Part shown: one piece after another, positions 1 to 64,000 of the stretch
Layout of the letters: every line of letters starts with the position of its first letter
How positions within the stretch are numbered: position 1 is the first letter of the stretch
Virus record (IMG/VR): IMGVR_UViG_2687453623_000004
DNA: 64,000 bases
Reading direction: 5' to 3' (one strand)
DNA from: a virus
Lineage: Duplodnaviria; Heunggongvirae; Uroviricota; Caudoviricetes
Translations under genes and position numbers: made by a program
Notes under the pieces: model-generated
What the model saw: the letters and a program-made list of their open reading frames with translations, nothing else
The model's database searches: none
Told to the model about the DNA's origin: nothing

Positions 1-10
1 TAATTTAGTA

Positions 11-16
11 TTCTTC
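11..16. repeat. Left copy of 6-bp target-site duplication TTCTTC of the Mu-like prophage
   Basis: TTCTTC immediately precedes the TG terminus at 17; identical hexamer follows the CA terminus at 37061. Confidence 0.6.
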
Positions 17-91
<75 letters not shown>

Positions 92-92
92 T

Positions 93-170
<78 letters not shown>

Positions 171-179
171 TTGCAGATA

Positions 180-569
180 TTACTCTTTTTTCTCCGTATC
201 TGCATCGGGTTCATCAGCAAATAGCTTGCCCTGCATCCGATCCAGTTCTTCTTTTCTTACCCGCTTAACCACGCTGTAGACCCACTGAAGCGAAACACCA
301 AATTTGCGGGCCAGTTCGTGGTGGTTGCGTCCGTTAAACTCCCTGAAGATTTCCCGGTCGCGCTGACTGACCTTCCATACCATGCCCATCGGGAAATAAA
401 CGTTTTGCCCGCCCCAGACCTGCATCATTCGGTTCGCGACGGCCTGACCAATCTGGTCGGCAACTTCGGGCTCAATATCAATAATCTCGCGAACGGTCTC
501 AGAGGTATGCTGTGCCAGTTCCACCAGGAGTTCCGGCCCCTTACTTCGAAACTGATTCAGGTCGCTCAT
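180..569 (-). CDS. mor: Mor/C-family transcription activator
   Basis: 129 aa; motifs GGQNVYFP ... FNGRN ... FGVS ... VY resemble Mu Mor/C family; last gene of the leftward early operon. Confidence 0.65.
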   Translation of the reverse strand: MSDLNQFRSKGPELLVELAQHTSETVREIIDIEPEVADQIGQAVANRMMQVWGGQNVYFPMGMVWKVSQRDREIFREFNGRNHHELARKFGVSLQWVYSVVKRVRKEELDRMQGKLFADEPDADTEKKE

Positions 570-990
570 GTTTGACTCCCGCAGCTCTGCGCTGCCACTT
601 CTTCAGTTTCTCAATAACACTGCTTGCCTGTTCAGTACTGAGCCAGCGCAGGGCGCTGATGCCCGTTTCCCGCTTGATCCACCTCGCTAATGCATTTTCT
701 GAACGGTCACGAACAATGCCGGCAGCAGCCATTTCAAGCCATAGCGCACGAATTTTCCTGGACTGCGGATGGTTATCAAGCGGTAAACCGGAGCTGGCTT
801 TTCTGGCTGGTTTAACGCGAAAGCCTTTCTTTTTCATGGATTCCAGCACGCAGTTTAGTTGTGTGGTATCCATTCCTTTGGTTGAGGCTTTACCGGTCAG
901 CCCCTGTAACATCTGGCGGTAGGTGTCTTCATCCATACCCAGTTCATTACGGGCAATATGGATAAGCTGTATCAGGCGTTTTTTCTGCAT
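541..990 (-). CDS. GemA-like (Mu gp16 family) regulatory protein
   Basis: 149 aa, position immediately upstream of mor as in Mu; family assignment from memory. Confidence 0.5.
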   Translation of the reverse strand: MQKKRLIQLIHIARNELGMDEDTYRQMLQGLTGKASTKGMDTTQLNCVLESMKKKGFRVKPARKASSGLPLDNHPQSRKIRALWLEMAAAGIVRDRSENALARWIKRETGISALRWLSTEQASSVIEKLKKWQRRAAGVKHERPESVSK

Positions 991-991
991 A

Positions 992-1198
992 TCATCTCCT
1001 TTTTTTCAGTCTGTCGGCAACAATGTCGGTTGCAGCTGGCAGGGTGACTGGCCAGAACAACATGACGGCGGTCATGTACAGGATGTAATGCGCGGTGTCG
1101 TAGTGCCTGCCATAGCCCAGGGAACGATGAAGTCTTGCGCTGCATGATCCTGCGTACATATACCAGAAAAGAAAACAGACAATGGTTTCAGTAGTCAT
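992..1198 (-). CDS. Small hydrophobic protein, unknown function (start taken at internal Met of the 120-aa track ORF)
   Basis: MTTETIVCFLFWYMYAG... two predicted membrane helices; overlaps the stop of the upstream gene. Confidence 0.3.
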   Translation of the reverse strand: MTTETIVCFLFWYMYAGSCSARLHRSLGYGRHYDTAHYILYMTAVMLFWPVTLPAATDIVADRLKKRR

Positions 1199-1418
1199 TC
1201 TGAATACCTCCCCATTCGATATGAATATTACGGGCAGCAATGACAGGGTCGTTATTCCACCATGCACCTGACATGTATTTTTCAACCTGTTCGCGTCCGG
1301 CAATAACACCAATTGTGATCCCCGGCCTGACGTTCTTAAAAAAGGCGCGGGCAAAAAGGTATCTGGCAGATATTCGGCAGGCTTTTAATTTCCGGCTTTT
1401 ACCTGATAGCGTAATCAT
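1188..1418 (-). CDS. Hypothetical early protein
   Basis: 76-aa ORF co-oriented in the early operon. Confidence 0.3.
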   Translation of the reverse strand: MITLSGKSRKLKACRISARYLFARAFFKNVRPGITIGVIAGREQVEKYMSGAWWNNDPVIAARNIHIEWGGIQNDY

Positions 1419-2134
1419 CTGGCCTCCAGTTTCTGTTGTTCCTGCCCACTGACCGGGCGGTGCAGTCTGACGTTCTGCCCTTCACGAAACCCCGCATAGC
1501 GCGAGGCGTCGCCATTGCGGCTTCTTCCCGGTTTACGCGCCCTGGTGGTTTGCGTCTGCGGGTATTTATGTTCCAGCCACTGCTGCATCAGTTCACGCTC
1601 ATCATCGGTCAGGGCAAAGGACTGTATTTCACTGATAACGGCCAGCACCCAGCCTTCGGCAAACTGGTCTCCACGGCTGGTGCGGGTGGCGGTTTTTATT
1701 CTTTTGTTCTGTGCACTGATATACTGCTGACGCGCCTTTTTCAGCTGACGGGCCAGCACTTCCCAGGTGTATGCAGCCAGTGCCGCACGTTCCCGGTTGC
1801 CGTAGAACCCCACAGACGGATGCGTGCCGGGGTGAATGATGGAGTTAACACCAAATACCTCGCGGATGATGTTCATCAGGCCCAGCATGTAGCGCGGTGG
1901 ACGGAGACTGCCTGTCGGCCAGTAGTGACTGATGGTTTCATCAATATCACTCATAGCAATGTCGGAATGTGTGATGCCGTGAACATCCATCAGTTTACGG
2001 GCTCGGCGCAGTGCCAGAGCGGCCTCGTGCGGGTTGCCGGATGCGGCCAGCGCCAGCAACTTTTTCAGTTTCTCAATGTGTTTATTCTGGTCTGTCATTG
2101 TTCTGTATCTCCGGTATTTTTCTGCCGTTTCCAT
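1415..2134 (-). CDS. Hypothetical Mu-like early protein
   Basis: 239-aa ORF, tight coupling with neighbours; no family recognised with certainty. Confidence 0.4.
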   Translation of the reverse strand: METAEKYRRYRTMTDQNKHIEKLKKLLALAASGNPHEAALALRRARKLMDVHGITHSDIAMSDIDETISHYWPTGSLRPPRYMLGLMNIIREVFGVNSIIHPGTHPSVGFYGNRERAALAAYTWEVLARQLKKARQQYISAQNKRIKTATRTSRGDQFAEGWVLAVISEIQSFALTDDERELMQQWLEHKYPQTQTTRARKPGRSRNGDASRYAGFREGQNVRLHRPVSGQEQQKLEAR

Positions 2135-2310
2135 GCCCGGACAGCGTCGGACAGCTCTTTCAGGCTGTATGCTGCTTTAAGCTTTTCCCATAACCACTGT
2201 GTTGTTATGTGCATCAGCAGGGCAGCCAGGGCTGCCCCCGCACTGAGGCATGTCGCCAGGCCAGTAAGAATCAGTGTCCATGCGGTGATTTCCCTGAGTA
2301 TGTCAGCCAT
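2095..2310 (-). CDS. Small membrane protein, unknown function
   Basis: 71 aa, hydrophobic core LTGLATCLSAGAALAALLMHI. Confidence 0.3.
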   Translation of the reverse strand: MADILREITAWTLILTGLATCLSAGAALAALLMHITTQWLWEKLKAAYSLKELSDAVRAWKRQKNTGDTEQ

Positions 2311-2324
2311 TGAATGCCTCCCGG

Positions 2325-2621
2325 TTACTCGTTCGTGTAAATCACGCCCAGTCGTGCAGCCAGACGTTCCAGTTTTTTCTGTTTGTGGAAGTCAATCAGC
2401 CGGTCCATCCCCTGAAGGCGCAGTTGCTCTGTCATGATTTCCACGTCTGCCAGCTCTGCCGCGAGGTCACTTTCGCTGCCCTGTCCGTTCAGGTTGCGGG
2501 CGGCACTGGCCGCCAGTTCAGCGGCCTCTTCTGCCAGTTTCAGGGCCTGTGCGTCCGGCCCGAAACGCTGCAGGGCCAGACGGTAGAGGGCGGTGCGGGT
2601 GAGTTCGGTGTTTCGTGTCAT
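2325..2621 (-). CDS. Hypothetical early protein
   Basis: 98-aa ORF in operon context. Confidence 0.35.
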   Translation of the reverse strand: MTRNTELTRTALYRLALQRFGPDAQALKLAEEAAELAASAARNLNGQGSESDLAAELADVEIMTEQLRLQGMDRLIDFHKQKKLERLAARLGVIYTNE

Positions 2622-2630
2622 GCCGCGCCC

Positions 2631-2903
2631 TCAGTGCTTCCGGCTGACGGTGATGTGCAGGCCGCCTTCTGCAGTGGTTTCCATCCGGTACGGCACCTCA
2701 TGCTCTGCCGTGTGGGTGAGTGTGTTCATCAGTACCTGCAGGGCAGCCTCCTTTCCGTTGGTCGCCACAATGGCCTGTGTGGCCATGCTGATTAGCGCCG
2801 TCAGGACGTGCTTCACATCGGTGAGGTCGCGGCATTCACACTCGTTGACATAGTGTTCAACAAGGGTTCGGGTGCGCTGTCGTGCTTCCTGTGGGGTAAT
2901 CAT
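2631..2903 (-). CDS. Hypothetical early protein
   Basis: 90-aa ORF in operon context. Confidence 0.35.
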   Translation of the reverse strand: MITPQEARQRTRTLVEHYVNECECRDLTDVKHVLTALISMATQAIVATNGKEAALQVLMNTLTHTAEHEVPYRMETTAEGGLHITVSRKH

Positions 2904-3094
2904 TGCGAGTCCTCCCTGTCAGGGCGGGAGAATTCCATGACGGGCACGTCTGCCGAAAAATGCTGGCTGCAGTACGGGCAGACCAGGGTGACGCGTACCG
3001 CAGGGATGTGGTATTTACCGGACATCACGGCGATGGCGCTGTGAAAACGCAGGGCTGTTATATCCCTCTCGCACTGAATACATTTAAATATCAT
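2900..3094 (-). CDS. Small Cys-pair (zinc-ribbon-like) protein
   Basis: 64 aa with CxxC ... CPYC motifs. Confidence 0.35.
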   Translation of the reverse strand: MIFKCIQCERDITALRFHSAIAVMSGKYHIPAVRVTLVCPYCSQHFSADVPVMEFSRPDREDSQ

Positions 3095-3191
3095 GATTTA
3101 ATTCTCCTCTGTTTCCGGCGTGCAGAAGCCCGCGGCGCTGACGTCGGAATAAAAAAGAAAATGTTTTTATTAAATAATTAACGTGGTGTGT

Positions 3192-3722
3192 TTACTGCAC
3201 ATCCTGCTCAAAAGGAATTATTGAAAAATCCTCAATGTCGCTTTTAATGGAAATACCGGGAATATTTTTCACGGCCTCTTTTTCATTCAGGATAGCGTCT
3301 TTATTTATTTCCTCTTTTACACGAATAAAGCGCTCAAGCCCCAGACGTCTCAGTAATTCAATAACATTATCCGCCCCACGGATACTGACTGATGGCGGAC
3401 GGTTTCGCCACTGCACCTCGCCGGTGGTGAGGTTAGCGAACTTCACCTTCCCGTTGCCGGTCAGTTCATCACGGTGTGCCTCACACCATGTCTGAATACC
3501 GGACTGCAGTTCGGCCATGCGTTTTTTCAGGCTCTCGGTGAGCGGGGCATAACGTGCGGTGATATCGCCAATGGCGTCATTCATTTCTGTTTCAGCCCTG
3601 ACCAGTTCACGTTGTGCGTCACCGAGTAGTCTGATTCCCTCAATGACCTCTTCACGTGTCCCCGGCACCCAGAGTGCTGCTGCGGCCTTGATACGTTTTG
3701 CACCTTTTGTACTTTTTGCCAT
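3192..3722 (-). CDS. gam: Gam-like host-nuclease inhibitor (DNA end-binding)
   Basis: 176 aa; resembles Mu Gam; position between the B-like gene and the semi-essential small ORFs. Confidence 0.75.
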   Translation of the reverse strand: MAKSTKGAKRIKAAAALWVPGTREEVIEGIRLLGDAQRELVRAETEMNDAIGDITARYAPLTESLKKRMAELQSGIQTWCEAHRDELTGNGKVKFANLTTGEVQWRNRPPSVSIRGADNVIELLRRLGLERFIRVKEEINKDAILNEKEAVKNIPGISIKSDIEDFSIIPFEQDVQ

Positions 3723-3749
3723 TTTTTATGATTTCTCCAGTTGTGCTGA

Positions 3750-4019
3750 TTACCACAAAGATTCCGGCCACACGACGCGACAGCCGTGCAGTTCGAAAAC
3801 GCCCTGACGGAAATATCCCCTGTGGTCATGTCCGGTATACAGATAACAGGCCTTTCCCTGCTCAAGCATGCGCATGCAATGCGCACTCCGGGAAACGCGG
3901 ATGACAGGTTTGTTACCCCTGATGGTGATGCTTTGTACATCCGTGTTCGTCGCCTTAAGCGCCATAATGGCTGACTGCACTTTGCTGATTTGCTGGTTGA
4001 TACCTGTGGTGGATTTCAT
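3750..4019 (-). CDS. Hypothetical early protein
   Basis: 89-aa ORF. Confidence 0.3.
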   Translation of the reverse strand: MKSTTGINQQISKVQSAIMALKATNTDVQSITIRGNKPVIRVSRSAHCMRMLEQGKACYLYTGHDHRGYFRQGVFELHGCRVVWPESLW

Positions 4020-4021
4020 TA

Positions 4022-5227
4022 TTAAACCCCTTTGACAACGTCAGCGTTGACCTGTGGAACCCCGATTTCAGCGGCCAGATTCATGGCGGCTATTACCAGG
4101 TTACTGACGGCCAGCGGATACAGCAGGCTGACCATATTTTTACGGTGACTTCCCGGATTGCTCAGGCGGGCACGTATGGCATCCACTGCACCGGCGTCCA
4201 TAATGTCCGTCAGCTGTTTACCGGCCCGTTGCAGTTTGAACGTCAGAAATTCTTCAAGGTTATTGTCCAGAGGCAGAAGTTCGACCACCTCACAGCGCTG
4301 AACGACTTCACGGACTTCCATATTGCGTTCAGACAGTTTTGTCGCCAGTTCCGGCTGGCCAATCAGCACGATGGACAGCAGTTTTTTGAAACCGGACTCC
4401 AGCTCAAAAAAGCGTTTGAGGTGTTTCAGTGTCGGAATGGGCAGACTGTGGGCCTCCTCAATCACCAGAACGTGGCTGAACCCCGCCTGGCTGCTGTCTT
4501 TCAGGACGCGATGCAACTGGCGAAAACGGGCGTCCTGACTGCGTCTGATGCTTTCCAGTGGTGCGATGGTACTGATAATGGCTTCGGCAATAGCTGCTGC
4601 CTTCAGGGTTTTCCCTTTCACATCGTTGTCTTCCATAGCGATGATGTATGGCTCGATAACAATTACCGGCGCATTCTCGCGGTTGATACGTTCAGTCAGG
4701 TCGCGGCGCAGCGTGGATTTACCCGCACCGGACTCACCGATGACGGCCATAAACCCACCATGACGGGCTGTCTGGTACAGCGCCTCACGCACGTAGCGAA
4801 TGTCCGGGGTGGTGAACACATCATCAGAACCCTGCATGGCTTCGTCGGCGAACGGGTCACGGAAAAGACCAAACGCTTTTTTGGTTGCTGGAAATAACAC
4901 CTGTTTTTTGAGTAACATATTCTCTTCCTCACTGAGGCTCGTTTTATCTGTGGTACCCGCTGTACGGGGCGTGGCCGCGCCCTGTACAGCATCAAAACTC
5001 TTCGTTGTATCAATCCCCTGACTTTCCAGCCAGGACGCAAGACGCCGGCGCACTTCTCCGGGGCTGGTGCGGGGCCACGCGTTATGATTCACAATCTGGG
5101 CCAGCGTGGCCTCAGAAACATCGACAGCTCTCGCCACCACCGCCTGTGGAATACGGGCCTCTTTCAGTTGCTGCTTCAGTACCAGCATGTTTCCCTCCTC
5201 AGTTGCCGTTAACAATGCTGATAACAC
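4022..5227 (-). CDS. Transposition helper ATPase (Mu B / TniB-like P-loop protein)
   Basis: Walker A GESGAGKST; directly downstream of and overlapping the transposase gene; true start may be an internal Met. Confidence 0.7.
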   Translation of the reverse strand: MLSALLTATEEGNMLVLKQQLKEARIPQAVVARAVDVSEATLAQIVNHNAWPRTSPGEVRRRLASWLESQGIDTTKSFDAVQGAATPRTAGTTDKTSLSEEENMLLKKQVLFPATKKAFGLFRDPFADEAMQGSDDVFTTPDIRYVREALYQTARHGGFMAVIGESGAGKSTLRRDLTERINRENAPVIVIEPYIIAMEDNDVKGKTLKAAAIAEAIISTIAPLESIRRSQDARFRQLHRVLKDSSQAGFSHVLVIEEAHSLPIPTLKHLKRFFELESGFKKLLSIVLIGQPELATKLSERNMEVREVVQRCEVVELLPLDNNLEEFLTFKLQRAGKQLTDIMDAGAVDAIRARLSNPGSHRKNMVSLLYPLAVSNLVIAAMNLAAEIGVPQVNADVVKGV

Positions 5228-6968
5228 TGCTGCGGGCCGGTGTGGTCAGCGTGGCCATGACTTCATCCAGTGCGGCTTCCGGTACGCCGTCCGGGTACTG
5301 TGCCGTTAACTGGCGGTAATGTTCCGGCGTCCAGGTAAGGCCGTCGGCGCTGAACTTATCGCGCAGGGCTTTCGCGGCCTCCACATGAGTCATGGGACGT
5401 TGTTCAGTGCGCGGCCCGCGTACGTCAGAGGCCTGACCACGCTTCGGCATATAGGCCGGAAGTGTGGTGTCGTCGATATGTTTATACGGGTCAAGCCGCC
5501 CGCCGAACGGCAGCGCCTTCGCCTTGCGTGCGGCGGCTGCATCTGCGGCGTTGTCTGTACCGGTAACCAGCGCTTCGGTTTCTTTTGCCGCCATCTGTGC
5601 CGGGGTTTCCGGCAGGGCTTTGTAACTTTCGCCAAATACCGCCGCGCCTTCAGCAAAGCCAAACTCGTTCTTTCTGACCTCTTCGACCAGGAAGAACGTC
5701 TCGTGGCCGTCCTCACCGGTCAGAACCACCTGTGCCACATCGCTGCGCCATGGGTTACGGGTAATCATCAGTTTTTCACCAACCAGTACGCCCGGTACCG
5801 TTGATACGTCAAATTCAGTGCCCCGGAACGAGACACGAAGTTTTGGCGTGACTTTGCGGAGTTCTGGTGCCGCCACAGCCAGTTCACGACATACCTCAAC
5901 GGAAGGCGCTTTTTTCAGCTGCTCAGCAGTAATCTTCAGCCAGATATCCGTGCGGGTTTTACCGTGGCGGCTGTGAACAGCCGTGGCGTTAAAGTGGCTG
6001 CGCCATTTCGCGGCCAGCGCGTTGAGTTCTTCCAGACTGTGAACCGGCCGGAACTTCAGACCCGGCTCCAGCTTGCGTTCGATAATGTCACGCGCCTTTT
6101 CCACCTGTCCGGTGGCGCGGGCGTTATGCGGCTTGTGCGCTATCAGGTCGATGCCCAGTGAGCGGCACATGTTTTTCGTCATACCCGCGGTGTTTGCCGA
6201 GCCGGGGTCGAGATAGAGTATTTTCGGCACGCCGTGCAGCACGTCTGCGCCGCCACGCTCCTGCATGGCGTTGATAAGCACAGAACACAGGTTCTCACCT
6301 GATTCCGCGCCCGTCACATACTCAACGTAAATCCAGCCGCTGGCATGGTCGGTAATCTCGTAACTCCACACGCGGTCACTGGCGATACGGGCAAGGTTAG
6401 CGGGCTTGTTCTTGTAGAACTTCGCGCTGTCCATCACCTGCAGCCCTTTATGTCCATTGCTCAGGTAGTAAAGCGTGCAGAGTGAGGCGTCAATCTGCCA
6501 GACATGATTGGGATGCAGACTGGCCACTTCGGTATGTGGTGCAGGGGCATCCAGTTGTTCCGGGTGCAGGCCATAGTTACGCAGAGCACGGCTGATGGCA
6601 TCTTCAGACAACGGGAAAAACTCACTGGTGGTTTCATCTGTTCTGCCTGCGGTGATAAAGCCGTTAGCCCGCAGGGTTTCCACTGCATCTGCGATGGAAT
6701 AGAGACGCTTACCGTTCTTGCGGGTGGCCTCACGCAGTGTGGCAGATATCAGCGCGGCTTCGTCGCGGGTCAGGGCGCTGCGCCCGGCATCGGCGCGTTT
6801 TTTGCGTTTATCAGTCACAGATACCTCCTTCAGCCTGCGCAGCAGAGTGGCGCGGGACATGCCAAGTTCAGCACAGGCAGCGTCGTATATTGCACCGCGT
6901 TTACCATGCCCCGCGTCACGTGCCGCGCGGGCTGTTTCAACCAGTTTTTCAGTCAGTGCCGGGGTCAT
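5199..6968 (-). CDS. DDE transposase of transposable phage (Mu A-like function)
   Basis: 589 aa; N-terminal HTH-like region, catalytic-core-like motifs (WQIDAS, YLDPGS); followed by the B-like ATPase. Confidence 0.8.
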   Translation of the reverse strand: MTPALTEKLVETARAARDAGHGKRGAIYDAACAELGMSRATLLRRLKEVSVTDKRKKRADAGRSALTRDEAALISATLREATRKNGKRLYSIADAVETLRANGFITAGRTDETTSEFFPLSEDAISRALRNYGLHPEQLDAPAPHTEVASLHPNHVWQIDASLCTLYYLSNGHKGLQVMDSAKFYKNKPANLARIASDRVWSYEITDHASGWIYVEYVTGAESGENLCSVLINAMQERGGADVLHGVPKILYLDPGSANTAGMTKNMCRSLGIDLIAHKPHNARATGQVEKARDIIERKLEPGLKFRPVHSLEELNALAAKWRSHFNATAVHSRHGKTRTDIWLKITAEQLKKAPSVEVCRELAVAAPELRKVTPKLRVSFRGTEFDVSTVPGVLVGEKLMITRNPWRSDVAQVVLTGEDGHETFFLVEEVRKNEFGFAEGAAVFGESYKALPETPAQMAAKETEALVTGTDNAADAAAARKAKALPFGGRLDPYKHIDDTTLPAYMPKRGQASDVRGPRTEQRPMTHVEAAKALRDKFSADGLTWTPEHYRQLTAQYPDGVPEAALDEVMATLTTPARSSVISIVNGN

Positions 6969-6983
6969 AGCTTGTCTTCCCTG

Positions 6984-7301
6984 TTATCCGATTCTGGCGG
7001 CAATTTTTCTGGCGAGGTCGCACAGTGTTTCGCCATCGCAGGTTTTCACCACGGTATTTACCGGTTGCGGTGCAACTACCGGGCGTAATGCTGACTGATT
7101 CTGCAGACGTCTTATCTGCTGCATCAGCATCACCTCCATCGTCAGTACAAACGGGTGCGTCTCCTGTGCGGGTACGCAGATTTCACCGGAAGGGGTCACC
7201 ACGCGGAAACCCTGCACCATCTCCGGCAGCAGATTACACAGTGCGTGCCCCAGTGCCTCCGGGCTGTCCATCAGGGTATTTTGTGTGTTATTCGTATTCA
7301 T
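6984..7301 (-). CDS. Hypothetical protein
   Basis: 105-aa ORF between the Ner side and the transposase. Confidence 0.35.
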   Translation of the reverse strand: MNTNNTQNTLMDSPEALGHALCNLLPEMVQGFRVVTPSGEICVPAQETHPFVLTMEVMLMQQIRRLQNQSALRPVVAPQPVNTVVKTCDGETLCDLARKIAARIG

Positions 7302-8221
7302 TACTGCATATCCTCCGGTCGGTTGATTTCAGGTTCCGGTTCGGTCAGCCAGGCGGGGGCATCGTTACCCGATGGAGCGGCCTCAAGGTCAAACGTCTCA
7401 CGTAATGCATGAACACTGCGTTCAATCTGGCAGACCAGACCGGCCATGAAATCTCTGGGGGTATCGATCATGTTTTTGGTGCAGTATTCACACAGGGTCT
7501 CAAAAACACTGGACAGCCGGACGGCGATAGCCGATTCGGCCTCAACCGCTAATGCCGTCACTTCCGCCCGCAATTTTTTCAGTTCTTCGTCTGGCGGCGG
7601 AGGTTGCAGGCGCGATTTCTTCTCCAGTTTTGTGGCCAGTTCGTTGATTTTTTCGTCCTTTCCGGCAAGCACCTGTTGCTGAGCTGCGTTGGTTTCGCGC
7701 GCTTCACGCAGGGCGGCCTTCAGTTCGCGGCTGGTCATGCGATCAATATCATCAAGCGTTGCACCGGCGACGGTTCCACCATCAGCTAATGCGTCGAGTT
7801 CTTCGTCATCCAGAACCATCAGTTCATATAACTTGGTTTTTCCCAAAACGCTCAGCGCTGAGCGTTTTGGCTGTTCATCTCCATTGCCGAGAAATTTCAC
7901 GCTGGCCTGCATCATGCGACGAGCTACCTGTGGTGCTAATCCGAGGTCGTTTTCCAGAATATTTGTGAAATCACCATGCGGTTCATTTTCTTTTAAGATG
8001 ATCAGCCGCTTACCCGCTTCCAACATAGATTCAGCACTCTGCGCCATATAAAAACGTGCTTCGTGAACGATGCGTTCACGTTCATAAGGCAGTCCATCAC
8101 CAAACTGCTGCATGATCTCCATGCGATGCTGTGTCATGGCATTCAGGCTGACGTTGAGATCATCCGACAGCGGTACATCGGCGTTCAGTTCAGTGTTAAT
8201 CGGTGATTTGGTACGTCCCAT
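7301..8221 (-). CDS. Hypothetical coiled-coil protein
   Basis: 306 aa with long charged helical stretch; no family recognised with certainty. Confidence 0.4.
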   Translation of the reverse strand: MGRTKSPINTELNADVPLSDDLNVSLNAMTQHRMEIMQQFGDGLPYERERIVHEARFYMAQSAESMLEAGKRLIILKENEPHGDFTNILENDLGLAPQVARRMMQASVKFLGNGDEQPKRSALSVLGKTKLYELMVLDDEELDALADGGTVAGATLDDIDRMTSRELKAALREARETNAAQQQVLAGKDEKINELATKLEKKSRLQPPPPDEELKKLRAEVTALAVEAESAIAVRLSSVFETLCEYCTKNMIDTPRDFMAGLVCQIERSVHALRETFDLEAAPSGNDAPAWLTEPEPEINRPEDMQ

Positions 8222-8231
8222 TGATTACTCC

Positions 8232-8546
8232 TTACAAACGACTACCTGAAATGACACGTTGGTTAATTTCGTTAATACGATCCTGTGCACGTGCCATCTC
8301 GTTACTGTGGGCCATGGCGATCTGCAGTAACTGGATGCCCGGTGCAAAACGTCCGTTCTCCAGTTTCAGAGCCAGCCCTTCTTCAATGAGGGTGTTGAGT
8401 GCCCGGTTGATGTTTGCCGGTGACTCGTGCAGTGCTGTCGCCAGTTCACCGTTAGAAATACCGTTCAGGGCATGACCGCGCAGCGCTTTGAGTACCCGGA
8501 GGATGCGACTGCCGGAGCTTGAAACATTCGTCTTACTCATCTGCAT
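8232..8546 (-). CDS. Putative winged-helix DNA-binding regulator
   Basis: 104 aa; ILRVLKAL ... ISNGELATALHESPANINRALNTLIEEGL looks like an HTH segment. Confidence 0.4.
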   Translation of the reverse strand: MQMSKTNVSSSGSRILRVLKALRGHALNGISNGELATALHESPANINRALNTLIEEGLALKLENGRFAPGIQLLQIAMAHSNEMARAQDRINEINQRVISGSRL

Positions 8547-8592
8547 ACCTCTTTTGCGATATGTGATAACCTTTTACAAAGACTCAAAATAT

Positions 8593-8781
8593 TTAGGCCG
8601 CCTGAGCTGTTGATTTCAGTCCCAACTTCACGGCGATTTCATGGGATTTACCGTAACGGGCTTTGGTCTGCCCGTTGAGAACGCGGTATACCTCATTGCG
8701 GTTGTAGCCGTTTTCTTCTGCCCAGCGGGTGAAAGTGATCCCGCGCTGGCGGAAGAGAGCTTTGACTTGTTCTGCAGTCAT
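8593..8781 (-). CDS. ner: Ner-like DNA-binding protein (first gene of early operon)
   Basis: 62 aa; resembles Ner/Nlp family; divergent from repressor gene. Confidence 0.7.
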   Translation of the reverse strand: MTAEQVKALFRQRGITFTRWAEENGYNRNEVYRVLNGQTKARYGKSHEIAVKLGLKSTAQAA

Positions 8782-8833
8782 CGTTGTCTCCTTTGTTGAT
8801 GCAATGATGTTTGCCTTATATGTGTTAGATTAT

Positions 8834-8851
8834 TGCTCATAATTATGAGCA
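8834..8851. promoter_or_regulatory. Putative operator: perfect 18-bp palindrome TGCTCATAATTATGAGCA in the ner / repressor divergent region
   Basis: Read directly; an extra TATGAGC half-site overlaps the repressor start codon around 8873-8879. Confidence 0.45.
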
Positions 8852-8874
8852 TATCAAGATAGAGATTCACTTTT

Positions 8875-9231
8875 ATGAGCAAAGATATAGGAGAGCGCGT
8901 TATTTCTGTGAGGAAGAAAGCAGGGTTGAACCAGAGAGAATTTGCAGCTCGTTTAGGTATTTCTAATGGTGGTATCAGTCAGATTGAAAATGGAAAGGCG
9001 ATGCCTGGAGGGGAGTTTCTGTTAAAGATGCATCAAGAGTTTAATGTTGATGTAAATTGGTTGCTCACTGGAATGAGCACAGATGGTATGACTAGAAACC
9101 AGAATCAAATTTCCCCAGAAAAACAAAAACTAATAGATACTTTTGACGACATGACACCAGACCAACAACGCTCATTTCTTGAGATTGGGCGATTCTATAC
9201 TCAGCCAAAACCAGGAAAAATCGCAGGCTGA
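8875..9231 (+). CDS. XRE-family HTH repressor (c-repressor analogue)
   Basis: 118 aa; N-terminal LNQREFAARLGISNGGISQIENGK HTH; divergent from ner. Confidence 0.7.
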   Translation: MSKDIGERVISVRKKAGLNQREFAARLGISNGGISQIENGKAMPGGEFLLKMHQEFNVDVNWLLTGMSTDGMTRNQNQISPEKQKLIDTFDDMTPDQQRSFLEIGRFYTQPKPGKIAG

Positions 9232-9317
9232 TACTGACCCGGACACAAAGGACAGGTGGTTGATCTGGATGCTTTCAGAAAACATCGCCAGTGACATAGT
9301 GGAAGTTGTTTGGTTTA

Positions 9318-9345
9318 CCGGAAAGCATTGTGCTTTCCGGTTTTG
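9318..9345 (+). terminator. Rho-independent terminator after the repressor gene
   Basis: CCGGAAAGC-ATTGT-GCTTTCCGG perfect 9-bp stem followed by TTTTGTTT. Confidence 0.5.
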
Positions 9346-9347
9346 TT

Positions 9348-10112
9348 TCAGAAGTTGCAGATTAGCAGTTCACGGCGCGGCGTGGGTTTACCCGCCAGAC
9401 TGTAGTTGATATTCACTGTCTGTATGTTCAGTCCAGTGAACACCTCGCGCATCTGCGGGATGTCGTTCACCGAAATTATCATTTTTCCTCTGATGCACCG
9501 GGCCAGCTCTGCCAGCCGCGAGTAGTTCCCTTCAGGAAAATCCACACCATAGCCTTCCGTACCCAGGTACGGTGGGTCGCAGTAGAACAGCGTGTGCGGA
9601 CGATCATAACGCTCAATGCACTGTTGCCAGTCCATGTGTTCTATGACTGTTCTGGAAAGCCGCAGGTGTGCCGCTGACAGTTCTTCTTCAATACGTAGCA
9701 GGTTGAAGCGTGGCGGGGATGTGGTGGAGGTACCGAAGCTGTGCTCTGCCACCTTGCCGCCAAACGCCTGCTTCTGAAGGTAGTAGAACCGTGCCGCACG
9801 CTGGATATCCGTCAGTGTTTCTTCCGGGGTGATCTGCAGCCATTTGTAGATCTGACGGCTGACCAGCGCCCATTTGAACTGGCGGACAAATTCTTCCAGG
9901 TGATGCTTTACCACCCGGTACAGATTCACCAGTTCACCGTTGATATCATTGATGACTTCGATCTTGCCGGGTGTCTTAAGAAAATAGAGCGCTGCTGCCC
10001 CACAAAACGGCTCCACATAACATTCATGCGCCGGAAACAGCGGCAGAATGTGTTTTGCAAGGCGGCGTTTGCCACCAATCCACGGCACGATGGGTAATGT
10101 CTGCATTTTCAT
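9348..10112 (-). CDS. dam: Orphan DNA adenine methyltransferase (Dam family)
   Basis: N-terminus MKMQTLPIVPWIGGKRRLAKHILPLF and DPPY motif; start taken at an internal Met of the 284-aa track ORF; no adjacent restriction enzyme. Confidence 0.75.
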   Translation of the reverse strand: MKMQTLPIVPWIGGKRRLAKHILPLFPAHECYVEPFCGAAALYFLKTPGKIEVINDINGELVNLYRVVKHHLEEFVRQFKWALVSRQIYKWLQITPEETLTDIQRAARFYYLQKQAFGGKVAEHSFGTSTTSPPRFNLLRIEEELSAAHLRLSRTVIEHMDWQQCIERYDRPHTLFYCDPPYLGTEGYGVDFPEGNYSRLAELARCIRGKMIISVNDIPQMREVFTGLNIQTVNINYSLAGKPTPRRELLICNF

Positions 10113-10302
10113 AATCTGCAAGCCTTTTACAATTATTAAAAAATATGGCAGTCTGGTCAGGTCTCGCGAGACTGACTGAACCTTGGTCGGCTCACAGCGC
10201 ATTCCTGTGGGGCGATGACCAGCCCGGCTTTCGGGTGCCGGGCTGGTCGTTCTTTCATGATGCGGCAGGGATGGCGGGATTTCTGTTAATGTGGTTTAGG
10301 GA

Positions 10303-10518
10303 TTATCCGGGGCGATTTTCTGACCTTATCCGGTCCAGGGCATAAGTAATACCTTCTGCAAAAACAGAAGTATCAAACTGCTTTTGTATTCCCTGAAAAT
10401 GAAAAGCGGCACGACAGACACTCAGTTCTCCGCGGTATAACCGGATAATATCTTCCAGAACATTGTTCACTGCTTCAGCACGGCGCTGATGTTCTGTTAA
10501 CGTTAATCGGGGATTCAT
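10303..10518 (-). CDS. Hypothetical small protein
   Basis: 71-aa ORF co-oriented with dam. Confidence 0.3.
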   Translation of the reverse strand: MNPRLTLTEHQRRAEAVNNVLEDIIRLYRGELSVCRAAFHFQGIQKQFDTSVFAEGITYALDRIRSENRPG

Positions 10519-10921
10519 GATGCACTCCTTAAATGATGATTTTTATGTACTCACCGGCAAAATATTCTGCCGATTACTGAACACGCATCCGGCACCTCAG
10601 GTTTTGATTTATTCTGGTTTTTTCGATATCCCGGACCAGGTTGATCACGACCAGAAAAAGTGCCGGTGTTTTATTGATACGCTGATATGGCTTCGGGATA
10701 ACAGCTATATTCGTTACTCTCAGTTGCTGGCTGTGGGAGCGGCTGATGTCGTCCTCACGGAAAAAACGCTCTGTCTGCTCAATGCCATGCCGACCTTTCT
10801 GCAGCCCCGGCCCGTACCATTTAAAGAGTCACTTCTGGATGCAGTAAAAACCGGTGAAAATGCAGTCATCGCTGAATGCGTATCCCGGATTATGCGTTAC
10901 GTGTTTAATGAACGTAAGTGA
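10517..10921 (+). CDS. Hypothetical protein on the opposite strand within the accessory block
   Basis: 134-aa ORF filling the gap between two minus-strand genes; weak ribosome-binding site; could be spurious. Confidence 0.25.
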   Translation: MMHSLNDDFYVLTGKIFCRLLNTHPAPQVLIYSGFFDIPDQVDHDQKKCRCFIDTLIWLRDNSYIRYSQLLAVGAADVVLTEKTLCLLNAMPTFLQPRPVPFKESLLDAVKTGENAVIAECVSRIMRYVFNERK

Positions 10922-11625
10922 GGTTTATCCGCTGTCTGCATAATCCCGATAGCCAGTGCGAGGGGAAGTAATTCCGGGGAAACTCTTTCAAACAGCGATG
11001 CCCATTCTCCTCTCGCCATCACTCTGTCCAGCCCGCCCTCCAGTTGCATTTCAGCAATCTTCCTGATTTCCCGGAACAACGCCGCTTTGATCTCTTCATG
11101 CTCAGCTTTATTTTCCGGTGTCAGAAGGTATTCGTCGAAGAACCGGGGAGGCTGGTTAATCGGGATGTGTTCCTGTTTGCCGTACTTCGGGGACGAACAA
11201 CATTCTGTTGACTGACCAGTGAGTTTACGTAACTCCTTCATGAGCAGCTCCTGATCGTAAACTGTCATCAGTGCCGCAATGGTGGCATGCAGTGCATCGG
11301 GCAGTATCCAGGGTTGCCGGCCCGTGGGGCATATAACATCCAGCAGCTCATTCGTCCGACAGATACGCTCCTCGCCGTATGACAACAGGCCCTGTCCCGT
11401 GTATTCCTCCAGCCTGATCACTGTGCCAGCCCGTGGTTTCTGCCATGTGCTCAGATCATCCCCACTCATACGGCGCTCACCGTCCACGTCTGCGGCGTCG
11501 ACAATGACGCTGTTTCCGAATTCCTGTTTCACCACTTCCTCTATTCGCGCCAGTACGTAACTTTTACCGCTGCCCACAGGACCGGACACGGTGACAGTGA
11601 TGACCGGATTCAGTGTCTGCGTCAT
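10897..11625 (-). CDS. P-loop NTPase of unknown function
   Basis: 242 aa; Walker A GPVGSGKSY near the N-terminus; first gene of a leftward accessory block. Confidence 0.45.
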   Translation of the reverse strand: MTQTLNPVITVTVSGPVGSGKSYVLARIEEVVKQEFGNSVIVDAADVDGERRMSGDDLSTWQKPRAGTVIRLEEYTGQGLLSYGEERICRTNELLDVICPTGRQPWILPDALHATIAALMTVYDQELLMKELRKLTGQSTECCSSPKYGKQEHIPINQPPRFFDEYLLTPENKAEHEEIKAALFREIRKIAEMQLEGGLDRVMARGEWASLFERVSPELLPLALAIGIMQTADKPHLRSLNT

Positions 11626-11755
11626 ATCGTATTCTCCTCTGTGAATAATTCATCGTTTATCCTGCACATCCCGTATCCCCGGCTCTCTTAACGCGCTTTA
11701 AAATCCTTCGCGCCCTGTATTTGTGATGCTGTCTCCACCAGATAAGGAGACACAC

Positions 11756-12106
11756 ATGAAAAACCTGAAAAAATTCATTCCCCCTGTTAAAAAACCTCGC
11801 CTCAGCGGCTGGCTGCTGACCTCAGTGCTGTTGCTGGGCACCATCGCTCTGGTCTCACCACAGCAGCTGCCTGTTGTGATCTACAAGCTGGCACTCATCA
11901 CGCTGGCAGCAGTGCTGGGTTACTGGCTTGACCGTTCGCTCTTCCCCAAAGCCCGTCCCGGTCAGTACCTGAAACATGACGACAGGCTGATGGCTGAAGG
12001 GCGTTTCCCGGTACAGACCGGCCTTCACCTGGTGTTTTCTGCTGCGTTAATCCGCCGTGCACTGATTGTTGCAGCGGTCTGCCTGGCTGTTGCGATGGGG
12101 CTTTAA
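11756..12106 (+). CDS. Putative holin (three predicted membrane helices)
   Basis: Start at ATG 11756 preceded by AAGGAGA; immediately upstream of the endolysin. Confidence 0.45.
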   Translation: MKNLKKFIPPVKKPRLSGWLLTSVLLLGTIALVSPQQLPVVIYKLALITLAAVLGYWLDRSLFPKARPGQYLKHDDRLMAEGRFPVQTGLHLVFSAALIRRALIVAAVCLAVAMGL

Positions 12107-12108
12107 TC

Positions 12109-12849
12109 ATGAACTGGCCGCAGATCACCTGGATTGTATGCATGTCCCTGAAACTGGCTTTCGAAGCCTTTCGGGTCTTCATCAGAACCGAACGCCTGTC
12201 AGTCCGCGCCGGGACCTTTCTGGTTCATATGGCATGGGTATTCTTTGTCGCAATGTTGCTCTGGTGTGGCGGCTTTTTCAGCCAGGCATGCGCAGCACAA
12301 CCTCCGCAGGCTGCGCTGCAGTATCGCGATGATGTGATCCGTAATGCCCGGCTTGAATGGGGACTGTCTGCGCCGGTGGCCGATTTCGCCGCGCAACTGC
12401 ATCAGGAAAGCGGCTGGCGACCTGATGCGATCTCGCCGGCTGGCGCTCAGGGACTGGCGCAGTTCATGCCTGCCACTGCCGACTGGATAAGCCAGTTGAT
12501 ACCGATGCTGAGCAGTCGTGAGCCGTTTAATCCGGCATGGGCTATCCGGGCGCTGGTCAGCTATGACCGCTGGCTGTGGCAGCGTGTCAGCGCCGCCAGT
12601 GACTGCGAGCGTATGGCCATGACACTGTCGGGCTATAACGGTGGTCTGGGCTGGGTACAACGGGACAGGCGGCTTGCATCACAGAAAGGTCTGGACAGCA
12701 CCCGCTGGTTCGGACATGTCGCCACGGTGAATGCCGGACGCAATGCGGCCAGCTGGCGGGAGAACCGCCATTATCCGCAGCGCATCCTGCGCGAACTGGC
12801 ACCGCGATATCTCACATGGGGAGGCAGCAGTTGTGTGGCATCTGGTTAA
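12109..12849 (+). CDS. Endolysin, lytic transglycosylase (SLT domain) with N-terminal signal/anchor-like segment
   Basis: AQLHQESGW ... GAQGLAQFMPATA motifs; hydrophobic N-terminal region ending SQACAAQ. Confidence 0.7.
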   Translation: MNWPQITWIVCMSLKLAFEAFRVFIRTERLSVRAGTFLVHMAWVFFVAMLLWCGGFFSQACAAQPPQAALQYRDDVIRNARLEWGLSAPVADFAAQLHQESGWRPDAISPAGAQGLAQFMPATADWISQLIPMLSSREPFNPAWAIRALVSYDRWLWQRVSAASDCERMAMTLSGYNGGLGWVQRDRRLASQKGLDSTRWFGHVATVNAGRNAASWRENRHYPQRILRELAPRYLTWGGSSCVASG

Positions 12850-13483
12850 AAAGCTGCCGTGGCGCGGCATTCTGCTGGCCATTCTTATCAATGCCTTTCT
12901 GGTCGGCCTGTATGCCATGGGATACAGAAGTGGTCATGACTCTGCAAAGCGTGACGGTGATACCGCGCTAAGTCAGTTGCAGTCAGCATTTGACGCGTAC
13001 AAAACGGAGCAGGCAACGCTTGAGAATGCTGCGCTGCGGGCCTGGGCCAGACGGTATCAGGAGCAGGTGGCCGCCGGGCAGCGGGCTGAAGCCGGTTATC
13101 TTGAGCAGATTGCTCAACTGGAGAGCCGGAACAAACAACTACAGGGGCAAATTAACGATGTCACACAGCGCTGGATTGATGAAAAAGGTAAGAGTCATCC
13201 CATTGAGTGCGTGTTTACTCGCGGTTTCGTGCGCCAGTACAACGCCGCACTCGGATATGACAACGCATCCGTCGACACCGGTCATTCAGACTCAGTTGCC
13301 GCCACTGGCACCCGCTCTGGCACAGCGACCGGGCAACCTGAAACCACTGACACCCGGTTACGCGATTCGGGTGTCTCCCAGCGTGACGTTCTCGCCAACA
13401 TCATCGACAACGCATGGCAATGTCGTCGCTGGCGGAACCAGATAAACGCGCTGCTGGATGAACGGGAAGGATTACAGAAATGA
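12833..13483 (+). CDS. i-spanin (Rz-like); start uncertain (possibly GTG)
   Basis: N-terminal membrane helix GILLAILINAFLVGLYAMGY then coiled-coil; contains an embedded ORF in another frame. Confidence 0.5.
   Translation: MWHLVKKLPWRGILLAILINAFLVGLYAMGYRSGHDSAKRDGDTALSQLQSAFDAYKTEQATLENAALRAWARRYQEQVAAGQRAEAGYLEQIAQLESRNKQLQGQINDVTQRWIDEKGKSHPIECVFTRGFVRQYNAALGYDNASVDTGHSDSVAATGTRSGTATGQPETTDTRLRDSGVSQRDVLANIIDNAWQCRRWRNQINALLDEREGLQK
13179..13445 (+). CDS. o-spanin (Rz1-like lipoprotein) embedded in the i-spanin gene
   Basis: MKKVRVIPLSACLLAVSCAS lipoprotein-type signal followed by proline-rich sequence, in the +1 frame inside Rz. Confidence 0.5.
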   Translation: MKKVRVIPLSACLLAVSCASTTPHSDMTTHPSTPVIQTQLPPLAPALAQRPGNLKPLTPGYAIRVSPSVTFSPTSSTTHGNVVAGGTR

Positions 13484-13806
13484 CACTGCAGGTTGAATTC
13501 TGGACGGTGGTGAGTTTTCTGCTCACCTTCATGAGGTTTGTGGGAGGGCTCGCCAAATGGTTGTTCAGTAAAACAGAAGAACGCCAGGCGGCACGATTCG
13601 CCTCCCTTGAACAGGCCCTGCAACAATCCGCCTCCAACTGGGGCGAGCTGGAAAAAGAATTTATGCGATTTAAAGCGGATTTACCGCTGAATTATGTCCG
13701 TCGAGAGGATTATATCCGTGGCCAGACAGTCATTGAGGCCAAACTGGACGCGCTTTATAACAAACTGGAAGTGGTACAGCAGTACCGCAATACCGGAGGT
13801 CAATAA
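13480..13806 (+). CDS. Hypothetical membrane-anchored late protein
   Basis: 108 aa; N-terminal helix; precedes terminase genes. Confidence 0.4.
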   Translation: MTLQVEFWTVVSFLLTFMRFVGGLAKWLFSKTEERQAARFASLEQALQQSASNWGELEKEFMRFKADLPLNYVRREDYIRGQTVIEAKLDALYNKLEVVQQYRNTGGQ

Positions 13807-14117
13807 TGGTCGATATTACCCGGGTACGCCGCGAATCCCTGCGCTGGAGTCTGCTGGTTGCCCTGAACAAGACCCGCCCTTACACCGCCAGCGAGACGCT
13901 GCTGCTGGATGTGTCCCGTGCCATCTACCCGGACACCACACCGCTGGAACTGCGCCGCGAACTGGATTATCTGGCTGACCGTAAAATGGTTGAGCTGGAG
14001 AAAAAACCTTCTGGCGACTGGTTTGCTGACCTGACCCGCCTCGGCGTAGACCTGGTGGAATACACCGTGGAATGTGGTCCGGGTATTGCCCGCCCGGAAA
14101 AGTACTGGAGTGAATAA
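13806..14117 (+). CDS. Hypothetical late protein
   Basis: 103-aa ORF, translationally coupled. Confidence 0.4.
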   Translation: MVDITRVRRESLRWSLLVALNKTRPYTASETLLLDVSRAIYPDTTPLELRRELDYLADRKMVELEKKPSGDWFADLTRLGVDLVEYTVECGPGIARPEKYWSE

Positions 14118-14662
14118 TGGCCAGACGCAGCACAATAGAAAAGCTGCCGGAAGACGTGCGCCGCTGGCTTGAACGGGCGCTGACTGAATCCGGCTTCAGC
14201 GGGTATAACGAGCTGGAGTCACTGTTGCGTGAGCGGGGGTACGTCATCAGCAAATCCGCTATCCATCGCTATGGACAGAAGATTGAGCGCCGCTATGGTG
14301 CTATCCGTGCGGCAACAGAAGCGGCCCGCATGCTGACCGAAGGCGCAGCAGACGATCAGGATGCGCGTTCGGAGGCTGTGATAGCCCTTATTCAGACCGA
14401 GCTGTTCGAGAGTATTGTCCAGTTGCAGGAGGCGGAAGAAGGCGAAGTCGATCCTAAAGAACGCGTGGCCCTGCTGTCGAAGGTGGCGAAGAATGTGGCT
14501 ACGCTGTCCCGCGCGTCCGTCAACCTCAAAAAGTTCCAGTCTGAAGTACGGGCCAGAGCGCAGCAGGCAGCCAGCAACGCCGAGAAAATTGCCCGTAAGG
14601 GGGGACTGTCAAGCGACGCAGTACAGGCGCTTCGTCGCGAGATTCTGGGGATTGCCACATGA
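14117..14662 (+). CDS. Putative terminase small subunit (Mu gp27-like)
   Basis: 181 aa directly upstream of the large terminase gene; family from memory. Confidence 0.5.
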   Translation: MARRSTIEKLPEDVRRWLERALTESGFSGYNELESLLRERGYVISKSAIHRYGQKIERRYGAIRAATEAARMLTEGAADDQDARSEAVIALIQTELFESIVQLQEAEEGEVDPKERVALLSKVAKNVATLSRASVNLKKFQSEVRARAQQAASNAEKIARKGGLSSDAVQALRREILGIAT

Positions 14663-16254
14663 CAAAATCATCCGGAGTGATTTTAAACGCCGCTGGCGGC
14701 GGCCCCGAAGGGATGAGTCCCATGGACGGGAGGAATAACCTTGCTCCCGTTTTGCCTGATACCTCGGCGCTGGATGCCCCTCCCGTTCTGTTGCCTTACC
14801 AGCAGCGCTGGGTGGCAGACACCTCTCCGCTTAAGGTGATAGAAAAGAGCCGTCGTACCGGTATTACATGGGCTGAGGCATCCGATAACGTACTGACCGC
14901 CGCCTCTTCTGCGCCAGCAGGCGGGATGAATGTGTATTACATCGCTTATAACCAGGACATGACCGTCGAATACATTCAGGCGTGTGCGATGTGGGCACGG
15001 GCATTCAACTATGCGGCCAGTGAAATTGAAGAAGGATTCTGGGAAGAGGACGACGACGACAAACACATCAGGACTTACACCATCAAATTTCCTGACTCCG
15101 GCTTTCGTATTGTTGCGCTCTCCAGCCGCCCGTCTAACCTGCGTGGCCGTCAGGGTATTATTGTTATCGACGAAGCGGCGTTCCATGAGCAACTGGACGA
15201 ACTGCTGAAAGCGGCGCTGGCGATGCTTATCTGGGGGGGAAAGGTACGCGTTATCTCCACCCATGACGGTGACGACAATCCGTTCAATACGCTTATCGGG
15301 GATATCCGTGCCGGACGTCAGGGAGGCAGCATACATCGCATCACTTTCCGGGAAGCCGTATCTGAGGGGCTGTTCCGGCGCGTCTGTCTGCGCACCGGGA
15401 AGGAATGGTCGGAGGCATCCGAGCAGGCCTGGATGGCATCGGTGTACAAATTCTACGGTGCCGGCGCATCCGAAGAGCTTGACTGTATTCCGGCCAACGG
15501 TGGCGGTGCCTGGCTGTCCCGTGCCCTGATAGAGTCCCGCATGTCCGCTGATACGCCGGTATTGCGTCTGACCTGCAAGGAAGGTTATGAACTGCTGTCT
15601 GATGAGGTTCGCTTCCGCGAGACGCAGGACTGGCTTGATGAGTATCTGAAACCATTGCTGGAGGCACTCCCCACTGATGCCCGCTCTTTCCTGGGGCGCG
15701 ACTTTGGCCGTAGCGGTGATTTGTCGGTGGACTATCCCCTGCTGCAGGAGAAGAACCTGGTACGACGCGTGCCATTCGTACTGGAGCTGCGTAACGTGCC
15801 GTTCAGACAGCAGGAGCAAATCACCTGGTATCTGATGGATGGCCTGCCCGGTCTGCTGGGTGCAGCGTTTGATGCCCGTGGTAATGGTGCCTATCTGGCT
15901 GAATACGCCATGCAGCGCTACGGCTCCGGCCGGGTTCAGCAGGTGATGCCAACCGAAGGCTGGTACCGGGAGCATATGCCTCCGGTCAAAGCTGCACTGG
16001 AAGACGGCAACCTGGTGGACTTACCAAAGGATGAAGACACACTGGATGACCTGCGGGCCGTTCAGGTGGTGAACGGTGTCCCCCGCGTACCGGAGCAACG
16101 CTCAAAAGCAAAGGCTGACGGTGGTAAACGCCACGGGGATTCAGCCATCGCACTGGCGCTGGCGTATTTCGCCAGCCGTGAAATTAACAAAGGGCCGGTG
16201 AAGGCAAGCTCACGCCGTCGTCGTCAGGCGGCCCGTATGCTGGAGGGATTCTGA
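14659..16254 (+). CDS. Terminase large subunit
   Basis: 531 aa; position and size typical of Mu gp28-like terminase. Confidence 0.7.
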   Translation: MTKSSGVILNAAGGGPEGMSPMDGRNNLAPVLPDTSALDAPPVLLPYQQRWVADTSPLKVIEKSRRTGITWAEASDNVLTAASSAPAGGMNVYYIAYNQDMTVEYIQACAMWARAFNYAASEIEEGFWEEDDDDKHIRTYTIKFPDSGFRIVALSSRPSNLRGRQGIIVIDEAAFHEQLDELLKAALAMLIWGGKVRVISTHDGDDNPFNTLIGDIRAGRQGGSIHRITFREAVSEGLFRRVCLRTGKEWSEASEQAWMASVYKFYGAGASEELDCIPANGGGAWLSRALIESRMSADTPVLRLTCKEGYELLSDEVRFRETQDWLDEYLKPLLEALPTDARSFLGRDFGRSGDLSVDYPLLQEKNLVRRVPFVLELRNVPFRQQEQITWYLMDGLPGLLGAAFDARGNGAYLAEYAMQRYGSGRVQQVMPTEGWYREHMPPVKAALEDGNLVDLPKDEDTLDDLRAVQVVNGVPRVPEQRSKAKADGGKRHGDSAIALALAYFASREINKGPVKASSRRRRQAARMLEGF

Positions 16255-17750
16255 TGGCGAGGGGTATCTGGGTTTCACCCGATGAATTTGTTGCTTTTTC
16301 TGAGCCTCAGAAATCACTGACCGCGCAGATTGCCTCCCGCAGCCGCGCGATCGACTTTTACGGACTGGGCATGTATCTGCCCAATCCTGATCCCATTCTC
16401 AAGGCTCAGGGACGGGATATCCGTATCTACCGCGAACTGCGCACCGACCCGCTGGTCGGGGGCTGTATCCGCAGACGTAAAGCAGCGCTCAAATCGCTGG
16501 AGCGTGGACTGGAGCGTGGTCACGCCTCTGCCCGGGTCTTCCGTTTCATCCGCGACATGCTCGACGATCTGGATCTGTCCCGCATCATCGGTGAAATGAG
16601 CGATGCCGTGCTCTACGGGTATCAGCCCTGTGAAATCATGTGGGGCCGTTCGGTCAGGTCGTGGGCGGTGACGGATATTGTCGGCAAACCGCCTGAGTGG
16701 TTTCAGTTTGATACGGACAACTGCCTGCGCTTTCGGGCGCGTGATGCGGGTGTGGAGGGTGAGCTGCTGTCACCGTCAAAATTCGTGGTGCCGGCACAGG
16801 ATGCCTCGTATGACAATCCTTACGGTTTCCCGGACCTGTCCATGTGCTTCTGGCCGGTCGCCTTCAAGAAAGGCGGGATGAAATTCTGGCTCCGCTTTGC
16901 CGAAAAGTTTGGCTCCCCGTGGGTGATCGGTAAGCACCCGAGGGGCGCAAATGATGCAGAGATTGAAAAACTGCTGGACTCCATGGAGCAGATGGTGGAG
17001 GACGCGGTGGCCGCCATCCCCGATGACAGCAGTATTGAGCTCAGGGCAGCGGATGGCAAGGCAGACAGCAGCGAGGTATTTCGCGAGCTGATCACACTGT
17101 CACGCAGTGAGATCTCCATTGCATTACTCGGTCAGAATCAGACCACGGAAGCGAACAGTAACAAGGCCTCTGCACAGGCCGGGCTGGAGGTAACGGCTGA
17201 TATCCGCGATGCGGATGCGGACATCATTCAGGCGGCAGTGAATCAGGTCATCAGAACGGTGGTCACCCTGAACTTCGGCGATGTGCCGTGTCCGGTCTGG
17301 GCCATGTGGGAACAGGAGGCCATTGATGACACCCGTGCCACCCGCGACGAAAAACTCACCCGGGCGGGTCTGCGTCTGACCCCGCAGTACTTCAAGCGTG
17401 AGTACCAACTGCAGGACGGCGATATTGACGAGACACCACCGTCGGAACGCCAGAATAACATGCTGCCGCTGTCATTTGCCGAGGCGATTGATGCTGATAT
17501 TCAGGCTCAGCAGCAGCTTGACGACGCGCTGGACATTCTGATGAACGGAGGCGCGTTAAATGGCACGCTGGAACCCGTCCTGGCACCTCTGTTCAGGCGG
17601 GTCGAAAACGGGGTTAACCCGTCTGAGCTGCTGGGCGAACTGGCGGAGCTCTACCCTCAGATGAACACGGACGATCTGCAGGAGCGGCTGGCCCGCATTC
17701 TCTTTGTGGCAAATATCCGGGGACGTCTGCATGAGCGTGACAACGGCTGA
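16254..17750 (+). CDS. Portal protein (Mu gp29-like)
   Basis: 498 aa following the terminase. Confidence 0.7.
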   Translation: MARGIWVSPDEFVAFSEPQKSLTAQIASRSRAIDFYGLGMYLPNPDPILKAQGRDIRIYRELRTDPLVGGCIRRRKAALKSLERGLERGHASARVFRFIRDMLDDLDLSRIIGEMSDAVLYGYQPCEIMWGRSVRSWAVTDIVGKPPEWFQFDTDNCLRFRARDAGVEGELLSPSKFVVPAQDASYDNPYGFPDLSMCFWPVAFKKGGMKFWLRFAEKFGSPWVIGKHPRGANDAEIEKLLDSMEQMVEDAVAAIPDDSSIELRAADGKADSSEVFRELITLSRSEISIALLGQNQTTEANSNKASAQAGLEVTADIRDADADIIQAAVNQVIRTVVTLNFGDVPCPVWAMWEQEAIDDTRATRDEKLTRAGLRLTPQYFKREYQLQDGDIDETPPSERQNNMLPLSFAEAIDADIQAQQQLDDALDILMNGGALNGTLEPVLAPLFRRVENGVNPSELLGELAELYPQMNTDDLQERLARILFVANIRGRLHERDNG

Positions 17751-18552
17751 ACTGGCGTACTGCATGACGCTTCCCCCGAAGCGGGCAATCAACTACCTGA
17801 AGTCCAAAGGATATCAGATTACCTGGGACTGGGAAGAAATGTGGCAGGAGGCCCATGCCCGCGCCTTTACCGTTGCTAAAGTGACCCGCCTGGATATCCT
17901 GGAAGATATTCGCGGGGCACTGCAGCAGGCTGTCGATGAAGGAAAAACCGATCGCTGGTTCCGGCAGGAGCTGGAGCCGGTGCTGAAGCGTAAGGGATGG
18001 TGGGGACCACGTGACACGACTGACCCGGTAACGGGTGAGCCGGTCACCATTCAGCAGGGCAGTCCGTGGCGGCTCGATACCATCTTTCGCACCAATATGT
18101 CCGTACTCTACAGCGCCGGTCGTTGGGCGGAACAGATGGAAAACGTCGACGACAGGCCGTACTGGATGTATACCGGCATCAACGACAGCCATACCCGCAG
18201 GAGCCATCTGGCGCTGCATGGTCTGGTGCTGCGCTGGGATGACCCGTTCTGGCAGGCATTTTACCCGCCGAACGGCTGGCGCTGCCGCTGTAGTGTTATT
18301 GCCCTGAGTGCGGCGGATGTACGTGCCCGTGGCCTGAAGGTTATCAGCTCCGGCTCTGCCATGGGCCAGGAACTGAAACTGGTCTCAGAGAAAACCGGCG
18401 AAATGCGGAACGTGGCCACCTTTAATACCGGCACCACGAAGGTGACCACCGACGTCGGCTGGTCTTATGCTCCGGGGGCAGCATACCGTCCCGACCTGGC
18501 CCGCTATCAGGGTACGCTTCAGCCACTGGCACAACAGGAACTGAGAGGATAA
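17731..18552 (+). CDS. Head morphogenesis protein (Mu F-like)
   Basis: Start taken at internal ATG 17731 of the track ORF; follows the portal gene. Confidence 0.6.
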   Translation: MSVTTAELAYCMTLPPKRAINYLKSKGYQITWDWEEMWQEAHARAFTVAKVTRLDILEDIRGALQQAVDEGKTDRWFRQELEPVLKRKGWWGPRDTTDPVTGEPVTIQQGSPWRLDTIFRTNMSVLYSAGRWAEQMENVDDRPYWMYTGINDSHTRRSHLALHGLVLRWDDPFWQAFYPPNGWRCRCSVIALSAADVRARGLKVISSGSAMGQELKLVSEKTGEMRNVATFNTGTTKVTTDVGWSYAPGAAYRPDLARYQGTLQPLAQQELRG

Positions 18553-18554
18553 CA

Positions 18555-19013
18555 ATGGCTTCCGATAACCTGGTCAGTATCACCATTAACGATAAGTCCC
18601 TGCGCCGGAGCCTCCGTGCGCTGGATCTTGCTGCCACAGACCTGGAGCCCGCGATGCGCAAAATCGCCGGAACCCTGCTGGCGGAAACACAGTTTAACTT
18701 TCTTGATGAGGGGCGTCCGGGGTGGATGCCCTCGCTGGCAGCGGAAGAACGTGACGGGCAGACACTGCAGGATACCGGGCGTCTGATGGGGTCAGTATCA
18801 ACCGACCATGACGACCGGCAGGCTGTTGTGGGGACCAACGTTGTTTACGGTGCCATTCACCAGTTCGGGGGTAAAACGGGGCGTAATGAGTCTGTTGAAC
18901 TTCCGGCCCGCCCGTTCCTGCCGGTGACGGGGGATGGAGAACTACAGCCTGAAGTGGTAATCCCCATCCTCGATACCATTGTCCGCCATCTTGAATCAGC
19001 GGCCCGTCGCTGA
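18555..19013 (+). CDS. Virion morphogenesis protein (Mu G-like)
   Basis: 152 aa; order F-G-I as in Mu. Confidence 0.55.
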   Translation: MASDNLVSITINDKSLRRSLRALDLAATDLEPAMRKIAGTLLAETQFNFLDEGRPGWMPSLAAEERDGQTLQDTGRLMGSVSTDHDDRQAVVGTNVVYGAIHQFGGKTGRNESVELPARPFLPVTGDGELQPEVVIPILDTIVRHLESAARR

Positions 19014-19227
19014 GTTTTCTCTCTTCAGGCGGGTGATTTATCATTGCCAGCGAATGAGGGGCTGTATTACCTTTATAAAGGCTTTACAGCCTCTGTTTTA
19101 TAACCGCCTCCGGTTCACCGCATTGCTTTCCCTGTCCTTCTCCCCTGATGTTTTCTAAAGCAGATTAAAATCGCCGGGCCTGCATTTCTCACAAACTGTC
19201 TCCGACAACATAACGCGGGACAGCAAA

Positions 19228-20343
19228 ATGTCAGCCATTCACATTTTTAAAGCCGGTACTCATACCGATATGCACGGCAAAAAACTGCCGTTCACGCCAG
19301 ACGATCTTGCCGCCTGCGTGAAAGCCTATGACCCGTCCGTCCATGAAGCACCACTCGTGATTGGTCATCCCAGAACGGAAGACCCGGCGTGGGGCTGGGT
19401 GAAAGCCCTGTCGCTCAGCGGCGTCGATCTGATGGCAGAGCCTGCCCAGCTGGACCCGCAGTTTGCTGAGATGGTCACCGACGGACGATTCAAAAAAGTG
19501 TCCGCCTCTTTCTACCTCCCGGATTCACCGTCCAATCCGAAGCCCGGCGTGCTCTACCTTCGCCATGTGGGCTTTCTCGGGGCACAGCCACCTTCCGTCA
19601 AGGGGCTGAAACAGGTGTCCTTCAGTGAGCAGGAAGAAGGTGTGGTGGAGTTCGCCGACTGGCAGGCCATCACGAATGCCTCCCTGTGGGGAAAGCTGCG
19701 CGATTTTCTGATCGCCCGCTTCAGTCTGGACGAGGCAGAAAAAGTCCTGCCGGAATGGCAGCTCAACAGTCTGCGCGAAGAGGCGTACCGCGACACACTG
19801 TCGCAGGATGCAGCAGGTGCACAATTCAGTGAGACAGGCCCGGGGCCGTCTTCCGCAAGTAACGAGGAATCATCGATGACAAAAGAAGAGATTGAAGCCC
19901 TTCAGGAGGAGAACCGCCGCCTGAAGCAGCAGGCTGCTGATCGCGATGCGCGTGATGCACAGGTCAGACAGGAGCAACTGCATAAGGACAATGTGGCCTT
20001 TGCAGAAAAACTGGTCGCAGAGGGCCGTCTGGCTCCCCGCGCCTCCTCCGTGGTGGTTGCCCTGCTGGATGCCGTCGCCGGTGGCGACAAGCCGGTGGAG
20101 TTTGCTGAGGGGGAAAGCCGCACACCGCTGGCCACCGCCTTTCGTTCATTGCTCTCCGACGGGGAGCCGGTGATGAATTTCGCCGAACAGGCCACAAAAG
20201 AGCGTGTCGGCGACACGGTGAAGGTGGATGTGGCAGAGTTTGCGGAAGCCGATCCTGAGCGTCTGGCCCTGCATCAGAAAGCAGTGGCCCTGTCCAAAAA
20301 AGAAGGCATCAGCTATGAGGCTGCTGTCGCACGCTGCCTGTAA
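19228..20343 (+). CDS. Head protease / scaffold (Mu I-like)
   Basis: 371 aa; acidic coiled-coil C-terminal half; precedes the major capsid gene. Confidence 0.65.
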   Translation: MSAIHIFKAGTHTDMHGKKLPFTPDDLAACVKAYDPSVHEAPLVIGHPRTEDPAWGWVKALSLSGVDLMAEPAQLDPQFAEMVTDGRFKKVSASFYLPDSPSNPKPGVLYLRHVGFLGAQPPSVKGLKQVSFSEQEEGVVEFADWQAITNASLWGKLRDFLIARFSLDEAEKVLPEWQLNSLREEAYRDTLSQDAAGAQFSETGPGPSSASNEESSMTKEEIEALQEENRRLKQQAADRDARDAQVRQEQLHKDNVAFAEKLVAEGRLAPRASSVVVALLDAVAGGDKPVEFAEGESRTPLATAFRSLLSDGEPVMNFAEQATKERVGDTVKVDVAEFAEADPERLALHQKAVALSKKEGISYEAAVARCL

Positions 20344-20357
20344 TTTAAGGAGAGAGC

Positions 20358-21311
20358 ATGTCTGATTACTTAAAAGGTAAACGTGTCGTTGATCCGGTAC
20401 TGACCAGTATCGCCCGTGGCTATAAAAATGCCGCATTCATCGGCGAACGTATTTTCCCCGTCGTGCTGACGGACAAGGAAGGCGTGCGTGTACCGACCTT
20501 CGGGAAAACCGCCTTTGTGGAATATGACACCGAGCGTGCCGTCGGGGCGGACAGCAATGTTCTGGTCCGTGAAAAAACAGGCACGCTGGACCTGGTGCTG
20601 GGTGAACACGATCTGGCTGCGCCGGTGGACTATCGCGAGCAGGCGGAGTCCATGTTTAACGAAGAGAGCAAGGCCATCCGTCGCGCCACGAATGGCGTGA
20701 ACCTGCGCCGTGAACTTATCGCTGCCCGTCTGGCTCAGGATGAAAAGGTCTACCGTACCGGGCACGTCAAAAAACTGACAGCCAGTGATCGCTGGGCCGG
20801 TGGTAAGGGGGACCCCATCGGGGTGATTGAAGCCGGTATGGAAGCGGTCCGTACGGCCACGGGGCTGCGTCCTAACCTGATGACCATGGGGGCCGGCGTG
20901 ATGGCGCTGCTGAAGTTCCACCCGGCGATTCAGGCCGCCATCGGAGCCAACGAACGCAAGCGCATCACCACAGAAATCCTGCAGGACCTCTTTCAGATCG
21001 AAGAGATCGTCATCGGTGCCCCAGTCTCCCTGCCGTCCATGAAAGCGGCAATGGATAAGAACAGCGTGCCGGCGGATATCTGGGGAGACAATCTGATGCT
21101 GCACTATGTCGGCAAACCGCAGCCGGGGGCGGACAGCGCGGACGAGAACGAGCCGTCCTTCGGCTACACCCTGCGTCGTAAGGGGATGCCTGTTGCCGAC
21201 AAATACGACGGAGCCGGTGGCAAGGTGAAGTACTGCCGTTATACCGATATCTACAAAGTCGCCGTGGTTGGTGGCGATGCCGGGTATCTCATTACCGGTA
21301 TCAGTAAATAA
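20358..21311 (+). CDS. Major capsid protein (Mu T-like)
   Basis: 317 aa; strong RBS GGAGAGA; order and size match the Mu head module. Confidence 0.7.
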   Translation: MSDYLKGKRVVDPVLTSIARGYKNAAFIGERIFPVVLTDKEGVRVPTFGKTAFVEYDTERAVGADSNVLVREKTGTLDLVLGEHDLAAPVDYREQAESMFNEESKAIRRATNGVNLRRELIAARLAQDEKVYRTGHVKKLTASDRWAGGKGDPIGVIEAGMEAVRTATGLRPNLMTMGAGVMALLKFHPAIQAAIGANERKRITTEILQDLFQIEEIVIGAPVSLPSMKAAMDKNSVPADIWGDNLMLHYVGKPQPGADSADENEPSFGYTLRRKGMPVADKYDGAGGKVKYCRYTDIYKVAVVGGDAGYLITGISK

Positions 21312-21320
21312 GGAGGCGTT

Positions 21321-21659
21321 ATGGGAACCACTCAGCAGGTCATTCTGATCACAACCGTAACGGCAGGGGCAGCACTGGCACAGCAGCGTTTTGTCGGGGC
21401 AGATAATACCCCCTGTAAAGCCGGTGCCGCAGCGCTCGGGGTTGCCGAAGTGGATGCTGTTACCGGCGACAGCACGCCGGTGAGCGTTCTGGGCATTATT
21501 GCTGTCGAGGCCGGGGCCGCTGTCAGCCGTGGTGTGGCTGTTCAGTCAGATGCTCAGGCCAGAGCCGTGCCGCAGTCCGGCGACGGTAAATCCTGTGGTA
21601 TTGCACTTGATGAAGCCGGGGGTGAAGGCGACGTCATTCGTATCCTGCGCGGGGTGTGA
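21321..21659 (+). CDS. Small Ala/Gly/Val-rich head-associated protein (decoration/cement-like)
   Basis: 112 aa directly after the capsid gene. Confidence 0.4.
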   Translation: MGTTQQVILITTVTAGAALAQQRFVGADNTPCKAGAAALGVAEVDAVTGDSTPVSVLGIIAVEAGAAVSRGVAVQSDAQARAVPQSGDGKSCGIALDEAGGEGDVIRILRGV

Positions 21660-21660
21660 C

Positions 21661-22107
21661 ATGTACTGCACCCTGGAGGATTTGCTTGCGCAGGTGCCGG
21701 AGCGGACGCTTATCGAGCTCACCAGTGAAGAGATGGACTTCGACTCACCTGCAACAGTGAATACCCGTGTGGTGGACAGCTGTATCCGCTATGCCGACGA
21801 GCTGATTGATGCCCATCTGCGCGGACGCTATATCCTGCCACTGGCAGAGATACCGACTGTTCTGCGGGACATTGCCATCACGCTGGTCCGTTACCGGCTC
21901 TACGCCCGCCGCCCGGAAGGTGACCTCCCGGATACGGTGAAGGATGACCACAAAGAAGCGCTGCGGCAACTCAGGGAGTTACGTGATAACAGGCTCACGC
22001 TGGGGCTGCCGTCCACTCAGAAAGATGTGCCTGAGCCTGGCGAGTTTCGTGTACGCAGTCGCCCGGCCACTTTCGGCGGTCGTGACGGTTTACTGGAGAA
22101 ATACTGA
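21661..22107 (+). CDS. Head-tail connector protein (Mu gp36-like)
   Basis: Start taken at internal Met (MYCTLEDLL); follows the head genes. Confidence 0.45.
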   Translation: MYCTLEDLLAQVPERTLIELTSEEMDFDSPATVNTRVVDSCIRYADELIDAHLRGRYILPLAEIPTVLRDIAITLVRYRLYARRPEGDLPDTVKDDHKEALRQLRELRDNRLTLGLPSTQKDVPEPGEFRVRSRPATFGGRDGLLEKY

Positions 22108-22571
22108 TGAACGTTCTGCCCGTCCTTGATGCGGTACTGGCCCGGTTACGCGAGAAGCTGCCGCAACTGCAGGTGGAGTACTTCCCGGAGAAACCGGCTG
22201 AATATCGCCTGAACCATCCGGTTGGCGCGTTGCTGTTGAGCTATGCCGGTTCGCGCTTTGACAGGCCGGATGATACCGGTGCGGTGATCCAGTCTCAGAC
22301 TATCCAGCTCTGCGTCACGGTGGTCTTCCGCCAGCTCAACGGTAAAAAAGGGGCGATTAATGTCCTGGATGCTGTCCGCCGCATTCTCGGTGGCCACACC
22401 CCGCCCGGCTGCCGCCGCCGTATCTGGCTGACCCGCGAGGTGTTTATCGGTGAAGTCAGGGGGCTGTGGCAGTACGCCCTCGACTTCGCGACTGAAAGCG
22501 TCTTTATCGAAGACAGCGATTTACCGTCCGGCCCGCTGTTAACCGAAGTGAACTATGAGGAAAGCGAGTGA
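22107..22571 (+). CDS. Head-tail joining protein (Mu gp37-like)
   Basis: 154-aa ORF, coupled. Confidence 0.45.
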   Translation: MNVLPVLDAVLARLREKLPQLQVEYFPEKPAEYRLNHPVGALLLSYAGSRFDRPDDTGAVIQSQTIQLCVTVVFRQLNGKKGAINVLDAVRRILGGHTPPGCRRRIWLTREVFIGEVRGLWQYALDFATESVFIEDSDLPSGPLLTEVNYEESE

Positions 22572-22822
22572 TGAAAGAATACCGCTATTCCGGCCCGGCC
22601 AGCGGCGTCACGCTGTCGGACGGAACCGAAATCCTGCTCTGGCCGGGGAAGACGGTTTCCCTGCCGGAGGAGCATGACTACGTGAAGGTACTGGTGGCGC
22701 TGAAACATCTGACGCCGGTACCTGAAGAGACTAAACCCGCCGGCACACCGGCTGTGCAGTCACCAAAGCGCAGAAGCAGCAGTGACAGCGAAGTGAAAAC
22801 GGAGGACACCCATGGCAGCTAA
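22568..22822 (+). CDS. Small tail-associated protein (Mu gp38-like)
   Basis: 84-aa ORF preceding the sheath gene. Confidence 0.4.
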   Translation: MMKEYRYSGPASGVTLSDGTEILLWPGKTVSLPEEHDYVKVLVALKHLTPVPEETKPAGTPAVQSPKRRSSSDSEVKTEDTHGS

Positions 22823-24239
22823 CTATCTGCATGGTCCCGAAACCATTGAGGTGGAAAACGGTGCCCGCCCGGTTAAAACGGTGAAATCTGCCGTTATTGG
22901 CCTGATTGGTACCGCCCCGATGGGGGATGTCAATACGCTGGTACAGTGCCTGTCTGAGAAAGACGCAGCGGCATTTGGCAGCCAGTTCACCGGCTTTACC
23001 ATTCCGCAGGCGCTGGATGCGATTTATGACCATGGTGCAGGCACCGTTCTGGTCATTAACGTCCTCGACCCGGCGAAACATAAAACGGCGATCGAGGATG
23101 AGGTGGTTACCTTTGACAAATCGACAGGGCAGGCCAGACTGGCGCATCCGGTTGTCGCTAATGTGGTGGTGAAAAACAGTGAAGGCAGCACCACCCACAC
23201 GGCGAACACGGACTACCGTGTTGATGCGCAGGCGGGTGTGCTCACGAACCTGGGCAAGGCTATTGAGGCCGGTGGCAGCGTGAAGGTGAGCTATGAGTAC
23301 GCGGACCCGTCGAAGGTGACTGCGGCGGACATCATCGGCGGGGTGAACAGCGCCGGAAACCGAACCGGCATGAAGCTGCTTAACGACAGCTTCAACCTGT
23401 ACGGCTATTTCGCCAAAATTCTGATTGCGCCGGTGTTCTGCACCCAGAAGAGTGTCGCAGTTGAGCTTATCGCCATGGCAGAGAAGCTGGGCGCGGTAAC
23501 CTACATTGATGCGCCTGTCGGTACCACCTTTGCACAGGCTCTGGCAGGTCGTGGCCCGGAAGGCACCATCAACTTCAATACCAGCTCCGACCGCGTCCGT
23601 CTGTGCTATCCGCATGTGAAGGTATATGACCCGGTGACAAACACAGAGCGTCTGGAGCCGCTCAGCCAGCGTGCAGCAGGTCTGCGTGCCAGAGTCGATC
23701 TGGACAAGGGCTACTGGTGGTCATCCTCCAATCAGGAGATTCTGGGGATCACCGGCGTGGAGCGCCAGCTGTCCGCGATGATTGATGACCCGCAGAGTGA
23801 GGTGAACCTGCTTAACGAACAGGGGATCACCACGGTATTCAGCAGTTACGGCAGCGGCCTTCGTCTGTGGGGTAACCGGACGGCAGCATGGCCAACGGTC
23901 ACCCATATGCGTAACTTTGAGAACGTTCGCCGCACCGGTGATGTGATCAACGAGTCCATTCGTTATTTCAGCCAGCAGTACATCGACATGCCGATTACTC
24001 AGGCGCTGATTGATGCACTGACGGAGTCGGTCAACGCCTACGGTCGCAAAATGACTGGTGATGGTGCGGTACTGGGCTTCCGTTGCTGGTTTGATCCGGC
24101 CCGCAATCCGGAGACGGAGCTGGCCGCCGGGCACCTGTTGCTGAGCTACAAATATACGCCACCACCGCCGCTGGAGCGACTGACGTTTGAGACTGAGATC
24201 ACCTCGGAATACCTGTTAACCCTGAAAGGGGGCAACTGA
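22812..24239 (+). CDS. Contractile tail sheath protein
   Basis: 475 aa; followed by the tube gene. Confidence 0.75.
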   Translation: MAANYLHGPETIEVENGARPVKTVKSAVIGLIGTAPMGDVNTLVQCLSEKDAAAFGSQFTGFTIPQALDAIYDHGAGTVLVINVLDPAKHKTAIEDEVVTFDKSTGQARLAHPVVANVVVKNSEGSTTHTANTDYRVDAQAGVLTNLGKAIEAGGSVKVSYEYADPSKVTAADIIGGVNSAGNRTGMKLLNDSFNLYGYFAKILIAPVFCTQKSVAVELIAMAEKLGAVTYIDAPVGTTFAQALAGRGPEGTINFNTSSDRVRLCYPHVKVYDPVTNTERLEPLSQRAAGLRARVDLDKGYWWSSSNQEILGITGVERQLSAMIDDPQSEVNLLNEQGITTVFSSYGSGLRLWGNRTAAWPTVTHMRNFENVRRTGDVINESIRYFSQQYIDMPITQALIDALTESVNAYGRKMTGDGAVLGFRCWFDPARNPETELAAGHLLLSYKYTPPPPLERLTFETEITSEYLLTLKGGN

Positions 24240-24760
24240 TGTCAAAGATTGAGATAAACCGCATCACGAATGCCAACATCTATCTGGATGGTACTAACCT
24301 GCTGGGACGGGCTGAGGAAGTTAAACTCCCCGATGTCTCCATGATTATGCAGGAACACAAGGCGCTGGGGATGGTGGGTAAGGTGGAACTCCCGGCTGGT
24401 TTTGACAAACTGGAAGGCGAAATCAAATGGAACAGCTTTTACCGCGATGCGATGCTGTCTGCCGCGAACCCGTACAGGTCGCTGGCACTGCAGTGTCGTT
24501 CCAGCGTCCAGCGCTACAGCTCGCAGGGGCTGATTGACGAAATCCCGCTGGTCACCTTCCTGACGATTATGTTCAAGAAGAACCCGCTGGGGACGTTCAA
24601 ACAGCACGAGAACGCCGAGTTCTCCAGTAGCTTCACCTGCACGTATATCAGACAGGTACTGGATGGTGAAGAGCTGCTGCAACTGGACTATCTGGCCAAC
24701 ATCTTCCGGGTCGGCGGTGTTGATCAACTGACTGACTACCGTATCAATATCGGGGGCTGA
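24239..24760 (+). CDS. Tail tube protein
   Basis: 173 aa immediately after the sheath gene. Confidence 0.7.
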   Translation: MSKIEINRITNANIYLDGTNLLGRAEEVKLPDVSMIMQEHKALGMVGKVELPAGFDKLEGEIKWNSFYRDAMLSAANPYRSLALQCRSSVQRYSSQGLIDEIPLVTFLTIMFKKNPLGTFKQHENAEFSSSFTCTYIRQVLDGEELLQLDYLANIFRVGGVDQLTDYRINIGG

Positions 24761-24762
24761 CG

Positions 24763-25044
24763 GTGAGTGTTGAACTGACGGATAAAGGAGGACGATGTGC
24801 GGCACTGGGCATGTCAAATGGTACGTGGTTTACCCTCCTTGATATTCCGGGGGTGGAAACCCTTTTTAATACCCGTAAAACCAATGACCCGATTGACTGC
24901 ACACGTTCAAAGGCCCGCAAACTGGCGGATTTGATTGAAGCATGGGAGCCTCCCGACCACTGGTTCTCCGGCATCGGCAAATCTGAGGGAAAGACGCTTC
25001 TCATCGCTTTCCTGCGTAACTGCAAGGGGTTTCGCACTTGCTGA
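24763..25044 (+). CDS. Hypothetical protein (GTG start)
   Basis: 93-aa ORF after the tube gene. Confidence 0.3.
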   Translation: MSVELTDKGGRCAALGMSNGTWFTLLDIPGVETLFNTRKTNDPIDCTRSKARKLADLIEAWEPPDHWFSGIGKSEGKTLLIAFLRNCKGFRTC

Positions 25045-25141
25045 CATCACAGGGGCTCCGGCCCCTTCTTCTTAATCTCCTTTAATATCCGTCACGCGCT
25101 TCTCCCGACATACTGCCCTGAACTTACACAGGAGCACAATC

Positions 25142-25477
25142 ATGTCACAGACCCCATCCGATACTTTTAAATTGTCTTATCCCTTCACCACTGCTGCAGG
25201 CACCAGAATTGAGCTGGTTGAACTGAAACGCCTGACGGTAAAAGACCTGAAGCAGGTGCGCAAAATCAGCAAAAACCCGGCAGACTGGGACGAACCGCTG
25301 ATTGCCCGCAGTACTGGTCTTCTCCCGGAGGATCTCGACAATATGGATCTGGCTGATTACCTGCAGTTACAGAAACGATTTCAGCTCATCACGGGGATGG
25401 GTGAGAGCAACCAGGGCGCTGACGCAGGCGCAGGGGCTGCTGGCGAGATGGTTCCGGTTTCAGCCGGGGGAGATTGA
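25142..25477 (+). CDS. Putative tail assembly chaperone
   Basis: 111-aa ORF between tube and tape measure, overlapped by an 85-aa ORF in another frame (25302-25559). Confidence 0.4.
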   Translation: MSQTPSDTFKLSYPFTTAAGTRIELVELKRLTVKDLKQVRKISKNPADWDEPLIARSTGLLPEDLDNMDLADYLQLQKRFQLITGMGESNQGADAGAGAAGEMVPVSAGGD

Positions 25478-25634
25478 TGCCCTCGATACTGACGATCTGG
25501 AGATGTGGCTGGAGCAGGCTGAAGAGCAAATCAAAAGCGAGTACGGCGACAAATCATAGTACAGACAGCCGCCAGTAGCGGCTGTTCTGCGTTATCCCCT
25601 CACGTCTTTTCACCTTCCCCGGAGGTTAACCACT

Positions 25635-28586
25635 ATGTCGGGACAGTTTTCAGTCGGCGTTGTTATCGGCGGGATGATTGGCAGCACATTCCGTTCTGCA
25701 ATGAGCGGTACCCGCCGTGCGCTTGATTCCCTGAGCGATACCTCACGCCGCCTGCAGGAACGTCAGAACGCTTTAACCCGTGCAACAGAACGTTATGGTC
25801 AACTGGGTTCTTCCCGGATGCAGCATCTCAACAGCGAGCTGCTGCGGGTAAGCCGCACCATGGAGCAAATTGAGCGCCAGCAGCGCCGTCTGTCAGCGGC
25901 ATCCGCTACCAGTGATGCGCTGAAAGCTAACCGCATGGCGCTGTATGGTCAGGGGATTGAAGCGTATGGCATGGCACAGACTGTTTATCATACGGTTTCC
26001 CCTGCCGTTCAGCAGTCCATGTCTTTTCAGGACAAAATGATTGATATGTCGATCACCGCAAAATATGACAATAAAACGCGGGATGCACTTGCCGGACAGA
26101 TAAAAGGCTGGGCGCTTAAATACAATCAGTATCAGGATGAGCTGCAGGAGGCGATGGGTTCACTCATCAGCGACAATATTGATAATGTGTCAGATATCGG
26201 TTTTCTGATGCCGGATATTGCCCGCGCGGCAACGGCAACACGCACGTCTGCTCAGGACTGGGCAAAAGTGGCCGCAGTCTGGCAAAACTCCCTGAAAGGC
26301 GCGGCCAGAGATTTTGGTGCCGTTCAGAATATTATGGCTTATGCCGGTGACCAGGGGTCATTTGAAATCCCGGATCAGGTCAAGTGGATGCAGTCCCTGG
26401 CCCCAATGATGGCGGGTATTGCCAGTGGAAAAGAGGCTGTTGCTGAAATCGGGGCCAGTCTCCAGATAGCAAAAATCGGTGCAGGTTCCACCGACGAAGC
26501 AGCCAATAATTTTAAAAACTTTCTTACCAAAATTTTTGCCCGCGATACTCAGAAACAGTTTGCTGATCTGGGTATTGATTTGCAGGGATCTATTGCGAGT
26601 TATAAAGCTGCGGGGATCTCTCCGATTGAAGGGATGTTGAGTGTTATAGAACGTTACCTCAATGCCAAAAGCCCCGAAGCGCTGGCCGGCTTCAAATCAG
26701 CCATGAAAATAAAGAATGATACGGCAAGAGATGAGGCACTTCAGGCTCTGGCGAAAAACTTTGGTCTGGGCGATATGTTCGCGGATATGCAGGTCATGGC
26801 ATTTATCCGCCCGATGCTGGCCAACATGGACAGATATCGAGAGATCCGTGCCGGTGCTCTCAGGGCTGCGGATAACGATTTGCTTGCCAGTGCTTATGAT
26901 CAGCGGCTGAAATCTCCCCTTGAAGCCACTAAAACACTTATGGTCAGCAGTCGCGATCTGGCAATTACGCTGGGCGATCAATTAGCTCCATCTTTTATTT
27001 CTCTGACTCAGGACTTGCTCCCACTCATTCAGGGGACAAAACACTGGGTGGCGACTCACCCGCAATTTGTCAGTGGGGCTTTTAAGCTCATCAGTGCGCT
27101 CCTTGCGATTAAGATAGCGACTGTTGGTCTCAAACTGGGGCTGAATCTCCTTATTTCCCCCTTTGTGAACGTCTGGAAAACTGCTGTTTTACTCCGGACC
27201 AACTGGCATCGACTGACTACCGCACTCGGAGAAGGTGGCAAATTACGCTGGCTTGTCACTGGATTCAGCCGACTGACCAGCGGAGGACTGAAACTCAGCA
27301 AAGTTCTGGCGGGCAGCCTCGTTCGCGGTTTTATGAGCGCTGCACGTGCCGTTCTCTGGATTGGGCGAGCGCTGATGATGAATCCCATCGGTCTCGTTAT
27401 CACCGCTGTCGCGGCAGCAGCTTACCTTATCTACCGCAACTGGGGGGCAGTCAGTGGCTGGTTTAAACAGCGCTGGGCTGACATTCAGGAAGCCTTTAAC
27501 GGCGGTATCGCGGGAACTGGTAAGCTGCTGATTAACTGGTCGCCGGCAGGCCTGCTCTATAAAGCCTTTGCGGCTGCGCTGAAATATTTCGGCGTTACTC
27601 TGCCGGCAAAGTTCACCGACTTCGGTGGCCATCTTATCGACGGTTTGATTAACGGTATCAAAAACAAATGGGGGTCGCTCAAATCCAGTGTAACCGGAAT
27701 GGGTGACAGCATCAGTAGCTGGTTTAAACAATGCTGGGCTGACATTCAGGAAGCCTTTAACGGCGGTATCGCGGGAACTGGTAAGCTGCTGATTAACTGG
27801 TCGCCGGCAGGTCTGCTCTATAAAGCCTTTGCAGCTGCGCTGAAATATCTTGGTGTTGATCTGCCGGCAAAGTTTACCGACTTCGGTGGCCATCTTGTCG
27901 ATGGTCTGATTAACGGTATCAAAAACAAATGGGAGTCGCTCAAATCCAGTGTAACCGGAATGGGCGACAGCATCAGTGGCTGGTTCAGCGAAAAGCTGGG
28001 CATTCATTCGCCGAGCCGCGTGTTTATGGGCTTTGGTGACAATATCGCGCAGGGGGCCGCCATTGGCCTGCAGCGGACCACTCCGCTTGCAGCTCTGGCC
28101 GGGCAGCGAATGGCCAGTGAACTGCTCCCCAGAATGCCCGTGAGCATTCAGGGGCCAGAAATACGGGATAACACTTCAGGTGTTCGCTTCAGTATGCCGT
28201 TGCCCGATATCAATGGGTTTATGTCGTCTGCTAAAAATGCGATCGGAGCCGTAATCAATAGTTTGTCTTCCATGCCCGCTATTCCGCTCTCCACCCGGGC
28301 ATCGATTTTACCAGGGCAACGTCTGGCAAATGAGATGACACCGGATGTTCCCCGTATCCCCTCGCCTGAAATCCTGGCTGCCGGATATTCAGGCCGTGGT
28401 GCAGCTGCAACCGGCGGTGGAACGTCTGGTGGTATCCAGGTCAGCTTTAATCCTCAGTTTTTCCTCAATGGCAGGGAAACCACAGCGCCTGCAGGACTGA
28501 CTGGTGCCCTGAATATGAGTCTGCATGAGCTGGAAAAAATGCTGGAGCGTCTGCTGGCTCAGAAACAACGTAAGGAGTACCGCTGA
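25635..28586 (+). CDS. Tail tape measure protein carrying an internal in-frame tandem duplication
   Basis: 983 aa; helical N-terminal half, hydrophobic segments; 87-aa unit repeated twice. Confidence 0.75.
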   Translation: MSGQFSVGVVIGGMIGSTFRSAMSGTRRALDSLSDTSRRLQERQNALTRATERYGQLGSSRMQHLNSELLRVSRTMEQIERQQRRLSAASATSDALKANRMALYGQGIEAYGMAQTVYHTVSPAVQQSMSFQDKMIDMSITAKYDNKTRDALAGQIKGWALKYNQYQDELQEAMGSLISDNIDNVSDIGFLMPDIARAATATRTSAQDWAKVAAVWQNSLKGAARDFGAVQNIMAYAGDQGSFEIPDQVKWMQSLAPMMAGIASGKEAVAEIGASLQIAKIGAGSTDEAANNFKNFLTKIFARDTQKQFADLGIDLQGSIASYKAAGISPIEGMLSVIERYLNAKSPEALAGFKSAMKIKNDTARDEALQALAKNFGLGDMFADMQVMAFIRPMLANMDRYREIRAGALRAADNDLLASAYDQRLKSPLEATKTLMVSSRDLAITLGDQLAPSFISLTQDLLPLIQGTKHWVATHPQFVSGAFKLISALLAIKIATVGLKLGLNLLISPFVNVWKTAVLLRTNWHRLTTALGEGGKLRWLVTGFSRLTSGGLKLSKVLAGSLVRGFMSAARAVLWIGRALMMNPIGLVITAVAAAAYLIYRNWGAVSGWFKQRWADIQEAFNGGIAGTGKLLINWSPAGLLYKAFAAALKYFGVTLPAKFTDFGGHLIDGLINGIKNKWGSLKSSVTGMGDSISSWFKQCWADIQEAFNGGIAGTGKLLINWSPAGLLYKAFAAALKYLGVDLPAKFTDFGGHLVDGLINGIKNKWESLKSSVTGMGDSISGWFSEKLGIHSPSRVFMGFGDNIAQGAAIGLQRTTPLAALAGQRMASELLPRMPVSIQGPEIRDNTSGVRFSMPLPDINGFMSSAKNAIGAVINSLSSMPAIPLSTRASILPGQRLANEMTPDVPRIPSPEILAAGYSGRGAAATGGGTSGGIQVSFNPQFFLNGRETTAPAGLTGALNMSLHELEKMLERLLAQKQRKEYR
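27446..27967 (+). repeat. Two tandem 261-bp near-identical units inside the tape measure gene
   Basis: Unit boundaries GCTGGTTTAAACAGCGCTGGGC at 27457 and GCTGGTTTAAACAATGCTGGGC at 27718; protein repeat SWFKQ(R/C)WADIQEAFNGGIAGTGKLLINWSPAGLLYKAFAAALKY... Confidence 0.8.
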
Positions 28587-29470
28587 TGTTTGCCGTACTG
28601 GGTGATATTGAGTTTGAGCTGATTACCTACTGGGACGGCTTCGAGGCCACGTTCGGCGTCGATTATGCGGAGCATGCCCGCATCGGGGGTAAGCCTGGTC
28701 TGCAGTTCGTCGGCGACAGGCTGGACGAAATCCAGATAACTCTGGTTTTCCATCAGCATTATTGTGTACCCGATGTGGAGCTGGCGAGACTGCGAACAGC
28801 CATGAAAGCCCATCAGGCACTGGCGCTGGTCTTCGGCAACGGTGACTATCGCGGCTGGTTCGTGATCACCGATGTGACTGCAACCAGCGAGCAGACTGAC
28901 AGTACCGGCAACGTGCTGGCTGTCAGTGCCACCGTGTCTCTCCGGGAATACACCGGTGACCCGAAAAATCCTCTGCAACCACCGGCAATACGCACGAAGC
29001 TCCCGGGTGTCGGGGCGGTCTCCGGTGCCATACCTTCACCTTCAGGGGTGGCGCAGTTCATCCGCAACGGCGTCAACTATGCGAAACAGGCGCAGTCTGT
29101 ACTCCAGACCACTATCAGCGCCGTTCGGGTGACACAGAAAATGAAGGATAACCCCGTTGTCGCACTGACCCGTGTGCCGGGGCTGATGAGCGGACTGGGT
29201 AATATCTCCGGGGCTCTGGGGAAAAGTGTTCCGGCGTTTAACGCACTCTCTGAATCCATGCCCGATGCCATCAGTCTGGCCAGAACAGCCAGCGAAGCAG
29301 CCACGTATGTACAGCAGGCACAGTCTGCGCTGAGTGGTGTGGACAAAAGAAATATTGCAGGTGCTCTGGATACCGTTTCCGGGCAGCTTAACGCCGTCGG
29401 CACAGCATTCAACCGCATGTCTCCGGGATTAAGTGCAATGGCCGCCAGAATACTGACGAGGAGTGTGTGA
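28586..29470 (+). CDS. DNA circularisation protein (Mu N-like)
   Basis: 294 aa directly after the tape measure. Confidence 0.6.
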   Translation: MFAVLGDIEFELITYWDGFEATFGVDYAEHARIGGKPGLQFVGDRLDEIQITLVFHQHYCVPDVELARLRTAMKAHQALALVFGNGDYRGWFVITDVTATSEQTDSTGNVLAVSATVSLREYTGDPKNPLQPPAIRTKLPGVGAVSGAIPSPSGVAQFIRNGVNYAKQAQSVLQTTISAVRVTQKMKDNPVVALTRVPGLMSGLGNISGALGKSVPAFNALSESMPDAISLARTASEAATYVQQAQSALSGVDKRNIAGALDTVSGQLNAVGTAFNRMSPGLSAMAARILTRSV

Positions 29471-29682
29471 TGTTTCTTGAACATGTTACCCGTGACGGAG
29501 AGCGCTGGGATTCGCTGGCATGGCAGTACTACGGTGACCCGCTGGGCTATCCCCGGATTATTGCCGCCAATCCGCACGTGGCCATCACGCCGGTGCTGCC
29601 CTCCGGGCTGTTGTTACTGATCCCGGTGATTGAGGCTGAAGAAGCCCGTACAGAAGAGGATATTGCCCCATGGCTGAGATAA
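29467..29682 (+). CDS. Small tail protein (P2 gpX-like)
   Basis: 71 aa, coupled. Confidence 0.4.
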   Translation: MMFLEHVTRDGERWDSLAWQYYGDPLGYPRIIAANPHVAITPVLPSGLLLLIPVIEAEEARTEEDIAPWLR

Positions 29683-30824
29683 ACAGCACTGCGCAAGTCA
29701 CATCAGCGTTAACCGGCGTCAGCGATGTGCTGACACCGGTGTTCACTCTGTGGTATCTGCAGAAAAACATCACCTCTGATATCGCGCCTTATGTCACCCG
29801 TGTGACCTGGAGCGATAACATCAAAAATGAGTCCGATACCATTGAGGTGGAGCTGGACGACACCGATGGCCGCTGGCTGGATAAATGGTATCCGGGCAAG
29901 GGTGACACGCTGACGCTGAAAATGGGCTATCAGGGCGAGAAGCTGCTGTCCTGCGGTACGTTCTCTATAGACGAGATCGAAGTGAGTTCGCCCGCTTCCG
30001 TTGTTTCTATCCGTGGGGTGGCCACCTCGGTTAACAGTGCCCTGCGGACTAAAACCAGTCGTGGTTTTGAGAACACCACGCTGGCAGCTGTTGCGGGGCG
30101 GATTGCCAGAAAGCACCGGCTGAAACTGGTGGGCAGCATTGAGTCCATCAGAATCGACCGGGTGACCCAGTATGCTGAAACCGACGTGGGTTTTCTGCGC
30201 CGGCTGGCCAGCGAGTATGGTTATGCAGTGAAAGTGGTCAGTGACCAGCTGATTTTTTCTCATCTGGCCACACTGCGCAGTCAGGAGCCGGTCAGGCAGT
30301 TAAAACCGCAGGATGTGGCCCGCTTTTCCCTGCGTGACACCATCAACCGGGTCTATAAATCTGCAAAGGTAAAACACCAGAAAAGCAGCAGTAAAAAACT
30401 GATCGTCTACGAAGCTGATGGTGGTACCCGTGAAAGCGACAAAAAGCTCAAAGGTGGTAAGGTTACCAGCGCTGACTCACTTAAAGTTAACAGCCGCGTC
30501 AGCGACCCGGACAGTGCCCGGATTAAAGCGGATTCAGCACTGGCCAGACATAACGAATACCAGCAGAACGGCTCCCTGACGCTGACGGGAACACCTCAAC
30601 TGACAGCAGGCAACAAAATTGAACTGGTGAGTTTTGGGCAGTTATCCGGGCCATGGCTCATAACCACTGCCCGCCATGCGTTTGACCGTAACAGCGGCTA
30701 CACCACAGAGCTGGAAGTGGCACGGGGGCCAGTCACAAGAGGGAAAAAACAAAAAACTCAGAAACTCACGGTTTATCACCCGGATGGCAGTACATCGACG
30801 GTGATTAAGGAGAAGAAAAAATGA
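29670..30824 (+). CDS. Baseplate hub / tail protein (Mu P, P2 gpD-like)
   Basis: 384 aa in baseplate module. Confidence 0.6.
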   Translation: MAEINSTAQVTSALTGVSDVLTPVFTLWYLQKNITSDIAPYVTRVTWSDNIKNESDTIEVELDDTDGRWLDKWYPGKGDTLTLKMGYQGEKLLSCGTFSIDEIEVSSPASVVSIRGVATSVNSALRTKTSRGFENTTLAAVAGRIARKHRLKLVGSIESIRIDRVTQYAETDVGFLRRLASEYGYAVKVVSDQLIFSHLATLRSQEPVRQLKPQDVARFSLRDTINRVYKSAKVKHQKSSSKKLIVYEADGGTRESDKKLKGGKVTSADSLKVNSRVSDPDSARIKADSALARHNEYQQNGSLTLTGTPQLTAGNKIELVSFGQLSGPWLITTARHAFDRNSGYTTELEVARGPVTRGKKQKTQKLTVYHPDGSTSTVIKEKKK

Positions 30825-31417
30825 CTGGTGTCACTCGTCAGGTCGGTACGGTCAGTGCCGTTGATGCCGACAGGGTTCAGGCCCGCGTTCGTCTGCCTGA
30901 ATGCGATAACCTGCGCACAAACTGGCTTAACGTGCTGCAGCGCAATACCCAGGATAACAAAGATTACTGGCTCCCTGACGTGGGGGAGCAGGTTGAGGTG
31001 CTGCTCGATGCCAACGGCGAGGATGGTGTTATTCTGGGCGCGGTGTATTCAGACGTCGATAAACCACCGTTCAGTGACAAAAATATCCGGGGAACCCGGT
31101 TTGCTGATGGTGCAGAGTACAGCTACAACCGGAAGACGCACACTCTGATCATCCGGGGCGGCATTGAGCATATTGTCATTGAGTGTGGTGCTGATGTGGT
31201 ATTGAAAACACAGAAAGCCACGATTGACGCACCGGAAACCGAACTTACCGGAGATCTGCGTGTCAGGGGTAAGCTGATTTACGAAGGAGGCATGGCGGGT
31301 TCTGGTGGTGAAGGTGTTACCGCGACCATCCATGGCAATATCGAGATTAAAGGGAATGTCCATGCCACGGGCAGTATGTTGTCTGATGGCGAAAACTCCA
31401 GCCACCACTCCCACTGA
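30821..31417 (+). CDS. Baseplate spike protein (gpV-like)
   Basis: 198 aa; glycine-rich C-terminus. Confidence 0.6.
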   Translation: MTGVTRQVGTVSAVDADRVQARVRLPECDNLRTNWLNVLQRNTQDNKDYWLPDVGEQVEVLLDANGEDGVILGAVYSDVDKPPFSDKNIRGTRFADGAEYSYNRKTHTLIIRGGIEHIVIECGADVVLKTQKATIDAPETELTGDLRVRGKLIYEGGMAGSGGEGVTATIHGNIEIKGNVHATGSMLSDGENSSHHSH

Positions 31418-31471
31418 GCTTTTTAAACGCCTTTAATATCAGCGTTCCCGCACGGGGGCAATACTGCCCCC

Positions 31472-31819
31472 ATGAAAACAACCTCAGTATTCTGGCAACC
31501 AGCCCTGCAGGCTCCCGGCGAAATTGTCCGGGGGCTGGATGATATCCGGCAGGCGATTCAAATTATCCTGCGGACTCCCCGCGGCAGCGACCCGCATCGC
31601 CCGGAGTTCGGCAGCAATCTGCATCTTTATATCGACTGGCCTGTAGACCGGGCCATTCCGCATGTGGTGCGCGAATCCGTCGATGCCATCCGGCGCTGGG
31701 AGCCCCGCTGCCAGCTTATGTCAGTTAAACCCGCCGTCGACGGCGAACATCTTACGCTCCGGGTGAGCTGGAAAGGCTCAGACGGACAGACCCGGACTCA
31801 GGAGCTGCTATGGCGCTGA
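31472..31819 (+). CDS. Baseplate wedge protein (gpW / gp25-like)
   Basis: 115 aa; precedes the J-like gene. Confidence 0.6.
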   Translation: MKTTSVFWQPALQAPGEIVRGLDDIRQAIQIILRTPRGSDPHRPEFGSNLHLYIDWPVDRAIPHVVRESVDAIRRWEPRCQLMSVKPAVDGEHLTLRVSWKGSDGQTRTQELLWR

Positions 31820-32913
31820 CAGAACCCGATTTTATTGAACGCGATGCCGACAAAATCACGGCAGAAATGATTGCGAAGTATGAAGCGGATACCGGCAAAA
31901 CGCTGTACCCGGCACAGGCAGAACGTCTGCTGATTGATCTGTGGGCCTATCGCGAAATGCTGGTCAGGGTTGCGGTACAGGAGGCAGCAAAGCAGAATCT
32001 GGTCGCCTTTGCCCGTGAGCCGATGATTGATTACCTCGGTGAACTGGTCGGTGTATACCGTCTTGCCGCGCAGCCTGCCACCACCACGCTCCAGTTCTCC
32101 GTAGATGAGGCACTGGCCATTGATGTGCTGATCCCGGCAGGCACCCGCGTCAGCGCTTCCGACAGCGTTATTTTTGCCACCGATACAGATGTGGTACTGA
32201 AGGCCGGATTGCTGCTGGTCAATGTCACGGCCACCTGTACCGAACCCGGTACCGCTGGTAACGGCTGGCAACCTGCGCAGGTCAGTCAGTTACTCGATGA
32301 GATTGATAACGTTAACCTGCTGGTGAGCAATCTGATGGCCAGTTCCGGCGGTTCAGAACAGGAAGACGATGACAGGCTCCGGGAGCGTATCAGGCTGGCC
32401 CCGGAGTCATTCACCAATGCCGGAAGCCGTGGCGCATACCGCTTTCATGCCATGCAGGCCCATCCCAACATTGTCGATGTTGCTGTGCTTTCCCCGGTTC
32501 CCGGGACCGTAGATCTGTATCCGCTGCTCAGTACCGGTCTGCCGGACGGCGGTGTTCTCACGCTGGTAGAGAGTTTCTGCTCTGATGAGAAAGTCAGGCC
32601 ACTCACTGATACAGTGCGGGCTAAAACACCAGTGAAGGTGGATTACACCATTGAAGCCAGGATTACGATCTATCGTGATCAGGATGCCAGGTCTGTAAAA
32701 GATGCCGCTAACAGCGCCATACAGAACTGGGTGGCATCACGTGCCGCCACGCTGGGGCGCGATATTGTCCCCAGCCAGATTATCAGTGCATTGTCCGTTT
32801 CCGGGGTGTACCAGGTTGAACTGGTGACACCGGCACTGCGGGTGGTGGCAGAAAACGAATGGGCAAACTGTACGGCAATCACTCTTAACATGACTGGAGT
32901 GTCTGATGACTGA
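31810..32913 (+). CDS. Baseplate protein J-like
   Basis: 367 aa. Confidence 0.7.
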   Translation: MALTEPDFIERDADKITAEMIAKYEADTGKTLYPAQAERLLIDLWAYREMLVRVAVQEAAKQNLVAFAREPMIDYLGELVGVYRLAAQPATTTLQFSVDEALAIDVLIPAGTRVSASDSVIFATDTDVVLKAGLLLVNVTATCTEPGTAGNGWQPAQVSQLLDEIDNVNLLVSNLMASSGGSEQEDDDRLRERIRLAPESFTNAGSRGAYRFHAMQAHPNIVDVAVLSPVPGTVDLYPLLSTGLPDGGVLTLVESFCSDEKVRPLTDTVRAKTPVKVDYTIEARITIYRDQDARSVKDAANSAIQNWVASRAATLGRDIVPSQIISALSVSGVYQVELVTPALRVVAENEWANCTAITLNMTGVSDD

Positions 32914-33484
32914 GCCATTACAACTCCCGCCACCGCTTGAGGGTGATATCAGTCTCAGGACGCTGGGAAGACTGGCAGGACGGCTGGATAACATCGACCT
33001 GAGCGTACTGATGGTCTTTCTCGTCGATATCGTCGACAGTTCCGCGCTGCCATGGCTGGGCGAGCAGTTCTCACTGTCTGGCGATGGCTGGGAGCTGGCG
33101 GAATCGGACGATGTTCGCCGCATGCTTATAAAAGCAGCCATCGAACTGCACCGGTATAAAGGGACGCCGTGGTCAATCCGGGAAGTTATCCGCCGTTTTG
33201 GCTTTGGTGAAGTGGATCTGATTGAAGGCACAGGTCGTCTCAGTTACGACGGCAATCGCAGCTATAACGGACTGTTTGTTCATGGAGATGCAGCCGCCTG
33301 GGCAGTTTATCGCGTTATTCTGAAACAGCCCATTACTAACGATCAGGCCGCGATGCTGCGTCAGACGCTGGCTGCATTTGCACCGGCCCGCTGCCATCTG
33401 GCCAGCCTGGAGTATCAGTCTGTGGCCATTCGCTATAACAATACCGCCATCCATGATGGCAGTTATAACCACGGGAGCAGTTGA
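32906..33484 (+). CDS. Baseplate protein (gpI-like)
   Basis: 192 aa, coupled to the tail-fibre gene. Confidence 0.6.
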   Translation: MTEPLQLPPPLEGDISLRTLGRLAGRLDNIDLSVLMVFLVDIVDSSALPWLGEQFSLSGDGWELAESDDVRRMLIKAAIELHRYKGTPWSIREVIRRFGFGEVDLIEGTGRLSYDGNRSYNGLFVHGDAAAWAVYRVILKQPITNDQAAMLRQTLAAFAPARCHLASLEYQSVAIRYNNTAIHDGSYNHGSS

Positions 33485-34734
33485 TTATGGGAAACCTGAA
33501 TGAAACAGAAAAGTGGGAAGAAAATATCTATCAACTGGAGACATCAGATCCGGTTCTGGGTGGTGCAGACGGGATATCAAATCGAGCCCCCCGGCAACTG
33601 GCAAACAGGACGAAATGGCTGAAGAAGAAAACGGAGGAAGCCGCACAGTCACTGGCTGAACACGTACGTTCCCGTAACCACCCGGACGCGACACTGACAG
33701 CTAAGGGGTTCACCCAACTGAGCAGTGCCACCAACAGCACCTCTGAAACGCTGGCCGCCACACCAAAAGCGGTCAAGGCTGCATACGACCTGGCAGCCGG
33801 CAAGGCGCCTGCCAGCCACACTCACCCGTGGAGTCAGATAACGGGAGTGCCTGCGGCTTCACTGACGGCAAAAGGCACCGTACAACTGAGCAGCGCCACG
33901 GACAGTCAATCAGAAACTGAGGCTGCCACGCCGAAGGCGGTCAAGGCTGCATACGACCTTGCAGCCGGCAAGGCGCCCGTCAGCCACACTCACCCGTGGA
34001 GTCAGATAACGGGAGTGCCTGCTGCCTCGCTGACGGCAAAAGGCACCGTACAATTGAGCAGTGCCATCAACAGCACGTCTGAAATACTGGCCGCCACACC
34101 GAAAGCGGTCAAGGCTGCATACGATCTGGCAAACGGAAAACAACCGGCAGATGCCACGCTCACTGCTCTGGCAGGACTTGCCACTGCAGCAGATCGGTTG
34201 CCTTATTTTACCGGAGCAGACCGCGCAGAGCTGGCAACCCTTACAGCTATTGGTCGCGCTATTATCGCTAAGGGCAGTATAAAAGATGTCCTCAATTACC
34301 TTGGTTTGGGGGAAGGCTCGGCGCTGCCCGTTGGTGTACCTGTTCCGTGGCCCACTGCCACACCGCCAGCAGGCTGGTTAAAGTGCGACGGGCGCGCCTT
34401 TACAAAAGAACAATATCCTGTTCTGGCCAGAGTCTACCCGACCCTCCGTCTTCCCGATTTACGCGGTGAGTTTATCCGTGGATGGGACGACGGGCGAAAA
34501 GTGGATACAGGGCGCGATCTGCTTTCACGGCAGGATGGTACAAGTTTTTCTCATTACGCAGGTAATTTTGACATTGGGTCTGGTCATTCAATCAATAACT
34601 ATGACCAAATCGTTGACAACCAACCTGGATTCTCCCGTTTTTCATTTGCAGGTCCTTCGCGAGGCGATGGGGTTAATTATGTGACCATTCGTCCCCGTAA
34701 CATTGCGTTTAATTACATCGTAAGGGCGGCATAG
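33481..34734 (+). CDS. Tail fibre protein S (constant part plus currently expressed C-terminal cassette Sv1)
   Basis: 417 aa; repeated TAKGxxQLSSAxxSxSE...[16 protein letters not shown] units; C-terminus ...[14 protein letters not shown]. Confidence 0.75.
   Translation: MIMGNLNETEKWEENIYQLETSDPVLGGADGISNRAPRQLANRTKWLKKKTEEAAQSLAEHVRSRNHPDATLTAKGFTQLSSATNSTSETLAATPKAVKAAYDLAAGKAPASHTHPWSQITGVPAASLTAKGTVQLSSATDSQSETEAATPKAVKAAYDLAAGKAPVSHTHPWSQITGVPAASLTAKGTVQLSSAINSTSEILAATPKAVKAAYDLANGKQPADATLTALAGLATAADRLPYFTGADRAELATLTAIGRAIIAKGSIKDVLNYLGLGEGSALPVGVPVPWPTATPPAGWLKCDGRAFTKEQYPVLARVYPTLRLPDLRGEFIRGWDDGRKVDTGRDLLSRQDGTSFSHYAGNFDIGSGHSINNYDQIVDNQPGFSRFSFAGPSRGDGVNYVTIRPRNIAFNYIVRAA
34289..34314 (+). 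promoter_or_regulatory. Putative Gin/Hin-type crossover site A inside S
   Basis: TCCTCAATTACC-TT-GGTTTGGGGGAA resembles hix/gix half-sites (ACC-TT-GGTTT core); begins a ~210-bp segment repeated at 34740 and, inverted, at 36130-36346. Confidence 0.45.
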
Positions 34735-34753
34735 AAACGTTGGTTTGGGGGAA
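34730..34753 (+). promoter_or_regulatory. Putative crossover site B (direct) immediately after the S stop codon
   Basis: CATAGAAACG-TT-GGTTTGGGGGAA. Confidence 0.4.
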
Positions 34754-35206
34754 GGCTCTGCATTGCCTGTTGGTGTACCGGTTCCATGGCCCACCGCCAC
34801 ACCGCCAGCAGGCTGGTTACAGTGCAACGGAGCTACGTTCACCAAAGAACAATATCCTGTTCTGGTCAGAGTCTACCCGACCCTCCGTCTTCCCGATTTG
34901 CGCGGTGAGTTTATCCGTGGATGGGACGGTGGTCGCAAGGTTGATACCGGGCGTGCGCTACTTTCATTTCAGGAAGGGACTATCGTATCCGGTTTTGATG
35001 ATAATGATACCGGAGATATCAGTTCGCTCGGCTCTACACAATACGGATTTGGTGACGCTTTAACCTCTAATCAACTGGGGGTCTTAAATGGCAAAAAGTG
35101 GATATTTGATGCATCCTCTAAAGGTGCACAAAGATATGACTGGTGGGCTTATGTATCAGCTCGCCCCCGCAATATCGCATTTAACTATATCGTGAGGGCG
35201 GCGTGA
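34745..35206 (+). other. Silent alternative tail-fibre C-terminal cassette (Sv2), no upstream constant region in frame
   Basis: Homologous to the S C-terminal region (PVGVPVPWPTATPPAGWL ... [14 protein letters not shown]) but diverged in the middle; lacks an independent start context. Confidence 0.5.
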
Positions 35207-35212
35207 TACCGT

Positions 35213-35827
35213 TCAGCCGGCAAGCGCCAGTGGCGCTTCCGGCCAGCTGATTTCAGGTGCCTTGCTGATATCCAGTGCGTTCAGCTCGTCGATATAATCC
35301 AGCACGGCGTTCAGTTTTGCCGTTTCTTCTGGTTTCAGACTGCGACCAGCACGCAGTTTGAGGTTGATAAGATCGACGGACGCCATCGCCTGTTTCACCC
35401 GTTGCTGGCGTTGCTGTCTGGCAACCTCCAGTTCTGCGGCTCGCTGCCGTTCAGTATCGGTTACCCACGCCTCACCGTTCCAGGTATCCCATGGCGTGGC
35501 TGGCTGTTTTGTGGTGGTGTCCGCCGGGTAATCACCCGGTTGGGTAATCAGAACGGGGTTACCGTTCTCCGTGCTGTATACCGTCTCGCCGCGGTGATCA
35601 GGCACATGCTCCCACCCGTTCAGCGTGGCAGTCCGGCAAACCACGTAACCCGAAATTGCTTCCGGCGGTGCATCGGCGCACGAATGTGCCGGAGTACCCA
35701 CCCCAAGGGCGAGATACTCCACAGAGGATGAGGTGTATTCCCGGGTTTCCTCGTCATAGTGATATACAGTGATATCGCCCGCTACAGTGGCGATACCGTT
35801 TTCATCCAGAACTGCAGTGTTACTCAT
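35213..35827 (-). CDS. Tail fibre assembly protein (U'-like), inverted orientation
   Basis: 204 aa; C-terminus ...ISWPEAPLALAG typical of Tfa family. Confidence 0.6.
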   Translation of the reverse strand: MSNTAVLDENGIATVAGDITVYHYDEETREYTSSSVEYLALGVGTPAHSCADAPPEAISGYVVCRTATLNGWEHVPDHRGETVYSTENGNPVLITQPGDYPADTTTKQPATPWDTWNGEAWVTDTERQRAAELEVARQQRQQRVKQAMASVDLINLKLRAGRSLKPEETAKLNAVLDYIDELNALDISKAPEISWPEAPLALAG

Positions 35828-36309
35828 TAAACTGCCCTCACAATGTAATTAAGTGCAATGCTACGGGGTCTGACAGTGATACCCTTCGCATACCCGCTTC
35901 TGATAGAGGTCAGAATAGTAGCCTGCATACCATTGTCTGACATTGCCACGACAGGATCGCTGAATGTTGTCCCGTCCGGCATTTTAAAGCTGCCCTCACG
36001 AAGGTCTGTAATGGAATCTTCATTGTTGAATCCCATGCCGACTATCCCCGAGGTTCCCGTAGTGTCCTGGTTATAATAATCCAGCATTGCTGTTCTTAAC
36101 AGCGTTGCCCCTTGTGCGGACAGCAACTTACGTCCTGTATCAACTTTGCGCCCGTCGTCCCATCCACGGATAAACTCACCGCGTAAATCGGGAAGACGGA
36201 GGGTCGGGTAGACTCTGGCCAGAACAGGATATTGTTCTTTTGTAAAGGCGCGCCCGTCGCACTTTAACCAGCCTGCTGGCGGTGTGGCGGTGGGCCACGG
36301 AACAGGCAC
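35827..36309 (-). other. Inverted alternative tail-fibre C-terminal cassette (Sv3)
   Basis: Begins PVPWPTATPPAGWLKCDGRAF..., ends ...RPRSIALNYIVRAV; its 5' ~210 bp is almost identical to S at 34301-34512 in inverted orientation. Confidence 0.6.
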
Positions 36310-36320
36310 ACCAACGGGTA

Positions 36321-36346
36321 GCGCCGAGCCTTCTCCTAAACCAACG
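36321..36346 (-). promoter_or_regulatory. Putative crossover site C (inverted)
   Basis: Reverse complement GATAAACG-TT-GGTTTAGGAGAA. Confidence 0.4.
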
Positions 36347-36407
36347 TTTATCTCTCAAATCCTCCCCACATTATCTCAGTACTTTAACCACTCAAAAGGG
36401 AGTATTT

Positions 36408-36983
36408 TTAATGCTGATTGGCTACATACGTGTGTCAACAAATGACCAAAACACAGATTTGCAACGCAATGCATTAATGTGCGCAGGATGTGAACAGATT
36501 TTTGAGGACAAAATGAGCGGAACCAAGTCGGAACGACCAGGCCTGAAACGCGCTTTAAAGTGCCTTAAAAGAGGGGATACATTGGTGGTCTGGAAGCTGG
36601 ATCGGTTGGGTAGAAGAATGAAACACCTCATTGCTCTCACAGAAGAGCTACGCGCAAAAGGTGTCAATTTTCGCAGTCTGACGGATTCAATCGATACCAG
36701 CACTCCGATGGGAAGGTTCTTTTTTCATATGATGGGTGCACTGGCAGAAATGGAGCGTGAACTGATAGTTGAGCGCACGCTGGCTGGACTGGCTGCTGCG
36801 CGAGCACAAGGAAGAGTTGGAGGACGTCGCCCGAAACTGACGAAGGAGCAGCATGAGCAGATCGCAAGATTGCTCCAGAAAGGGTATGACAGAAAGCGGC
36901 TGGCAATTATCTATGATATTGGACTGTCAACGATCTACCGCTATCACCCTGTTGGGACTGTCATAACGCAACCTGAAATGTAA
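36408..36983 (+). CDS. gin: Serine DNA invertase (Gin/Hin/Pin family)
   Basis: MLIGYIRVSTNDQNTDLQ ... catalytic Ser motif and C-terminal HTH; start at internal Met of the track ORF. Confidence 0.85.
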   Translation, partial: LMLIGYIRVSTNDQNTDLQRNALMCAGCEQIFEDKMSGTKSERPGLKRALKCLKRGDTLVVWKLDRLGRRMKHLIALTEELRAKGVNFRSLTDSIDTSTPMGRFFFHMMGALAEMERELIVERTLAGLAAARAQGRVGGRRPKLTKEQHEQIARLLQKGYDRKRLAIIYDIGLSTIYRYHPVGTVITQPEM

Positions 36984-37011
36984 TTCTTTTTCAAATAATG
37001 AAACGCCGCGT

Positions 37012-37061
37012 GGATGCCATTTATCGCACAAGATAGAGTGCATTTATCGCGCGGCGCATCA
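37012..37061 (-). repeat. Right terminal inverted repeat with two CATTTATCGC motifs
   Basis: CCATTTATCGCACAAG and GCATTTATCGCGCGGCGCATCA; resembles Mu attR-type repeated A-protein binding sites (from memory). Confidence 0.55.
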
Positions 37062-37067
37062 TTCTTC
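37062..37067. repeat. Right copy of 6-bp target-site duplication TTCTTC
   Basis: Read directly after the prophage end ...GCGCATCA. Confidence 0.6.
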
Positions 37068-37165
37068 ATGTGAATCATCCGTTGATTAATTATATATAAA
37101 CATTATGTATCAACAAGTTACATTGATAATTAACGCTACCATTAATAAAAATACCCCACAAGGTC

Positions 37166-37194
37166 CGAAAAAAAACGCCGGCAATGTGCCGACG
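37166..37194 (-). terminator. Rho-independent terminator downstream of aroA
   Basis: Hairpin CGTCGGCA-CAT-TGCCGGCG followed by a T-run on the minus strand. Confidence 0.5.
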
Positions 37195-37238
37195 TCTTTG
37201 AAAAGAAAGGATTGTCTATGTTATCGCCCGTTATTCAT

Positions 37239-38522
37239 TCAGCCGGGTTGACTTATCCGCGCCAATTGCTCGAAATAGTCTGGAAAAGTTTTAGCGGTAC
37301 ATTTTGGATCAAGAATCGTCACAGGCGTATCTGATAATGCGACCAGCGAGAAACACATCGCCATCCGGTGATCATTATAAGTGGCGATCTCAGCAAATTT
37401 CAGTTTTTCCGGTGGCGTAATGCGAATGAAATCATGCCCCTCTTCGACTTCCGCACCGACTTTACGCAGTTCTGTTGCCATCGCAAACAGGCGATCGGTC
37501 TCTTTAACACGCCAGTTATAGATATTGCGCAGCGTGGTGGTGCCTTTTGCAAATAACGCCGCGGTGGCAATGGTCATCGCCGCATCGGGAATATGGTTCA
37601 TATCCATATCAATGGCGTTCAGTTCACCACGCGTGCAGGAAATATAATCATCGCCCCAGCAAATGGTCGCGCCCATTTTTTCCAGAACATCAGCAAAGCG
37701 AATATCACCCTGCATACTGTTGCGTCCAATGCCGGTCACTTTTACAGTGCCGCCTCTGATTGCTGCTGCTGCCAGGAAATAAGAAGCCGAAGATGCATCG
37801 CCTTCAACCAAATAAGTGCCCGGAGACTGGTAAGACTGCCCCCCTTTTACGACAAATTGTTGATAGTGCTGATTTTCAATTTCAACACCAAACGTCTTCA
37901 TCAGATTGAGGGTGATATCGATATAAGGTTTAGAAACCAGATCGCCTTTAATACGAATCACCGTATCTTCCGGCGCAAGAGGCGCAGTCATTAACAGTGC
38001 GGTGAGGAACTGGCTGGAAACGGAGCCATCAACATCAACGTTGCCGCCAGTAAAGCCGCCCTGTAAACGCAATGGCGGATAATTTTCTTGTTCCAGGTAA
38101 GTGATCTTCGCCCCGCCCTGGCGCAGCGCATCCACCAGATGACCAATCGGGCGTTCTTTCATTCGCGGTTCACCGCTCAGTACAATATCATTGCTACCCA
38201 GGCAAAGTGCTGCCGCCAGCGGACGCATTGCCGTTCCGGCGTTACCGAGGAACAACTCCCGGGCACTTTCTGCGTGTAATGGACCACCGTTACCGATAAT
38301 TTCGCAACGCGTACGATCGGCTGAAAGCGTATAGCTTACCCCTAACGCTGTTAATGCATTCAGCATATGGCGCACGTCATCGCTATCCAGCAGATTGGTT
38401 AATACTGTTTTGCCGTGTGCTAATGCCGCCAGCAATAAAGCGCGGTTAGAAACGCTCTTGGAACCGGGCAGATTAATAGTGCCATCGACACGAGCGATGG
38501 GTTGTAACGTTAGGGATTCCAT
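37239..38522 (-). CDS. aroA: 3-phosphoshikimate 1-carboxyvinyltransferase (EPSP synthase)
   Basis: 427 aa, near-identical to E. coli AroA as I remember it. Confidence 0.95.
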
Positions 38523-38592
38523 GAACTCAACTCTCTACAACAGAAATAAAAACCCCACAGGCTGGCTGTGGGGATTATGCAAAATTTCGACA

Positions 38593-39681
38593 TTAGCCGT
38601 GACGACGTTCGAACTCAACCATGAAGTCTGTCAGTGCTTTAACACCTTCCAGCGGCATGGCGTTATAAATAGACGCACGCATTCCGCCGACCACTCGGTG
38701 ACCTTTCAGCGCATGTAAGCCCGCAGCGAAAGACTCTTCGAGGAACAATTTATCAAGCGCGCTATCCGCCAACTGGAACGGCACGTTCATCCGCGAACGG
38801 TTAGCTTTCGCCACATCATTGCGGTAGAAATCGCTGTTATCAATCACCCCATACAGCAGTTCTGCTTTTTGCTGATTGATCTTATCCATTGCAGCCACAC
38901 CGCCGTTCGCTTTCAGCCATTTGAAGACCAGGCCAGATAAGTACCAGGCAAATGTCGGCGGCGTGTTGAACATGGAATCGTTATCGTTGAGGATGGAGTA
39001 ATCCAGAATCGATGGGCAGGCGATATTCGCTTTGCCCAGCAAATCTTCACGAACGATGACGATTGTCAGGCCAGCCGGGCCGATATTTTTCTGCGCGCCA
39101 GCGTAAATTACACCATAACGGCTGACATCAATCGGACGGGAAAGAATGGTTGAAGAGAAGTCAGCGGCGACCACCACGTCTTTACCGAAGTCTGGTGTTT
39201 CATCGATAGCGATACCATCGATGGTTTCGTTCGGGCAGTAATGCATATAAGCAGCATTATCAGAGAGTTGCCATTCACTCATTGGCTTAACTGCGCGAAG
39301 ACCATCAACGGTCACTTTCGCATCAAACACATTTGGTGTGCAGTATTTTTTCGCTTCTTTGATAGCACTTGCTGCCCAGTAACCCGCATCAACATAATCT
39401 GCAGTGGTTTTATCACCAAGAATATTCAACGGTACTGCAGCAAATTGACCGCGACCACCGCCATGGCAGAACAATACTTTGTAGTTGGAGGGGACGTTAA
39501 GAAGATCGCGAAAATCCTTCTCGGCTTCCTCTGCAACCTGAATGAACTCTTTGCCACGGTGACTCACTTCCATCACCGACGTACCAAGACCGTTCCAGTC
39601 GCGCAGTTCCTGTTGAGCCTGTTTAAGCACCTCTGCCGGTAGCATTGCCGGACCAGAACTAAAATTGAAGATTTGAGCCAT
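38593..39681 (-). CDS. serC: Phosphoserine aminotransferase
   Basis: 362 aa; serC-aroA operon arrangement. Confidence 0.95.
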
Positions 39682-39879
39682 TTCCCCTCACCACGTTGCG
39701 TTGCTATTAACCCGCGGTCAATCGATTGCGACCACAGGTAATACATTATTCCAGTGGCTATCGGTTTTATCATTCAGTGACACACATCGCAATGAGTAAA
39801 ACCGTTGAGGGCAAAAATGTGGCTTGCATCACACAAAAGAATCTCTCGGATTATTAGCAAAAAGCCGATGTTTTTGCTG

Positions 39880-40572
39880 TCAGGTCACCCGTTTAGCTCG
39901 ACTTGCCTTCGTCCATTCTGGATTTGCACAGCGCGGACATAATTGTTTTTCCCCCGCGTTCATATGAATGATTTCACTGCAACGGATGCAGGCATAGTCC
40001 GCCGACTCCGGCACCACTTTGTAACGCTGAGTACAGTCACTGGGTAAAATAAGTAACCCCGGTTTCACCTTGTCATCTTCAAAGAAATAAACACTGATTT
40101 GCCCGTTGGTTTCGAGAATCGCCAGACGTACCTGCCCCAACTGCTCTACACCGCGCAATCGTAGCTCCATAAAGAACTCAAATTCCGTCATGTTGGAGTT
40201 ATTGAGTTTCGACCAGGCCAGCTCGCCGTCTTCAATAATGACAACCGGCTTGCCTTCCAGAAGATCTTCCAGTTTTTCACTGTGCGCCATCAACCACATT
40301 ACCAGGCGGTATAACAACGCCAGAGTAATAAAGACGATAAGTACCGGGACCATCGGCACATCATCATAAAACGCCACATCTCCCGCCGCTGAACCCAGTG
40401 TCAGAATGATTAACACTTCAAACAGCGACATCTGCCGCACACCGCGTCTTCCGGTCATTTTGAGGAACAAAAAAACCAGTACAAAGGTATAAAGACTACG
40501 TAGTGCAACTTCGCCAAGGAAATCAAAAGGCACTTTATCAAATGCCATACGGTGGAGATCGAACGCCTTCAT
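39880..40572 (-). CDS. ycaP: Inner membrane protein YcaP (DUF421 family)
   Basis: 230 aa; position between serC and ycaO as in E. coli. Confidence 0.8.
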   Translation of the reverse strand: MKAFDLHRMAFDKVPFDFLGEVALRSLYTFVLVFLFLKMTGRRGVRQMSLFEVLIILTLGSAAGDVAFYDDVPMVPVLIVFITLALLYRLVMWLMAHSEKLEDLLEGKPVVIIEDGELAWSKLNNSNMTEFEFFMELRLRGVEQLGQVRLAILETNGQISVYFFEDDKVKPGLLILPSDCTQRYKVVPESADYACIRCSEIIHMNAGEKQLCPRCANPEWTKASRAKRVT

Positions 40573-40701
40573 TTTTATGCTCTTATCGTGGTTTATCCGC
40601 TAAAAGCATAGCCAACAGTTCATCGGCATGGCGGCGGTGATAGCGCCTTTGAGATAAAACCCGTATTATTGCGCGCTTTCCGTACGACTAAAGTGATTTT
40701 C

Positions 40702-42462
40702 ATGACGCAAACATTTATCCCCGGCAAAGATGCCGCTCTGGAAGATTCCATCGCTCGCTTCCAGCAAAAACTTTCAGACCTCGGTTTTCAGATTGAAGAG
40801 GCCTCCTGGCTGAATCCCGTGCCTAATGTCTGGTCTGTACATATTCGCGACAAAGAGTGCGCACTGTGTTTTACCAACGGTAAAGGCGCAACCAAAAAAG
40901 CGGCGCTGGCTTCTGCCCTCGGTGAATATTTCGAGCGTCTCTCAACCAACTACTTTTTTGCGGACTTCTGGCTGGGCGAAACCATCGCCAACGGCCCATT
41001 CGTGCATTATCCCAACGAAAAATGGTTCCCACTGACCGAAAATGACGATGTACCAGAAGGGCTGCTCGATGACCGTCTGCGCGCATTTTACGATCCGGAG
41101 AATGAACTGACCGGTAGTATGCTGATTGACCTGCAATCCGGTAACGAAGATCGTGGTATTTGCGGTCTACCGTTTACGCGCCAGTCCGACAATCAGACCA
41201 TTTATATTCCGATGAATATCATTGGTAACTTGTACGTTTCTAACGGTATGTCTGCTGGCAATACCCGTAACGAAGCACGCGTTCAGGGGTTATCCGAAGT
41301 TTTCGAACGTTACGTGAAAAACCGCATTATTGCTGAAAGCATCAGCTTGCCGGAAATCCCGGCAGACGTGCTGGCACGTTATCCAGCAGTAGTTGAAGCG
41401 ATCGAAACGCTGGAAGCGGAAGGTTTCCCGATCTTCGCTTATGACGGTTCGCTTGGCGGCCAGTATCCGGTGATTTGCGTGGTACTGTTCAATCCTGCTA
41501 ACGGTACCTGCTTTGCCTCATTCGGTGCGCATCCTGATTTTGGCGTTGCACTGGAACGTACCGTGACCGAGTTGCTGCAAGGTCGTGGCCTGAAAGATCT
41601 GGATGTGTTTACTCCACCAACCTTCGATGATGAAGAAGTCGCTGAACATACCAACCTCGAAACGCACTTTATCGATTCCAGCGGTTTAATCTCCTGGGAC
41701 CTGTTCAAGCAGGATGCCGATTATCCGTTTGTTGACTGGAGCTTCTCCGGCACCACGGAAGAAGAGTTCGCCACGCTGATGGCTATCTTCAAAAAGGAAG
41801 ATAAAGAAGTTTATATTGCCGATTACGAGCATCTGGGTGTCTACTCTTGCCGTATTATCGTACCTGGCATGTCCGATATTTATCCGGCTGAAGATCTGTG
41901 GTTGGCGAATAACAGTATGGGCAGCCATTTACGTGAAACGATTCTGTCACTGCCCGGTAGCGAGTGGGAAAAGGAAGATTACCTGAACCTCATCGAGCAA
42001 CTGGATGAAGAAGGTTTTGATGACTTTACCCGCGTGCGTGAACTGTTGGGCCTGGCGACCGGGTCGGATAACGGCTGGTACACTCTGCGTATCGGTGAAT
42101 TAAAAGCCATGCTGGCGCTGGCTGGTGGCGATCTGGAACAGGCTCTGGTCTGGACCGAATGGACGATGGAGTTTAACTCATCAGTATTCAGCCCGGAACG
42201 CGCCAATTATTATCGCTGCCTGCAAACATTGTTATTACTGGCGCAGGAAGAAGATCGCCAGCCGCTGCAATATCTGAATGCGTTTGTTCGCATGTACGGC
42301 GCAGATGCCGTGGAAGCCGCCAGTGCAGCAATGAGCGGCGAAGCGGCGTTTTATGGCTTGCAACCAGTAGATAGCGATCTGCACGCGTTTGCTGCACATC
42401 AGTCGTTGTTGAAGGCCTACGAAAAGCTGCAACGCGCCAAAGCAGCATTCTGGGCAAAATAA
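40702..42462 (+). CDS. ycaO: YcaO (ribosomal protein S12 methylthiolation accessory factor)
   Basis: Start taken at MTQTFIPGKDAALE (track ORF has an 11-aa N-terminal extension). Confidence 0.9.
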   Translation: MTQTFIPGKDAALEDSIARFQQKLSDLGFQIEEASWLNPVPNVWSVHIRDKECALCFTNGKGATKKAALASALGEYFERLSTNYFFADFWLGETIANGPFVHYPNEKWFPLTENDDVPEGLLDDRLRAFYDPENELTGSMLIDLQSGNEDRGICGLPFTRQSDNQTIYIPMNIIGNLYVSNGMSAGNTRNEARVQGLSEVFERYVKNRIIAESISLPEIPADVLARYPAVVEAIETLEAEGFPIFAYDGSLGGQYPVICVVLFNPANGTCFASFGAHPDFGVALERTVTELLQGRGLKDLDVFTPPTFDDEEVAEHTNLETHFIDSSGLISWDLFKQDADYPFVDWSFSGTTEEEFATLMAIFKKEDKEVYIADYEHLGVYSCRIIVPGMSDIYPAEDLWLANNSMGSHLRETILSLPGSEWEKEDYLNLIEQLDEEGFDDFTRVRELLGLATGSDNGWYTLRIGELKAMLALAGGDLEQALVWTEWTMEFNSSVFSPERANYYRCLQTLLLLAQEEDRQPLQYLNAFVRMYGADAVEAASAAMSGEAAFYGLQPVDSDLHAFAAHQSLLKAYEKLQRAKAAFWAK

Positions 42463-42795
42463 AATCAAATAGCCTACGCAATGTAGGCTTAATGATTCGT
42501 CTGAGTTATATTACGGGGCGTTTTTTTAATGCCCCGCTTTACATATATTTGCATTAATAAAATAATTGTAATTATAAGGTTAAATATCGGTAATTCGTAT
42601 TTAATAAATACGATCGATATTGTTACTTTATTCGCCAGGTGCTCCCTTTTAATTAACTGTTTTAGCGGAGGATGCGGAAAAAATTCAACTCATTTGTTAA
42701 TTTTTAAAATTTATTTTTATTTGGATAATCAAATATTTACTCCGTATTTGCATAAAAACCATGCGAGTTACGGGCCTATAAGCCAGGCGAGATAT

Positions 42796-42821
42796 GATCT
42801 ATATCAATTTCTCATCTATAA
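42796..42821 (+). promoter_or_regulatory. Putative FNR-dependent promoter upstream of focA
   Basis: TGATCTATATCAA (FNR consensus TTGAT-N4-ATCAA) followed by TATAAT at 42816-42821. Confidence 0.4.
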
Positions 42822-42867
42822 TGCTTTGTTAGTATCTCGTCGCCGACTTAATAAAGAGAGAGTTAGT

Positions 42868-43725
42868 GTGAAAGCTGACAACCCTTTTGATCTTTTACTT
42901 CCTGCTGCAATGGCCAAAGTGGCCGAAGAGGCAGGTGTCTATAAAGCAACGAAACATCCGCTTAAGACTTTCTATCTGGCGATTACCGCCGGTGTTTTCA
43001 TCTCAATCGCATTCGTCTTCTATATCACAGCAACCACTGGCACAGGTACAATGCCCTTCGGCATGGCAAAACTGATTGGCGGCATTTGCTTCTCTCTGGG
43101 GTTGATTCTTTGTGTTGTCTGCGGAGCCGATCTCTTTACTTCCACAGTGTTGATTGTTGTTGCCAAGGCGAGTGGGCGCATCACCTGGGGTCAGTTGGCG
43201 AAAAACTGGCTAAATGTTTATTTTGGCAACCTGGTCGGCGCACTGCTGTTTGTACTTTTAATGTGGCTTTCCGGCGAGTATATGACCGCAAATGGTCAAT
43301 GGGGACTAAACGTCCTACAAACCGCCGACCACAAAGTGCACCATACTTTTATTGAGGCCGTCTGTCTTGGTATCCTGGCAAACCTGATGGTATGTCTGGC
43401 AGTATGGATGAGTTATTCTGGCCGCAGCCTGATGGACAAAGCGTTCATTATGGTGCTGCCGGTCGCGATGTTTGTTGCCAGCGGTTTTGAGCACAGTATC
43501 GCAAACATGTTTATGATCCCGATGGGTATTGTAATCCGCGACTTCGCATCTCCGGAATTCTGGACCGCTGTCGGTTCTGCACCGGAAAATTTTTCTCACC
43601 TGACCGTGATGAACTTCATCACTGATAACCTGATTCCGGTTACGATCGGTAATATTATCGGCGGTGGTTTGTTGGTTGGGTTGACATACTGGGTCATTTA
43701 CCTGCGTGAAAACGATCACCATTAA
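42868..43725 (+). CDS. focA: Formate channel FocA (GTG start)
   Basis: Start at GTG 42868 giving (M)KADNPFDLLLPAAMAKV...; track ORF extends spuriously upstream. Confidence 0.9.
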   Translation: MKADNPFDLLLPAAMAKVAEEAGVYKATKHPLKTFYLAITAGVFISIAFVFYITATTGTGTMPFGMAKLIGGICFSLGLILCVVCGADLFTSTVLIVVAKASGRITWGQLAKNWLNVYFGNLVGALLFVLLMWLSGEYMTANGQWGLNVLQTADHKVHHTFIEAVCLGILANLMVCLAVWMSYSGRSLMDKAFIMVLPVAMFVASGFEHSIANMFMIPMGIVIRDFASPEFWTAVGSAPENFSHLTVMNFITDNLIPVTIGNIIGGGLLVGLTYWVIYLRENDHH

Positions 43726-43779
43726 TGGTTGTCGAAGTACGCAGTAAATAAAAAATCCACTTAAGAAGGTAGGTGTTAC

Positions 43780-46062
43780 ATGTCCGAGCTTAATGAAAAG
43801 TTAGCCACAGCCTGGGAAGGTTTTACCAAAGGTGACTGGCAGAATGAAGTAAACGTCCGTGACTTCATTCAGAAAAACTACACTCCGTACGAGGGTGACG
43901 AGTCCTTCCTGGCTGGCGCTACTGAAGCGACCACCACCCTGTGGGACAAAGTAATGGAAGGCGTTAAACTGGAAAACCGCACTCACGCGCCAGTTGACTT
44001 TGACACCGCTGTTGCTTCCACCATCACCTCTCACGACGCTGGTTACATCAACAAGCAGCTTGAGAAAATCGTTGGTCTGCAGACTGAAGCTCCGCTGAAA
44101 CGTGCTCTTATCCCGTTCGGTGGTATCAAAATGATCGAAGGTTCCTGCAAAGCGTACAACCGCGAACTGGACCCGATGATCAAAAAAATCTTCACTGAAT
44201 ACCGTAAAACTCACAACCAGGGCGTGTTCGACGTTTACACTCCGGACATCCTGCGTTGCCGTAAATCCGGTGTTCTGACCGGTCTGCCAGATGCTTATGG
44301 CCGTGGTCGTATCATCGGTGACTACCGTCGCGTTGCACTGTACGGTATCGACTACCTGATGAAAGACAAACTTGCACAGTTCACCTCTCTGCAGGCTGAT
44401 CTGGAAAACGGCGTAAACCTGGAACAGACTATCCGTCTGCGCGAAGAAATCGCTGAACAGCACCGCGCTCTGGGTCAGATGAAAGAAATGGCTGCGAAAT
44501 ACGGCTACGACATCTCTGGTCCGGCTACTAACGCTCAGGAAGCTATCCAGTGGACTTACTTCGGCTACCTGGCTGCTGTTAAGTCTCAGAACGGTGCTGC
44601 AATGTCCTTCGGTCGTACCTCCACCTTCCTGGATGTGTACATCGAACGTGACCTGAAAGCTGGCAAGATCACCGAACAAGAAGCGCAGGAAATGGTTGAC
44701 CACCTGGTCATGAAACTGCGTATGGTTCGCTTCCTGCGTACTCCGGAATACGATGAACTGTTCTCTGGCGACCCGATCTGGGCAACCGAATCTATCGGTG
44801 GTATGGGCCTCGACGGTCGTACCCTGGTTACCAAAAACAGCTTCCGTTTCCTGAACACCCTGTACACCATGGGTCCGTCTCCGGAACCGAACATGACCAT
44901 TCTGTGGTCTGAAAAACTGCCGCTGAACTTCAAGAAATTCGCCGCTAAAGTGTCCATCGACACCTCTTCTCTGCAGTATGAGAACGATGACCTGATGCGT
45001 CCGGACTTCAACAACGATGACTACGCTATTGCTTGCTGCGTAAGCCCGATGATCGTTGGTAAACAAATGCAGTTCTTCGGTGCGCGTGCAAACCTGGCGA
45101 AAACCATGCTGTACGCAATCAACGGTGGCGTTGACGAAAAACTGAAAATGCAGGTTGGTCCGAAATCTGAGCCGATCAAAGGCGATGTCCTGAACTATGA
45201 TGAAGTGATGGAGCGCATGGATCACTTCATGGACTGGCTGGCTAAACAGTACATCACTGCACTGAACATCATCCACTACATGCACGACAAGTACAGCTAC
45301 GAAGCCTCTCTGATGGCGCTGCACGACCGTGACGTTATCCGCACCATGGCGTGTGGTATCGCTGGTCTGTCCGTTGCTGCTGACTCCCTGTCTGCAATCA
45401 AATATGCGAAAGTTAAACCGATTCGTGATGAAGACGGTCTGGCTATCGACTTCGAAATCGAAGGCGAATACCCGCAGTTTGGTAACAACGATCCGCGTGT
45501 AGATGACCTGGCTGTTGACCTGGTAGAACGTTTCATGAAGAAAATTCAGAAACTGCACACCTACCGTGACGCTATCCCGACTCAGTCTGTTCTGACCATC
45601 ACTTCTAACGTTGTGTATGGTAAGAAAACTGGTAACACCCCAGACGGTCGTCGTGCTGGCGCGCCGTTCGGACCGGGTGCTAACCCGATGCACGGTCGTG
45701 ACCAGAAAGGTGCTGTAGCGTCTCTGACTTCCGTTGCTAAACTGCCGTTTGCTTACGCTAAAGATGGTATCTCCTACACCTTCTCTATCGTTCCGAACGC
45801 ACTGGGTAAAGACGACGAAGTTCGTAAGACCAACCTGGCTGGTCTGATGGATGGTTACTTCCACCACGAAGCATCCATCGAAGGTGGTCAGCACCTGAAC
45901 GTTAACGTGATGAACCGTGAAATGCTGCTCGACGCGATGGAAAACCCGGAAAAATATCCGCAGCTGACCATCCGTGTATCTGGCTACGCAGTACGTTTCA
46001 ACTCGCTGACTAAAGAACAGCAGCAGGACGTTATTACTCGTACCTTCACTCAATCTATGTAA
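43780..46062 (+). CDS. pflB: Pyruvate formate-lyase
   Basis: 760 aa; glycyl-radical motif region near the C-terminus. Confidence 0.95.
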
Positions 46063-46103
46063 TTAGATTTGACTGAAATCGTACAGTAAAAAGCGTACAA
46101 TAA

Positions 46104-46130
46104 AGGCTCCACGAAAGTGGGGCCTTTTTT
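46104..46130 (+). terminator. Rho-independent terminator after pflB
   Basis: GGCTCCAC-GAAA-GTGGGGCC followed by TTTTTT. Confidence 0.5.
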
Positions 46131-46253
46131 AGCACGAGAGCCTTTTTTGTCAGCTATCTATACTTTAAGGTGACTGCCAAAACAGACTCGACGTAGCCTT
46201 CGAGCTGCGCACCAACACGGCCTCAGATGGGCCACATCTGGAGAAACACCGCA

Positions 46254-46280
46254 ATGTCAGTTATTGGTGACATTTTTTGA
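46254..46280 (+). pseudogene. pflA: 5' end of pflA (first five codons MSVIG) fused to prophage DNA; reads MSVIGDIF-stop
   Basis: ATGTCAGTTATTGGT preceded by GGAGAAACACC about 190 bp after pflB; sequence diverges from what I recall of pflA (cgcattcac...) at 46269. Confidence 0.55.
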
Positions 46281-46343
46281 TATCTAATCACATGAAATAA
46301 AAGGATTTATTTCTGGTCACGTCCACACATTGACCACATCGAC

Positions 46344-46368
46344 AAAAAAAGCCCCTCGACTGAGGGGC
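46344..46368 (-). terminator. Rho-independent terminator downstream of ogr
   Basis: GCCCCTC-AGTC-GAGGGGC followed by TTTTTTT on the minus strand. Confidence 0.5.
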
Positions 46369-46381
46369 TTTCCATTTGTAA

Positions 46382-46600
46382 TTACATCCACATAATTTGC
46401 TGCCCTGACGGCAACGGGTGCGGCCTTACGGCGTGGACTTCTCCCGGCTTCACGATGTATCGCTGTACCGACTCATAGGTGATGAACGTGGCGCTGCAAT
46501 TCACGTTCTGACACTGGTGATAACGCTCTTTTGTCGTGTCAGTGATATAGCGGCTTGTACGCGCATGTGCGGCATGCTGGCATAAAGGACAATGAAACAT
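46382..46600 (-). CDS. ogr: Ogr/Delta zinc-finger late-gene activator
   Basis: MFHCPLCQHAAHARTSRYITDTTKERYHQCQNVNCSATF... 72 aa from the internal Met; four Cys. Confidence 0.85.
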   Translation of the reverse strand: MFHCPLCQHAAHARTSRYITDTTKERYHQCQNVNCSATFITYESVQRYIVKPGEVHAVRPHPLPSGQQIMWM

Positions 46601-46681
46601 CGCGAGCACCTCTTCCGGTTTTGTTGACGGTGCCATTTTAGTTAATTTATCCTTACAAAACAAACAGATAAATAAAACACA

Positions 46682-47845
46682 TCACTCATCACCTTCTGTT
46701 TCGTACTCCACATCAGAAAGCCTGACCTCAAGCTCTAAGGACGTCGTGAAGCCGCTATTATTCAGAAAATGTGTCACCTTAGTGATTGTCCAGTCCTGCT
46801 CGTCTATGACGCGCTTAAAGCCTGACACTTTGACCGGCGTTTCCGTGTAAATATCTGCCCGACCGGTAGCCAGACTGATGGAGAACTCCGCAACGCCCCG
46901 TTGCAGTTTATCCCACTTCGCCTGAGCGGCACGCATGGCCTGCGCTTTCGTGGCATATACCGTGGTCAGGGCAAAAACGTTGTCAGCCTCACCGGCCATG
47001 TATTCACCTTCACGCGCTTCCGGTACTTTAGGCGCTTTCTTCTGCCTGACCGGTTTCGCTTTCGGGTGCTCCAGTGCGCGCAGGTGTTTCTCTTTCTTTT
47101 TGCGTTTCAGTTTTACCTTCTGCTTTTGCGGTTTCGGGTCTTTGGTGTGTAACCACTTTGCCGTTACGCCTGTATAGGCTCCGCGGTCAGCAATCGCAAA
47201 ATGATGACGGTCGCCGTCGCTGCGGGTGATGGTAATCTGCGGGATTTTTTTACCGCTGGCCGTCACCCCCTGCCCCGCTTTGAGAAACAGCAGTTTTCCC
47301 ATTTTTACCGACACCTCACCGCCGTTGCGTTCAGCAAGACGGGTCAGGAATTTCGCATCAGACTCCTGCGACTGGTCGATGTGCGGGATTTTAATTCCTG
47401 CCAGTGACGGCGCGACACTGGCTTCCAGCCTGTTACGGGAGGCTATCGCCTCAACAATCGCACCGAGCGTGGTGTCATGCCATGAGCCTTCACGGCGGGA
47501 ATTGAGCGTCCCGCGAAAATCTGCACTCCGGGCGCGGATGGTGACCACATCCGGTGCGCCCCGGTGTTCAACCTCATCAACGGTGAATTTCCCTTTGCAT
47601 ACCAGGGCAAAACCTTTCCAGCCGATATACACCGTCAGGACAGCGCCACGAACCGGCAGCTCGACCTGCCCGTCGGCATCGTTCAGTTCAATATCAAGCT
47701 GGTCAGCCTCAAAGCCCCGGTTATCCGTCAGGGTCATGCTCATCAGACGGTCGCTGATATTGCCGGTAATATCCCTGCTGTCGAGCACCAGCATGTAATC
47801 CGGCGTCAGCGTACTGCCTGCATCAAATGTCAGTGCATCCAGCAT
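46682..47845 (-). CDS. D: Tail protein D
   Basis: 387 aa, same size and position as P2 gpD. Confidence 0.8.
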   Translation of the reverse strand: MLDALTFDAGSTLTPDYMLVLDSRDITGNISDRLMSMTLTDNRGFEADQLDIELNDADGQVELPVRGAVLTVYIGWKGFALVCKGKFTVDEVEHRGAPDVVTIRARSADFRGTLNSRREGSWHDTTLGAIVEAIASRNRLEASVAPSLAGIKIPHIDQSQESDAKFLTRLAERNGGEVSVKMGKLLFLKAGQGVTASGKKIPQITITRSDGDRHHFAIADRGAYTGVTAKWLHTKDPKPQKQKVKLKRKKKEKHLRALEHPKAKPVRQKKAPKVPEAREGEYMAGEADNVFALTTVYATKAQAMRAAQAKWDKLQRGVAEFSISLATGRADIYTETPVKVSGFKRVIDEQDWTITKVTHFLNNSGFTTSLELEVRLSDVEYETEGDE

Positions 47846-48324
47846 TATCCCGCCCCCGTCATACCCGTGAATTTAGTCGCCATACTGCCAGCCTTACCGA
47901 TGAGCGATTCCGCCTGTTTACCGATATCGCCATAAAGCGCGGCCAGTGATTCATCAACGCGGGTGAGCGACAGCGTAAAATCAATTTTCCGGGGTGTGCC
48001 GTCTGCAAAGAAAATACTCCCTGTTTCACTCACCTTGCTGATGACATACATGCCGTAAATCATGCCGGTGCCATCCAGCAACGGCCACGCCCGCCCCTCC
48101 TCTGCCATCAGCCTGAGCGTGGTCATCGTCAGCTTGCCGCCGGTCAGTTCGGGATAAAGCACACCGGCAAGCGTCATGTTTTCCTCACCCACACCGAGAA
48201 ACTGGTAGGCATCCCGTTTACCGATACGGGAATTTGACGGCCAGCGATAATCTGATTCACGCTGCATGGTCTGGTGTGGCAGCGTCTGGCGCATAAAAAC
48301 AAACATACCTAACGCGAGCATCAT
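47845..48324 (-). CDS. U: Tail protein U
   Basis: 159 aa. Confidence 0.8.
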   Translation of the reverse strand: MMLALGMFVFMRQTLPHQTMQRESDYRWPSNSRIGKRDAYQFLGVGEENMTLAGVLYPELTGGKLTMTTLRLMAEEGRAWPLLDGTGMIYGMYVISKVSETGSIFFADGTPRKIDFTLSLTRVDESLAALYGDIGKQAESLIGKAGSMATKFTGMTGAG

Positions 48325-48338
48325 TTTTCGTCACCTCC

Positions 48339-50785
48339 TTAACCGTCATGCATCATGCTGGCACGGGCGCGCGCTCGTTTATCCCGCTCGTATTTTTCGA
48401 GCGCATCCTGTAACTGGCGGTCGAGCTGTGTCCCCGGCGCAGTACCACCCGTCAGGCTGATGTGATATTCGTTTTTACTCTGGTCTACATAAGAGCGGCC
48501 AGCCGGTGCCGTGACCGGCTGATAAGCCTGATAACCTGCATAAGAGCTGGTCGCCGGAATATAACCACCGCTGCCATACGTGGCGGCTTGAGTTCTGGCG
48601 GCGGTCTGGTCAAGTGTGTCTGACTCTTTGTTGATAACACCGAGTTTTTCCAGTACCCAGTCAATACCACTGCGCAGTTTGTTGAACGCATTAAGCGGCA
48701 GCATCAGCGCGTCAGCCAGTGCCTGCCCGAACATGACGCCCGTGTCACGGCAACGGTTCAGGGTGTCCTGGGTGGCTTTGACCGGGGCAATCAGGTTTTT
48801 AAACCACTGCCACGCGGCCTGTAACTTTTCACCCAGCCAGTCAAACACCGGTTTAAGTGGCGTGAACAGTTCCCCCACCGGCGTAAATGCCGCTTTCAGC
48901 CCTTCCACCACACCGCCAAAGAATGCGCTGACAGGCTCCCAGTATTTACGGATAAGCAACGCCCCGGCGACAATGGCGGCCACCACGGCCACAACCGGCC
49001 AGCTAATCGCCCCGATGGCGGTCATAACAGCACTGCCAACCGTCGTGAAGATTGCCCCCATTGCGCCTGCTGCCGCGATGATGGCATTGATGCCGGTGAT
49101 AACCGGCCAGGCTACGAGGCCAATGGCACCGATGACACCAATCAGTGCCAGTGCACCACCGACAATGATGCCGATGGTTGACGCCAGTGATTTGTTTTTC
49201 TGGATCCAGCCGTCGAGTTTTAACACATACTTTGTGGCCGTCTGCGTGAGATTACGCAGTGCGCCTTCCTGCTGGTCAAACAGGTCAGTCCCCACCGCCT
49301 CATAAGCGGACTGAAACTCCTTAAAGTCACCGCCGAGGTTATCCTGCATGATTTTAACCAGCTCTTCCGTTTTACCGTCCGAGGCTTTCAGCGTGGCGGT
49401 CAGCTTATCCAGTTTTCCGCTTGCTGCCGCTGCCAGTAAAACGTTCGCTGATTTCAGGGCTTCCTCACCAAAAATGGTTTTAAGGTATTCCCCCTTCTGA
49501 GACGTTCCCAGCTTGTGTTTATCAAAGCTGGCCTGAATCTCTTTCAGAATGGTGAACAACGGACGCATATTTCCCTTTTTGTCCGAGGTTTTAACGCCAA
49601 GCTCTTTGAGTGCATCCCATGCTTTTCCAGTCGGTGCCTGTAATCGGGTGACAACGGCACTACTACCCGTACCCGCCATTGACCCCCTGATGTTATTGTC
49701 ATGCAGCACACCTGTCATGGCCGCTGCCTGCTCAAGACTTACGCCTGCCGTCCTCGCAACCGGCCCGAGGTAAGTCAGTGCATCACTGAGTCCCTGAAAA
49801 TCAGCGCCGACTTATTCATCGTTGCAGACAACACGTCGCCCACATGGCTGACATCATCATTTGACAGTTGAAAGGATGCCTTAGTCCCCAGCAACAGTTG
49901 CGCGTTTTCTTCCATCGACCGCTGATTCGCCAGTGCCATATTCAGCGTGACCGGCGTTGCCGCCTGAATAGCCGCAGCATCTCCACCCGCTTTCGCAATG
50001 ATAATCTGCGCACCGGCCGCATCATCCGCCGAGGCGGCTGTGTTGTCACCGAGCTGGCGCGCCTGTTTGCGGAGTGCGGTCATTTCGGCGGAGTCTTTTG
50101 CCACTCCGAGCACGGCCTGCAATTCTGAGTTTTTCTGCGCAAACTCATAACCGGGCATCAGCAGCTTAACTCCGGCCATCGTTCCCGCAGCAGCAATCCC
50201 CGCACCGGCAGCGCCCACTGAGGCCATATTTCCGGCCAGTTCCTTTCCTGCCTGATAACGCTGTTTGACTGCGTTAAGTTTTGCCTGTTGTACACTGACA
50301 CGCGCCAGCGCGTCACGCTGACGGTTAAGCTGTGCGGTGGTTTCACTGATACGGTTTTTCAGTCCCTGCTCATCATGTGCAAGATTGCGGGTATTAATTC
50401 CCACAGCGGCCAGTTCTCGCTGCTGGCGTTTAACGGAATCTGTCAGGCGGTTATATTTCGCCTGTAAGTCCTCCGCCGCACGCTTTGCGGATTCCAGCAC
50501 TTTCGCCTGAGCACGGGTCGGACGTTCGGTGTTTTTAAACTGTGTGGCAAGGGCTTCGGCTTCCTGTCGAGCCTTTTCAAATGCATGACCAGTCACGGCG
50601 AGCTGTGCACTGGTCTTGCGGAATCCCTCAATACGGGATGCGTGACCGTTCAGCTCGCGCAGTGATTTTTGTGTTTCCCGGATATCCCCCGACAGCGACT
50701 TGCTCGCTGTACGGATGGATTTAAACGGGCGGGATGCCTGGTCAACAGCCCTGAGCAATACCTGTAATTTTACATTGTTACTCAT
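48339..50785 (-). pseudogene. T: Tail tape measure gene T, split by a frameshift into 336-aa and about 487-aa reading frames
   Basis: Two minus-strand ORFs in different frames overlapping only at 49778-49811, which contains an AAAA run; combined length about 812 aa versus roughly 815 aa for P2 T (from memory). Confidence 0.6.
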
Positions 50786-51205
50786 TCGTGTTTCCGCTTC
50801 GCCGGAGCGCCTTTTCGCGCCATGTGATGAGTTCGGTCAGGCTCATGGGATACAGTTCTGATGGCGGCCAGTGAAATATCACTGCCACATCCGCCATCAG
50901 GTCATCGACCGAGAGATTTTTCGGAAACGTTACTGCACCGAGTTCGGCGACAAAAAACCGACCACCTTACCGGCCAGCGCCACAAGGTCAGGCAGCTCCA
51001 GCGCGGCGACCTCCTGCTCAGTCAGCATCGGTGCCGTCATGCGCGGCAGCACTTTAATCAGTGCATCGACTTCGGAGTTCGCGACCGCAGCCAGACTGAC
51101 ACCGCGCAGCGTCCCGGCATTGGGTTTCATCAGCGTGACCTGTTCGATAACCTGCTCACCACGCTTGACCGGATTGTCCAGGGTAATCACATTTTCTTTG
51201 TTCAT
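50781..51205 (-). CDS. E+E' frameshift product (programmed -1 shift at the T-TTT-TTG slippery run)
   Basis: Minus-strand G GTT TTT TGT at 50951-50957; the -1 frame continues to a TAA overlapping the T start (AATGAGTAA). Confidence 0.55.
50930..51205 (-). CDS. E: Tail assembly chaperone E
   Basis: 91 aa; ends ...GKVVGFLSPNSVQ. Confidence 0.8.
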   Translation of the reverse strand: MNKENVITLDNPVKRGEQVIEQVTLMKPNAGTLRGVSLAAVANSEVDALIKVLPRMTAPMLTEQEVAALELPDLVALAGKVVGFLSPNSVQ

Positions 51206-51261
51206 GGTTTTCTCACTTCTGAATCAGGGTTAACCGGTCAGCCTGGCTGACCGGATGAAAA

Positions 51262-51780
51262 TCACAGGCCGATATTGCGGCGGTGTTGCTCCAGCCGGTC
51301 GACGCCGTTCACCTTCTCAATCATGTTGATGGTGTCGATTTCGACCAGCTCCTTACCGTCCATCGTCAGCCGGAAATAGGTGCAGACCACGGAGATTTTC
51401 GACTCGGTGTCTTCTCCCTGTTTACCCTCTCCGGTGTCGATTTCTTTCTGACGTCCACGCATGACCACTTCGACGGCCACCGTTTCGCCGGTATCGTCAC
51501 GCTGGTAAGAGCCTGCAAAACGAATCGGCACGGCATCCACGCCGGTTGCGGCGTAAAGCTCCCAGATAACCGAATCCGGGAAGCCCCCGAGCGACCACTC
51601 CATTGACAGCGCATCGTCATCAAGGCCGAGGTCTACCGGTGCGCTGCCGTTCATCCCCGCACCGCGATAGTTTTCGAGCTTACGGGTCAGTTTTGGCAGC
51701 GTGACGGACTTTGCAACGCCCTGATAGCTGTAGCCGTTCAGAAAGACGTTCATTAACTTGAGTTTGCGCGGCATTGCCAT
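51262..51780 (-). CDS. FII: Tail tube protein FII
   Basis: 172 aa. Confidence 0.85.
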   Translation of the reverse strand: MAMPRKLKLMNVFLNGYSYQGVAKSVTLPKLTRKLENYRGAGMNGSAPVDLGLDDDALSMEWSLGGFPDSVIWELYAATGVDAVPIRFAGSYQRDDTGETVAVEVVMRGRQKEIDTGEGKQGEDTESKISVVCTYFRLTMDGKELVEIDTINMIEKVNGVDRLEQHRRNIGL

Positions 51781-51792
51781 CGGTCAGGCTCC

Positions 51793-52983
51793 TTAATTGC
51801 TGTTAACCGAGGTGACCAGATTTGCCAGGTATTTATCGGTAATACGCTGGCGCAGGGTCAGGTTTTCAAGAGGAGGCACCGGTGTATAGTCGTAGTCGAT
51901 ATACAGTTTTCCGGCCTTGAGGGTTTCCGCATCGTTGGATTCTTCGCTGAACCAGCAGGTCGCATCCACGATATAGCCGTTTGTTTTCAGCTCACGGAAT
52001 TTGGCATTGATGCCGTCAACGATGTCGCGAATCAGCGTTGCGGTGATGGGCTTGTCCACCGCCCACATGTGCGCCTCAGCCATCGTGTCGGCAAGCACCT
52101 GCGCGGTGCGGGTGTAGTTTTCAAAGAGGAACAGCGGGTCATCAGAGCAGGTACGGTTACCCCAGAAGCGGAAACCGTCACGGCGAATCAGCGTTGTGAC
52201 GCCTGACTCGTTAAGCAGGTCAGCATCGGTACCGGACTCCTGCAAATCCCAGAATACAGAGGCGCTGATGCCGGTAACACCGCTTACCCCGACGTTGGAC
52301 AGCGTTTTATGCCAGCCCTGCTCCTGGTCGATTTTAGCACGCAGGCCCAGTGCACGAGCGGTGGCATACGCGGTGGCGGTGGTACTGGCGACCGTATCCC
52401 ATGCGAGGAAATCCGGCCAGATGACCATCAGCTCACGCTGGCTGAAATTCTGGCGGTAGGCTTTCACCTCGGAAATGGTCTTACAGCCCCATGCGCTGAT
52501 ATACCCGAAAGCGCGCAGCTTCTGACAGACTGATGCCAGTGCGACGGCAACCTCTTTGGTGTCCAGTCCCGGCACACCAAGAATACGCGGTTTAACACCG
52601 GTTACCGACTCCGCCGCCAGCAGGGCTTTCAGTCCGGTGTACTGACCGTTTTCGTCGGTGGTGCCGATGATATTGGAAATGGTCTGCGCAAGTTTCGTTT
52701 CTTCGTCGTCGCCGGTGCCGTCTTCCACACGCACGACAACGGTGACCGGTTTTGACTGGTCGGCGATGGCCTGCAACGATGCCGCCAGCGTGCCTTTTTT
52801 ACCGGCCTTTGCAATTGCGCTCTGCACATTGGTTATCAGCACCGGTTTATTGAGGGGGAAGGTTTCCGCATCCGCATCGCTGGCCGTGCAGACCATGCCG
52901 ACAATGGCCGTGGATACGGTGGAAATGACGCGGGTGCCGTCGTTAATCTCCAGCACCTGCACGCCGTGATGATAGTCACTCAT
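51793..52983 (-). CDS. FI: Tail sheath protein FI
   Basis: 396 aa. Confidence 0.85.
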   Translation of the reverse strand: MSDYHHGVQVLEINDGTRVISTVSTAIVGMVCTASDADAETFPLNKPVLITNVQSAIAKAGKKGTLAASLQAIADQSKPVTVVVRVEDGTGDDEETKLAQTISNIIGTTDENGQYTGLKALLAAESVTGVKPRILGVPGLDTKEVAVALASVCQKLRAFGYISAWGCKTISEVKAYRQNFSQRELMVIWPDFLAWDTVASTTATAYATARALGLRAKIDQEQGWHKTLSNVGVSGVTGISASVFWDLQESGTDADLLNESGVTTLIRRDGFRFWGNRTCSDDPLFLFENYTRTAQVLADTMAEAHMWAVDKPITATLIRDIVDGINAKFRELKTNGYIVDATCWFSEESNDAETLKAGKLYIDYDYTPVPPLENLTLRQRITDKYLANLVTSVNSN

Positions 52984-53070
52984 CCGTTTAACTCCGTGGT
53001 TAATGGGTGCAACTATTTTCTGTTGTGCAGAGCATGAGACGCTATTTGACCTGGCTGGCCAGTGGATGAA

Positions 53071-53106
53071 ACAACAAATAAAGAAAAGGCGGGCAATCAG
53101 CCCGCC
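53071..53106 (-). terminator. Rho-independent terminator upstream of FI, terminating the cargo gene transcript
   Basis: GGCGGGC-AATCA-GCCCGCC perfect stem followed by TTTTCTTTATTT on the minus strand. Confidence 0.5.
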
Positions 53107-53294
53107 TGCCTTGATTTGTTCTCACTCAGCTTCCAACTGACAAGTTACATAATCAAAACGCTATTAAATCTGACAGTCTGCTTTGAGCGATGAACGGACA
53201 TAACGACTCACTAATGACTAATTTGCTAACCGCTTCCGACCCAAAACTGTCGGTTGCATGATAATTAATCCAGCAAGCAAATTCATAGTCATTG

Positions 53295-53771
53295 CTATAT
53301 GTTACTGGGATTATTAAAAGGGATAATACTGGCCAATCCGTCATCAACATCAAGACCATAGGTAACCGCTATTTCTGCCAGAGAGTTACCACACTTTTGT
53401 CGCAGTTTAAAAAGGGCTCGCTCAAGTATGGATATTTGAACAGGATGATCAAGTTGGATAAAGTGAGGGGAGCCAACGCTGTCACAGAATTCTTGGCATG
53501 CTTTTCTCATTTTCCTTAATTGTTTTGCTAAATGTGAATCGCTCGGCAAACCTTGTAGGACTTTAGTCAATTCAGATCTAATGTTGATAACACTCGAAGT
53601 GCAATGACTAGCACCCTCCATGTCGACAGGATTGAAAAGAACGCGCTTGTCCTCAAGAAAAATGACGATCTTCTTCGCTTCGTCAGTTTCTATTATTGGA
53701 GCATTCCACTGAATCCCGAATATGGGACAGCTAAGGCCAGTAATATTTTTATAGATTTGTTCAAATTTCAA
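53295..53771 (-). CDS. Cargo protein of unknown function (158 aa) in the G/FI hotspot
   Basis: AT-rich; apparent TTG start 7 nt after a strong AAGGAG; own terminator; no family recognised. Start codon position by my count is 53770-53772 (one-nt discrepancy with the track). Confidence 0.5.
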   Translation of the reverse strand: MKFEQIYKNITGLSCPIFGIQWNAPIIETDEAKKIVIFLEDKRVLFNPVDMEGASHCTSSVINIRSELTKVLQGLPSDSHLAKQLRKMRKACQEFCDSVGSPHFIQLDHPVQISILERALFKLRQKCGNSLAEIAVTYGLDVDDGLASIIPFNNPSNI

Positions 53772-54030
53772 AAGTCACTCCTTGGATGGACTCTGAGCAT
53801 ATAAAACGCCATACTGATAAACGGACTCGGTTCAAGTAATCTGTTAGATAGCATAACTCGGAACCACTGTAAAAATAGTTGTTAACATACCTAAAAGTGA
53901 CAGCGGAGGCAAGATTCCCTCAGCCGGAGCGATAAATTAGGCATAAGTTATACACACATTAGTAATAATCACTAAAGATATTCTAATTTTTTATGCCGAC
54001 TTAATATGATTTCCCGTCAATCAGGTTAGC

Positions 54031-54054
54031 GTCCGCTCCTGGCACAAAGCGGAC
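54031..54054 (+). repeat. 24-bp hairpin repeat copy 1 (GTCCGCT-CCTGGCACAA-AGCGGAC)
   Basis: Perfect 7-bp stem; second copy at 54954-54977 with 21/24 identity. Confidence 0.6.
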
Positions 54055-54159
54055 GAGGTAACTGAGCTAAAGGTCCGCTGTGAGCGAAAAGTGGACATTA
54101 GAGTTACAAAAGTAAGTTTAAATCATCCAAAATATTACAATATCCTTATCTATCTGATA

Positions 54160-54189
54160 TTGTTATGATAAAAAGTTCCTGAATATAAT
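54160..54189 (+). promoter_or_regulatory. Sigma70-like promoter for the membrane-protein gene
   Basis: TTGTTA, 18-bp spacer, TATAAT; AGGTGG ribosome-binding site 9 nt before ATG 54212. Confidence 0.45.
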
Positions 54190-54211
54190 CGATAGTAGGT
54201 GGTTATTTTCC

Positions 54212-54589
54212 ATGAAATCAATTTTAGAGGTTTTTACTCAAGGAAATACTAAAGAAAAACTGGCTGTTATCGCTGATCTCACAACCATTGCGGGAATATC
54301 GATAGCAACTATTATTGCTGGTTTGTTAACCCTAGTTGCAAAAACAGATAAACTAGATGTTGGAAATCTGTTTGGAGTTGTCATAATATCTCTGCTCGGA
54401 TTGGCTGGTGTTTGCTGTTTTATGGCCCTATTTATTTGGGTTATAACCCAAATGTCTAAACCATGGGGAACACCTCGGGGGATTCAGTCCTTAGTTAAGT
54501 GTGCTATTTCCCTTATCTTTATCTGTATTTTTTTGCTGGCTGTCTTTACATTTTATGAGGTTATTTCTTCGATGAGAATACTCTATTGA
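54212..54589 (+). CDS. Small membrane protein (125 aa, three predicted helices), unknown function
   Basis: AT-rich; hydrophobic stretches IAGISIATIIAGLLTLVA, VVIISLLGLAGVCCFMALFIWVI, AISLIFICIFLLAVFTF; own promoter and terminator. Confidence 0.5.
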   Translation: MKSILEVFTQGNTKEKLAVIADLTTIAGISIATIIAGLLTLVAKTDKLDVGNLFGVVIISLLGLAGVCCFMALFIWVITQMSKPWGTPRGIQSLVKCAISLIFICIFLLAVFTFYEVISSMRILY

Positions 54590-54614
54590 ATATAAAATCA
54601 GCTCTCATAACTTA

Positions 54615-54643
54615 AAAGAGGCCTTCTATAAGGTCTCTTTTAA
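54615..54643 (+). terminator. Rho-independent terminator after the membrane-protein gene
   Basis: AAAGAGGCCTT-CTAT-AAGGTCTCTTT followed by TAATTG. Confidence 0.5.
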
Positions 54644-54953
54644 TTGAATTACCATCCTATTAATCCAGAGAATCTTTATCATCACAAAATAACAAACATT
54701 GGAGATAATTAATAAACTAATCATCCTCAAGATCATCTTTATCTTTACAAAGCGAGTGTCAGTATTCATCCTAACATCAAGTGCAGAATGGAGTATTTTA
54801 TGTATCTTCATGCCGCTTGCACGCTTTATCTCGTTTTTTGTAGGTGGTGTACTATCTCTAAATGACCATTTATATGGTGTAAGACTACTGACTTTAGAGG
54901 GCTATGATCTACATAGTTCTTCTAACCATTATTCTCCAAATAAACTTTACAAC

Positions 54954-54977
54954 GTCCGCTCCTGGCACGGAACGGAC
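54954..54977 (+). repeat. 24-bp hairpin repeat copy 2 (GTCCGCT-CCTGGCACGG-AACGGAC)
   Basis: Same orientation as copy 1; an AATCAGG-like flank lies on the opposite side (CCTGATTAGG). Confidence 0.6.
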
Positions 54978-55642
54978 AGCCTGATTAGGTTTTACTCTGT
55001 GCCATAGATGAGTAATCTCATACCAGAGCTAATACGATTTATTGCGGCATTTCTGGCCATTCTATATCCGGAGCATTTTCCGGCTGAACGCGATTCAGTA
55101 GCACACGGTATTTTTTCCAGTGTGTCAGGCTTAACTTTTCTTCCTCGGTAGCCATATCTAAATCGACAGCATCCTGCAGAGTGCCAATAATTTCACCGGC
55201 ATATGCAATCTGCTCTTTCTTCTGAGACTCCGCCGCTCTGACAAGTGCATCATGCTCTGCATTCTCATCATTCACCCACGCATTTCCGTTCCATTTCTGA
55301 TAATCCCCATCCGGGGAAATGGCTGTCACGTCTGGAGGTAATGCACCAAGTTCAGAAATATAAATGGCTGCTCCCGTTTTCGTTTCGTAGACAGTCTTTC
55401 CGCGATGATCTTCCATCAACTCCCATTTCATTTCATCTGCATTGAAAACGGCTGCATAACCAGCAGGAATATCAGGTGGTGCAATATCTGTACTGTTTGC
55501 AGGCAGACCTGTATGCGGCGGAATATATGCATCACTTTCGCCAATAAACTCATTGGTTGCGTATTACCGTGAAGGAGATCGGTGAGTAACATCGATGGAG
55601 ATCGGTTCGTGTCACTTTCACAGAACCGTTTTTAAATTACCT

Positions 55643-56392
55643 TCACTGATCTCCTTCGGTCAACGGAGATTGTATTTTCCGCATTGATTCTCCTTTAAGT
55701 TCGATCTTGATACTGCCATGAACCAGTCGATCTAGGATGGCATCCGCATGTGTGGAGTCTCCGATCATTTTGTACCAGTTTTCCACCGGCAACTGGCTCA
55801 CTACGATGATTGAGCCTCGTTGGTACATCAGATCCACTATTTCCAGCAGGTCGCTACGCTGTTCTGATGAGAGAGGTTCCAGCCCCCAGTCATCCAGAAG
55901 CAGCAGATCGCTATTATTCAGCCTGGTCAAAAGTTTGCTGTATCTTCCATCAGCATGCCCCTGATAGCACTGTTCCATCAGCGCTTTAAGGCGATAATAG
56001 TAGACCTTGTATCCCTGTCGGCAGGCATTATGACCAAGTGCACATGCCAGGAACGTTTTACCGCTGCCGGTGGCCCCGGTCAGTAAAATATTTTGTTTCA
56101 GGGTTAACCAGTTTCCCTGACTGAGTGAACGGATGAGGGCCCTGTCCAGCCCTCTATTGTTACGATAATCCAGCTTTGATAACTCAGCATTAAGTCTGAA
56201 CCGTGCATGTTTGATCAGACGCTCTGCCTTCCTGTTTTCACGGCAGGTTAGTTCTTCTGCTGTCAGTAATGACAGGCGTTCTTCGAAGCCCAGCTCCTGG
56301 TATGTGCCCGGTTGAGCAAGTTGCTTTTTAAGCGCATCACGGAAGCCGGTGAGTTTAAGTGCGGTCAGTTGTTCGTAAAGATGATTCATCAT
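55643..56392 (-). CDS. istB: IS21-family helper ATPase IstB
   Basis: 249 aa; Walker A LTGATGSGKTF. Confidence 0.85.
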   Translation of the reverse strand: MMNHLYEQLTALKLTGFRDALKKQLAQPGTYQELGFEERLSLLTAEELTCRENRKAERLIKHARFRLNAELSKLDYRNNRGLDRALIRSLSQGNWLTLKQNILLTGATGSGKTFLACALGHNACRQGYKVYYYRLKALMEQCYQGHADGRYSKLLTRLNNSDLLLLDDWGLEPLSSEQRSDLLEIVDLMYQRGSIIVVSQLPVENWYKMIGDSTHADAILDRLVHGSIKIELKGESMRKIQSPLTEGDQ

Positions 56393-56403
56393 TGGATCCC
56401 GTA

Positions 56404-57945
56404 TCAGTGGTAATACTCACTGCCGCGTACGTTTTCGTGTTCCATCGTGGATAACAGATCTGGTTTTGGATCCTGAACAGGTTGTTTATCCAGACCTTTT
56501 TCCAGGATCGATTTAATACCTGACAGACGCCATACCTTTGTTTTCAGAGCTCTTGCACATGCTGCATTAAGTCTGGCTTTACTGTATTTTTTATGAAGGT
56601 TCAGGAGTCCAAGGCAGAAGCGATAGCTTTGTTCCGGATGTGGACGAGAGTTCAGTATATGAAGCACATAACTATGAGTTTCACTGCCTATGTGCCCCGC
56701 CCATTCCAGAAGACGCTCTGGCGTCCAGGTGGCATGCTGTCGATGAGCTTCAGGCATGTGCTCGTTGCGGGTACTGTAGCCATAAGTACGCTTGCGCGGG
56801 TGCACAGCAACCTCCTGCCCCTGATTGAAGAGTCTTACCAGTTCTCCGGAGATCCATGCTTCCAGTTGCTGGCCTAACAGCGAACATGGAACCGAGTAGT
56901 AATGTTTGTCGATTTCCACGTGGTAATCGGCATGAACTCTGACTTTCTTCACCAGGGTGTAACTGTAACTGGCTTCAGGAAGAGGCTTCAGTGCGGGTTT
57001 ATCAAGCTGGATGAAGAGTTCTGCACGTGAATAACCCAACTTCTGCATTATTTTGTTATTCAGTCTTTCCAGCAACTCCCGAATGCGCTGATTAAGCGAT
57101 GCAAGGCTGTAGAAGATCTCATGCCTGATTCGGGCCATGATCCAGCGTTCAACAACCTGAACGCCAACTTCAGCTTTGGCTTTATCTTTCGGTTTACGTG
57201 GCCGCGCAGGCAAAACTGCGACATTATAATGCTCAAGCATCTGCTGGTAGGTAGGGTTAACGTCAGGATCATACTTACATGCCCTGGATGTGGCGCTTTT
57301 CAGATTGTCCGGAACAACAAGTTCAGGAACGCCACCCAACCACTGGAAGCAGCGAACATGACTCATCACCCAGTCTTCAAGCTGCTGAGACCAGGTGGCC
57401 TCTGCCCATGTGTAACTTGATGCCCCGAGAACAGCTACGATGACCTGAGCAGTTCTTATTTCTCCGGTCTCAGGGTCGGTAACGCCAACGGTAGGTCCAC
57501 AGTAATCAACGAAAAGTTTTTCGCCAGCTTTATGTACCTGACGCATTGATGGTGAAGTGGTTTTGAGCCATTCACGGTACATCCGGCAGTAATGGTTATA
57601 GCTGTAAAAACCGCCTGGATTACGCTCACAGTATTCTTCCCAGAGTAGCTGCAGCGTCACGCATTTATTACGCAGTTCCCGGTGTACTGTAGCCCAGTCA
57701 GGCAGAGAGTGCTTCTTCATCTTAACCTGGGTCTGAAGGAACGCATGTTTTAGTTTTGTATCATCCCATCCTGTAGGTAAGGGCCACTGCTTTATGCCAA
57801 GTTGAGCCGCCCGATTAGCATATCTGGATACAACGGAAGGGGAGATTGCAAGACTACGACCAATTTGTCGATGGCTGAGTCCAACACCGTATTTAAGCCT
57901 AAGAATTTCTTTAAGTTTTCTCATAGAAATTGGAACTGTTGGCAT
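56404..57945 (-). CDS. istA: IS21-family transposase IstA
   Basis: 513 aa; N-terminal HTH; upstream of istB. Confidence 0.85.
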   Translation of the reverse strand: MPTVPISMRKLKEILRLKYGVGLSHRQIGRSLAISPSVVSRYANRAAQLGIKQWPLPTGWDDTKLKHAFLQTQVKMKKHSLPDWATVHRELRNKCVTLQLLWEEYCERNPGGFYSYNHYCRMYREWLKTTSPSMRQVHKAGEKLFVDYCGPTVGVTDPETGEIRTAQVIVAVLGASSYTWAEATWSQQLEDWVMSHVRCFQWLGGVPELVVPDNLKSATSRACKYDPDVNPTYQQMLEHYNVAVLPARPRKPKDKAKAEVGVQVVERWIMARIRHEIFYSLASLNQRIRELLERLNNKIMQKLGYSRAELFIQLDKPALKPLPEASYSYTLVKKVRVHADYHVEIDKHYYSVPCSLLGQQLEAWISGELVRLFNQGQEVAVHPRKRTYGYSTRNEHMPEAHRQHATWTPERLLEWAGHIGSETHSYVLHILNSRPHPEQSYRFCLGLLNLHKKYSKARLNAACARALKTKVWRLSGIKSILEKGLDKQPVQDPKPDLLSTMEHENVRGSEYYH

Positions 57946-58204
57946 AGGTATCCTTTACCGGAATGGCAAAAGATACAGATCAACACACCTGTGAAGTTCC
58001 AATAACATTGATGGAGATCACTGAATAACAAAATGAGTCAAAAGTGATCTCCATCGATGTTATTCAGCGATCTGTTCAAATGTTATTACCCGATCTCGAT
58101 GGAAGTTATTGAGTGATCTCCTTTCATGAAAATACGCACATTGGTTCCATCAAGTAAATTGAAAACGCGGATAGTTTGTGCTTCTGCACTCATTCTGAAA
58201 GCCA

Positions 58205-60829
58205 TTATGCAAGCCTCACAATATAGTTAAATGCGATGTTTTTGACGGTGTTTTCTGTATTACCTGTAGCATTAACGGTAATAGAGTGCCCGTGTGAGCC
58301 AATAGCAACCGTGTGTGAATGTGCACCAATACCAACCGTATGATTATGTGCACCAATATCTACCGTGTGGGCATGATTCCCGGCAGCTCCTGATGTGCCA
58401 TTAAACGATGGGTTGTCAAAGCCTGTTTTACCGGTTTCACCATTAGTATTGGCATTCCCTCTGTAAATGGTATGTGTATGGTTACCAGTGGTATTAGTGG
58501 TTTTTGTTCCGTAGTTAAACGTACTGACTGTCTTCGTCCCGTAATCAAACGAACTGGTTGTTTTCGTTCCCAAATCCGTATTTGACGCACTGGCACTGTG
58601 AGTATGCGATTTAATCCCGTCCTGTTCCTGTGACAATACGGCACGCCCACTGGCGGGTTTGCCCTTGATTGTCCAGCCGCGCATATCAGGAATAACACCA
58701 GAAGGATAGGCTATAGCCAGTTTCGGATATGCTGCCTTATCAAACGTCTGCCCCTGCATGATTGCATAGCCTGCAGGTGGTGTATCTGATGGCCACGGCA
58801 GCGGAACACCAGGCGGAAACGCTTCAATATTTGCCGAGCCGTCAAATTTTACGCCGTTAATTGTCCTTGCCGTTTTCAGCTTTGTTGCTGTAGCCGCATT
58901 GCCGGACAGTTCACCAGAAAGGCCTGCACTGAATGTCTGTTTTGCCTCCCATGTCTGGGCTTCGTCGATAATTGGTAGCCGACGAATATTGAAGCTACGC
59001 TCCCCAGGATTGCCATATAAGCGGACTGTAAAAAAACGATAGTTGGTTTTGTTTGAAGTGCTGCGCCATACCTGCATTGAACGGGCGACACCTCCGCCTT
59101 CACTGGGGCCAACAGTGATATTTATCAGGTTAGTATCAATGACGCCCCATTCCATCCCATCGGGAATATTGGTCATATCTGAAAGCCTGACAGTTATCAT
59201 GCTGCCCGGTATAAAGTCGTAGGTCTGCCAGTCCAGACTGGATAACCTGTCGGTAACACCGCCGACACCTAATTTAGTGAGTAATGATTTTGAGTTGTAT
59301 ACTTCCGCCCATTCCCCCCAGTCAGTTTCACCGCTGGCGCGGGTTCGCTGAAATGTCCGGTTTTTATAGGCATCCGTTGCTGAAACAGTCGTATATGTCT
59401 GGATATACGATTCAATATCACAACGTTTTTTCACCTCAACTATTGAGCCAACAGCAAGATCTTTAGAGTCGGTGACAGGTGCATTTGTGGCCTGTTTCGT
59501 GACGCTATAAATACCAGGCTTTAAAAGGTCATCAAGATCCCCTGAATAAGTCCATCCCGTGGACTGATACCCAACAGCAATCCAGTCCTCCCATTGTGGA
59601 TTTTCTGCATCCCATGAGGCTGTCAGTCCGCGAATGTACATAGTCCCACTACGGGTGGTATAACGTTGCATCCTCCCATACAGACCGCCTTCAAAGACTT
59701 CCAGAATACCCTGTCCAAAACTCCCTTCCTCCGGGAAATGACGGTCAAATGAGGCTATTGATGTACTGCTATTGCGCCATATTCCCAGGTGTTCCGCACC
59801 ACCTAAAGAATTCAGGTCAATTGACGTGCTTAATGGGCGAGTCCCGCTTGTAATAGCTCTCCATGCACTCCATACAGGACTGACAGGGTTCCATTCTGCA
59901 TCAAGCATCCGAATGTAAATATTACCGGTTCGGGTGGTGTAGCGTTGTGTGCAGTGAAAGCGACCAGCATTGAATACTTCCAGAACCCCATTGCCTTTAT
60001 CTTCAGGGTAACCAGACTCTGGTTTTGCAGTGGATTGTGACGGACATGACCACGTTCCAAGATATTTTTCTTCTGGGCCATAGGAATCAAGATTGTCAGT
60101 GGTTGGAATCATTCCATTGTGTTTCATAAACGTCAGGCTGGTAACGCCAATATTGTCCAGAAAAGCGCCCTTATCTGGAATATCGCCACCGTTCTGGTCT
60201 TTCTGCAGACGTTTCTCAGCATTGTCATAGGCTGCTTTTACTGCCTTTGGCGTTGCTGCCAGCTTTTCACTGGTGCTGTTTGTTGCACTGCTTAACTGAG
60301 TAAAACCTTTTTCTGTCAGCGTGGCGTCAGGATGGCGGCGGGACTGCTCATGCTCTGCGATTTTGTCATCGACGTAATCCTGCGTCGCCATCACTGTGCT
60401 GGCATCAATACTCAGCTCAACAGACGCCACGTTACTGACAATAATGACCATGCGGCAGGTCTGCGCACGCCCGGAGCCTTCAGCCAGTTCAGGCTTATAG
60501 CTTTCTGCCATGTTAGCGACCGCAATCAGTGTTCCGGCATCATCATACAGACCAAGTTCACGCATCCAGAAGCCGCCCACTTCTGGCGGTACAACCAGTT
60601 CAGCCACGATATAGTTTTTATTCTTGTTATCCACGCTGACTTTATTCAGAGCGTGACGCCAGACCTCATGCACCAGTTTCGTCTGACCGGCATCCGGCAC
60701 CGGCAATTTGCCATTACCGTCACCCACGGCCATTGCAGACAGGTTTACTTTTTTCCCGCCGGGGACAGTGGCGGCTGCCAGCTTTGCGGCTCCGGCAGTA
60801 GTGATAACGGTTTTAAATTTCGTGCTCAT
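58205..60829 (-). CDS. H: Tail fibre protein H (mosaic, longer than P2 H)
   Basis: 874 aa; P2-like N-terminus; C-terminal region with GAHxHTV repeats and ...[12 protein letters not shown] end shared with the Mu-like fibre cassettes. Confidence 0.8.
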
Positions 60830-60839
60830 TGTTTCTCAC

Positions 60840-61370
60840 TTATCCGGGATAAACAGTAATAACATCACCATCACAGACCACACCGCCTGTATACAGATAG
60901 CCGGGAATGTCCTGGATAATGTTCAGACCGATAAGGTGGCGACTTGCGGGTTTGGCATCGGCAATCAGCCGTTCCATTTCCAGATACATCTCCTCCGTGA
61001 TGCCGCTTTCCAGTACGCCGATATCAAGGCGGAAGGTTCCTGGCGGGTCGTTTGTCTCCCACCATTCCTTTACGTTAATGAGATAGCCGAGCGGCTCCAC
61101 CACACGCCGGATTGCGCCGACAGTGCCTTTATGACAATGAATGAAATAGGCATCGCGGATAACGGCGCGTTTTGTCGCTTCCGGCCACTTTTCATCCCAG
61201 CGGTCAACCGAAAATGACCACGCCAGCCACGGCAGTAGATTTGCCGGGCAGGTGTCCGGGTTCCACAGCTCACGAATACTGACCGGCGTTTTTTCAATTT
61301 CCGCACAGGCTTTTGCGGCGGCGACTTCAAGCGGTGATGAGCCAGTCGGCAGCAGTCGCGAATCACTCAT
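60840..61370 (-). CDS. I: Baseplate protein I
   Basis: 176 aa. Confidence 0.8.
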   Translation of the reverse strand: MSDSRLLPTGSSPLEVAAAKACAEIEKTPVSIRELWNPDTCPANLLPWLAWSFSVDRWDEKWPEATKRAVIRDAYFIHCHKGTVGAIRRVVEPLGYLINVKEWWETNDPPGTFRLDIGVLESGITEEMYLEMERLIADAKPASRHLIGLNIIQDIPGYLYTGGVVCDGDVITVYPG

Positions 61371-62271
61371 CCGAGCCTCCGGTCACGACGCTGTATTCGG
61401 TGCAGAAAGACGCCTGCGTACTGTTGAGCACAATGTCGGCCAGTGGTGCGGCCAGCTCGACACGCTGCACGCCTTCCACATGCAAAGCGGCATAAATGGC
61501 AGACAGACGGATGTCGCGCCCCAGCCGGTGCTGTGCCGTGATGTACGCTTCCAGTTTTTTCACGGCAGCAGCGCGGATGGGTTCGCTTTCGGGACCAGGG
61601 TAAAGGTAAAGCGTGGCGTTTATCTGGTATTCAACAATGGCGGCAGACTGCACGGTCACGCGGTCGGCCACCGGCCTGACGTCCTCGCCATTAAGGGCGT
61701 TACGCACCACCGCCAGCAGGTCTTCGGATGCCACACCGTTATTTTCACGTGACAGCACAGAGATGGTGACGCAGGCCGGAGACGGACTGGTGACAGAGAT
61801 ATCCGCGACACGCCCATCGGCACTGCGACCATGATACTGATAGGCTCCCACCGACCCGGCGACGCTTAAACCTTCAAACGCCTGCTGAATACGCAGACGA
61901 TAATCGGTGTCAGACTCCATCACTGCCGGTGTCGGCGGGATGGTCGAATCATCTGCCGGGGTGATAGTCAGGCGCGTGGTGTTGTAATTGGCACCAATCA
62001 CATCAAGGTCATTACCGGCTGCACAGGCCAGCATCACCGCCCGTGCAGCCTCATTCACACGCTGACGCCAGATAAGCTCACGATAAGCATTTTCCTCCAG
62101 CAGTTTGACGAGAGGCTCAGATTCCAGCGTCAGGGTACGGGCGACCGCCTCCTGCTGGTCTTCCGGGTAAAGGGAAATCAGTGTCGCCTTGCGTTCAGCG
62201 AGAATGGTTTCAAAGTCCAGCTCCTCGACCACATCCGGTGCGGGTAGCTGGTTCAGGTCGATAATCGGCAT
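61363..62271 (-). CDS. J: Baseplate assembly protein J
   Basis: 302 aa. Confidence 0.85.
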   Translation of the reverse strand: MPIIDLNQLPAPDVVEELDFETILAERKATLISLYPEDQQEAVARTLTLESEPLVKLLEENAYRELIWRQRVNEAARAVMLACAAGNDLDVIGANYNTTRLTITPADDSTIPPTPAVMESDTDYRLRIQQAFEGLSVAGSVGAYQYHGRSADGRVADISVTSPSPACVTISVLSRENNGVASEDLLAVVRNALNGEDVRPVADRVTVQSAAIVEYQINATLYLYPGPESEPIRAAAVKKLEAYITAQHRLGRDIRLSAIYAALHVEGVQRVELAAPLADIVLNSTQASFCTEYSVVTGGSDE

Positions 62272-62275
62272 GGTT

Positions 62276-62623
62276 TCAACTCACAGGGATGGTTAACGAA
62301 AGTGGCTGGCCGGTGTCGTTGTGCTGGCCGGTTAACGTGACCGTCATTCGCCCGTCAAAACTGCGCGCCGTAGTGACGGATGACAGGGTGACGCGGGGTT
62401 CCCATTTCAGCACGGCCATGTAACAGGCGACCTTAATCTGCAACTCAAGCGCCGGGGTCTGCGGCTGGTCAATCATTGACGCCAGCAACGAGCCGTAATC
62501 ACGACGCATCACCCGTGAGCCGACCGGTGTGCGCAGGATATCGCCGATACTCTGGCTGATATGCTCAAGGTCAGTGACAGTCAGGCCATCACTGCGATTC
62601 ATTCCGAGATAACGCGCTGTCAT
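62276..62623 (-). CDS. W: Baseplate wedge protein W
   Basis: 115 aa. Confidence 0.8.
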   Translation of the reverse strand: MTARYLGMNRSDGLTVTDLEHISQSIGDILRTPVGSRVMRRDYGSLLASMIDQPQTPALELQIKVACYMAVLKWEPRVTLSSVTTARSFDGRMTVTLTGQHNDTGQPLSLTIPVS

Positions 62624-63255
62624 AGAGGACTCCCGGTTGTGCCGCCGCTGTCGCCGGGGTGTTTATGGGTATGCAGTACCTTACCGTTTGATGAGAGTTC
62701 ACCGCCGGTGTGTTCAATGTTGCCGCGCATCGTCCCGCCCTTCTGCACTTTCAGCGTGCCGGTAATCAGCCTGTTGGTGCAGACCACCTCCGGTGTGTCC
62801 AGGGTGATGCGGGTTGATGCTTTCACCATGACCACCGGCACCGTGGCAGTAACAGAATCAGAAGCCGTCACGCTGGCCGTTTTAATTCCGCTTACCGTGA
62901 GTGCACTGGTTTCGGGTTCATACTCAATCACCGCCCCGTCAGGGAAACGGATATGCAGGGCATCAGCCGACGCAGACGGCGCGGGGTTATCGCCGGAATA
63001 AATCCCCGGCAGAACAAACGCCGTGTCAAGTTCACCACCCACGGCCAGAATCAGCACCTGTTCCCCCACGGAAGGTGCCCACCATGTGCGCGAACGTCCT
63101 GCGCGATGGGTCAGCCACTGAAGCCAGTCGGTGCACATGCCGCCGGTCTGCACACGGCAGCGACCGGCGTTAAGGTCGGTTTCGACGATAATGCCGGTGC
63201 GGATCATGTTGCGCAGTGCGCGCGCGAGTTCCTGAATATTTGCGAGAGTGTTCAT
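62620..63255 (-). CDS. V: Baseplate spike protein V
   Basis: 211 aa. Confidence 0.8.
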   Translation of the reverse strand: MNTLANIQELARALRNMIRTGIIVETDLNAGRCRVQTGGMCTDWLQWLTHRAGRSRTWWAPSVGEQVLILAVGGELDTAFVLPGIYSGDNPAPSASADALHIRFPDGAVIEYEPETSALTVSGIKTASVTASDSVTATVPVVMVKASTRITLDTPEVVCTNRLITGTLKVQKGGTMRGNIEHTGGELSSNGKVLHTHKHPGDSGGTTGSPL

Positions 63256-63321
63256 AACGGGAAGGATGCCGCCGGGTCATACCGGCGGCAATGTGACGAT
63301 GAGGTGTCGGGAATGGCACAA

Positions 63322-63774
63322 CTAACGGTCGAGGTGAGCCAGAATAATCTCTTCAATCATCTGCACATCCTCACCGGTAAAGCCGAGCAGAGGACGCGCC
63401 GGATAATCAATTTTCTTACCGTCTTTCCGGGTTTCTTCCGACAGACCGAACTGATGCACACTGGCGATTTTCGGCGACTTCCCGCCGTAAAATTCCATTG
63501 ATGCCTGTTCCGGGCTGGCGCGGATATGCAAAAAACGACTGGTGATAAGTTTCGCAAACATTTTTCGCTTAACACGACCGGTCTTTTTTCTGGCGCTCTG
63601 CTGCTGGCGTGGCGCGTAGGGTGTGCCGTCCGGGGCTTTCTGTGCCATCACCCGACGCTGCTGACTCTGCCGCAGACGCTTCGCCAGCTCTGCACTCAGC
63701 CGCCGACGCCCTGACGGTGACAGCGACTCAATCAGTCCGGTCAGCCGGTCTTCAAAACGCTTAAACTCATTCAT
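63322..63774 (-). CDS. S: Tail completion protein S
   Basis: 150 aa. Confidence 0.75.
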   Translation of the reverse strand: MNEFKRFEDRLTGLIESLSPSGRRRLSAELAKRLRQSQQRRVMAQKAPDGTPYAPRQQQSARKKTGRVKRKMFAKLITSRFLHIRASPEQASMEFYGGKSPKIASVHQFGLSEETRKDGKKIDYPARPLLGFTGEDVQMIEEIILAHLDR

Positions 63775-64000
63775 CCCACTTGCTCACCAGTTCGCCATTG
63801 ATATAAAGCTCCATCGGGCGGGTGACCGGCTCCGGCGGCGGGGGTTCCGGGATATTCTTCACATGCAGTGCGCCGTCCACCTCACTGACCAGCGTTCGCT
63901 CGGTCAGCATCAGGCTGATGCTGATATCAAAACTGCTGTCATTGTTGATGTCTGCATAAAACGTGAAGCCCTTTTTCTGGCCTGCGTCGGTGGTCATGAT
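63767..64000 (-). CDS. R: Tail completion protein R, C-terminal part (gene continues beyond the window)
   Basis: Position upstream of S; the track Met at 63997 is probably internal. Confidence 0.55.
   Translation of the reverse strand: MMTTDAGQKKGFTFYADINNDSSFDISISLMLTERTLVSEVDGALHVKNIPEPPPPEPVTRPMELYINGELVSKWDE

Follow-up and report, generated by a model that had tools for sequence, protein, structure and literature searches.

In a P2-like (Peduovirus) prophage of E. coli, gene T, which encodes the tail tape measure protein, is read here as two open frames in place of one, which raises the question of whether the split reflects a real inactivating mutation, an error in the sequence record, or an unusual way of expressing the protein. 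The window analyzed, a stretch of 64,000 nucleotides from the IMG/VR virus record IMGVR_UViG_2687453623_000004, carries T on the minus strand at 48339..50785, with 2447 nt instead of 2448. We consider it highly probable that the split T is a genuine, vertically inherited 1-bp deletion in a recently inactivated P2-like prophage of one ST131 sublineage.

The tape measure gene and its missing base

The naming of T as the P2 tape measure gene in a preliminary description is borne out by both nucleotide identity and synteny. The window region 48300-50800 matches T of P24C9, 10W, Wphi, and P2 isolates over its full length with 97.0-97.6% identity (97.6% over 2501 nt for the Peduovirus P24C9), and each of these matched phage records spans one base more than the window query. 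The neighboring genes follow the P2 tail operon order, FI-FII-E-E'-T-U-D-ogr, with T behind the E/E+E' chaperone pair and ahead of U and D. The locus thus shares its nucleotide identity, gene order, and PF10145 core with gpT of the P2-like phages Wphi (NP_878224.1) and P24C9 (YP_009877282.1), and differs from them by the one base missing at 49805/49806 and the resulting truncation at 336 amino acids.

The N-terminal fragment is a 336-aa open reading frame on the minus strand (49775..50785), starting with the ATG at 50785 and ending with the TGA at 49777-49775; its residues 1-327 are authentic T sequence, while residues 328-336 (LIFRDSVMH) are out of frame. The C-terminal T frame, also on the minus strand (48339..49811), is preceded by a TAA at 49814-49812 and stays open for 490 codons up to the stop at 48341-48339, with its first start codon, an ATG at 49718, defining a 459-aa open reading frame. 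Insertion of one base restores a single 815-aa frame with no other stop and about 98.5% amino acid identity to T of P24C9. Each fragment holds a part of the Pfam profile PF10145 (PhageMin_Tail): positions 1-90 of the profile align with residues 239-327 of the N-terminal fragment (E = 8.1e-13) and positions 91-201 match residues 3-115 of the C-terminal frame (E = 9.7e-26), so that both fragments combined give the full domain, with the break at profile position 90/91. The locus is a pseudogene of the P2 gpT family and not a functional member of it, as it has the domain and the operon position of gpT, whereas its frame is broken after codon 327 and becomes continuous, at about 815 amino acids, only with the restored base.

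The position of the lesion was obtained by MAFFT alignment with three intact or near-intact T genes, those of P24C9, Wphi, and 11W. This comparison with intact relatives, which the preliminary description had called for, places the 1-bp deletion at 49805..49806 (minus strand), and over 2.5 kb the window sequence shows no other internal gap. The coding strand changes from TCG GCG GCT GAT to TCG GCG CTG AT at codons 327/328, with the loss of one G of the GG doublet in GGCGGC; on the plus strand, AGCCGCCG has become AGCGCCG. The preliminary coordinates were right in every case (the end of the 336-aa frame at 49775, the stop at 49812-49814, the AAAA at 49797-49800), and so was the confinement of the frameshift to 49778-49811. 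On the other hand, the role it implied for the A-run, or for a homopolymer, found no support. The T4 run (the A-run of the plus strand), which together with the rare codon AGG forms AUU UUC AGG in the upstream frame (49793..49801, minus strand), is unchanged from the relatives, and slippage on this run was rejected as the origin of the gap, which lies 5-8 nt away in the GG doublet.

A phase-variable contingency locus is not indicated, because the indel lies in a GG doublet with no long simple-sequence tract and no revertant was found among the complete-genome matches with at least 99% identity, all of which carry the deleted form. Relative to P24C9, synonymous and non-synonymous differences number 24 and 3 before the break and 23 and 9 after it, the differences being few and most of them predating the deletion.

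Distribution and inheritance of the deleted allele

A search of 5426 complete E. coli genomes found 17, from at least eight projects, that share 601 of 601 bases with the window, including the deletion: SaT040, CCUG 73778, LS4 (two records), CU568-3, S21EC, S22EC, USVAST219, REF1, AH21H052, and seven OZ03/04 records. All remaining complete E. coli matches have at most 98.3% identity and span 602 bases, that is, with the extra base present. A T gene of the P2 type is found in about 1570 complete E. coli genomes. The exact 336-aa product (P0001) occurs in 247 public contigs (NCBI, JGI, ENA, and Logan) and in 453 blocks of a public gene-position index, and the exact 459-aa frame (P0016) in 234 contigs, with accessions adjacent to those of the N-terminal fragment, such as ELF45482.1/ELF45483.1. 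Within IMG/VR, a 37-mer of the mutant form is found in four contigs, two of them with metagenome identifiers, and the corresponding wild-type 38-mer in 41. The feature is already known as an annotation. The PGAP label "phage tail tape measure protein, frameshifted" is attached to the locus in all four records opened, and the respective RefSeq pseudogenes are AVR72_RS28530 (SaT040), FMA85_RS09495 (CCUG 73778), CUB99_RS03465 (LS4), and ACSYAV_RS07515 (AH21H052). These four represent one locus carrying one allele: they share a 601-nt core without a mismatch and show no differences at T.

The preliminary description had left open a genuine inactivating mutation in a defective prophage and a sequencing error, judging that the sequence alone could not distinguish them. 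That judgment was fair, and the comparative data now decide in favor of the real deletion. The possibility of a sequencing or assembly error, for instance a homopolymer miscall over an intact T, draws on the fact that single-base indels are the commonest long-read error, and comparable cases are close at hand: SaT040 alone shows a G6 to G5 change in gene H, and the split T of phage 11W stems from an "N" inserted in its record. Here, though, the lost base belongs to a run of 2 nt and not to a homopolymer, the identical allele recurs in the complete genomes, contigs, and index blocks counted above, and it is present in contigs with metagenome identifiers as well. Moreover, the window region 46300-64000 is 100% identical to LS4 and to CCUG 73778, whose assembly (SPAdes, about 200x Illumina MiSeq plus Nanopore) yielded no variants when compared with the reads (PMC7355845). 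An error is left with a negligible probability, and these comparisons show the T deletion to be genuine, with sequencing error effectively excluded.

The case of Escherichia phage 11W (NC_070902.1) is instructive. Its T is likewise annotated as two tape measure coding sequences, but the split is due to a single ambiguous "N" inserted at locus position about 2855, equivalent to window position 49448, and it is an artefact, unlike the reproducible deletion in the window. The shared GG-doublet deletion, set against the private G6 to G5 change of SaT040 and the "N" split of 11W, offers a worked example of how a real frameshift can be told from an artefact.

Two of the carriers have been placed in the ST131 lineage: SaT040 is the ST131 clade B reference (PMC13645330) and CCUG 73778 belongs to ST131-O25b (PMC7355845). 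Over the chromosomal flank from aroA to pflB (8601 nt), only 0-1 SNP separates the window from each of SaT040, CCUG 73778, LS4, and AH21H052, while the ST95 strain IHE3034, which has a related P2-like prophage with an intact T at the same site, differs by 50 SNPs. This contrast between carriers and ST95 shows that the deletion allele is vertically inherited and marks one ST131 sublineage. Among 24 contigs in which the context of the truncated protein was read, only two contexts were seen, both adjoining pflB. P2-type phages integrate site-specifically, and the shared pflB site is for this reason weak evidence for clonality; more weight falls on the identity of the flanks. A frameshifted phage that moved horizontally would have to be functional; such spread was rejected, as neither the contexts in the 24 contigs nor the essentially identical chromosomal flanks of the carriers showed any sign of it. 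An identity with the "ST131 tailocin/prophage 5" was also considered, and there was no sign of it: the prophages described in that study are present in most ST131 genomes (PMC9205054), and the deleted allele is found in only 17 of the 5426 complete genomes.

Translation of the broken frame

Translation of T is predicted to continue for nine out-of-frame codons after Ala327 and to halt at 49777-49775, giving a 336-aa fragment. Of the 815-aa protein, 488 residues (60%) would be missing at the C-terminal end, among them the second half of the PF10145 core and the C-terminal helices on the baseplate spike. To nucleate tube polymerization and set tail length, the tape measure protein must be one continuous, baseplate-anchored chain. 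Given the loss of the C-terminal part and the need for a continuous chain, we infer by homology that the prophage should be tail-defective; it would be unable to build tails or infectious particles.

The 459-aa C-terminal frame might be translated by re-initiation, and one could imagine that the 336-aa and re-initiated 459-aa fragments act as a split tape measure protein in a functional phage. Both frames are long and otherwise undamaged, and gene callers annotate two tape measure proteins in many drafts. Nevertheless, the break cuts through the middle of a single conserved domain (PF10145 1-90 / 91-201), and 31 codons pass after the frame opening without a start, so residues 328-358 would be lost. 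A natural split at this point occurs in none of 77 related phage records with at least 80% query cover, and the role of a length ruler, from general knowledge of tape measure proteins, needs a continuous chain. A working split protein is accordingly hard to credit, though less so than a sequencing error.

Somewhat less remote, but still very improbable, is a leaky deletion, in which ribosomes would correct the frame by a -1 slip in the P site, tRNA-Phe moving from UUC to the overlapping UUU (49799-49796) with the rare codon AGG in the A site. The upstream frame reads CUG AUU UUC AGG. A step back by one nucleotide would allow the tRNA on UUC to pair anew with UUU, after which reading would proceed in the -1 frame as CAG GGA CUC..., the authentic frame of T. 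A tail takes only a few tape measure chains (the density of the P2 tape measure fits 3 to 6 chains per tail), and a trickle of product could yield some tails. A rare AGG in the A site and low-level "compensatory" frameshifting are both documented (PMC5009743). An equally small chance is given to the consequence of such slippage, namely that the product is an 815-aa T with the changes A328L and D329I and the prophage is attenuated rather than dead; the trans-frame tryptic peptide predicted in this case is SALIFQGLSDALTYLGPVAR. If true, a temperate phage would provide a case of a "savior indel plus compensatory frameshift".

The overlap, AAG UCG GCG CUG AUU UUC AGG GAC UCA GUG AUG CAC UGA, contains no X XXY YYZ heptamer of the canonical kind; AUU has no pairing available in the -1 frame, which leaves only the single-tRNA re-pairing from UUC to UUU. 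A stimulatory recoding structure has no clear support, as the fold of 49765-49800 (-8.6 kcal/mol, z = -1.41) was equalled by 17 of 200 shuffles and its hairpin, of 6 bp and located 6 nt downstream of the UUC codon, is weak and no better than the shuffles. The sequence is the same in the intact relatives, so nothing here has evolved for recoding. The allele is, furthermore, confined to one clone and one site with no horizontal spread seen, and insertion sequences keep accruing in the tail genes, giving no hint that selection favors the making of particles. Some restoration of the frame may occur at a low level, as far as sequence evidence can indicate.

The T split is not a programmed ribosomal frameshift. 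A conserved frame change is absent among 77 phage records with at least 80% query cover and among the E. coli matches with at most 98.3% identity, all of which have the extra base and with it a single frame. A useful comparison lies immediately upstream of T, where the programmed -1 frameshift of P2 E/E+E' likewise changes the reading frame within the FETUD operon. All relatives share the E/E+E' shift, and its slippery heptamer is intact here (TTTTTTG, 50957-50951, minus strand); the homologous coding sequence in Wphi is annotated as "-1 translational frameshift". The T shift, in contrast, is a lineage-specific deletion with no conserved signal.

The P2-like prophage and its surroundings

The preferred reading, that of a real inactivating deletion, places the T lesion within ordinary, recent prophage decay. 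The part of the prophage inside the window (46382..64000, minus strand, as annotated for the identical stretch of CCUG 73778 and SaT040) contains ogr, D, U, T, E', E, FII, FI, two cargo open reading frames, G (interrupted), H, I, J, W, V and onward; the prophage sits between pflB and pflA and extends beyond the end of the window. In CCUG 73778, its genes besides T are annotated as intact, apart from G, which is split by ISEc12; the intact genes include integrase, repressor, cox, replication endonuclease, portal, terminases, capsid, lysis, baseplate, sheath, and tube. Prophages of the P2 type do not respond to SOS induction.

The second lesion of the same prophage is this ISEc12 element (IS21 family; 55558..58138, minus strand), which encodes istA (56404..57945, minus strand) and istB (55643..56392, minus strand) and interrupts the tail-fibre assembly gene G 60 nt from its beginning, with a target duplication CATTGGT(T) at 55551-55557/8 and 58139-58145/6. 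The window prophage is thus additionally without a functional G, and in CCUG 73778 and LS4 the pieces of G are labeled partial pseudogenes. Not every carrier of the T deletion has ISEc12 in G: it is found in the window, CCUG 73778, LS4, REF1, and AH21H052, whereas G is intact in S21EC and CU568-3, and among the 24 contigs read, G is free of insertion sequences in 20 and interrupted by ISEc12 in four. AH21H052 combines ISEc12 in G with an IS-adjacent deletion that reaches the lysozyme gene, ISCro1 is present in REF1, USVAST219, and OZ038879, and IS4 also in OZ038879. These later lesions, together with the G6 to G5 change in H of SaT040, distinguish the carrier isolates from one another. The pattern indicates that the T deletion preceded the insertion sequences, which accumulated afterwards.

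Decaying E. coli prophages, with their point indels and insertion sequences, likewise show a frameshift in an essential structural gene followed by independent insertions and deletions. Compared with decayed E. coli prophages, this one is at a very early stage of decay, and the lack of further damage in the rest of T shows that its inactivation is recent. The importance of the T finding is small. Its main implication is that the P2-like prophage between pflA and pflB in one ST131 sublineage, including the clade B reference SaT040, would be a recently killed element and not an active phage, which is relevant for the scoring of "intact" prophages in ST131; additionally, the allele could be used as a lineage marker.

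The tail-fibre gene H (58205-60829) is intact in the window and encodes 874 aa. At the position equivalent to window 59319, SaT040 has G5, whereas the window and the other carriers have G6, and H of SaT040 is annotated as frameshifted; the G5 is a homopolymer change private to this strain or else an error of long-read sequencing.

Two cargo open reading frames lie between G and FI, one for a DUF6650 protein of 158 aa (53295-53771, minus strand) and the other for a protein of 125 aa (54212-54589, plus strand). This is where P2 has Z/fun, a known hotspot for accessory and defence genes. A PADLOC scan of both cargo frames by FI gave no match. At the same cargo position, IHE3034 has a different gene content (DUF5677). 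The (TG)n repeat in the intergenic stretch ahead of the DUF6650 gene, at about 53952-53959, is (TG)3 in the window, CCUG 73778, LS4, and AH21H052, and (TG)4 in SaT040. The other carrier free of insertion sequences, L053, shows a 2-bp difference from the window in one gap, as SaT040 does. Among the loci compared, the 2-bp difference accompanies the absence of ISEc12 in G.

The window also carries a complete Mu-like transposable prophage (1-37060), located between ycaL and aroA and containing genes for Mor, Gam, a DDE transposase, an ExeA/MuB-like ATPase, the head, and a contractile tail. SaT040 is without this prophage, and the carriers of the T deletion thus differ in this element. The tail-fibre invertible segment of the Mu-like prophage (34298-36344) is in the opposite orientation to that of CCUG 73778, with 99.5% identity as the reverse complement, and is flanked by a gene for a Gin/Cin-type recombinase (invertase) at about 36411-36983; it looks like a normal host-range switch caught in two states. 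The tape measure gene of the Mu-like prophage is intact (983 aa, about 25635-28586) and contains an internal tandem duplication at 27433-27985, where two overlapping copies of about 290 nt, 92% identical, are offset by about 260 nt.

Follow-up and report, generated by a model that had tools for sequence, protein, structure and literature searches.

Does the AT-rich DNA between the tail-fibre assembly gene and gene FI of this P2-like prophage hold one two-gene defence system, or two genes that merely came to lie side by side? The window, that is, the whole stretch of 64,000 nucleotides that was analysed, has the FI/sheath gene (51793–52983; Pfam Phage_sheath_1) on one side of this slot and a tail-fibre assembly fragment (55039–55431; Pfam Caudo_TAP) on the other. 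The slot itself, 52984–55038, is 38% G+C (0.383) as against 56% (0.556) for 46700–52983, and in 400-nt windows the value runs at 0.34–0.42 over 53000–55000 but at 0.55–0.60 over the tail genes from FI to T. The DNA that separates G from FI is foreign and AT-rich, and the description given in the initial annotation, of a horizontally acquired cargo that is AT-rich relative to the tail genes, flanked by the tail-fibre assembly gene and FI, and placed where P2 carries Z/fun, is borne out. The damage reported for the prophage is real as well: in strain LS4, which possesses an identical locus, the RefSeq annotation records a frameshifted tape-measure gene and a tail-fibre assembly gene interrupted by the IS21-family element ISEc12, matching the frameshift in T and the split tfa noticed earlier.

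Two ORFs lie exactly where they had first been placed, namely ORF A (53295–53771, minus strand; 158 aa, TTG start, RefSeq WP_001576672.1, Pfam PF20355) and ORF B (54212–54589, plus strand; 125 aa, three hydrophobic helices, RefSeq WP_001576671.1). Both have length-conserved homologues, at 40–95% identity and in many genera, which indicates that they are real genes. Two other ORFs were rejected: 54626–54811 (minus strand) is broken by a 1-nt indel in strain KSC207, and 54699–55007 (plus strand) crosses A2, one of the boundary sites described below. Neither an Rfam scan nor a tRNA scan found a match in the slot.

The limits of the cargo become visible when the slot is followed from FI towards G. 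Upstream of FI lies intergenic DNA of the P2 backbone (52984–53175, minus strand), the region of the late pF promoter, which includes a hairpin to which we return under expression; this segment is approximately 90% identical in P2-like prophages with other cargo, and the matching segment of phage P2 bears an annotated pF activator site. There follow four 24-nt sites, all given on the plus strand. Site B1, GTCTGCTTTGAGCGATGAACGGAC (53176–53199), is a degenerate copy of an imperfect inverted repeat and forms the FI-side end of cassette 1; site A1, GTCCGCTCCTGGCACAAAGCGGAC (54031–54054), is a perfect 7-10-7 inverted repeat at which cassette 1 ends; site B2, GTCCGCTGTGAGCGAAAAGTGGAC (54073–54096), starts cassette 2; and site A2, GTCCGCTCCTGGCACGGAACGGAC (54954–54977), is the G-side end of that cassette. 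Cassette 1 (53176–54054) and cassette 2 (54073–54977) each run from a B-type to an A-type site. The motif GTCCGCT-N10-AGCGGAC occurs in four copies in the slot and has seven matches in the whole window, where 0.26 would be expected. Site B1 gave no stable hairpin on folding; in all the P2-type slots sampled it lies at one and the same position, and homology to other contexts begins there. Beside gene G, phage P2 has an A-type site equivalent to A2, as do other P2-like slots.

Between these sites the DNA behaves as exchangeable units. Cassette 1 is found in three further E. coli contexts (L071, L072, and L073), with homology that starts and stops at the sites, and in an alignment of the four contexts the breaks coincide with B1 and A1, the latter being where homology ends. 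Strain KSC207 possesses cassette 2 only, flanked by a single B and a single A site, and both cassettes together, 98% identical, occur in a lambdoid prophage contig (L094). Each cassette, or both as one block, is present in other backbones, outside P2 and with the same repeats. The module at the inter-cassette junction (A1, 18 nt, and B2) was present in 915 of 5,426 complete E. coli genomes. In phage P2 (AF063097), an A-type site by G and a B-like site by pF surround fun(Z), and inverted repeats of this fun(Z) type are what the window holds as B1, A1, B2, and A2. The presence of both site types around fun(Z) agrees with the inverted repeats attributed to Nilsson et al. 2004 in the summary given by PMC8987985. 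The slot is, therefore, made up of two mobile cassettes, independent of each other, that were inserted as an array at the Z/fun recombination point of P2.

In other E. coli loci, the sites are adjoined by a tyrosine recombinase of approximately 200 aa that consists of the catalytic domain only; it stands beside arrays (L084–L086) and also within the corresponding P2 slot of the prophage in strain S88. Its gene occurs in 885 of the 5,426 complete genomes and is absent from the 64,000-nt window. Against the XerA/integron-integrase model it scored 55 bits, far short of the cut-off of 220. Its place next to the sites makes it the likely mover of the cassettes. A search of the literature for such a platform of recombinase and cassettes found no relevant description.

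The initial annotation had proposed that a small cytoplasmic sensor, here a DUF6650 protein (see below), activates ORF B as its membrane effector. One might point to the two genes being adjacent and divergent in 18 genomes, and to the two-cassette block in the lambdoid contig; this joint travel is a genuine counterpoint to independence and leaves some room for a functional link. Some ThsG effectors, moreover, have N-terminal membrane helices fused to DUF6650 (bioRxiv 10.64898/2025.12.03.692087), a precedent for a connection between this domain and the membrane. Against a single system, however, each gene has its own B-to-A boundaries with the junction module between them, and the genes are distributed separately. 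Among the 5,426 complete genomes, ORF A was found in 28, ORF B in 64, and both in 18, whose copies are near-identical (at least 99.9%); 46 of the 64 genomes with ORF B lack ORF A, and 10 of the 28 with ORF A lack ORF B. In 65 other loci with DUF6650 homologues, in other species, no conserved neighbouring gene was seen, and an all-against-all BLAST of the neighbours in 58 loci found no shared family beyond near-identical genomes. (A 305-aa neighbour present in three genomes was considered as a partner and dropped: two of the genomes share one island, and the third occurrence is unrelated.) Conversely, homologues of ORF B stand without a DUF6650 gene in Pectobacterium as well as in strains KSC207 and S88; the ORF B profile resembles no DUF6650 protein, and the DUF6650 proteins that were retrieved all lack a hydrophobic extension. 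We regard a two-gene system as very unlikely, and ORF A and ORF B are best read as neighbours by insertion history, not as partners.

Each gene had also been credited with its own expression signals, which holds in part. For ORF A, the Shine–Dalgarno sequence AAGGAG (53778–53783, minus strand), 6 nt ahead of the TTG, stands; the terminator does not, as this G+C-rich hairpin with a T-run (53087–53107, terminator-like on both strands) belongs to the P2 backbone, outside cassette 1. The upstream non-coding part of the cassette (53772–54030, minus strand) is kept with the gene in the other contexts of the four-context alignment, and a relaxed promoter scan found weak sigma-70-like matches only (8/12) upstream of the gene. 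For ORF B, the candidate sigma-70-like promoter TTGTTA-18-TATAAT (54160–54189, plus strand) has 10/12 matches and is conserved in strain KSC207, though promoter-like sites in the region are no commoner than in shuffled sequence (6 observed, 6.6 expected). An AT-rich inverted repeat (I5; 54612–54643, plus strand) followed by T-rich DNA is its candidate terminator, though the terminator scan did not call it.

Both proteins had initially been left unrecognized, but ORF A does belong to a family. Residues 9–101 match Pfam DUF6650 (PF20355) with 60.7 bits, the cut-off being 27 (E 2e-16), RefSeq names the product 'DUF6650 family protein', PF20355 was found in 100 of 100 homologues, and the phage-family match is phrog_29952. 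By hydropathy the protein is without a hydrophobic segment, and its AlphaFold2 model is a helical bundle (pLDDT 78) with only generic fold matches; a Foldseek comparison with viral models returned nothing at E ≤ 0.001. For ORF A and ORF B alike, profile searches of PDB sequences and an NCBIfam scan gave no useful match, PADLOC-DB 2.0 returned 0 families at E up to 1, and tblastn found no match in 50,697 phage records. Arginines R43, R65, and R124 of ORF A are invariant across its clade, with R89 nearly so, a pattern that would fit a phosphate-binding pocket.

The family brings ORF A close to a known immune effector. ThsG is the 2'cADPR-responsive DUF6650 effector of type VI Thoeris (bioRxiv 10.64898/2025.12.03.692087), a system carried by E. 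coli strains. By its Pfam match, ORF A corresponds to that effector, whereas the TIR protein (ThsB) expected in the operon is missing: the slot holds ORF A and ORF B, neither of which matches a TIR family, and the annotation of the LS4 prophage shows none, whether among the tail-side genes or in the remainder. Nor did a TIR recur beside DUF6650 homologues elsewhere: no TIR family was matched by at least two of 49 neighbours, and Pfam and PADLOC scans of 59 adjacent genes gave no recurrent TIR, though the 25 families listed leave room for one or two isolated ones. The distant homologues do lie among restriction-modification, HEPN/Toprim, AbiE, DUF4238, and Mrr-type genes. In addition, a 158-aa E. 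coli DUF6650 protein, WP_010377994.1, received a DefensePredictor log-odds of 6.5 and the label 'Predicted novel defense gene' (PMC13092281 supplement); it appears in the prediction tables only and is absent from the tables of tested systems (PMC13092281). Caution is needed with the one validated 'DUF6650' system of that study, SMEK (WP_087896215.1; PMC13092281), since hhalign gives it a probability of 0.2% against the ORF A clade and Pfam finds SMEK_N only. The suggestion that the locus is a defence candidate thus survives for ORF A through the ties of its family to phage defence (ThsG; DefensePredictor, PMC13092281), while neither protein matches PADLOC. Set against a defensive reading of ORF A are that missing PADLOC match, the weak upstream promoter matches, and the lack of detectable similarity to SMEK; a stand-alone defence gene is plausible all the same.

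Cassette 1 would then encode a stand-alone DUF6650 protein homologous to ThsG, most likely an anti-phage gene expressed in the lysogen. By analogy with ThsG, the protein would form a homo-oligomeric ring whose basic pockets, lying between protomers, take up a nucleotide-type signal; growth or phage development would then be halted. The manner in which ThsG proteins lacking membrane helices harm the cell has been left open by their authors (bioRxiv 10.64898/2025.12.03.692087). As ORF A has no TIR in cis, its trigger would have to come from elsewhere, and may be supplied by a TIR encoded at another place in the genome or by the infecting phage.

A partnerless effector may also be read the other way round, as an anti-defence sponge: a prophage-borne copy of the ligand-binding module of ThsG, without an effector part, which would sequester 2'cADPR and weaken type VI Thoeris. 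ORF A is phage-borne, has no TIR partner, and shows no recognizable toxic or membrane domain; its family responds to 2'cADPR, type VI Thoeris is present among E. coli strains, and phages do possess sponges of this signal, namely Tad1 and MoTad2 (bioRxiv 10.64898/2025.12.03.692087). The absence of a match in the 50,697 sequenced phage genomes speaks against a sponge, as does the count in IMG/VR, where only 10 loci were found in 2.9 million contigs, half of them this prophage block. The relatives of ORF A in bacterial chromosomes sit amid restriction and other defence genes, DefensePredictor rates the 158-aa form as defence-like (PMC13092281), and the gene is not in an early-expressed region of the phage in P2. 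We judge a sponge distinctly improbable.

ORF B offers less to go on. It has no family in Pfam, NCBIfam, or PADLOC; its phage-family match is phrog_4155, AlphaFold2 gives three long helices (pLDDT 71), and its homologues form 56 clusters, all of approximately 120–130 aa. Cassette 2 may encode an inner-membrane protein unrelated to ORF A, with a promoter-like and a terminator-like signal of its own, which would most likely act alone at the envelope, e.g., in superinfection exclusion.

It should be kept in mind that neither gene need concern phages at all: both could be cassette cargo of a selfish or neutral sort, or have some other part in lysogenic conversion such as envelope physiology. No curated defence model (PADLOC) was matched, a distant relative of ORF B sits between housekeeping genes, one DUF6650 homologue lies amid metabolic genes, and the locus could persist in a defective prophage through descent alone, given 18 copies with at least 99.9% identity. 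These observations are weighed against the strong conservation of the 158-aa protein, in both sequence and length, over distant genera, the recurrent location of its homologues in prophages, islands, and defence neighbourhoods, and the link of the DUF6650 family to Thoeris (bioRxiv 10.64898/2025.12.03.692087). A role unconnected with phages therefore seems rather unlikely to us.

The reading that we prefer, with a probability of roughly 0.55, is that of two independent cassettes in which ORF A is a stand-alone anti-phage gene and ORF B an unrelated membrane protein. A more far-reaching version can be offered only tentatively: that ORF A, as a stand-alone ThsG-like protein, either provides immunity in full as a single gene or receives a cyclic ADP-ribose signal that a TIR makes elsewhere in the cell. 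It would be one among many small cargo genes of a little-studied integron-like platform (a 200-aa tyrosine recombinase plus paired 24-nt sites) that would move cassettes among P2-like prophages, lambdoid prophages, and chromosomal arrays and be present in approximately one-sixth of E. coli genomes.

The family of ORF A and the insertion point were already known, and a defence role for DUF6650 has already been predicted by others (PMC13092281). An orphan DUF6650 copy without a TIR, found in an E. coli lineage that has been much studied, offers a simple way into the ThsG question, one that can tell whether such proteins act alone, heed signals made in trans, or sequester signals. With the hotspot being a cassette array, adjacency within a prophage becomes weak evidence for a system in genome scans, and the cassette platform could serve as a source of candidate defence genes that are small and self-contained. 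The initial annotation had treated the G/FI position as a known site of diverse anti-phage cargo, which is overstated on the literature consulted, where fun(Z) is the only gene at that position with a reported phenotype; the published survey of P2 hotspots (Rousset et al. 2022) covered the gpA–gpQ (old/tin) hotspot, and the G/FI slot lies outside it.

Compared with known systems, ORF A shares with ThsG the Pfam family PF20355, small size, a helical fold, conserved basic residues, and the want of a recognizable catalytic domain, a likeness set at the level of the Pfam family; it differs in having no adjacent TIR (ThsB) and in residing on a prophage cassette. WP_010377994.1 likewise comes from E. 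coli, belongs to DUF6650, and equals ORF A in length, a comparison by family and length only, whereas no relationship to ORF A could be detected for the validated SMEK protein. Phages possess small inner-membrane superinfection-exclusion proteins, such as T4 Imm, P22 SieA, and HK97 gp15. ORF B is similarly small, multi-helix, carried as prophage cargo, and preceded by a promoter-like site of its own, but it matches none of them in sequence or family, and the resemblance is one of kind only.

At the level of architecture, the loci resemble integrons in their short, mostly single-gene cassettes parted by imperfect inverted-repeat sites, with one to four cassettes standing beside a divergently oriented tyrosine recombinase in related loci. 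Unlike in integrons, that recombinase has approximately 200 aa and the catalytic domain only, far under the cut-offs of IntI/Xer models, and no IntI-type integrase lies by the array; instead of attC there are two kinds of 24-nt site, built as 7-10-7 repeats; and, in place of promoterless co-oriented cassettes, those found here face either way, as the opposed ORF A and ORF B do, and may bring their own promoter. A close parallel is the fun(Z) locus of P2, which likewise lies between G and FI, consists of foreign DNA rich in AT, and is bounded by the same two types of 24-nt inverted repeat; the same cassettes are found outside P2 too. In P2, that cargo is one 528-aa protein described in PMC8987985 as blocking T5, whereas the present slot carries two cassettes in tandem, joined at an internal A|B junction.

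The slot between the sheath gene FI (51793-52983) and the C-terminal fragment of the tail-fibre assembly gene (55039-55431) spans 52984-55038 and has an overall G+C content of 0.383 versus 0.556 for the tail genes; in a sliding window, the value is 0.34-0.42 over 53000-55000 and 0.55-0.60 in the tail genes from FI to T. The AT-rich cargo that the initial annotation described by eye at this position is therefore borne out. The ORF list gives two divergent genes, ORF A (53295-53771, minus strand, 158 aa, TTG start) and ORF B (54212-54589, plus strand, 125 aa). The product of the former has no hydrophobic segments and that of the latter has three, modeled by AlphaFold2 as three long helices, in agreement with the earlier view of one soluble-looking and one three-helix membrane protein. 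The 2,055-nt stretch is found identical in 18 of 5,426 complete Escherichia coli genomes.

The prophage had also been judged defective, and the RefSeq annotation of the identical locus in E. coli strain LS4 concurs. The tape-measure gene T (48339-50785) is frameshifted, its sole open part in the window being a 336-aa N-terminal ORF (49775-50785), and the tail-fibre assembly gene is split by ISEc12, an IS21-type element lying beyond the assembly-gene fragment (55643-57945; istB 55643-56389, istA 56404-57945), so that a C-terminal fragment and 22 N-terminal codons are left (55039-55557 and 58140-58205). Given both lesions, the prophage is probably doubly defective for tail assembly. In the LS4 copy, beyond the end of the window (L076 10390-13712), the other P2 hotspot, which replication gene A and the portal gene flank, contains four cargo genes. 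One encodes a DUF2971 protein and the remaining three are hypotheticals, including one that, like ORF A, is 477 nt long; none is annotated as TIR.

The slot contains four copies of a 24-nt inverted repeat, GTCCGCT-N10-AGCGGAC, with two spacer types, A and B: B1 (53176-53199), A1 (54031-54054), B2 (54073-54096), and A2 (54954-54977). Allowing up to two mismatches, the window holds seven matches versus 0.26 expected. ORF A lies between B1 and A1 and ORF B between B2 and A2, that is, the Z/fun point is occupied by two hairpin-bounded cassettes whose genes are separable. In strain KSC207, the slot carries ORF B alone, between one B and one A site, and the extra segment of the window extends from B1 to A1. 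This segment of ~880 bp, including ORF A, is also found at three unrelated places in E. coli (at the end of an e14-like prophage, in an IS-rich island, and in an island beside genes annotated as ATP-dependent helicase and ATP-dependent nuclease), with similarity beginning and ending at the sites. ORF A occurs in 28 E. coli genomes, ORF B in 64, and both in 18, which are at least 99.9% identical.

The earlier label of an undescribed two-gene module should be dropped. A true two-gene system of ORF A and ORF B is the less likely reading given those counts, the individual site boundaries, and the KSC207 slot, but one locus speaks for it: in a lambdoid prophage contig (L094 4793-7858, IMGVR_UViG_2740892219_000010; Peptidase_M78, ORF6N, and DnaB-like neighbors), both cassettes are again adjacent and 98% identical site to site. 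There they belong to a four-cassette array in the order ORF B, DUF6650, a 250-aa unknown, and a LEM-3-like GIY-YIG protein, with b|a site pairs between. Block transfer between the outer sites explains this adjacency, although it keeps the probability of pairing above zero. In E. coli EC01307 (L071), too, this GIY-YIG gene is next to the DUF6650 cassette.

B1 and A2, the outer sites that abut the P2 backbone, depart further from the motif than the inner pair A1|B2 (54031-54096), and B1 forms no stable hairpin: at -1.2 kcal/mol it does not outperform shuffled sequences. Both features would fit sites generated by recombination with one in the backbone, and recognition in double-stranded rather than hairpin form.

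Each gene had been credited with its own expression signals. ORF A has AAGGAG 6 nt 5' of its TTG, with upstream promoter matches reaching only 8/12. ORF B has a 10/12 promoter match (54160-54189), and its stop codon is followed by an AT-rich inverted repeat. The terminator that had been assigned to ORF A (53087-53107) is part of the P2 backbone and also occurs in phage P2 and in slots whose cargo differs. Promoter-like sites are no commoner in the region than in shuffled sequence, and all these promoter-like and terminator-like signals should be treated as candidates only, which do not in themselves evidence expression.

The initial annotation recognized neither protein, which is incorrect for ORF A: its sequence places it in the DUF6650 family (Pfam PF20355, 60.7 bits against a gathering score of 27), and RefSeq names the product "DUF6650 family protein". 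In a preprint of December 2025 (bioRxiv 10.64898/2025.12.03.692087), type VI Thoeris is defined by two components, a TIR protein and ThsG, an effector with DUF6650. Upon infection the TIR protein makes 2'cADPR, and cells with the system are arrested by external 2'cADPR; in the model of ThsG, a homo-hexamer forms a tube that has basic pockets at the protomer interfaces. A subset of ThsG proteins has membrane helices at the N terminus, and the authors leave the toxicity of helix-less ThsG unexplained. DUF6650 is one of the domains for which DefensePredictor (Science 2026) reports a new link to defense. In its supplement (PMC13092281), a 158-aa DUF6650 protein from E. coli, WP_010377994.1, appears as "Predicted novel defense gene" (log-odds 6.5); we found it in the prediction tables only and not among the tested systems. 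The validated case behind the DUF6650 link is a 299-aa SMEK-domain protein whose DUF6650 label comes from HHpred (0.88; PMC13092281). We give it little weight, because no link to the ORF A clade could be reproduced: this protein, WP_087896215.1, has no profile similarity to the clade (hhalign probability 0.2%), and Pfam hmmscan at E up to 0.01 returns SMEK_N only.

The 158-aa form is 66-91% identical across Edwardsiella, Pectobacterium, Klebsiella, Achromobacter, Aeromonas, Shewanella, and Pseudomonas; the clade also extends to Halomonadaceae with the exact length kept. Length is constant throughout, and 19 alignment positions, R43, R65, and R124 among them, stay invariant down to 38% identity. 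Such conservation, unusually high and far above typical for these taxa, implies recent horizontal spread or very strong constraint on the whole protein. A one-genome-per-species scan gave 65 DUF6650 loci in many phyla. No conserved neighbor genes were found, and no TIR family was matched by at least two of the 49 same-strand neighbors, which include type I and II restriction-modification, HEPN/Toprim, AbiEii, and PADLOC candidate-system models; ORF A lacks a TIR partner. Individual homologues lie in the early region of a lambdoid prophage (Edwardsiella), between a DUF4238 gene and an Mrr-type gene (a Bacteroidota conjugative element), beside a giant methylase-helicase, or in a wholly metabolic neighborhood. 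The family has no matches in 50,697 sequenced phage genomes and is rare in IMG/VR, with 10 loci, three being the P2 slot of the window and a fourth the two-cassette block of the lambdoid contig. The AlphaFold2 model of the product (pLDDT 78) is a helical bundle with generic structural matches only.

By analogy with ThsG, the ORF A product is probably an oligomeric, nucleotide-sensing arrest factor, working by itself or in response to a signal that originates elsewhere, and would serve the lysogen against other phages. That it is instead a 2'cADPR sponge, or that neither gene has a role against phages, we consider less likely.

The ORF B product has no matches in Pfam, NCBIfam, PADLOC, or PDB sequences, and its profile matches none of the DUF6650 proteins. 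An exhaustive profile search recovered 56 clusters among 1.84 billion representatives, all of ~120-130 aa save a few shorter fragments and one of 183 aa. Close relatives are from Enterobacterales, including a Pectobacterium integrative element. A distant one (127 aa, E 6e-20 to the family profile; metagenomic contig L077 430-813) lies between isopropylmalate-dehydrogenase-like (Iso_dh) and aspartate-semialdehyde-dehydrogenase-like genes, which suggests that this small membrane-protein family extends beyond mobile elements. A role at the envelope, for example in excluding superinfecting phages, is a guess based on the type of protein and where its gene lies.

The slot does correspond to the Z/fun position, as initially proposed: in phage P2, fun(Z) lies between an A-type site beside G and a B-like site beside the pF region. 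A review (PMC8987985) reports from Nilsson et al. 2004 that inverted repeats flank fun(Z) in P2, and beyond this second-hand summary we found no published description of a recombinase-cassette platform. All sampled P2-type slots start with a B site beside FI and differ in cargo. Type-A sites are common in viral contigs, with a P2 sheath gene nearby in only 23 of 80 fetched. The A|B junction module (54031-54096) occurs in 915 of 5,426 E. coli genomes, and on the chromosome it adjoins a tyrosine recombinase of ~200 aa consisting of the catalytic domain alone, a gene found in 885 E. coli genomes. Loci outside the window on which this description draws are L084 4004-5083, L085 1419-5241, L086 1857-4066, and L088 4687-7118. 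The window has no such recombinase; in strain S88, it lies within the G/FI slot, adjoining an ORF B homologue. The orphan ThsG-like gene and the cassette platform merit modest follow-up. The cassettes of the array diverge from the recombinase, with a B-like site 40 nt upstream in L085, and in this divergence the platform resembles an integron.

Follow-up and report, generated by a model that had tools for sequence, protein, structure and literature searches.

The P2-like Escherichia coli prophage in the window (the whole 64,000-nucleotide stretch of DNA analyzed here) carries, between its tail genes G and FI, a TTG-initiated gene of the DUF6650 family. Judged by sequence comparison, this is a real gene under purifying selection, and its product (the window protein) belongs to the far larger, solitary core of the DUF6650 family. 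The chances seem to us about even that the gene is a lysogen-expressed, solitary single-gene anti-phage effector of the abortive-infection type. The gene and its ribosome-binding site are located as follows:

53295..53771, minus strand: DUF6650 family gene, 158 aa, TTG start (ORF list, Pfam PF20355, PHROG 29952, PGAP, dN/dS)
53778..53783, minus strand: Shine-Dalgarno sequence AAGGAG, 6 nt before the TTG (AAGGA invariant in 11 aligned relatives)

The open reading frame at 53295-53771 has 158 codons, the first of them TTG, and its sequence is MKFEQIYKNITG. The nearest upstream in-frame stop lies two codons before the TTG, the first internal in-frame ATG is codon 51, and the N-terminus MKF.RIYKNITGLSCPIFGIQW is kept from residue 1 in the alignment of relatives, all of which indicates that the TTG start, already proposed in the first-pass annotation, is right. 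The PGAP coordinates of the gene are identical to ours. A shorter product initiated at an in-frame ATG, which that annotation had named as the finding that would overturn its gene, is very unlikely, since the relatives are conserved from residue 1 and the next ATG comes only at codon 51. The annotation had also seen the AAGGAG before the start codon, which is present at 53778-53783, with a spacing of 6 nt instead of the 7 nt given there.

The TTG behind an AAGGAG is retained in 11 of the 12 closer gammaproteobacterial relatives examined. Relatives with this arrangement come from Shewanella, Pseudomonas, Edwardsiella, Pectobacterium, Klebsiella, Halomonadaceae, Idiomarinaceae, Thioalkalivibrio and Guyparkeria; the Aeromonas relative has an ATG start. 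Across 78 relatives aligned from residue 1, we counted ATG (53), TTG (16) and GTG (6) as start codons, which makes the TTG a trait specific to the gammaproteobacterial branch. The values of dN/dS between the gene and eight relatives were 0.08-0.46 (Nei-Gojobori), and 100 database relatives of the protein were found (best E = 2e-93), placing the gene far beyond a chance ORF. In distant gammaproteobacterial relatives, we also observed a nearly invariant motif, GTTATGTGT, about 20-28 nt before the start codon and 5' of the ribosome-binding site; the window copy, like its nearest relatives in E. coli, has GCTCAGAGT in its place.

By hmmscan, the window protein matches Pfam PF20355 (DUF6650) with 60.7 bits, against a gathering cut-off of 27 (E = 2e-16), and its relatives score 47-96 bits on the same profile, covering profile positions 3-146. 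It is a true member, in which nothing departs from the rest of a family that has no assigned function. PHROG 29952 matches the protein over its full length, and the exact sequence is found in RefSeq as WP_001576672.1 (“DUF6650 family protein”), from 344 contigs; neither a PADLOC (2023) model nor an NCBIfam entry matched it. A scan of 1.84 billion representatives returned 1,713 DUF6650 clusters (E <= 1e-3), nearly all of them of 150-175 aa and starting at residue 1. The family has a broad and patchy spread across phyla, almost always as a solitary gene, and 150 family representatives showed no informative domain fusions.

Residues T11, G12, P16, F18, G19, W22, R43, C57, S60, R65, R89, R124 and G128 and the C-terminal IIPFN are invariant or nearly so. 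Three Cys and one His had been reported for the protein; the actual count is five Cys (15, 57, 92, 96, 127) and four His (56, 80, 103, 109), among which only C57 is invariant. The predicted monomer (pLDDT 78) is an all-helical, generic four-helix bundle and has no specific structural match, consistent with the earlier remark that no catalytic motif was recognizable. The window protein is a single-domain helical protein, predicted to be soluble. Beyond DUF6650, no toxic, enzymatic, DNA-binding or other functional domain was detected in it. The remote-homology and structure searches suggested in the first-pass annotation, once run, thus gave the PF20355 assignment above cut-off and a weak profile match to ThsG, but no specific fold match.

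Predictions of a defence role exist for this family. DefensePredictor (PMC13092281) lists DUF6650 among the domains newly implicated in defence. Its predicted novel defence genes include that for WP_010377994.1, an E. coli DUF6650 protein of 158 aa (log-odds 6.5), which is not on the list of tested systems. The same study validated DS-27 “SMEK”, a single-gene E. coli system whose C-terminus resembles DUF6650 by HHpred (probability 0.88, PMC13092281). DS-27 is comparable to the window gene in being a single-gene E. coli system with a DUF6650 match reported by its authors, but it has 299 aa and an N-terminal SMEK domain. We rejected its C-terminus as a homologue of the window protein, as the profile comparison was not significant.

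We inspected the surroundings of the gene in 80 related loci; clustering 89 adjacent genes by BLAST and scanning them with Pfam showed no conserved neighbour. Immediate neighbours include genes with AbiEii, type I methylase, RmrA, caspase, HEPN/Toprim and Mrr domains, and many others are ordinary metabolic genes. The abundance of the latter, together with the generic helical fold, would suit a role outside defence: the gene may encode a small regulator or adaptor that aids the host, or be a selfish, toxin-like gene that stabilizes its cassette. Its hotspot location would then only reflect the tolerance of P2 to insertions, and P2 hotspots do hold non-defence cargo, e.g., partition systems and cytolethal distending toxin (PMC9122126). 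Nevertheless, the broad, patchy and solitary spread of the family, its frequent mobile-element and defence neighbours, and the machine-learning prediction lean towards conflict systems, and no DNA-binding or other functional domain was detected that would point to such a role. We consider a non-defence function possible, but rather unlikely.

The slot in which the gene resides is bordered by two tail genes:

51793..52983, minus strand: tail sheath gene FI, downstream border of the slot (ORF list, RefSeq)
55039..55431, minus strand: C-terminal part of the tail fibre assembly gene G, upstream border of the slot (Pfam Caudo_TAP, 1e-40)

The host element is a P2-like E. coli prophage inserted between pflB and pflA, with the gene order ogr, D, U, T, E, FII, FI, slot, G (cut by ISEc12), H, I, J and other late genes. 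The DUF6650 gene had been described as cargo co-oriented with the late genes, and both points are confirmed: it lies on the same strand as FI, FII and G, and it occupies the variable G-FI slot, is absent from sister prophages for which the 871-bp insert is the sole difference, and has 40% GC (gene and cassette), versus 57% in FI. Position between G and FI, absence in sister prophages and foreign base composition are the marks of cargo of the Z/fun slot, and the gene shows all three. P2 Z/fun is a T5-exclusion gene. In a recent survey, the tail-gene region of P2 is described as a hotspot of defence and accessory genes (PMC13586616). When the insert is compared with Z/fun-region cargo such as ORF1 of the P2-EC67 Z-region (AJ512685), the similarities are the G-FI slot (the classical Z/fun position), the low GC content, the flanking inverted repeats, the same conserved backbone adjoining, and expression in the lysogen, which is presumed. 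The differences are that the encoded protein is unrelated, and that the window prophage carries two tandem cassettes. Elsewhere in the prophage, the other hotspot, between portal gene Q and replication gene A (contig L008, 33211-36533), contains four genes, three of which match the PADLOC candidates PDC-S31 (a DUF2971 protein), PDC-M18A and PDC-M18B; none encodes a TIR.

Comparison with a sister P2-like prophage, from E. coli KSC207, and a search for repeats delimited the two cassettes (R1 to R4 denote the repeats):

53202..54072, unstranded: 871-bp insert with the DUF6650 gene (by comparison with the KSC207 prophage, which lacks it)
53176..53201, unstranded: R1, 26-nt repeat (GTCTGCTTTGAGCGATGAACGGACAT) at the junction of cassette and P2 backbone (repeat search, KSC207 comparison)
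54031..54054, unstranded: R2, imperfect palindrome (GTCCGCTCCTGGCACAAAGCGGAC) at the cassette end on the promoter side, approximately an inverted R1 (exact pattern match)
54073..54098, unstranded: R3, 26-nt direct repeat of R1, opening the neighbouring cassette (repeat search, KSC207 comparison)
54954..54977, unstranded: R4, palindrome 88% identical to R2, at the far end of the neighbouring cassette (repeat search)
54212..54589, plus strand: gene of the neighbouring cassette, 125-aa predicted multi-pass membrane protein, divergent from the DUF6650 gene (PHROG 4155)

The window segments 52700-53201 and 54073-55062 adjoin each other in KSC207, with one 26-nt GTCTGCTTTGAGCGAAAAGTGGACAT common to both, and we conclude that the 871 bp are an insertion at the repeat. 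This single copy is a hybrid, its left part being that of R1 (53176-53201) and its right part that of R3 (54073-54098). The presence of one hybrid copy where the DUF6650 cassette is missing indicates that cassettes are exchanged by recombination within the repeat. Cassette swapping in the P2 and P4 hotspots is still called unexplained by the latest survey; our pair of an empty and a filled site documents an exchange at the 26-nt repeat.

Altogether, four imperfect palindromes of 24-26 nt (GTCCGC...GCGGAC) bound the two tandem cassettes, and the repeat pattern has 10 matches window-wide, versus 3.3 expected. R2 accompanies the cassette in the O111, EC01307 and Pectobacterium copies. Repeat-flanked cargo at the Z-region slot of P2 was reportedly described by Nilsson et al. 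in 2004. In GenBank entry AJ512685 (P2-EC67 Z-region), the cargo is annotated as lying between a left and a right inverted repeat; the “right inverted repeat” maps to window positions 53109-53199, and R1 falls in the homologous stretch. Repeat-flanked cargo at the G-FI slot was thus already on record.

The conserved block, repeats included, starts ~330 nt before the gene and runs to ~120 nt beyond its stop codon. It recurs in an IS-rich island of an O111:H8 strain, at the edge of another prophage, and beside a nuclease/helicase pair (in E. coli 14EC033, the DUF6650 gene adjoins an ATP-dependent nuclease/helicase pair), as well as in an Edwardsiella lambdoid prophage, in Klebsiella and in Pectobacterium. 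The 871-bp cassette has evidently moved between prophages and islands. Among 5,426 complete E. coli genomes, 17 have the whole segment 53000-55500 and 27 have the DUF6650 gene.

The membrane protein next to the gene has no Pfam family and resides in a cassette of its own, of 35% GC, with a hairpin (54612-54643) after the gene. It is found without the DUF6650 cassette in many prophages, and is far commoner than that cassette in P2-like prophages. We considered that it could be the split TM half of a ThsG-like effector, and rejected this possibility on the grounds that the two genes lie in separate repeat-bounded cassettes and occur independently.

Three elements near the ends of the DUF6650 gene may bear on its expression:

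53075..53107, minus strand: intrinsic terminator of the P2 backbone, just upstream of FI (8-bp GC stem and T-run, inside the segment 53000-53201)
53845..53873, minus strand: weak candidate promoter, TTTACA-17 nt-TATCTA preceded by TG (read from the sequence, missed by the consensus scan)
53768..53854, minus strand: 28-codon upstream ORF whose TGA overlaps the TTG start (TTTTGA), of uncertain significance

The hairpin at 53087-53107 has an 8-bp stem (AGGCGGGC/GCCCGCCT; seven of the eight pairs are GC) and a 5-nt loop, followed on the minus strand by TTTTCTTTATTT. The T-run comes directly after the stem and reaches down to 53075, the structure expected of a Rho-independent terminator, and the folding z-score is -4.0. 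A hairpin with a T-run before FI had been annotated earlier at 53071-53106 with a 7-bp stem, and this feature is real, although the stem measures 8 bp and maps to 53087-53107. Its attribution to the DUF6650 gene, as a terminator of its own, did not hold. The hairpin lies 188 nt past the stop codon, beyond the end repeat of the cassette, and within the segment 53000-53201 (200 bp), which is common to P2 and to 46 other P2-like phage records with different cargo, at 88-92% identity. Being outside the cassette repeat and inside shared P2 sequence, it is the backbone terminator of the slot, and closes the slot before the FI late operon.

On the upstream side, the divergent gene and the terminator-like hairpin at 54612-54643, with 14-bp arms, separate the DUF6650 gene from G. 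The gene is thereby cut off from G, so that it would need its own promoter, and this same shielding makes constitutive expression in the lysogen plausible. Our consensus scan found no strong sigma-70 consensus nor any convincing promoter for the gene; the candidate promoter stretch 53845-53873 is invariant in seven close copies. We found no sign of a structured leader or riboswitch upstream of the gene (no match in Rfam, folding z = +0.66), and an exact pattern search upstream of FI found no Ogr-type TGT-N12-ACA dyad. The 28-codon upstream ORF reads MLSNRLLEPSPF..., and its first 13 codons are conserved in close relatives, with some synonymous changes. Its stop position varies, and in Klebsiella and Pectobacterium the ORF has 17 codons. 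This may be a leader peptide, or the region may simply be a conserved promoter.

DUF6650 has been linked to anti-phage defence through type VI Thoeris, which, according to a 2025 preprint, consists of a TIR protein (ThsB) and the DUF6650 effector ThsG, and is triggered by 2'cADPR. The preprint models ThsG as a homo-hexameric tube with ligand pockets and reports that sequestering proteins counter the system; its authors leave unclear by which route a TM-less ThsG is toxic. We retrieved the validated Bacillus-scaffold type VI systems, Ga0102589 (contig L097) and Ga0268252 (contig L100), whose TM-less ThsG proteins have 173 and 171 aa, respectively:

L097 2718-3239, strand not given: TM-less ThsG gene (validated effector)
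L100 4526-5041, strand not given: TM-less ThsG gene (validated effector)

A single-sequence TIR query had returned nothing in the metagenome scan; the validated type VI loci came up with an alignment as the query. In the E. coli-type system, ThsG has N-terminal TM helices, and the system lies in the A-Q hotspot of a P2-like prophage. Metagenome contigs L089 (4309-5618) and L090 (3583-4931) contain, in such a hotspot, a pair of TM-ThsG and TIR with 90% TIR identity to the validated E. coli pair. Pairs like these were seen in 78 of the 5,426 complete E. coli genomes, 22 of the places being on plasmids.

The window protein resembles ThsG in size (171-173 aa in the TM-less proteins), in being found, like it, in a P2-like prophage hotspot of E. 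coli, and in a weak, collinear profile match: by hhalign, the window family and ThsG align over residues 1-105, including W22 and R43, with E = 9e-4 and a probability of 22%. Unlike ThsG, the window gene has no adjacent TIR, and whereas the E. coli ThsG has N-terminal TM helices, the window protein is predicted to be soluble. The two groups also fail to detect each other with HMMs. The family HMM of the window protein has no match to the validated ThsG proteins, and an HMM made from 18 ThsG proteins encoded beside a TIR, the two validated Bacillus-scaffold ones among them, recovers the E. coli TM-ThsG and has no match to the window protein at E <= 10. Given the lack of cross-detection and the weak hhalign match, the relation to ThsG is remote at best. 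The validated ThsG proteins miss Pfam PF20355 by hmmscan (with no match at E <= 0.1 for the TM-less ones), and their published DUF6650 label evidently rests on a more sensitive comparison. As a practical consequence, searches for ThsG via Pfam DUF6650 will mostly return TIR-less proteins like the window protein.

We searched for TIR genes with HMMs of both type VI TIR clusters and 28 assorted Thoeris TIR sequences, and found no TIR ORF in the 64-kb window; there was none elsewhere in the prophage either, including its other hotspot. Among the 80 related loci, only two had a TIR gene within 6 kb, one in Pseudomonas (L012) and one in Flavobacterium (L066). Finally, none of the 60 listed E. coli records with a type VI pair is among the 27 genomes carrying the window gene. 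The remote similarity to ThsG and the absence of a TIR partner indicate that the window protein is probably not a type VI Thoeris component.

The protein could still be a detached Thoeris-like effector, that is, an orphan receptor of ThsG type that would bind 2'cADPR or another TIR-made ADPR derivative, supplied in trans by a TIR protein that the host encodes at another locus or that an invading element brings in, and would then arrest growth. The remote collinear similarity to validated ThsG, which its authors place in DUF6650, speaks for such a receptor, as do the two TIR-adjacent loci among the 80 and the carriage of E. coli type VI Thoeris by P2-like prophages (A-Q hotspot). One may speculate that the conserved Arg residues, W22 and the Gly/Pro-rich N-terminal loop suit a nucleotide pocket, which R43, R65, R89, R124, W22 and the motif TG..P.FG could line. 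These points are countered by the lack of a TIR ORF in the window and the rest of the prophage, by the lack of a TIR within 6 kb in 78 of the 80 related loci, by the fact that the type VI pair and the window gene share none of the 60 listed records and 27 genomes, and by the failure of the ThsG HMM to find the window protein. Overall, we deem an in-trans receptor improbable.

A small, soluble, phage-borne protein without an output domain could also act against defence. As an effector-less oligomer, it would soak up cyclic ADPR-type signals and thereby blunt Thoeris for the benefit of P2. Sequestering proteins are already known to counter type VI Thoeris, and the distant relative ThsG has been modelled as a hexamer with ligand pockets. 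With Tad1 and Tad2, small phage-encoded oligomers that bind TIR products, the likeness is one of functional analogy only: genomic setting, sequence and fold differ, and our sequence and fold searches gave no Tad1/Tad2-like match for the window protein. The family is moreover overwhelmingly cellular, with no tblastn match in 50,697 phage records and only nine loci in 2.9 million viral contigs, five of which are the window E. coli variant (97-99% identical). The gene is also present in non-phage islands, and in the prophage it occupies a lysogenic-conversion slot, between a terminator and a terminator-like hairpin, rather than an early lytic operon. Furthermore, a stoichiometric sponge needs abundance, and the conserved weak start is better suited to a dangerous protein. 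An anti-defence sponge thus appears to us very improbable.

We favour instead a single-gene effector. The gene would be transcribed from its own promoter in the lysogen, and the TTG start would keep translation low despite the strong ribosome-binding site. The protein may form a homo-oligomer, like its distant relative ThsG, and a cue made during infection, possibly a nucleotide-like ligand, would activate it without a dedicated TIR signal generator. The activated protein would halt the growth of the infected cell, which would shield both the prophage and its lysogen population against competing phages. In this scheme, which we hold to be about as likely as not, the cell would tolerate the protein at a low basal level until infection switches it on. 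The hotspot location, the single-gene mobility and the defence-type neighbours argue for an effector, as do the machine-learning score, the distant kinship with ThsG, itself a growth-arrest effector, and the conserved weak start. The PDC-S31 and PDC-M18 candidates in the other hotspot of the prophage also count for it. Against it count the remoteness of the relation to ThsG and the lack of a toxic domain, of a PADLOC model and of a convincing promoter.

The gene, the family name and the repeat-flanked slot are all previously on record, and in this respect our finding is largely ordinary. As far as the searchable literature shows, however, it has not been described that core DUF6650 genes are overwhelmingly TIR-less single-gene mobile cassettes, and that true ThsG proteins are only a distant branch. 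If a solitary DUF6650 protein defends alone, a ThsG-like module would work without TIR, raising the question of the cue that it senses, and a compact one-gene system, of 0.9 kb with its control region, would join the repertoire of the P2 hotspots. The conserved TTG start would provide a simple handle on dose-dependent toxicity. It is a long shot that TIR-less DUF6650 proteins, with the window protein as a typical mobile representative, form a large unrecognized class of single-protein immune modules that sense a nucleotide-like cue directly, or else that the prophage copy is a signal-draining decoy. In such modules, the cue could come from the phage or from a TIR elsewhere in the cell, and the pocket may have the same oligomeric architecture as that from which ThsG derived.

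The carriers of this locus are mostly human clinical E. coli isolates, at least one of them typed as O25:H4. In the window prophage, RefSeq marks G as interrupted, with istA and istB alongside. The interruption is due to the IS21-family element ISEc12 (55643-57945), which splits G and encodes istB (55643-56392) and istA (56404-57945). In strain CCUG 73778, the tape-measure gene is frameshifted as well. Although probably defective, the prophage keeps its cargo intact.

Follow-up and report, generated by a model that had tools for sequence, protein, structure and literature searches.

The locus and the question

What delimits the variable genes of the P2 hotspot, and how are they exchanged? The Z/fun "moron" hotspot holds variable, low-G+C, non-essential genes located between G and FI of P2-like phages (PMC9122126; PMC13586616). 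Few reservoirs of anti-phage systems are better known than the P2 and P4 hotspots, and how genes enter and leave them and pass between unrelated elements is not understood (PMC9122126; PMC13586616). Rousset et al. 2022 (PMC9122126) and a NAR 2026 paper (PMC13586616) name neither sites nor an enzyme, and call the mechanism of exchange open.

The locus described here lies in a stretch of 64,000 nucleotides (the window) from a tailed-phage record, IMGVR_UViG_2687453623_000004. It is the P2 Z/fun hotspot, placed between the tail sheath (FI) and tail-fibre assembly (G) genes, and four 24-bp sites, A to D, split it into two exchangeable cassettes, a DUF6650 unit and a membrane-protein unit. These 24-mers are probably double-stranded site-specific recombination sites that end mobile cassettes, with a tyrosine recombinase of 200 amino acids, acting in trans, as the likely enzyme of the swap.

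Nilsson et al. 2004 (Mol Biol Evol 21:1) already refer in their title to site-specific recombination and to a connection with the genomes of other enterobacteria. That work excepted, no description of the site system was found in the searchable literature, in which ten diagnostic oligomers were unmatched, and the papers citing Nilsson et al. give no details. A search for cassette or tyrosine-recombinase systems in prophages brought up only integron papers. A PLoS Biology 2026 study of recombinases as defence markers deals with small serine recombinases and does not cover the linked 200-aa family.

Layout of the hotspot

The P2 backbone to the left of the hotspot carries the tail sheath gene, an FI homologue (51793–52983, minus strand). 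Between this gene and the hotspot there is a G+C-rich hairpin followed by a T-run (53087–53107, minus strand), which is terminator-like on the late-gene strand and separate from the 24-mers. The backbone to the right carries the C-terminal part of the tail-fibre assembly gene, a G homologue (PF02413; 55039–55431, minus strand), which is interrupted upstream by ISEc12. The order within the hotspot is A, DUF6650, B, 18 nt, C, membrane-protein gene, D.

The cargo of the first cassette (53200–54030, minus strand) comprises the DUF6650 gene and its flanks, with a G+C content of ~0.40 against ~0.55 in the backbone. The gene itself (53295–53771, minus strand) encodes 158 amino acids and matches Pfam PF20355 (E 2e-16) and phrog_29952. 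The cargo of the second cassette (54097–54953, plus strand) contains a promoter-like site (54160–54189), the gene of a 125-aa membrane protein (54212–54589, plus strand; phrog_4155), a bidirectional hairpin (54612–54643) and ~310 nt of AT-rich DNA without a clear gene. The membrane protein has no Pfam match, and PADLOC gave no match for it or for the DUF6650 protein. The DUF6650 gene starts on the side of B and the membrane-protein gene on the side of C, the orientation of genes relative to the sites not being fixed.

The four sites

The sites, all written on the plus strand, share a common plan in which 9-nt inverted arms (GTCCGCT..) flank a 6-nt centre of one of two types. Site A (53176–53199; GTCTGCTTTGAGCGATGAACGGAC, laid out as GTCTGCTTT GAGCGA TGAACGGAC) and site C (54073–54096; GTCCGCTGTGAGCGAAAAGTGGAC, laid out as GTCCGCTGT GAGCGA AAAGTGGAC) are C-type, with the centre GAGCGA. 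Site B (54031–54054; GTCCGCTCC TGGCAC AAAGCGGAC) and site D (54954–54977; GTCCGCTCC TGGCAC GGAACGGAC) are B-type, with the centre TGGCAC. Site A is the left boundary of the hotspot, its left arm and flank AAATCTGACA belonging to the P2 backbone and its right arm to the DUF6650 unit. Sites B and C are, respectively, the right end of the DUF6650 cassette and the left end of the membrane-protein cassette. Site D is the right boundary, its right arm and flank belonging to the backbone; it follows the tail-fibre assembly stop codon at a distance of 61 nt, as it does in phage P2. The 18-nt spacer between the cassettes, GAGGTAACTGAGCTAAAG (54055–54072, plus strand), forms together with the two adjoining outer arms the "linker" of a 66-nt B-spacer-C composite.

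A sequence-only reading of this DNA had reported B and D as 24-bp direct repeats, 21/24 identical and each able to form a 7-bp stem, and both their positions and these properties are correct. In the 64 kb they are the sole matches to one another at ≤3 mismatches, and 100 dinucleotide-preserving shuffles yielded 0 such 24-mers. An independent repeat search of the window recovers B and D together with a third copy at 54072–54096. The window contains four related sites, all within the hotspot and none elsewhere. The repeats were described as bracketing the membrane-protein gene, and flanking repeats are indeed real, but the unit that contains this gene is bounded by C and D, while B closes the neighbouring DUF6650 unit on its right. 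Nor are B and D the two ends of one cassette, as had been supposed; they are the equivalent right-hand TGGCAC ends of adjacent cassettes, the left-hand type of site, with A and C, having been overlooked.

Logos built from 168 B-type and 153 C-type sites show the 9-6-9 layout with invariant centres. In these logos the arm on the side of the cargo forms, with its flank, an inverted repeat, the right end reading AAY GTCCGCT.. and the left end ..AGCGGAC RTT. The 24-mers have the inverted arms and the 6–8-bp centre of a generic tyrosine-recombinase core site. A hybrid centre, TGGCTC, was seen at one locus.

An AATCAGG motif, earlier noted beside both repeats, is present at 54019–54025, with its inverse CCTGATT at 54980–54986. 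However, the left copy is 5 nt away from its site and the right copy 2 nt, so that the two are out of register, and the motif is missing from the logo of the 168 sites and is not part of the element. The left copy accompanies the DUF6650 cargo in other genomes, and the one on the right represents a local variant of TGTCAGATTAGG, the flank in the P2 backbone.

The element is present in 1579 of 5426 E. coli genomes, at 1–5 places per genome (median 1). A REP or BIME sequence, for which tens to hundreds of copies per genome are expected, was rejected on this count, and with it the objection that the motif might be a generic REP-type element unrelated to the locus.

Alleles, hybrid sites and breakpoints

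Alleles of the hotspot differ by whole units, the ends of which lie inside the 24-mers. This supports the earlier suggestion that the repeats are recombination scars at the boundaries of cassettes. A regulator binding site or a miniature mobile element, offered at the same time, finds no support as such, as the units carry genes with promoter- and terminator-like signals of their own and no transposase is annotated in them.

The E. coli allele KSC207 is without exactly 897 bp, which is the spacing from A to C and corresponds to the DUF6650 unit, so that the membrane-protein unit is its sole cargo. Its hybrid site, GTCTGCTTT GAGCGA AAAGTGGAC, is composed of the left part of A and the right part of C, as predicted. 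The nearest allele without DUF6650 is only 94% identical; neither a circular junction nor an unoccupied site was found, nor a very recent gain or loss between backbones that are nearly the same.

The arms of the sites are inherited separately. In P2, WΦ, L-413C, KSC207 and MS7163 the backbone left arm of site A precedes differing right arms, and all five read ...AAATCTGACA GTCTGCTTT GAGCGA, followed by a variable cargo and then TGGCAC AGAGCGGAC TGTCAGATTAGG, the cargo being unrelated. Homology of 96 phage records to the window ends at 53190–53201, at site A. The DUF6650 unit is found also in two non-P2 contexts, a chromosomal locus and an island, where homology ends at the same site halves, and in loci L002 and L003 the DUF6650 homology stops inside or at site B, the right arm being different there (AAAGCAGAC and ATAGCAGAC).

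In locus sets that are redundant and in part selected via the site itself, 16.8% of the homology breakpoints between loci fall ≤12 nt from a site centre (0.4% of random positions do so), and these breakpoints lie to either side of the 24-mer. Next to the recombinase gene described below the site shows a sharp break, and the arms segregate independently there as well as in the P2-like phages. The hybrid site of KSC207, the segregation of arms and the breakpoints place strand exchange within the site, at a resolution limited to the invariant centre.

Cassettes in other elements

Many further phages, islands and plasmids have cassettes that end in the same sites, accompanied by a small tyrosine recombinase. 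The order C-cargo-B-18 nt-C-cargo-B is repeated in a sample of other elements. Consecutive site pairs (n = 227) include 120 C-to-B segments with a length of 0.4–9.8 kb, 58 B-to-C composites, 44 of them with exactly 42 nt from start to start, and 28 C-to-C or B-to-B neighbours. The 37 distinct composites have the same length and share little spacer sequence. At a coverage of at least 80%, the 66-nt composite is found in 994 of the 5426 E. coli genomes.

In the enterobacterial kinds the C-type site (GAGCGA) is located at the left end of a cassette and the B-type site (TGGCAC) at the right end. This assignment does not extend to Pseudomonas, where neither centre is tied to a particular cassette end, and the idea that the centres are heterospecific may therefore not hold generally. 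The sequence after some B sites has the look of a tRNA, but ARAGORN finds none there.

The linked tyrosine recombinase

The recombinase is a protein of 200 amino acids, which matches PF00589 with 69.1 bits (cut-off 27.1). One representative is WP_001305361.1, from SCU-111, the gene of which is matched with 100% identity over the 723-nt query in an E. coli Nissle assembly. All 22 homologues keep R51, K79, H148, R151, H174 and Y183, which, judged from the motifs, would represent the catalytic R-K-H-R-H/W-Y set. There is no recognisable core-binding domain, a sequence search against PDB chains gave no hit at E ≤ 0.001, and the AlphaFold2 model, calculated with 22 close homologues, is poor (pLDDT 48.7). 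Assignment to known families was rejected for IntI (TIGR02249, 15.9 bits against a cut-off of 265), for XerC and XerD (49.6 and 32.1 bits against 335 and 330) and for FimB and FimE (NF007371, 25.5 against 222 bits; NF007370, 18.2 against 221), which are similar in size (~200 amino acids).

Seventeen recombinase loci were fetched by the protein alone. In 15 of the 17 a C-type site precedes the start codon by 62–65 nt, and in 15 a B-type site follows the stop codon by 19–22 nt; both are found in 14 loci and at least one in all 17. The gene occupies the position of the inter-cassette linker, and the arms next to it (GTCCCTTAT and AGGGCTGCT) deviate from the consensus arm. The 276 kb of DNA from these loci contain 44 sites, against 1–5 composite matches per 5-Mb genome. 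Recombinase homologues from Pseudomonas and Betaproteobacteria show 60–66% identity, and their sites still have G[GT]CCGCT arms, while the centres, at the same positions and in nearby sites, are TGGCCG or GGGTCG. The centres vary with the recombinase clade.

This catalytic-domain-only tyrosine recombinase, linked to the sites in the genomes and co-varying with them, is most likely the enzyme that would bind and cleave the 24-mers. No recombinase gene of the linked family is located within the 64-kb window, where the enzyme would act in trans.

Alternative explanations

A different account of the same boundaries is that the 24-mers and the 66-nt linker are mere short shared sequences, and that what lies between them is exchanged by homologous recombination, either general or phage-encoded, with no dedicated enzyme. 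Homologous or illegitimate recombination is considered in recent papers on the P2/P4 hotspots. With 80–100% conservation across the 24 nt of a site, and a linker that is constant in length, there is enough in common for short-homology recombination. The sites are also more common than the recombinase (18–29% of E. coli genomes compared with 14–17%, ~15%), and the window is without a recombinase gene. However, homologous recombination leaves unexplained the palindromic 9-6-9 layout, the two types of centre at defined cassette ends, and the fixed length of a spacer that is poorly conserved in sequence. It also does not explain why a tyrosine recombinase gene has, in 15 of 17 loci, a set position between sites, or arms that are kept across Gamma- and Betaproteobacteria while the centres shift with the recombinase clade. 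This explanation is considered unlikely.

The palindromes could also function as folded single-stranded hairpins, recognised by an HUH-type transposase in the manner of IS200/IS605 or REP/RAYT, or by an integron-like single-strand pathway. Every 24-mer can fold, and cassette systems with folded sites exist, namely the attC sites of integrons. The three differences between B and D are all compatible with G-U pairing on the minus strand, where the stems therefore extend to 10 and 9 bp. However, it is the sequence rather than the structure that is kept. Each stem pair shows 0–4 double compensatory changes among 16–98 variants, and the share of sites with a broken 7-bp stem is 47% for the B type and 69% for the C type. 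Such uncompensated variants indicate double-stranded half-sites rather than selected hairpins, and the ability to fold simply follows from having two inverted half-sites of the protein-binding type. The low copy number also argues against a single-strand pathway, as does the tyrosine recombinase seen next to the arrays, where the annotation shows no HUH gene. In the cassettes examined, judged by annotation only, there is no transposase, and the unit boundaries lie inside the palindrome and not beside it. A role for folded single strands is considered very improbable.

Least credible is an action of the hairpins in RNA, as terminators, mRNA-stabilising 3' structures or regulator binding sites for the hotspot genes: the minus-strand folds are stable (−18.9 and −20.2 kcal/mol, z ~−3.3) and site D follows the tail-fibre assembly stop codon, but there is no T-run, the terminator scan is blank at the sites though it detects the hairpin and T-run at 53087–53107, the annotated V-operon terminator of P2 is a different element located elsewhere, gene orientation relative to the sites is variable, and compensatory covariation and an Rfam match are both absent. 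An Rfam scan of 52900–55200 at a permissive threshold gave nothing at the sites, its sole sub-threshold hit being IS009 in the tail-fibre assembly gene. The terminator scan made no call at any of the four sites, in agreement with the earlier remark that neither B nor D is followed by a T-run, and the cassette genes next to B and C turn their 5' ends towards these sites.

Proposed mechanism and its significance

The reading preferred here, site-specific exchange between double-stranded sites, can be set out for the P2 hotspot as follows. The hotspot is framed permanently by one C-type and one B-type site. A circle of 897 bp, containing DUF6650 and the B-spacer-C junction, would enter a prophage that holds only the membrane-gene cassette, through an exchange between two C-type sites, and the product would have the arrangement seen in the window. 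In each site the cargo-facing arm moves with the cargo and the other arm remains with its context, which would put strand exchange in or beside the centre. A subsequent exchange between B and D would drop the older cassette, and the outcome would be a two-step swap, as in engineered exchange with two incompatible lox sites. The sites, their order, the hybrid half-sites, the breakpoints and the linkage to the recombinase are observed; from the sequences we infer that the linked recombinase catalyzes these steps, that the intermediates are circular and that the two centres are incompatible.

A broader hypothesis is put forward more tentatively. The sites may belong to an undescribed system that is widespread in Gamma- and Betaproteobacteria and comprises a 200-aa recombinase translationally masked by a leader hairpin that covers the SD and AUG (as judged from leaders folded as single sequences), two types of 24-bp sites and a fixed linker. 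Such a system could be an engine that shuffles defence-type and accessory genes among P2 hotspots, lambdoid prophages, CP4-like islands and plasmids.

If correct, this would suggest a concrete mechanism for gene exchange at such hotspots and make the question directly testable, and it would explain the presence of the same gene in phages, islands and plasmids. It would also provide exact rules for delimiting cassettes, by which new defence genes could be sought between C-type and B-type sites, and the system might serve as a compact natural tool for two-site cassette exchange. Even if the link to the recombinase fails, the sites give precise cassette boundaries for the annotation of P2-like prophages.

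Comparison with known systems

The best reading of the system is a cassette exchange of the integron or dif-module kind, in which the sites are the points of crossover. As in integrons, small tandem cassettes are each bounded by a recombination site, and a junction site combines a half linked to the cargo with a half linked to the context. The tyrosine recombinase gene is located directly beside a site with an atypical proximal arm, which resembles attI. In 15 of 17 loci the recombinase lies by such a primary site and a tandem array follows, although the gene has a site on either side. Some arrays have no recombinase and would depend on one acting in trans, similarly to attC clusters without an integrase, and the cargo is often phage-defence-like.

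Unlike in integrons, the recombinase is a 200-aa protein and not IntI, and its gene is found in the linker between cassettes rather than only at one end. The sites are conserved double-stranded palindromes of 24 bp without structural covariation, while attC sites are folded and 57–141 nt long. Each cassette has two types of site and a fixed 18-nt linker, and the cassettes carry their own promoters, occur in either orientation and reach 9.8 kb.

The pdif modules of Acinetobacter are plasmid-borne and Xer-dependent; their ends are short tyrosine-recombinase sites, built arm-centre-arm, whose orientation alternates (inverted), they encode no recombinase of their own, and their movement was deduced from comparative genomics. 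The cassettes described here are likewise discrete gene modules between inverted sites, found in many backbones, with a recombinase that is not encoded by the module and with movement likewise deduced from comparative genomics. However, the 24-mers have no similarity to dif, the consensus of which is GGTGCGCATAA-TGTATA-TTATGTTAAAT with an 11-6-11 layout. All four arms follow one consensus, which implies a single recombinase and not the XerC and XerD pair. The hosts also differ: here the modules sit in prophages, islands and plasmids, from Enterobacterales as well as from other Proteobacteria.

The rAID (recombinase-associated acquired interbacterial defence) clusters of Bacteroidales, reportedly described by Ross et al. 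2019 (Nature), are said to be arrays of small accessory (immunity) genes that adjoin a tyrosine recombinase and have repeated intergenic sequences, and to have been called integron-like. By that description they differ from the present system in phylum, recombinase, repeats and cargo.

The closest engineered parallel is cassette exchange with heterospecific lox or FRT sites, where a segment is framed by two sites with common arms and differing centres. Here the exchange would be natural, and the incompatibility of GAGCGA with TGGCAC would be its counterpart of heterospecificity. In the engineered case exchange at the first pair of sites gives a two-cassette co-integrate, such as the one present in the window, which exchange at the second pair then resolves.

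The four sites and their setting

The two 24-mers reported by the sequence-only reading, site B (54031–54054, GTCCGCTCC TGGCAC AAAGCGGAC) and site D (54954–54977, GTCCGCTCC TGGCAC GGAACGGAC), are indeed identical at 21 of 24 positions; each can form the 7-bp stem ascribed to it, and neither is followed by a T-run. At up to three mismatches they are the sole matches in the 64 kb, and chance similarity is countered by the lack of any match in 100 shuffles. Two more members came to light when the hotspot was compared with an E. coli allele and the window was scanned with a consensus, which scored comparably nowhere else: site A (53176–53199, GTCTGCTTT GAGCGA TGAACGGAC) and site C (54073–54096, GTCCGCTGT GAGCGA AAAGTGGAC). 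The 6-nt centres define two types, C-type (GAGCGA; A and C) and B-type (TGGCAC; B and D), arranged in the order A, DUF6650 gene (53295–53771, minus strand), B, an 18-nt spacer, C, membrane-protein gene (125 aa; 54212–54589, plus strand), D. The membrane gene had been described as bracketed by B and D; D is its right boundary, but its left neighbour is C, while B ends the DUF6650 unit.

Both genes are cargo of a 2-kb stretch with a G+C content of 0.30–0.42 (backbone ~0.55), the counterpart of the phage P2 Z/fun hotspot, lying between the tail sheath gene (51793–52983, minus) and a tail-fibre assembly gene fragment (55039–55431, minus). The P2-like prophage is defective, because the tail-fibre assembly gene is split by an IS21-family element (ISEc12 in RefSeq; 55557–58205, with istB at 55643–56392 and istA at 56404–57945, both minus), the tape-measure gene carries a frameshift, and neither an integrase nor an immunity region is found on the side where ogr directly adjoins the host gene pflB. 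Within the tail-fibre assembly gene, Rfam matches IS009 below threshold at 55076–55200 (minus; 36.8 bits, gathering score 117, E 2e-6), a match that is probably without significance.

The membrane gene is equipped with a promoter-like site and a hairpin of its own. The ~310 nt between this hairpin and site D (54644–54953; G+C ~0.30–0.33) are AT-rich, conserved in E. coli KSC207 and devoid of a convincing ORF; they may harbour a small gene or an RNA. Between the tail sheath gene and the hotspot lies a G+C-rich hairpin flanked on each side by T-runs (53087–53107), likely the real terminator, insulating the F operon promoter from read-through.

Sites as cassette boundaries

The suggestion that the repeats mark cassette boundaries is supported by hotspot alleles, which differ by whole units with ends at the 24-mers. 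The KSC207 hotspot, with tail sheath, membrane and tail-fibre assembly genes, lacks DUF6650 and is 897 bp shorter, which is precisely the distance from A to C; its sole left-hand site, GTCTGCTTT GAGCGA AAAGTGGAC, combines the left portion of A with the right portion of C. The DUF6650 unit also occurs outside P2, beside paoD and within an IS-rich island, and in all contexts starts ...GAGCGA TGAACGGAC and ends GTCCGCTCC TGGCAC..., with varying outer arms. Conversely, P2, WΦ, L-413C, KSC207 and E. coli MS7163 share the backbone-fixed halves AAATCTGACA GTCTGCTTT GAGCGA and TGGCAC AGAGCGGAC TGTCAGATTAGG, between which they carry unrelated cargo and differing inner arms. Homology to the window ends at 53190–53201, within site A or at its end, in 96 phage records; between loci, breakpoints bracket the 24-mer, and 16.8% lie within 12 nt of a site centre versus 0.4% of random positions, a ~40-fold enrichment.

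The 15-mer GTCCGCTCCTGGCAC had 123 matches in IMG/VR; the palindrome is completed in 94 of them (chance expectation ~1%), a C-type site follows at +42 in 20, and the flank is that of P2 in 23 and typical of Rac-like lambdoid prophages in 11. The 66-nt B-spacer-C composite occurs in 994 of 5426 complete E. coli genomes (at least 80% coverage), at one to five places per genome and outside annotated genes in every match listed, which excludes a generic REP-type repeat.

The logos, AAY GTCCGCT CC TGGCAC .. AGCGGAC for B-type (168 sites) and GTCYGCT.T GAGCGA .. AGCGGAC RTT for C-type (153 sites), show the cargo-side arms to be mutual inverted repeats. Consecutive site pairs number 227: 120 are C-to-B segments (0.4–9.8 kb, median 1.66 kb) and 58 are B-to-C composites, 44 of these with exactly 42-nt spacing; the others are C-to-C or B-to-B (28), B-to-C more than 60 nt apart (14) or strand switches (7). 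The spacer is conserved in length, not in sequence. We regard this description of sites and cassettes as solid.

Some B-type sites (locus L002, 3380–3430; also L007, L013, L033 and L044) are followed by a recurrent ...CATGGRG..TCRGKGGGW... instead of a C-type site; its likeness to a tRNA arm is superficial, and ARAGORN made no call. Cargo at other loci (L128, 7255–11387; L012, 8634–12877; L126–L128 generally) includes a 1229-aa reverse transcriptase, dynamin-like GTPases, an AIPR abortive-infection protein, a GAF-EAL protein, DUF2971 and ETEC_3214-family proteins, and site-defined cassettes may be a source of candidate defence genes.

Half-sites rather than hairpins

Each stem position has 16–98 variants across the B- and C-type sites with only 0–4 double compensatory changes, and an intact 7-bp stem is missing in 47% of B and 69% of C sites. 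As compensatory changes are scarce and stems often broken, the palindrome is best read as a double-stranded DNA site in which one binding arm occurs twice, not as a selected RNA or single-stranded DNA fold. In the window the minus-strand stems of B and D are longer than the plus-strand ones, since all three B/D differences are G-U compatible there, a wobble pattern that is not general across sites. The same lack of covariation makes a hairpin-dependent single-strand mechanism improbable. An RNA role of the hairpins is likewise improbable, given that lack and the variable orientation of genes relative to the sites.

The linked tyrosine recombinase

A 200-aa protein annotated "site-specific integrase" lies inside arrays in lambdoid prophages, CP4-like islands, an IncF plasmid and one P2 hotspot. 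It is a tyrosine recombinase consisting of the catalytic domain only (PF00589, 69 bits), with invariant R51, K79, H148, R151, H174 and Y183, and its scores for XerC, XerD, IntI and Fim invertases lie far under the respective cut-offs. With at least 7998 clusters at E 1e-10 or better, the family is very large; it extends across Gamma- and Betaproteobacteria at 60–97% identity, and is encoded on plasmids as well as in 773–928 of 5426 E. coli genomes.

In 17 loci fetched by the protein alone, a C-type site with the fixed arm GTCCCTTAT lies 62–65 nt upstream of the start codon in 15, and a B-type site with the fixed arm AGGGCTGCT, part of a hairpin, lies 19–22 nt after the stop in 15; both are present in 14 and at least one in all 17, with varying outer arms. 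The recombinase gene thus occupies the position of the 18-nt spacer in the linker between cassettes. Near-identical recombinase genes have unrelated neighbours, with the break exactly at the site. The 15 enterobacterial loci contain 44 sites in 276 kb, 35 with canonical centres. In Pseudomonas and betaproteobacterial homologue loci the arms are still G[GT]CCGCT and the centres TGGCCG or GGGTCG, both beside the recombinase gene and at nearby sites (20 of 49 sites; shuffles gave 14 sites of any centre). The sites are thus linked to the recombinase and co-vary with it, and it is probably the enzyme that acts on them.

A stem-loop in the 5' leader of the recombinase gene (locus L130, 9960–10006, with equivalents in L125–L128, L151, L158, L183 and L194) includes the Shine-Dalgarno sequence in its stem, and in some clades the start codon as well. 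Six divergent clades retain it with stems of differing sequence (CAAATCTCC...GGAGATTTG versus TTGTCCTCC...GGAGGACTTG, for example) and fold z-scores of -2.4 to -8.1, which suggests translational masking of the recombinase. In MS7163 a decayed copy of the recombinase within the P2 hotspot (locus L004, 3315–3899; 194 aa, altered C-terminus, degenerate flanking sites) adjoins a truncated copy of the window's membrane-protein cassette and a DUF5677 gene.

Proposed mechanism

We propose that the recombinase would bind the arms and exchange strands at the centre, that cassettes would travel as circles with a B-spacer-C junction, and that the differing centres would prevent a left end from recombining with a right end. 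The arrangement in the window could have arisen by integration of an 897-bp DUF6650 circle into a KSC207-like prophage through C-type × C-type exchange; the swap would be completed if B × D exchange later removed the membrane cassette (923 bp).

Several observations fit this scheme less well. The window contains no recombinase gene of the 200-aa family, the sites have a wider distribution than the enzyme, and no circular junction or recent event was found. Atypical arms occur beside the recombinase gene, some neighbours are C-to-C or B-to-B, every combination of the two centres is seen in Pseudomonas units, and one locus has a hybrid centre, TGGCTC. The main alternative, short-homology recombination at conserved linkers, is unlikely, as it leaves unexplained the palindromic two-type design, the spacers of fixed length and variable sequence, and the embedded recombinase.

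Comparison with known systems

Judging by its title, Nilsson et al. 2004 apparently already proposed site-specific insertion at the P2 locus and links to other enterobacteria. Ten diagnostic site oligomers had no occurrence in the searchable literature. Two papers on the P2/P4 hotspots (PMC9122126, PMC13586616) identify neither sites nor an enzyme and treat the mechanism as an open question. The system of sites and cassettes works like an integron, but does not qualify as one; it likewise works like the pdif modules of Acinetobacter, yet falls outside the definition of that group.
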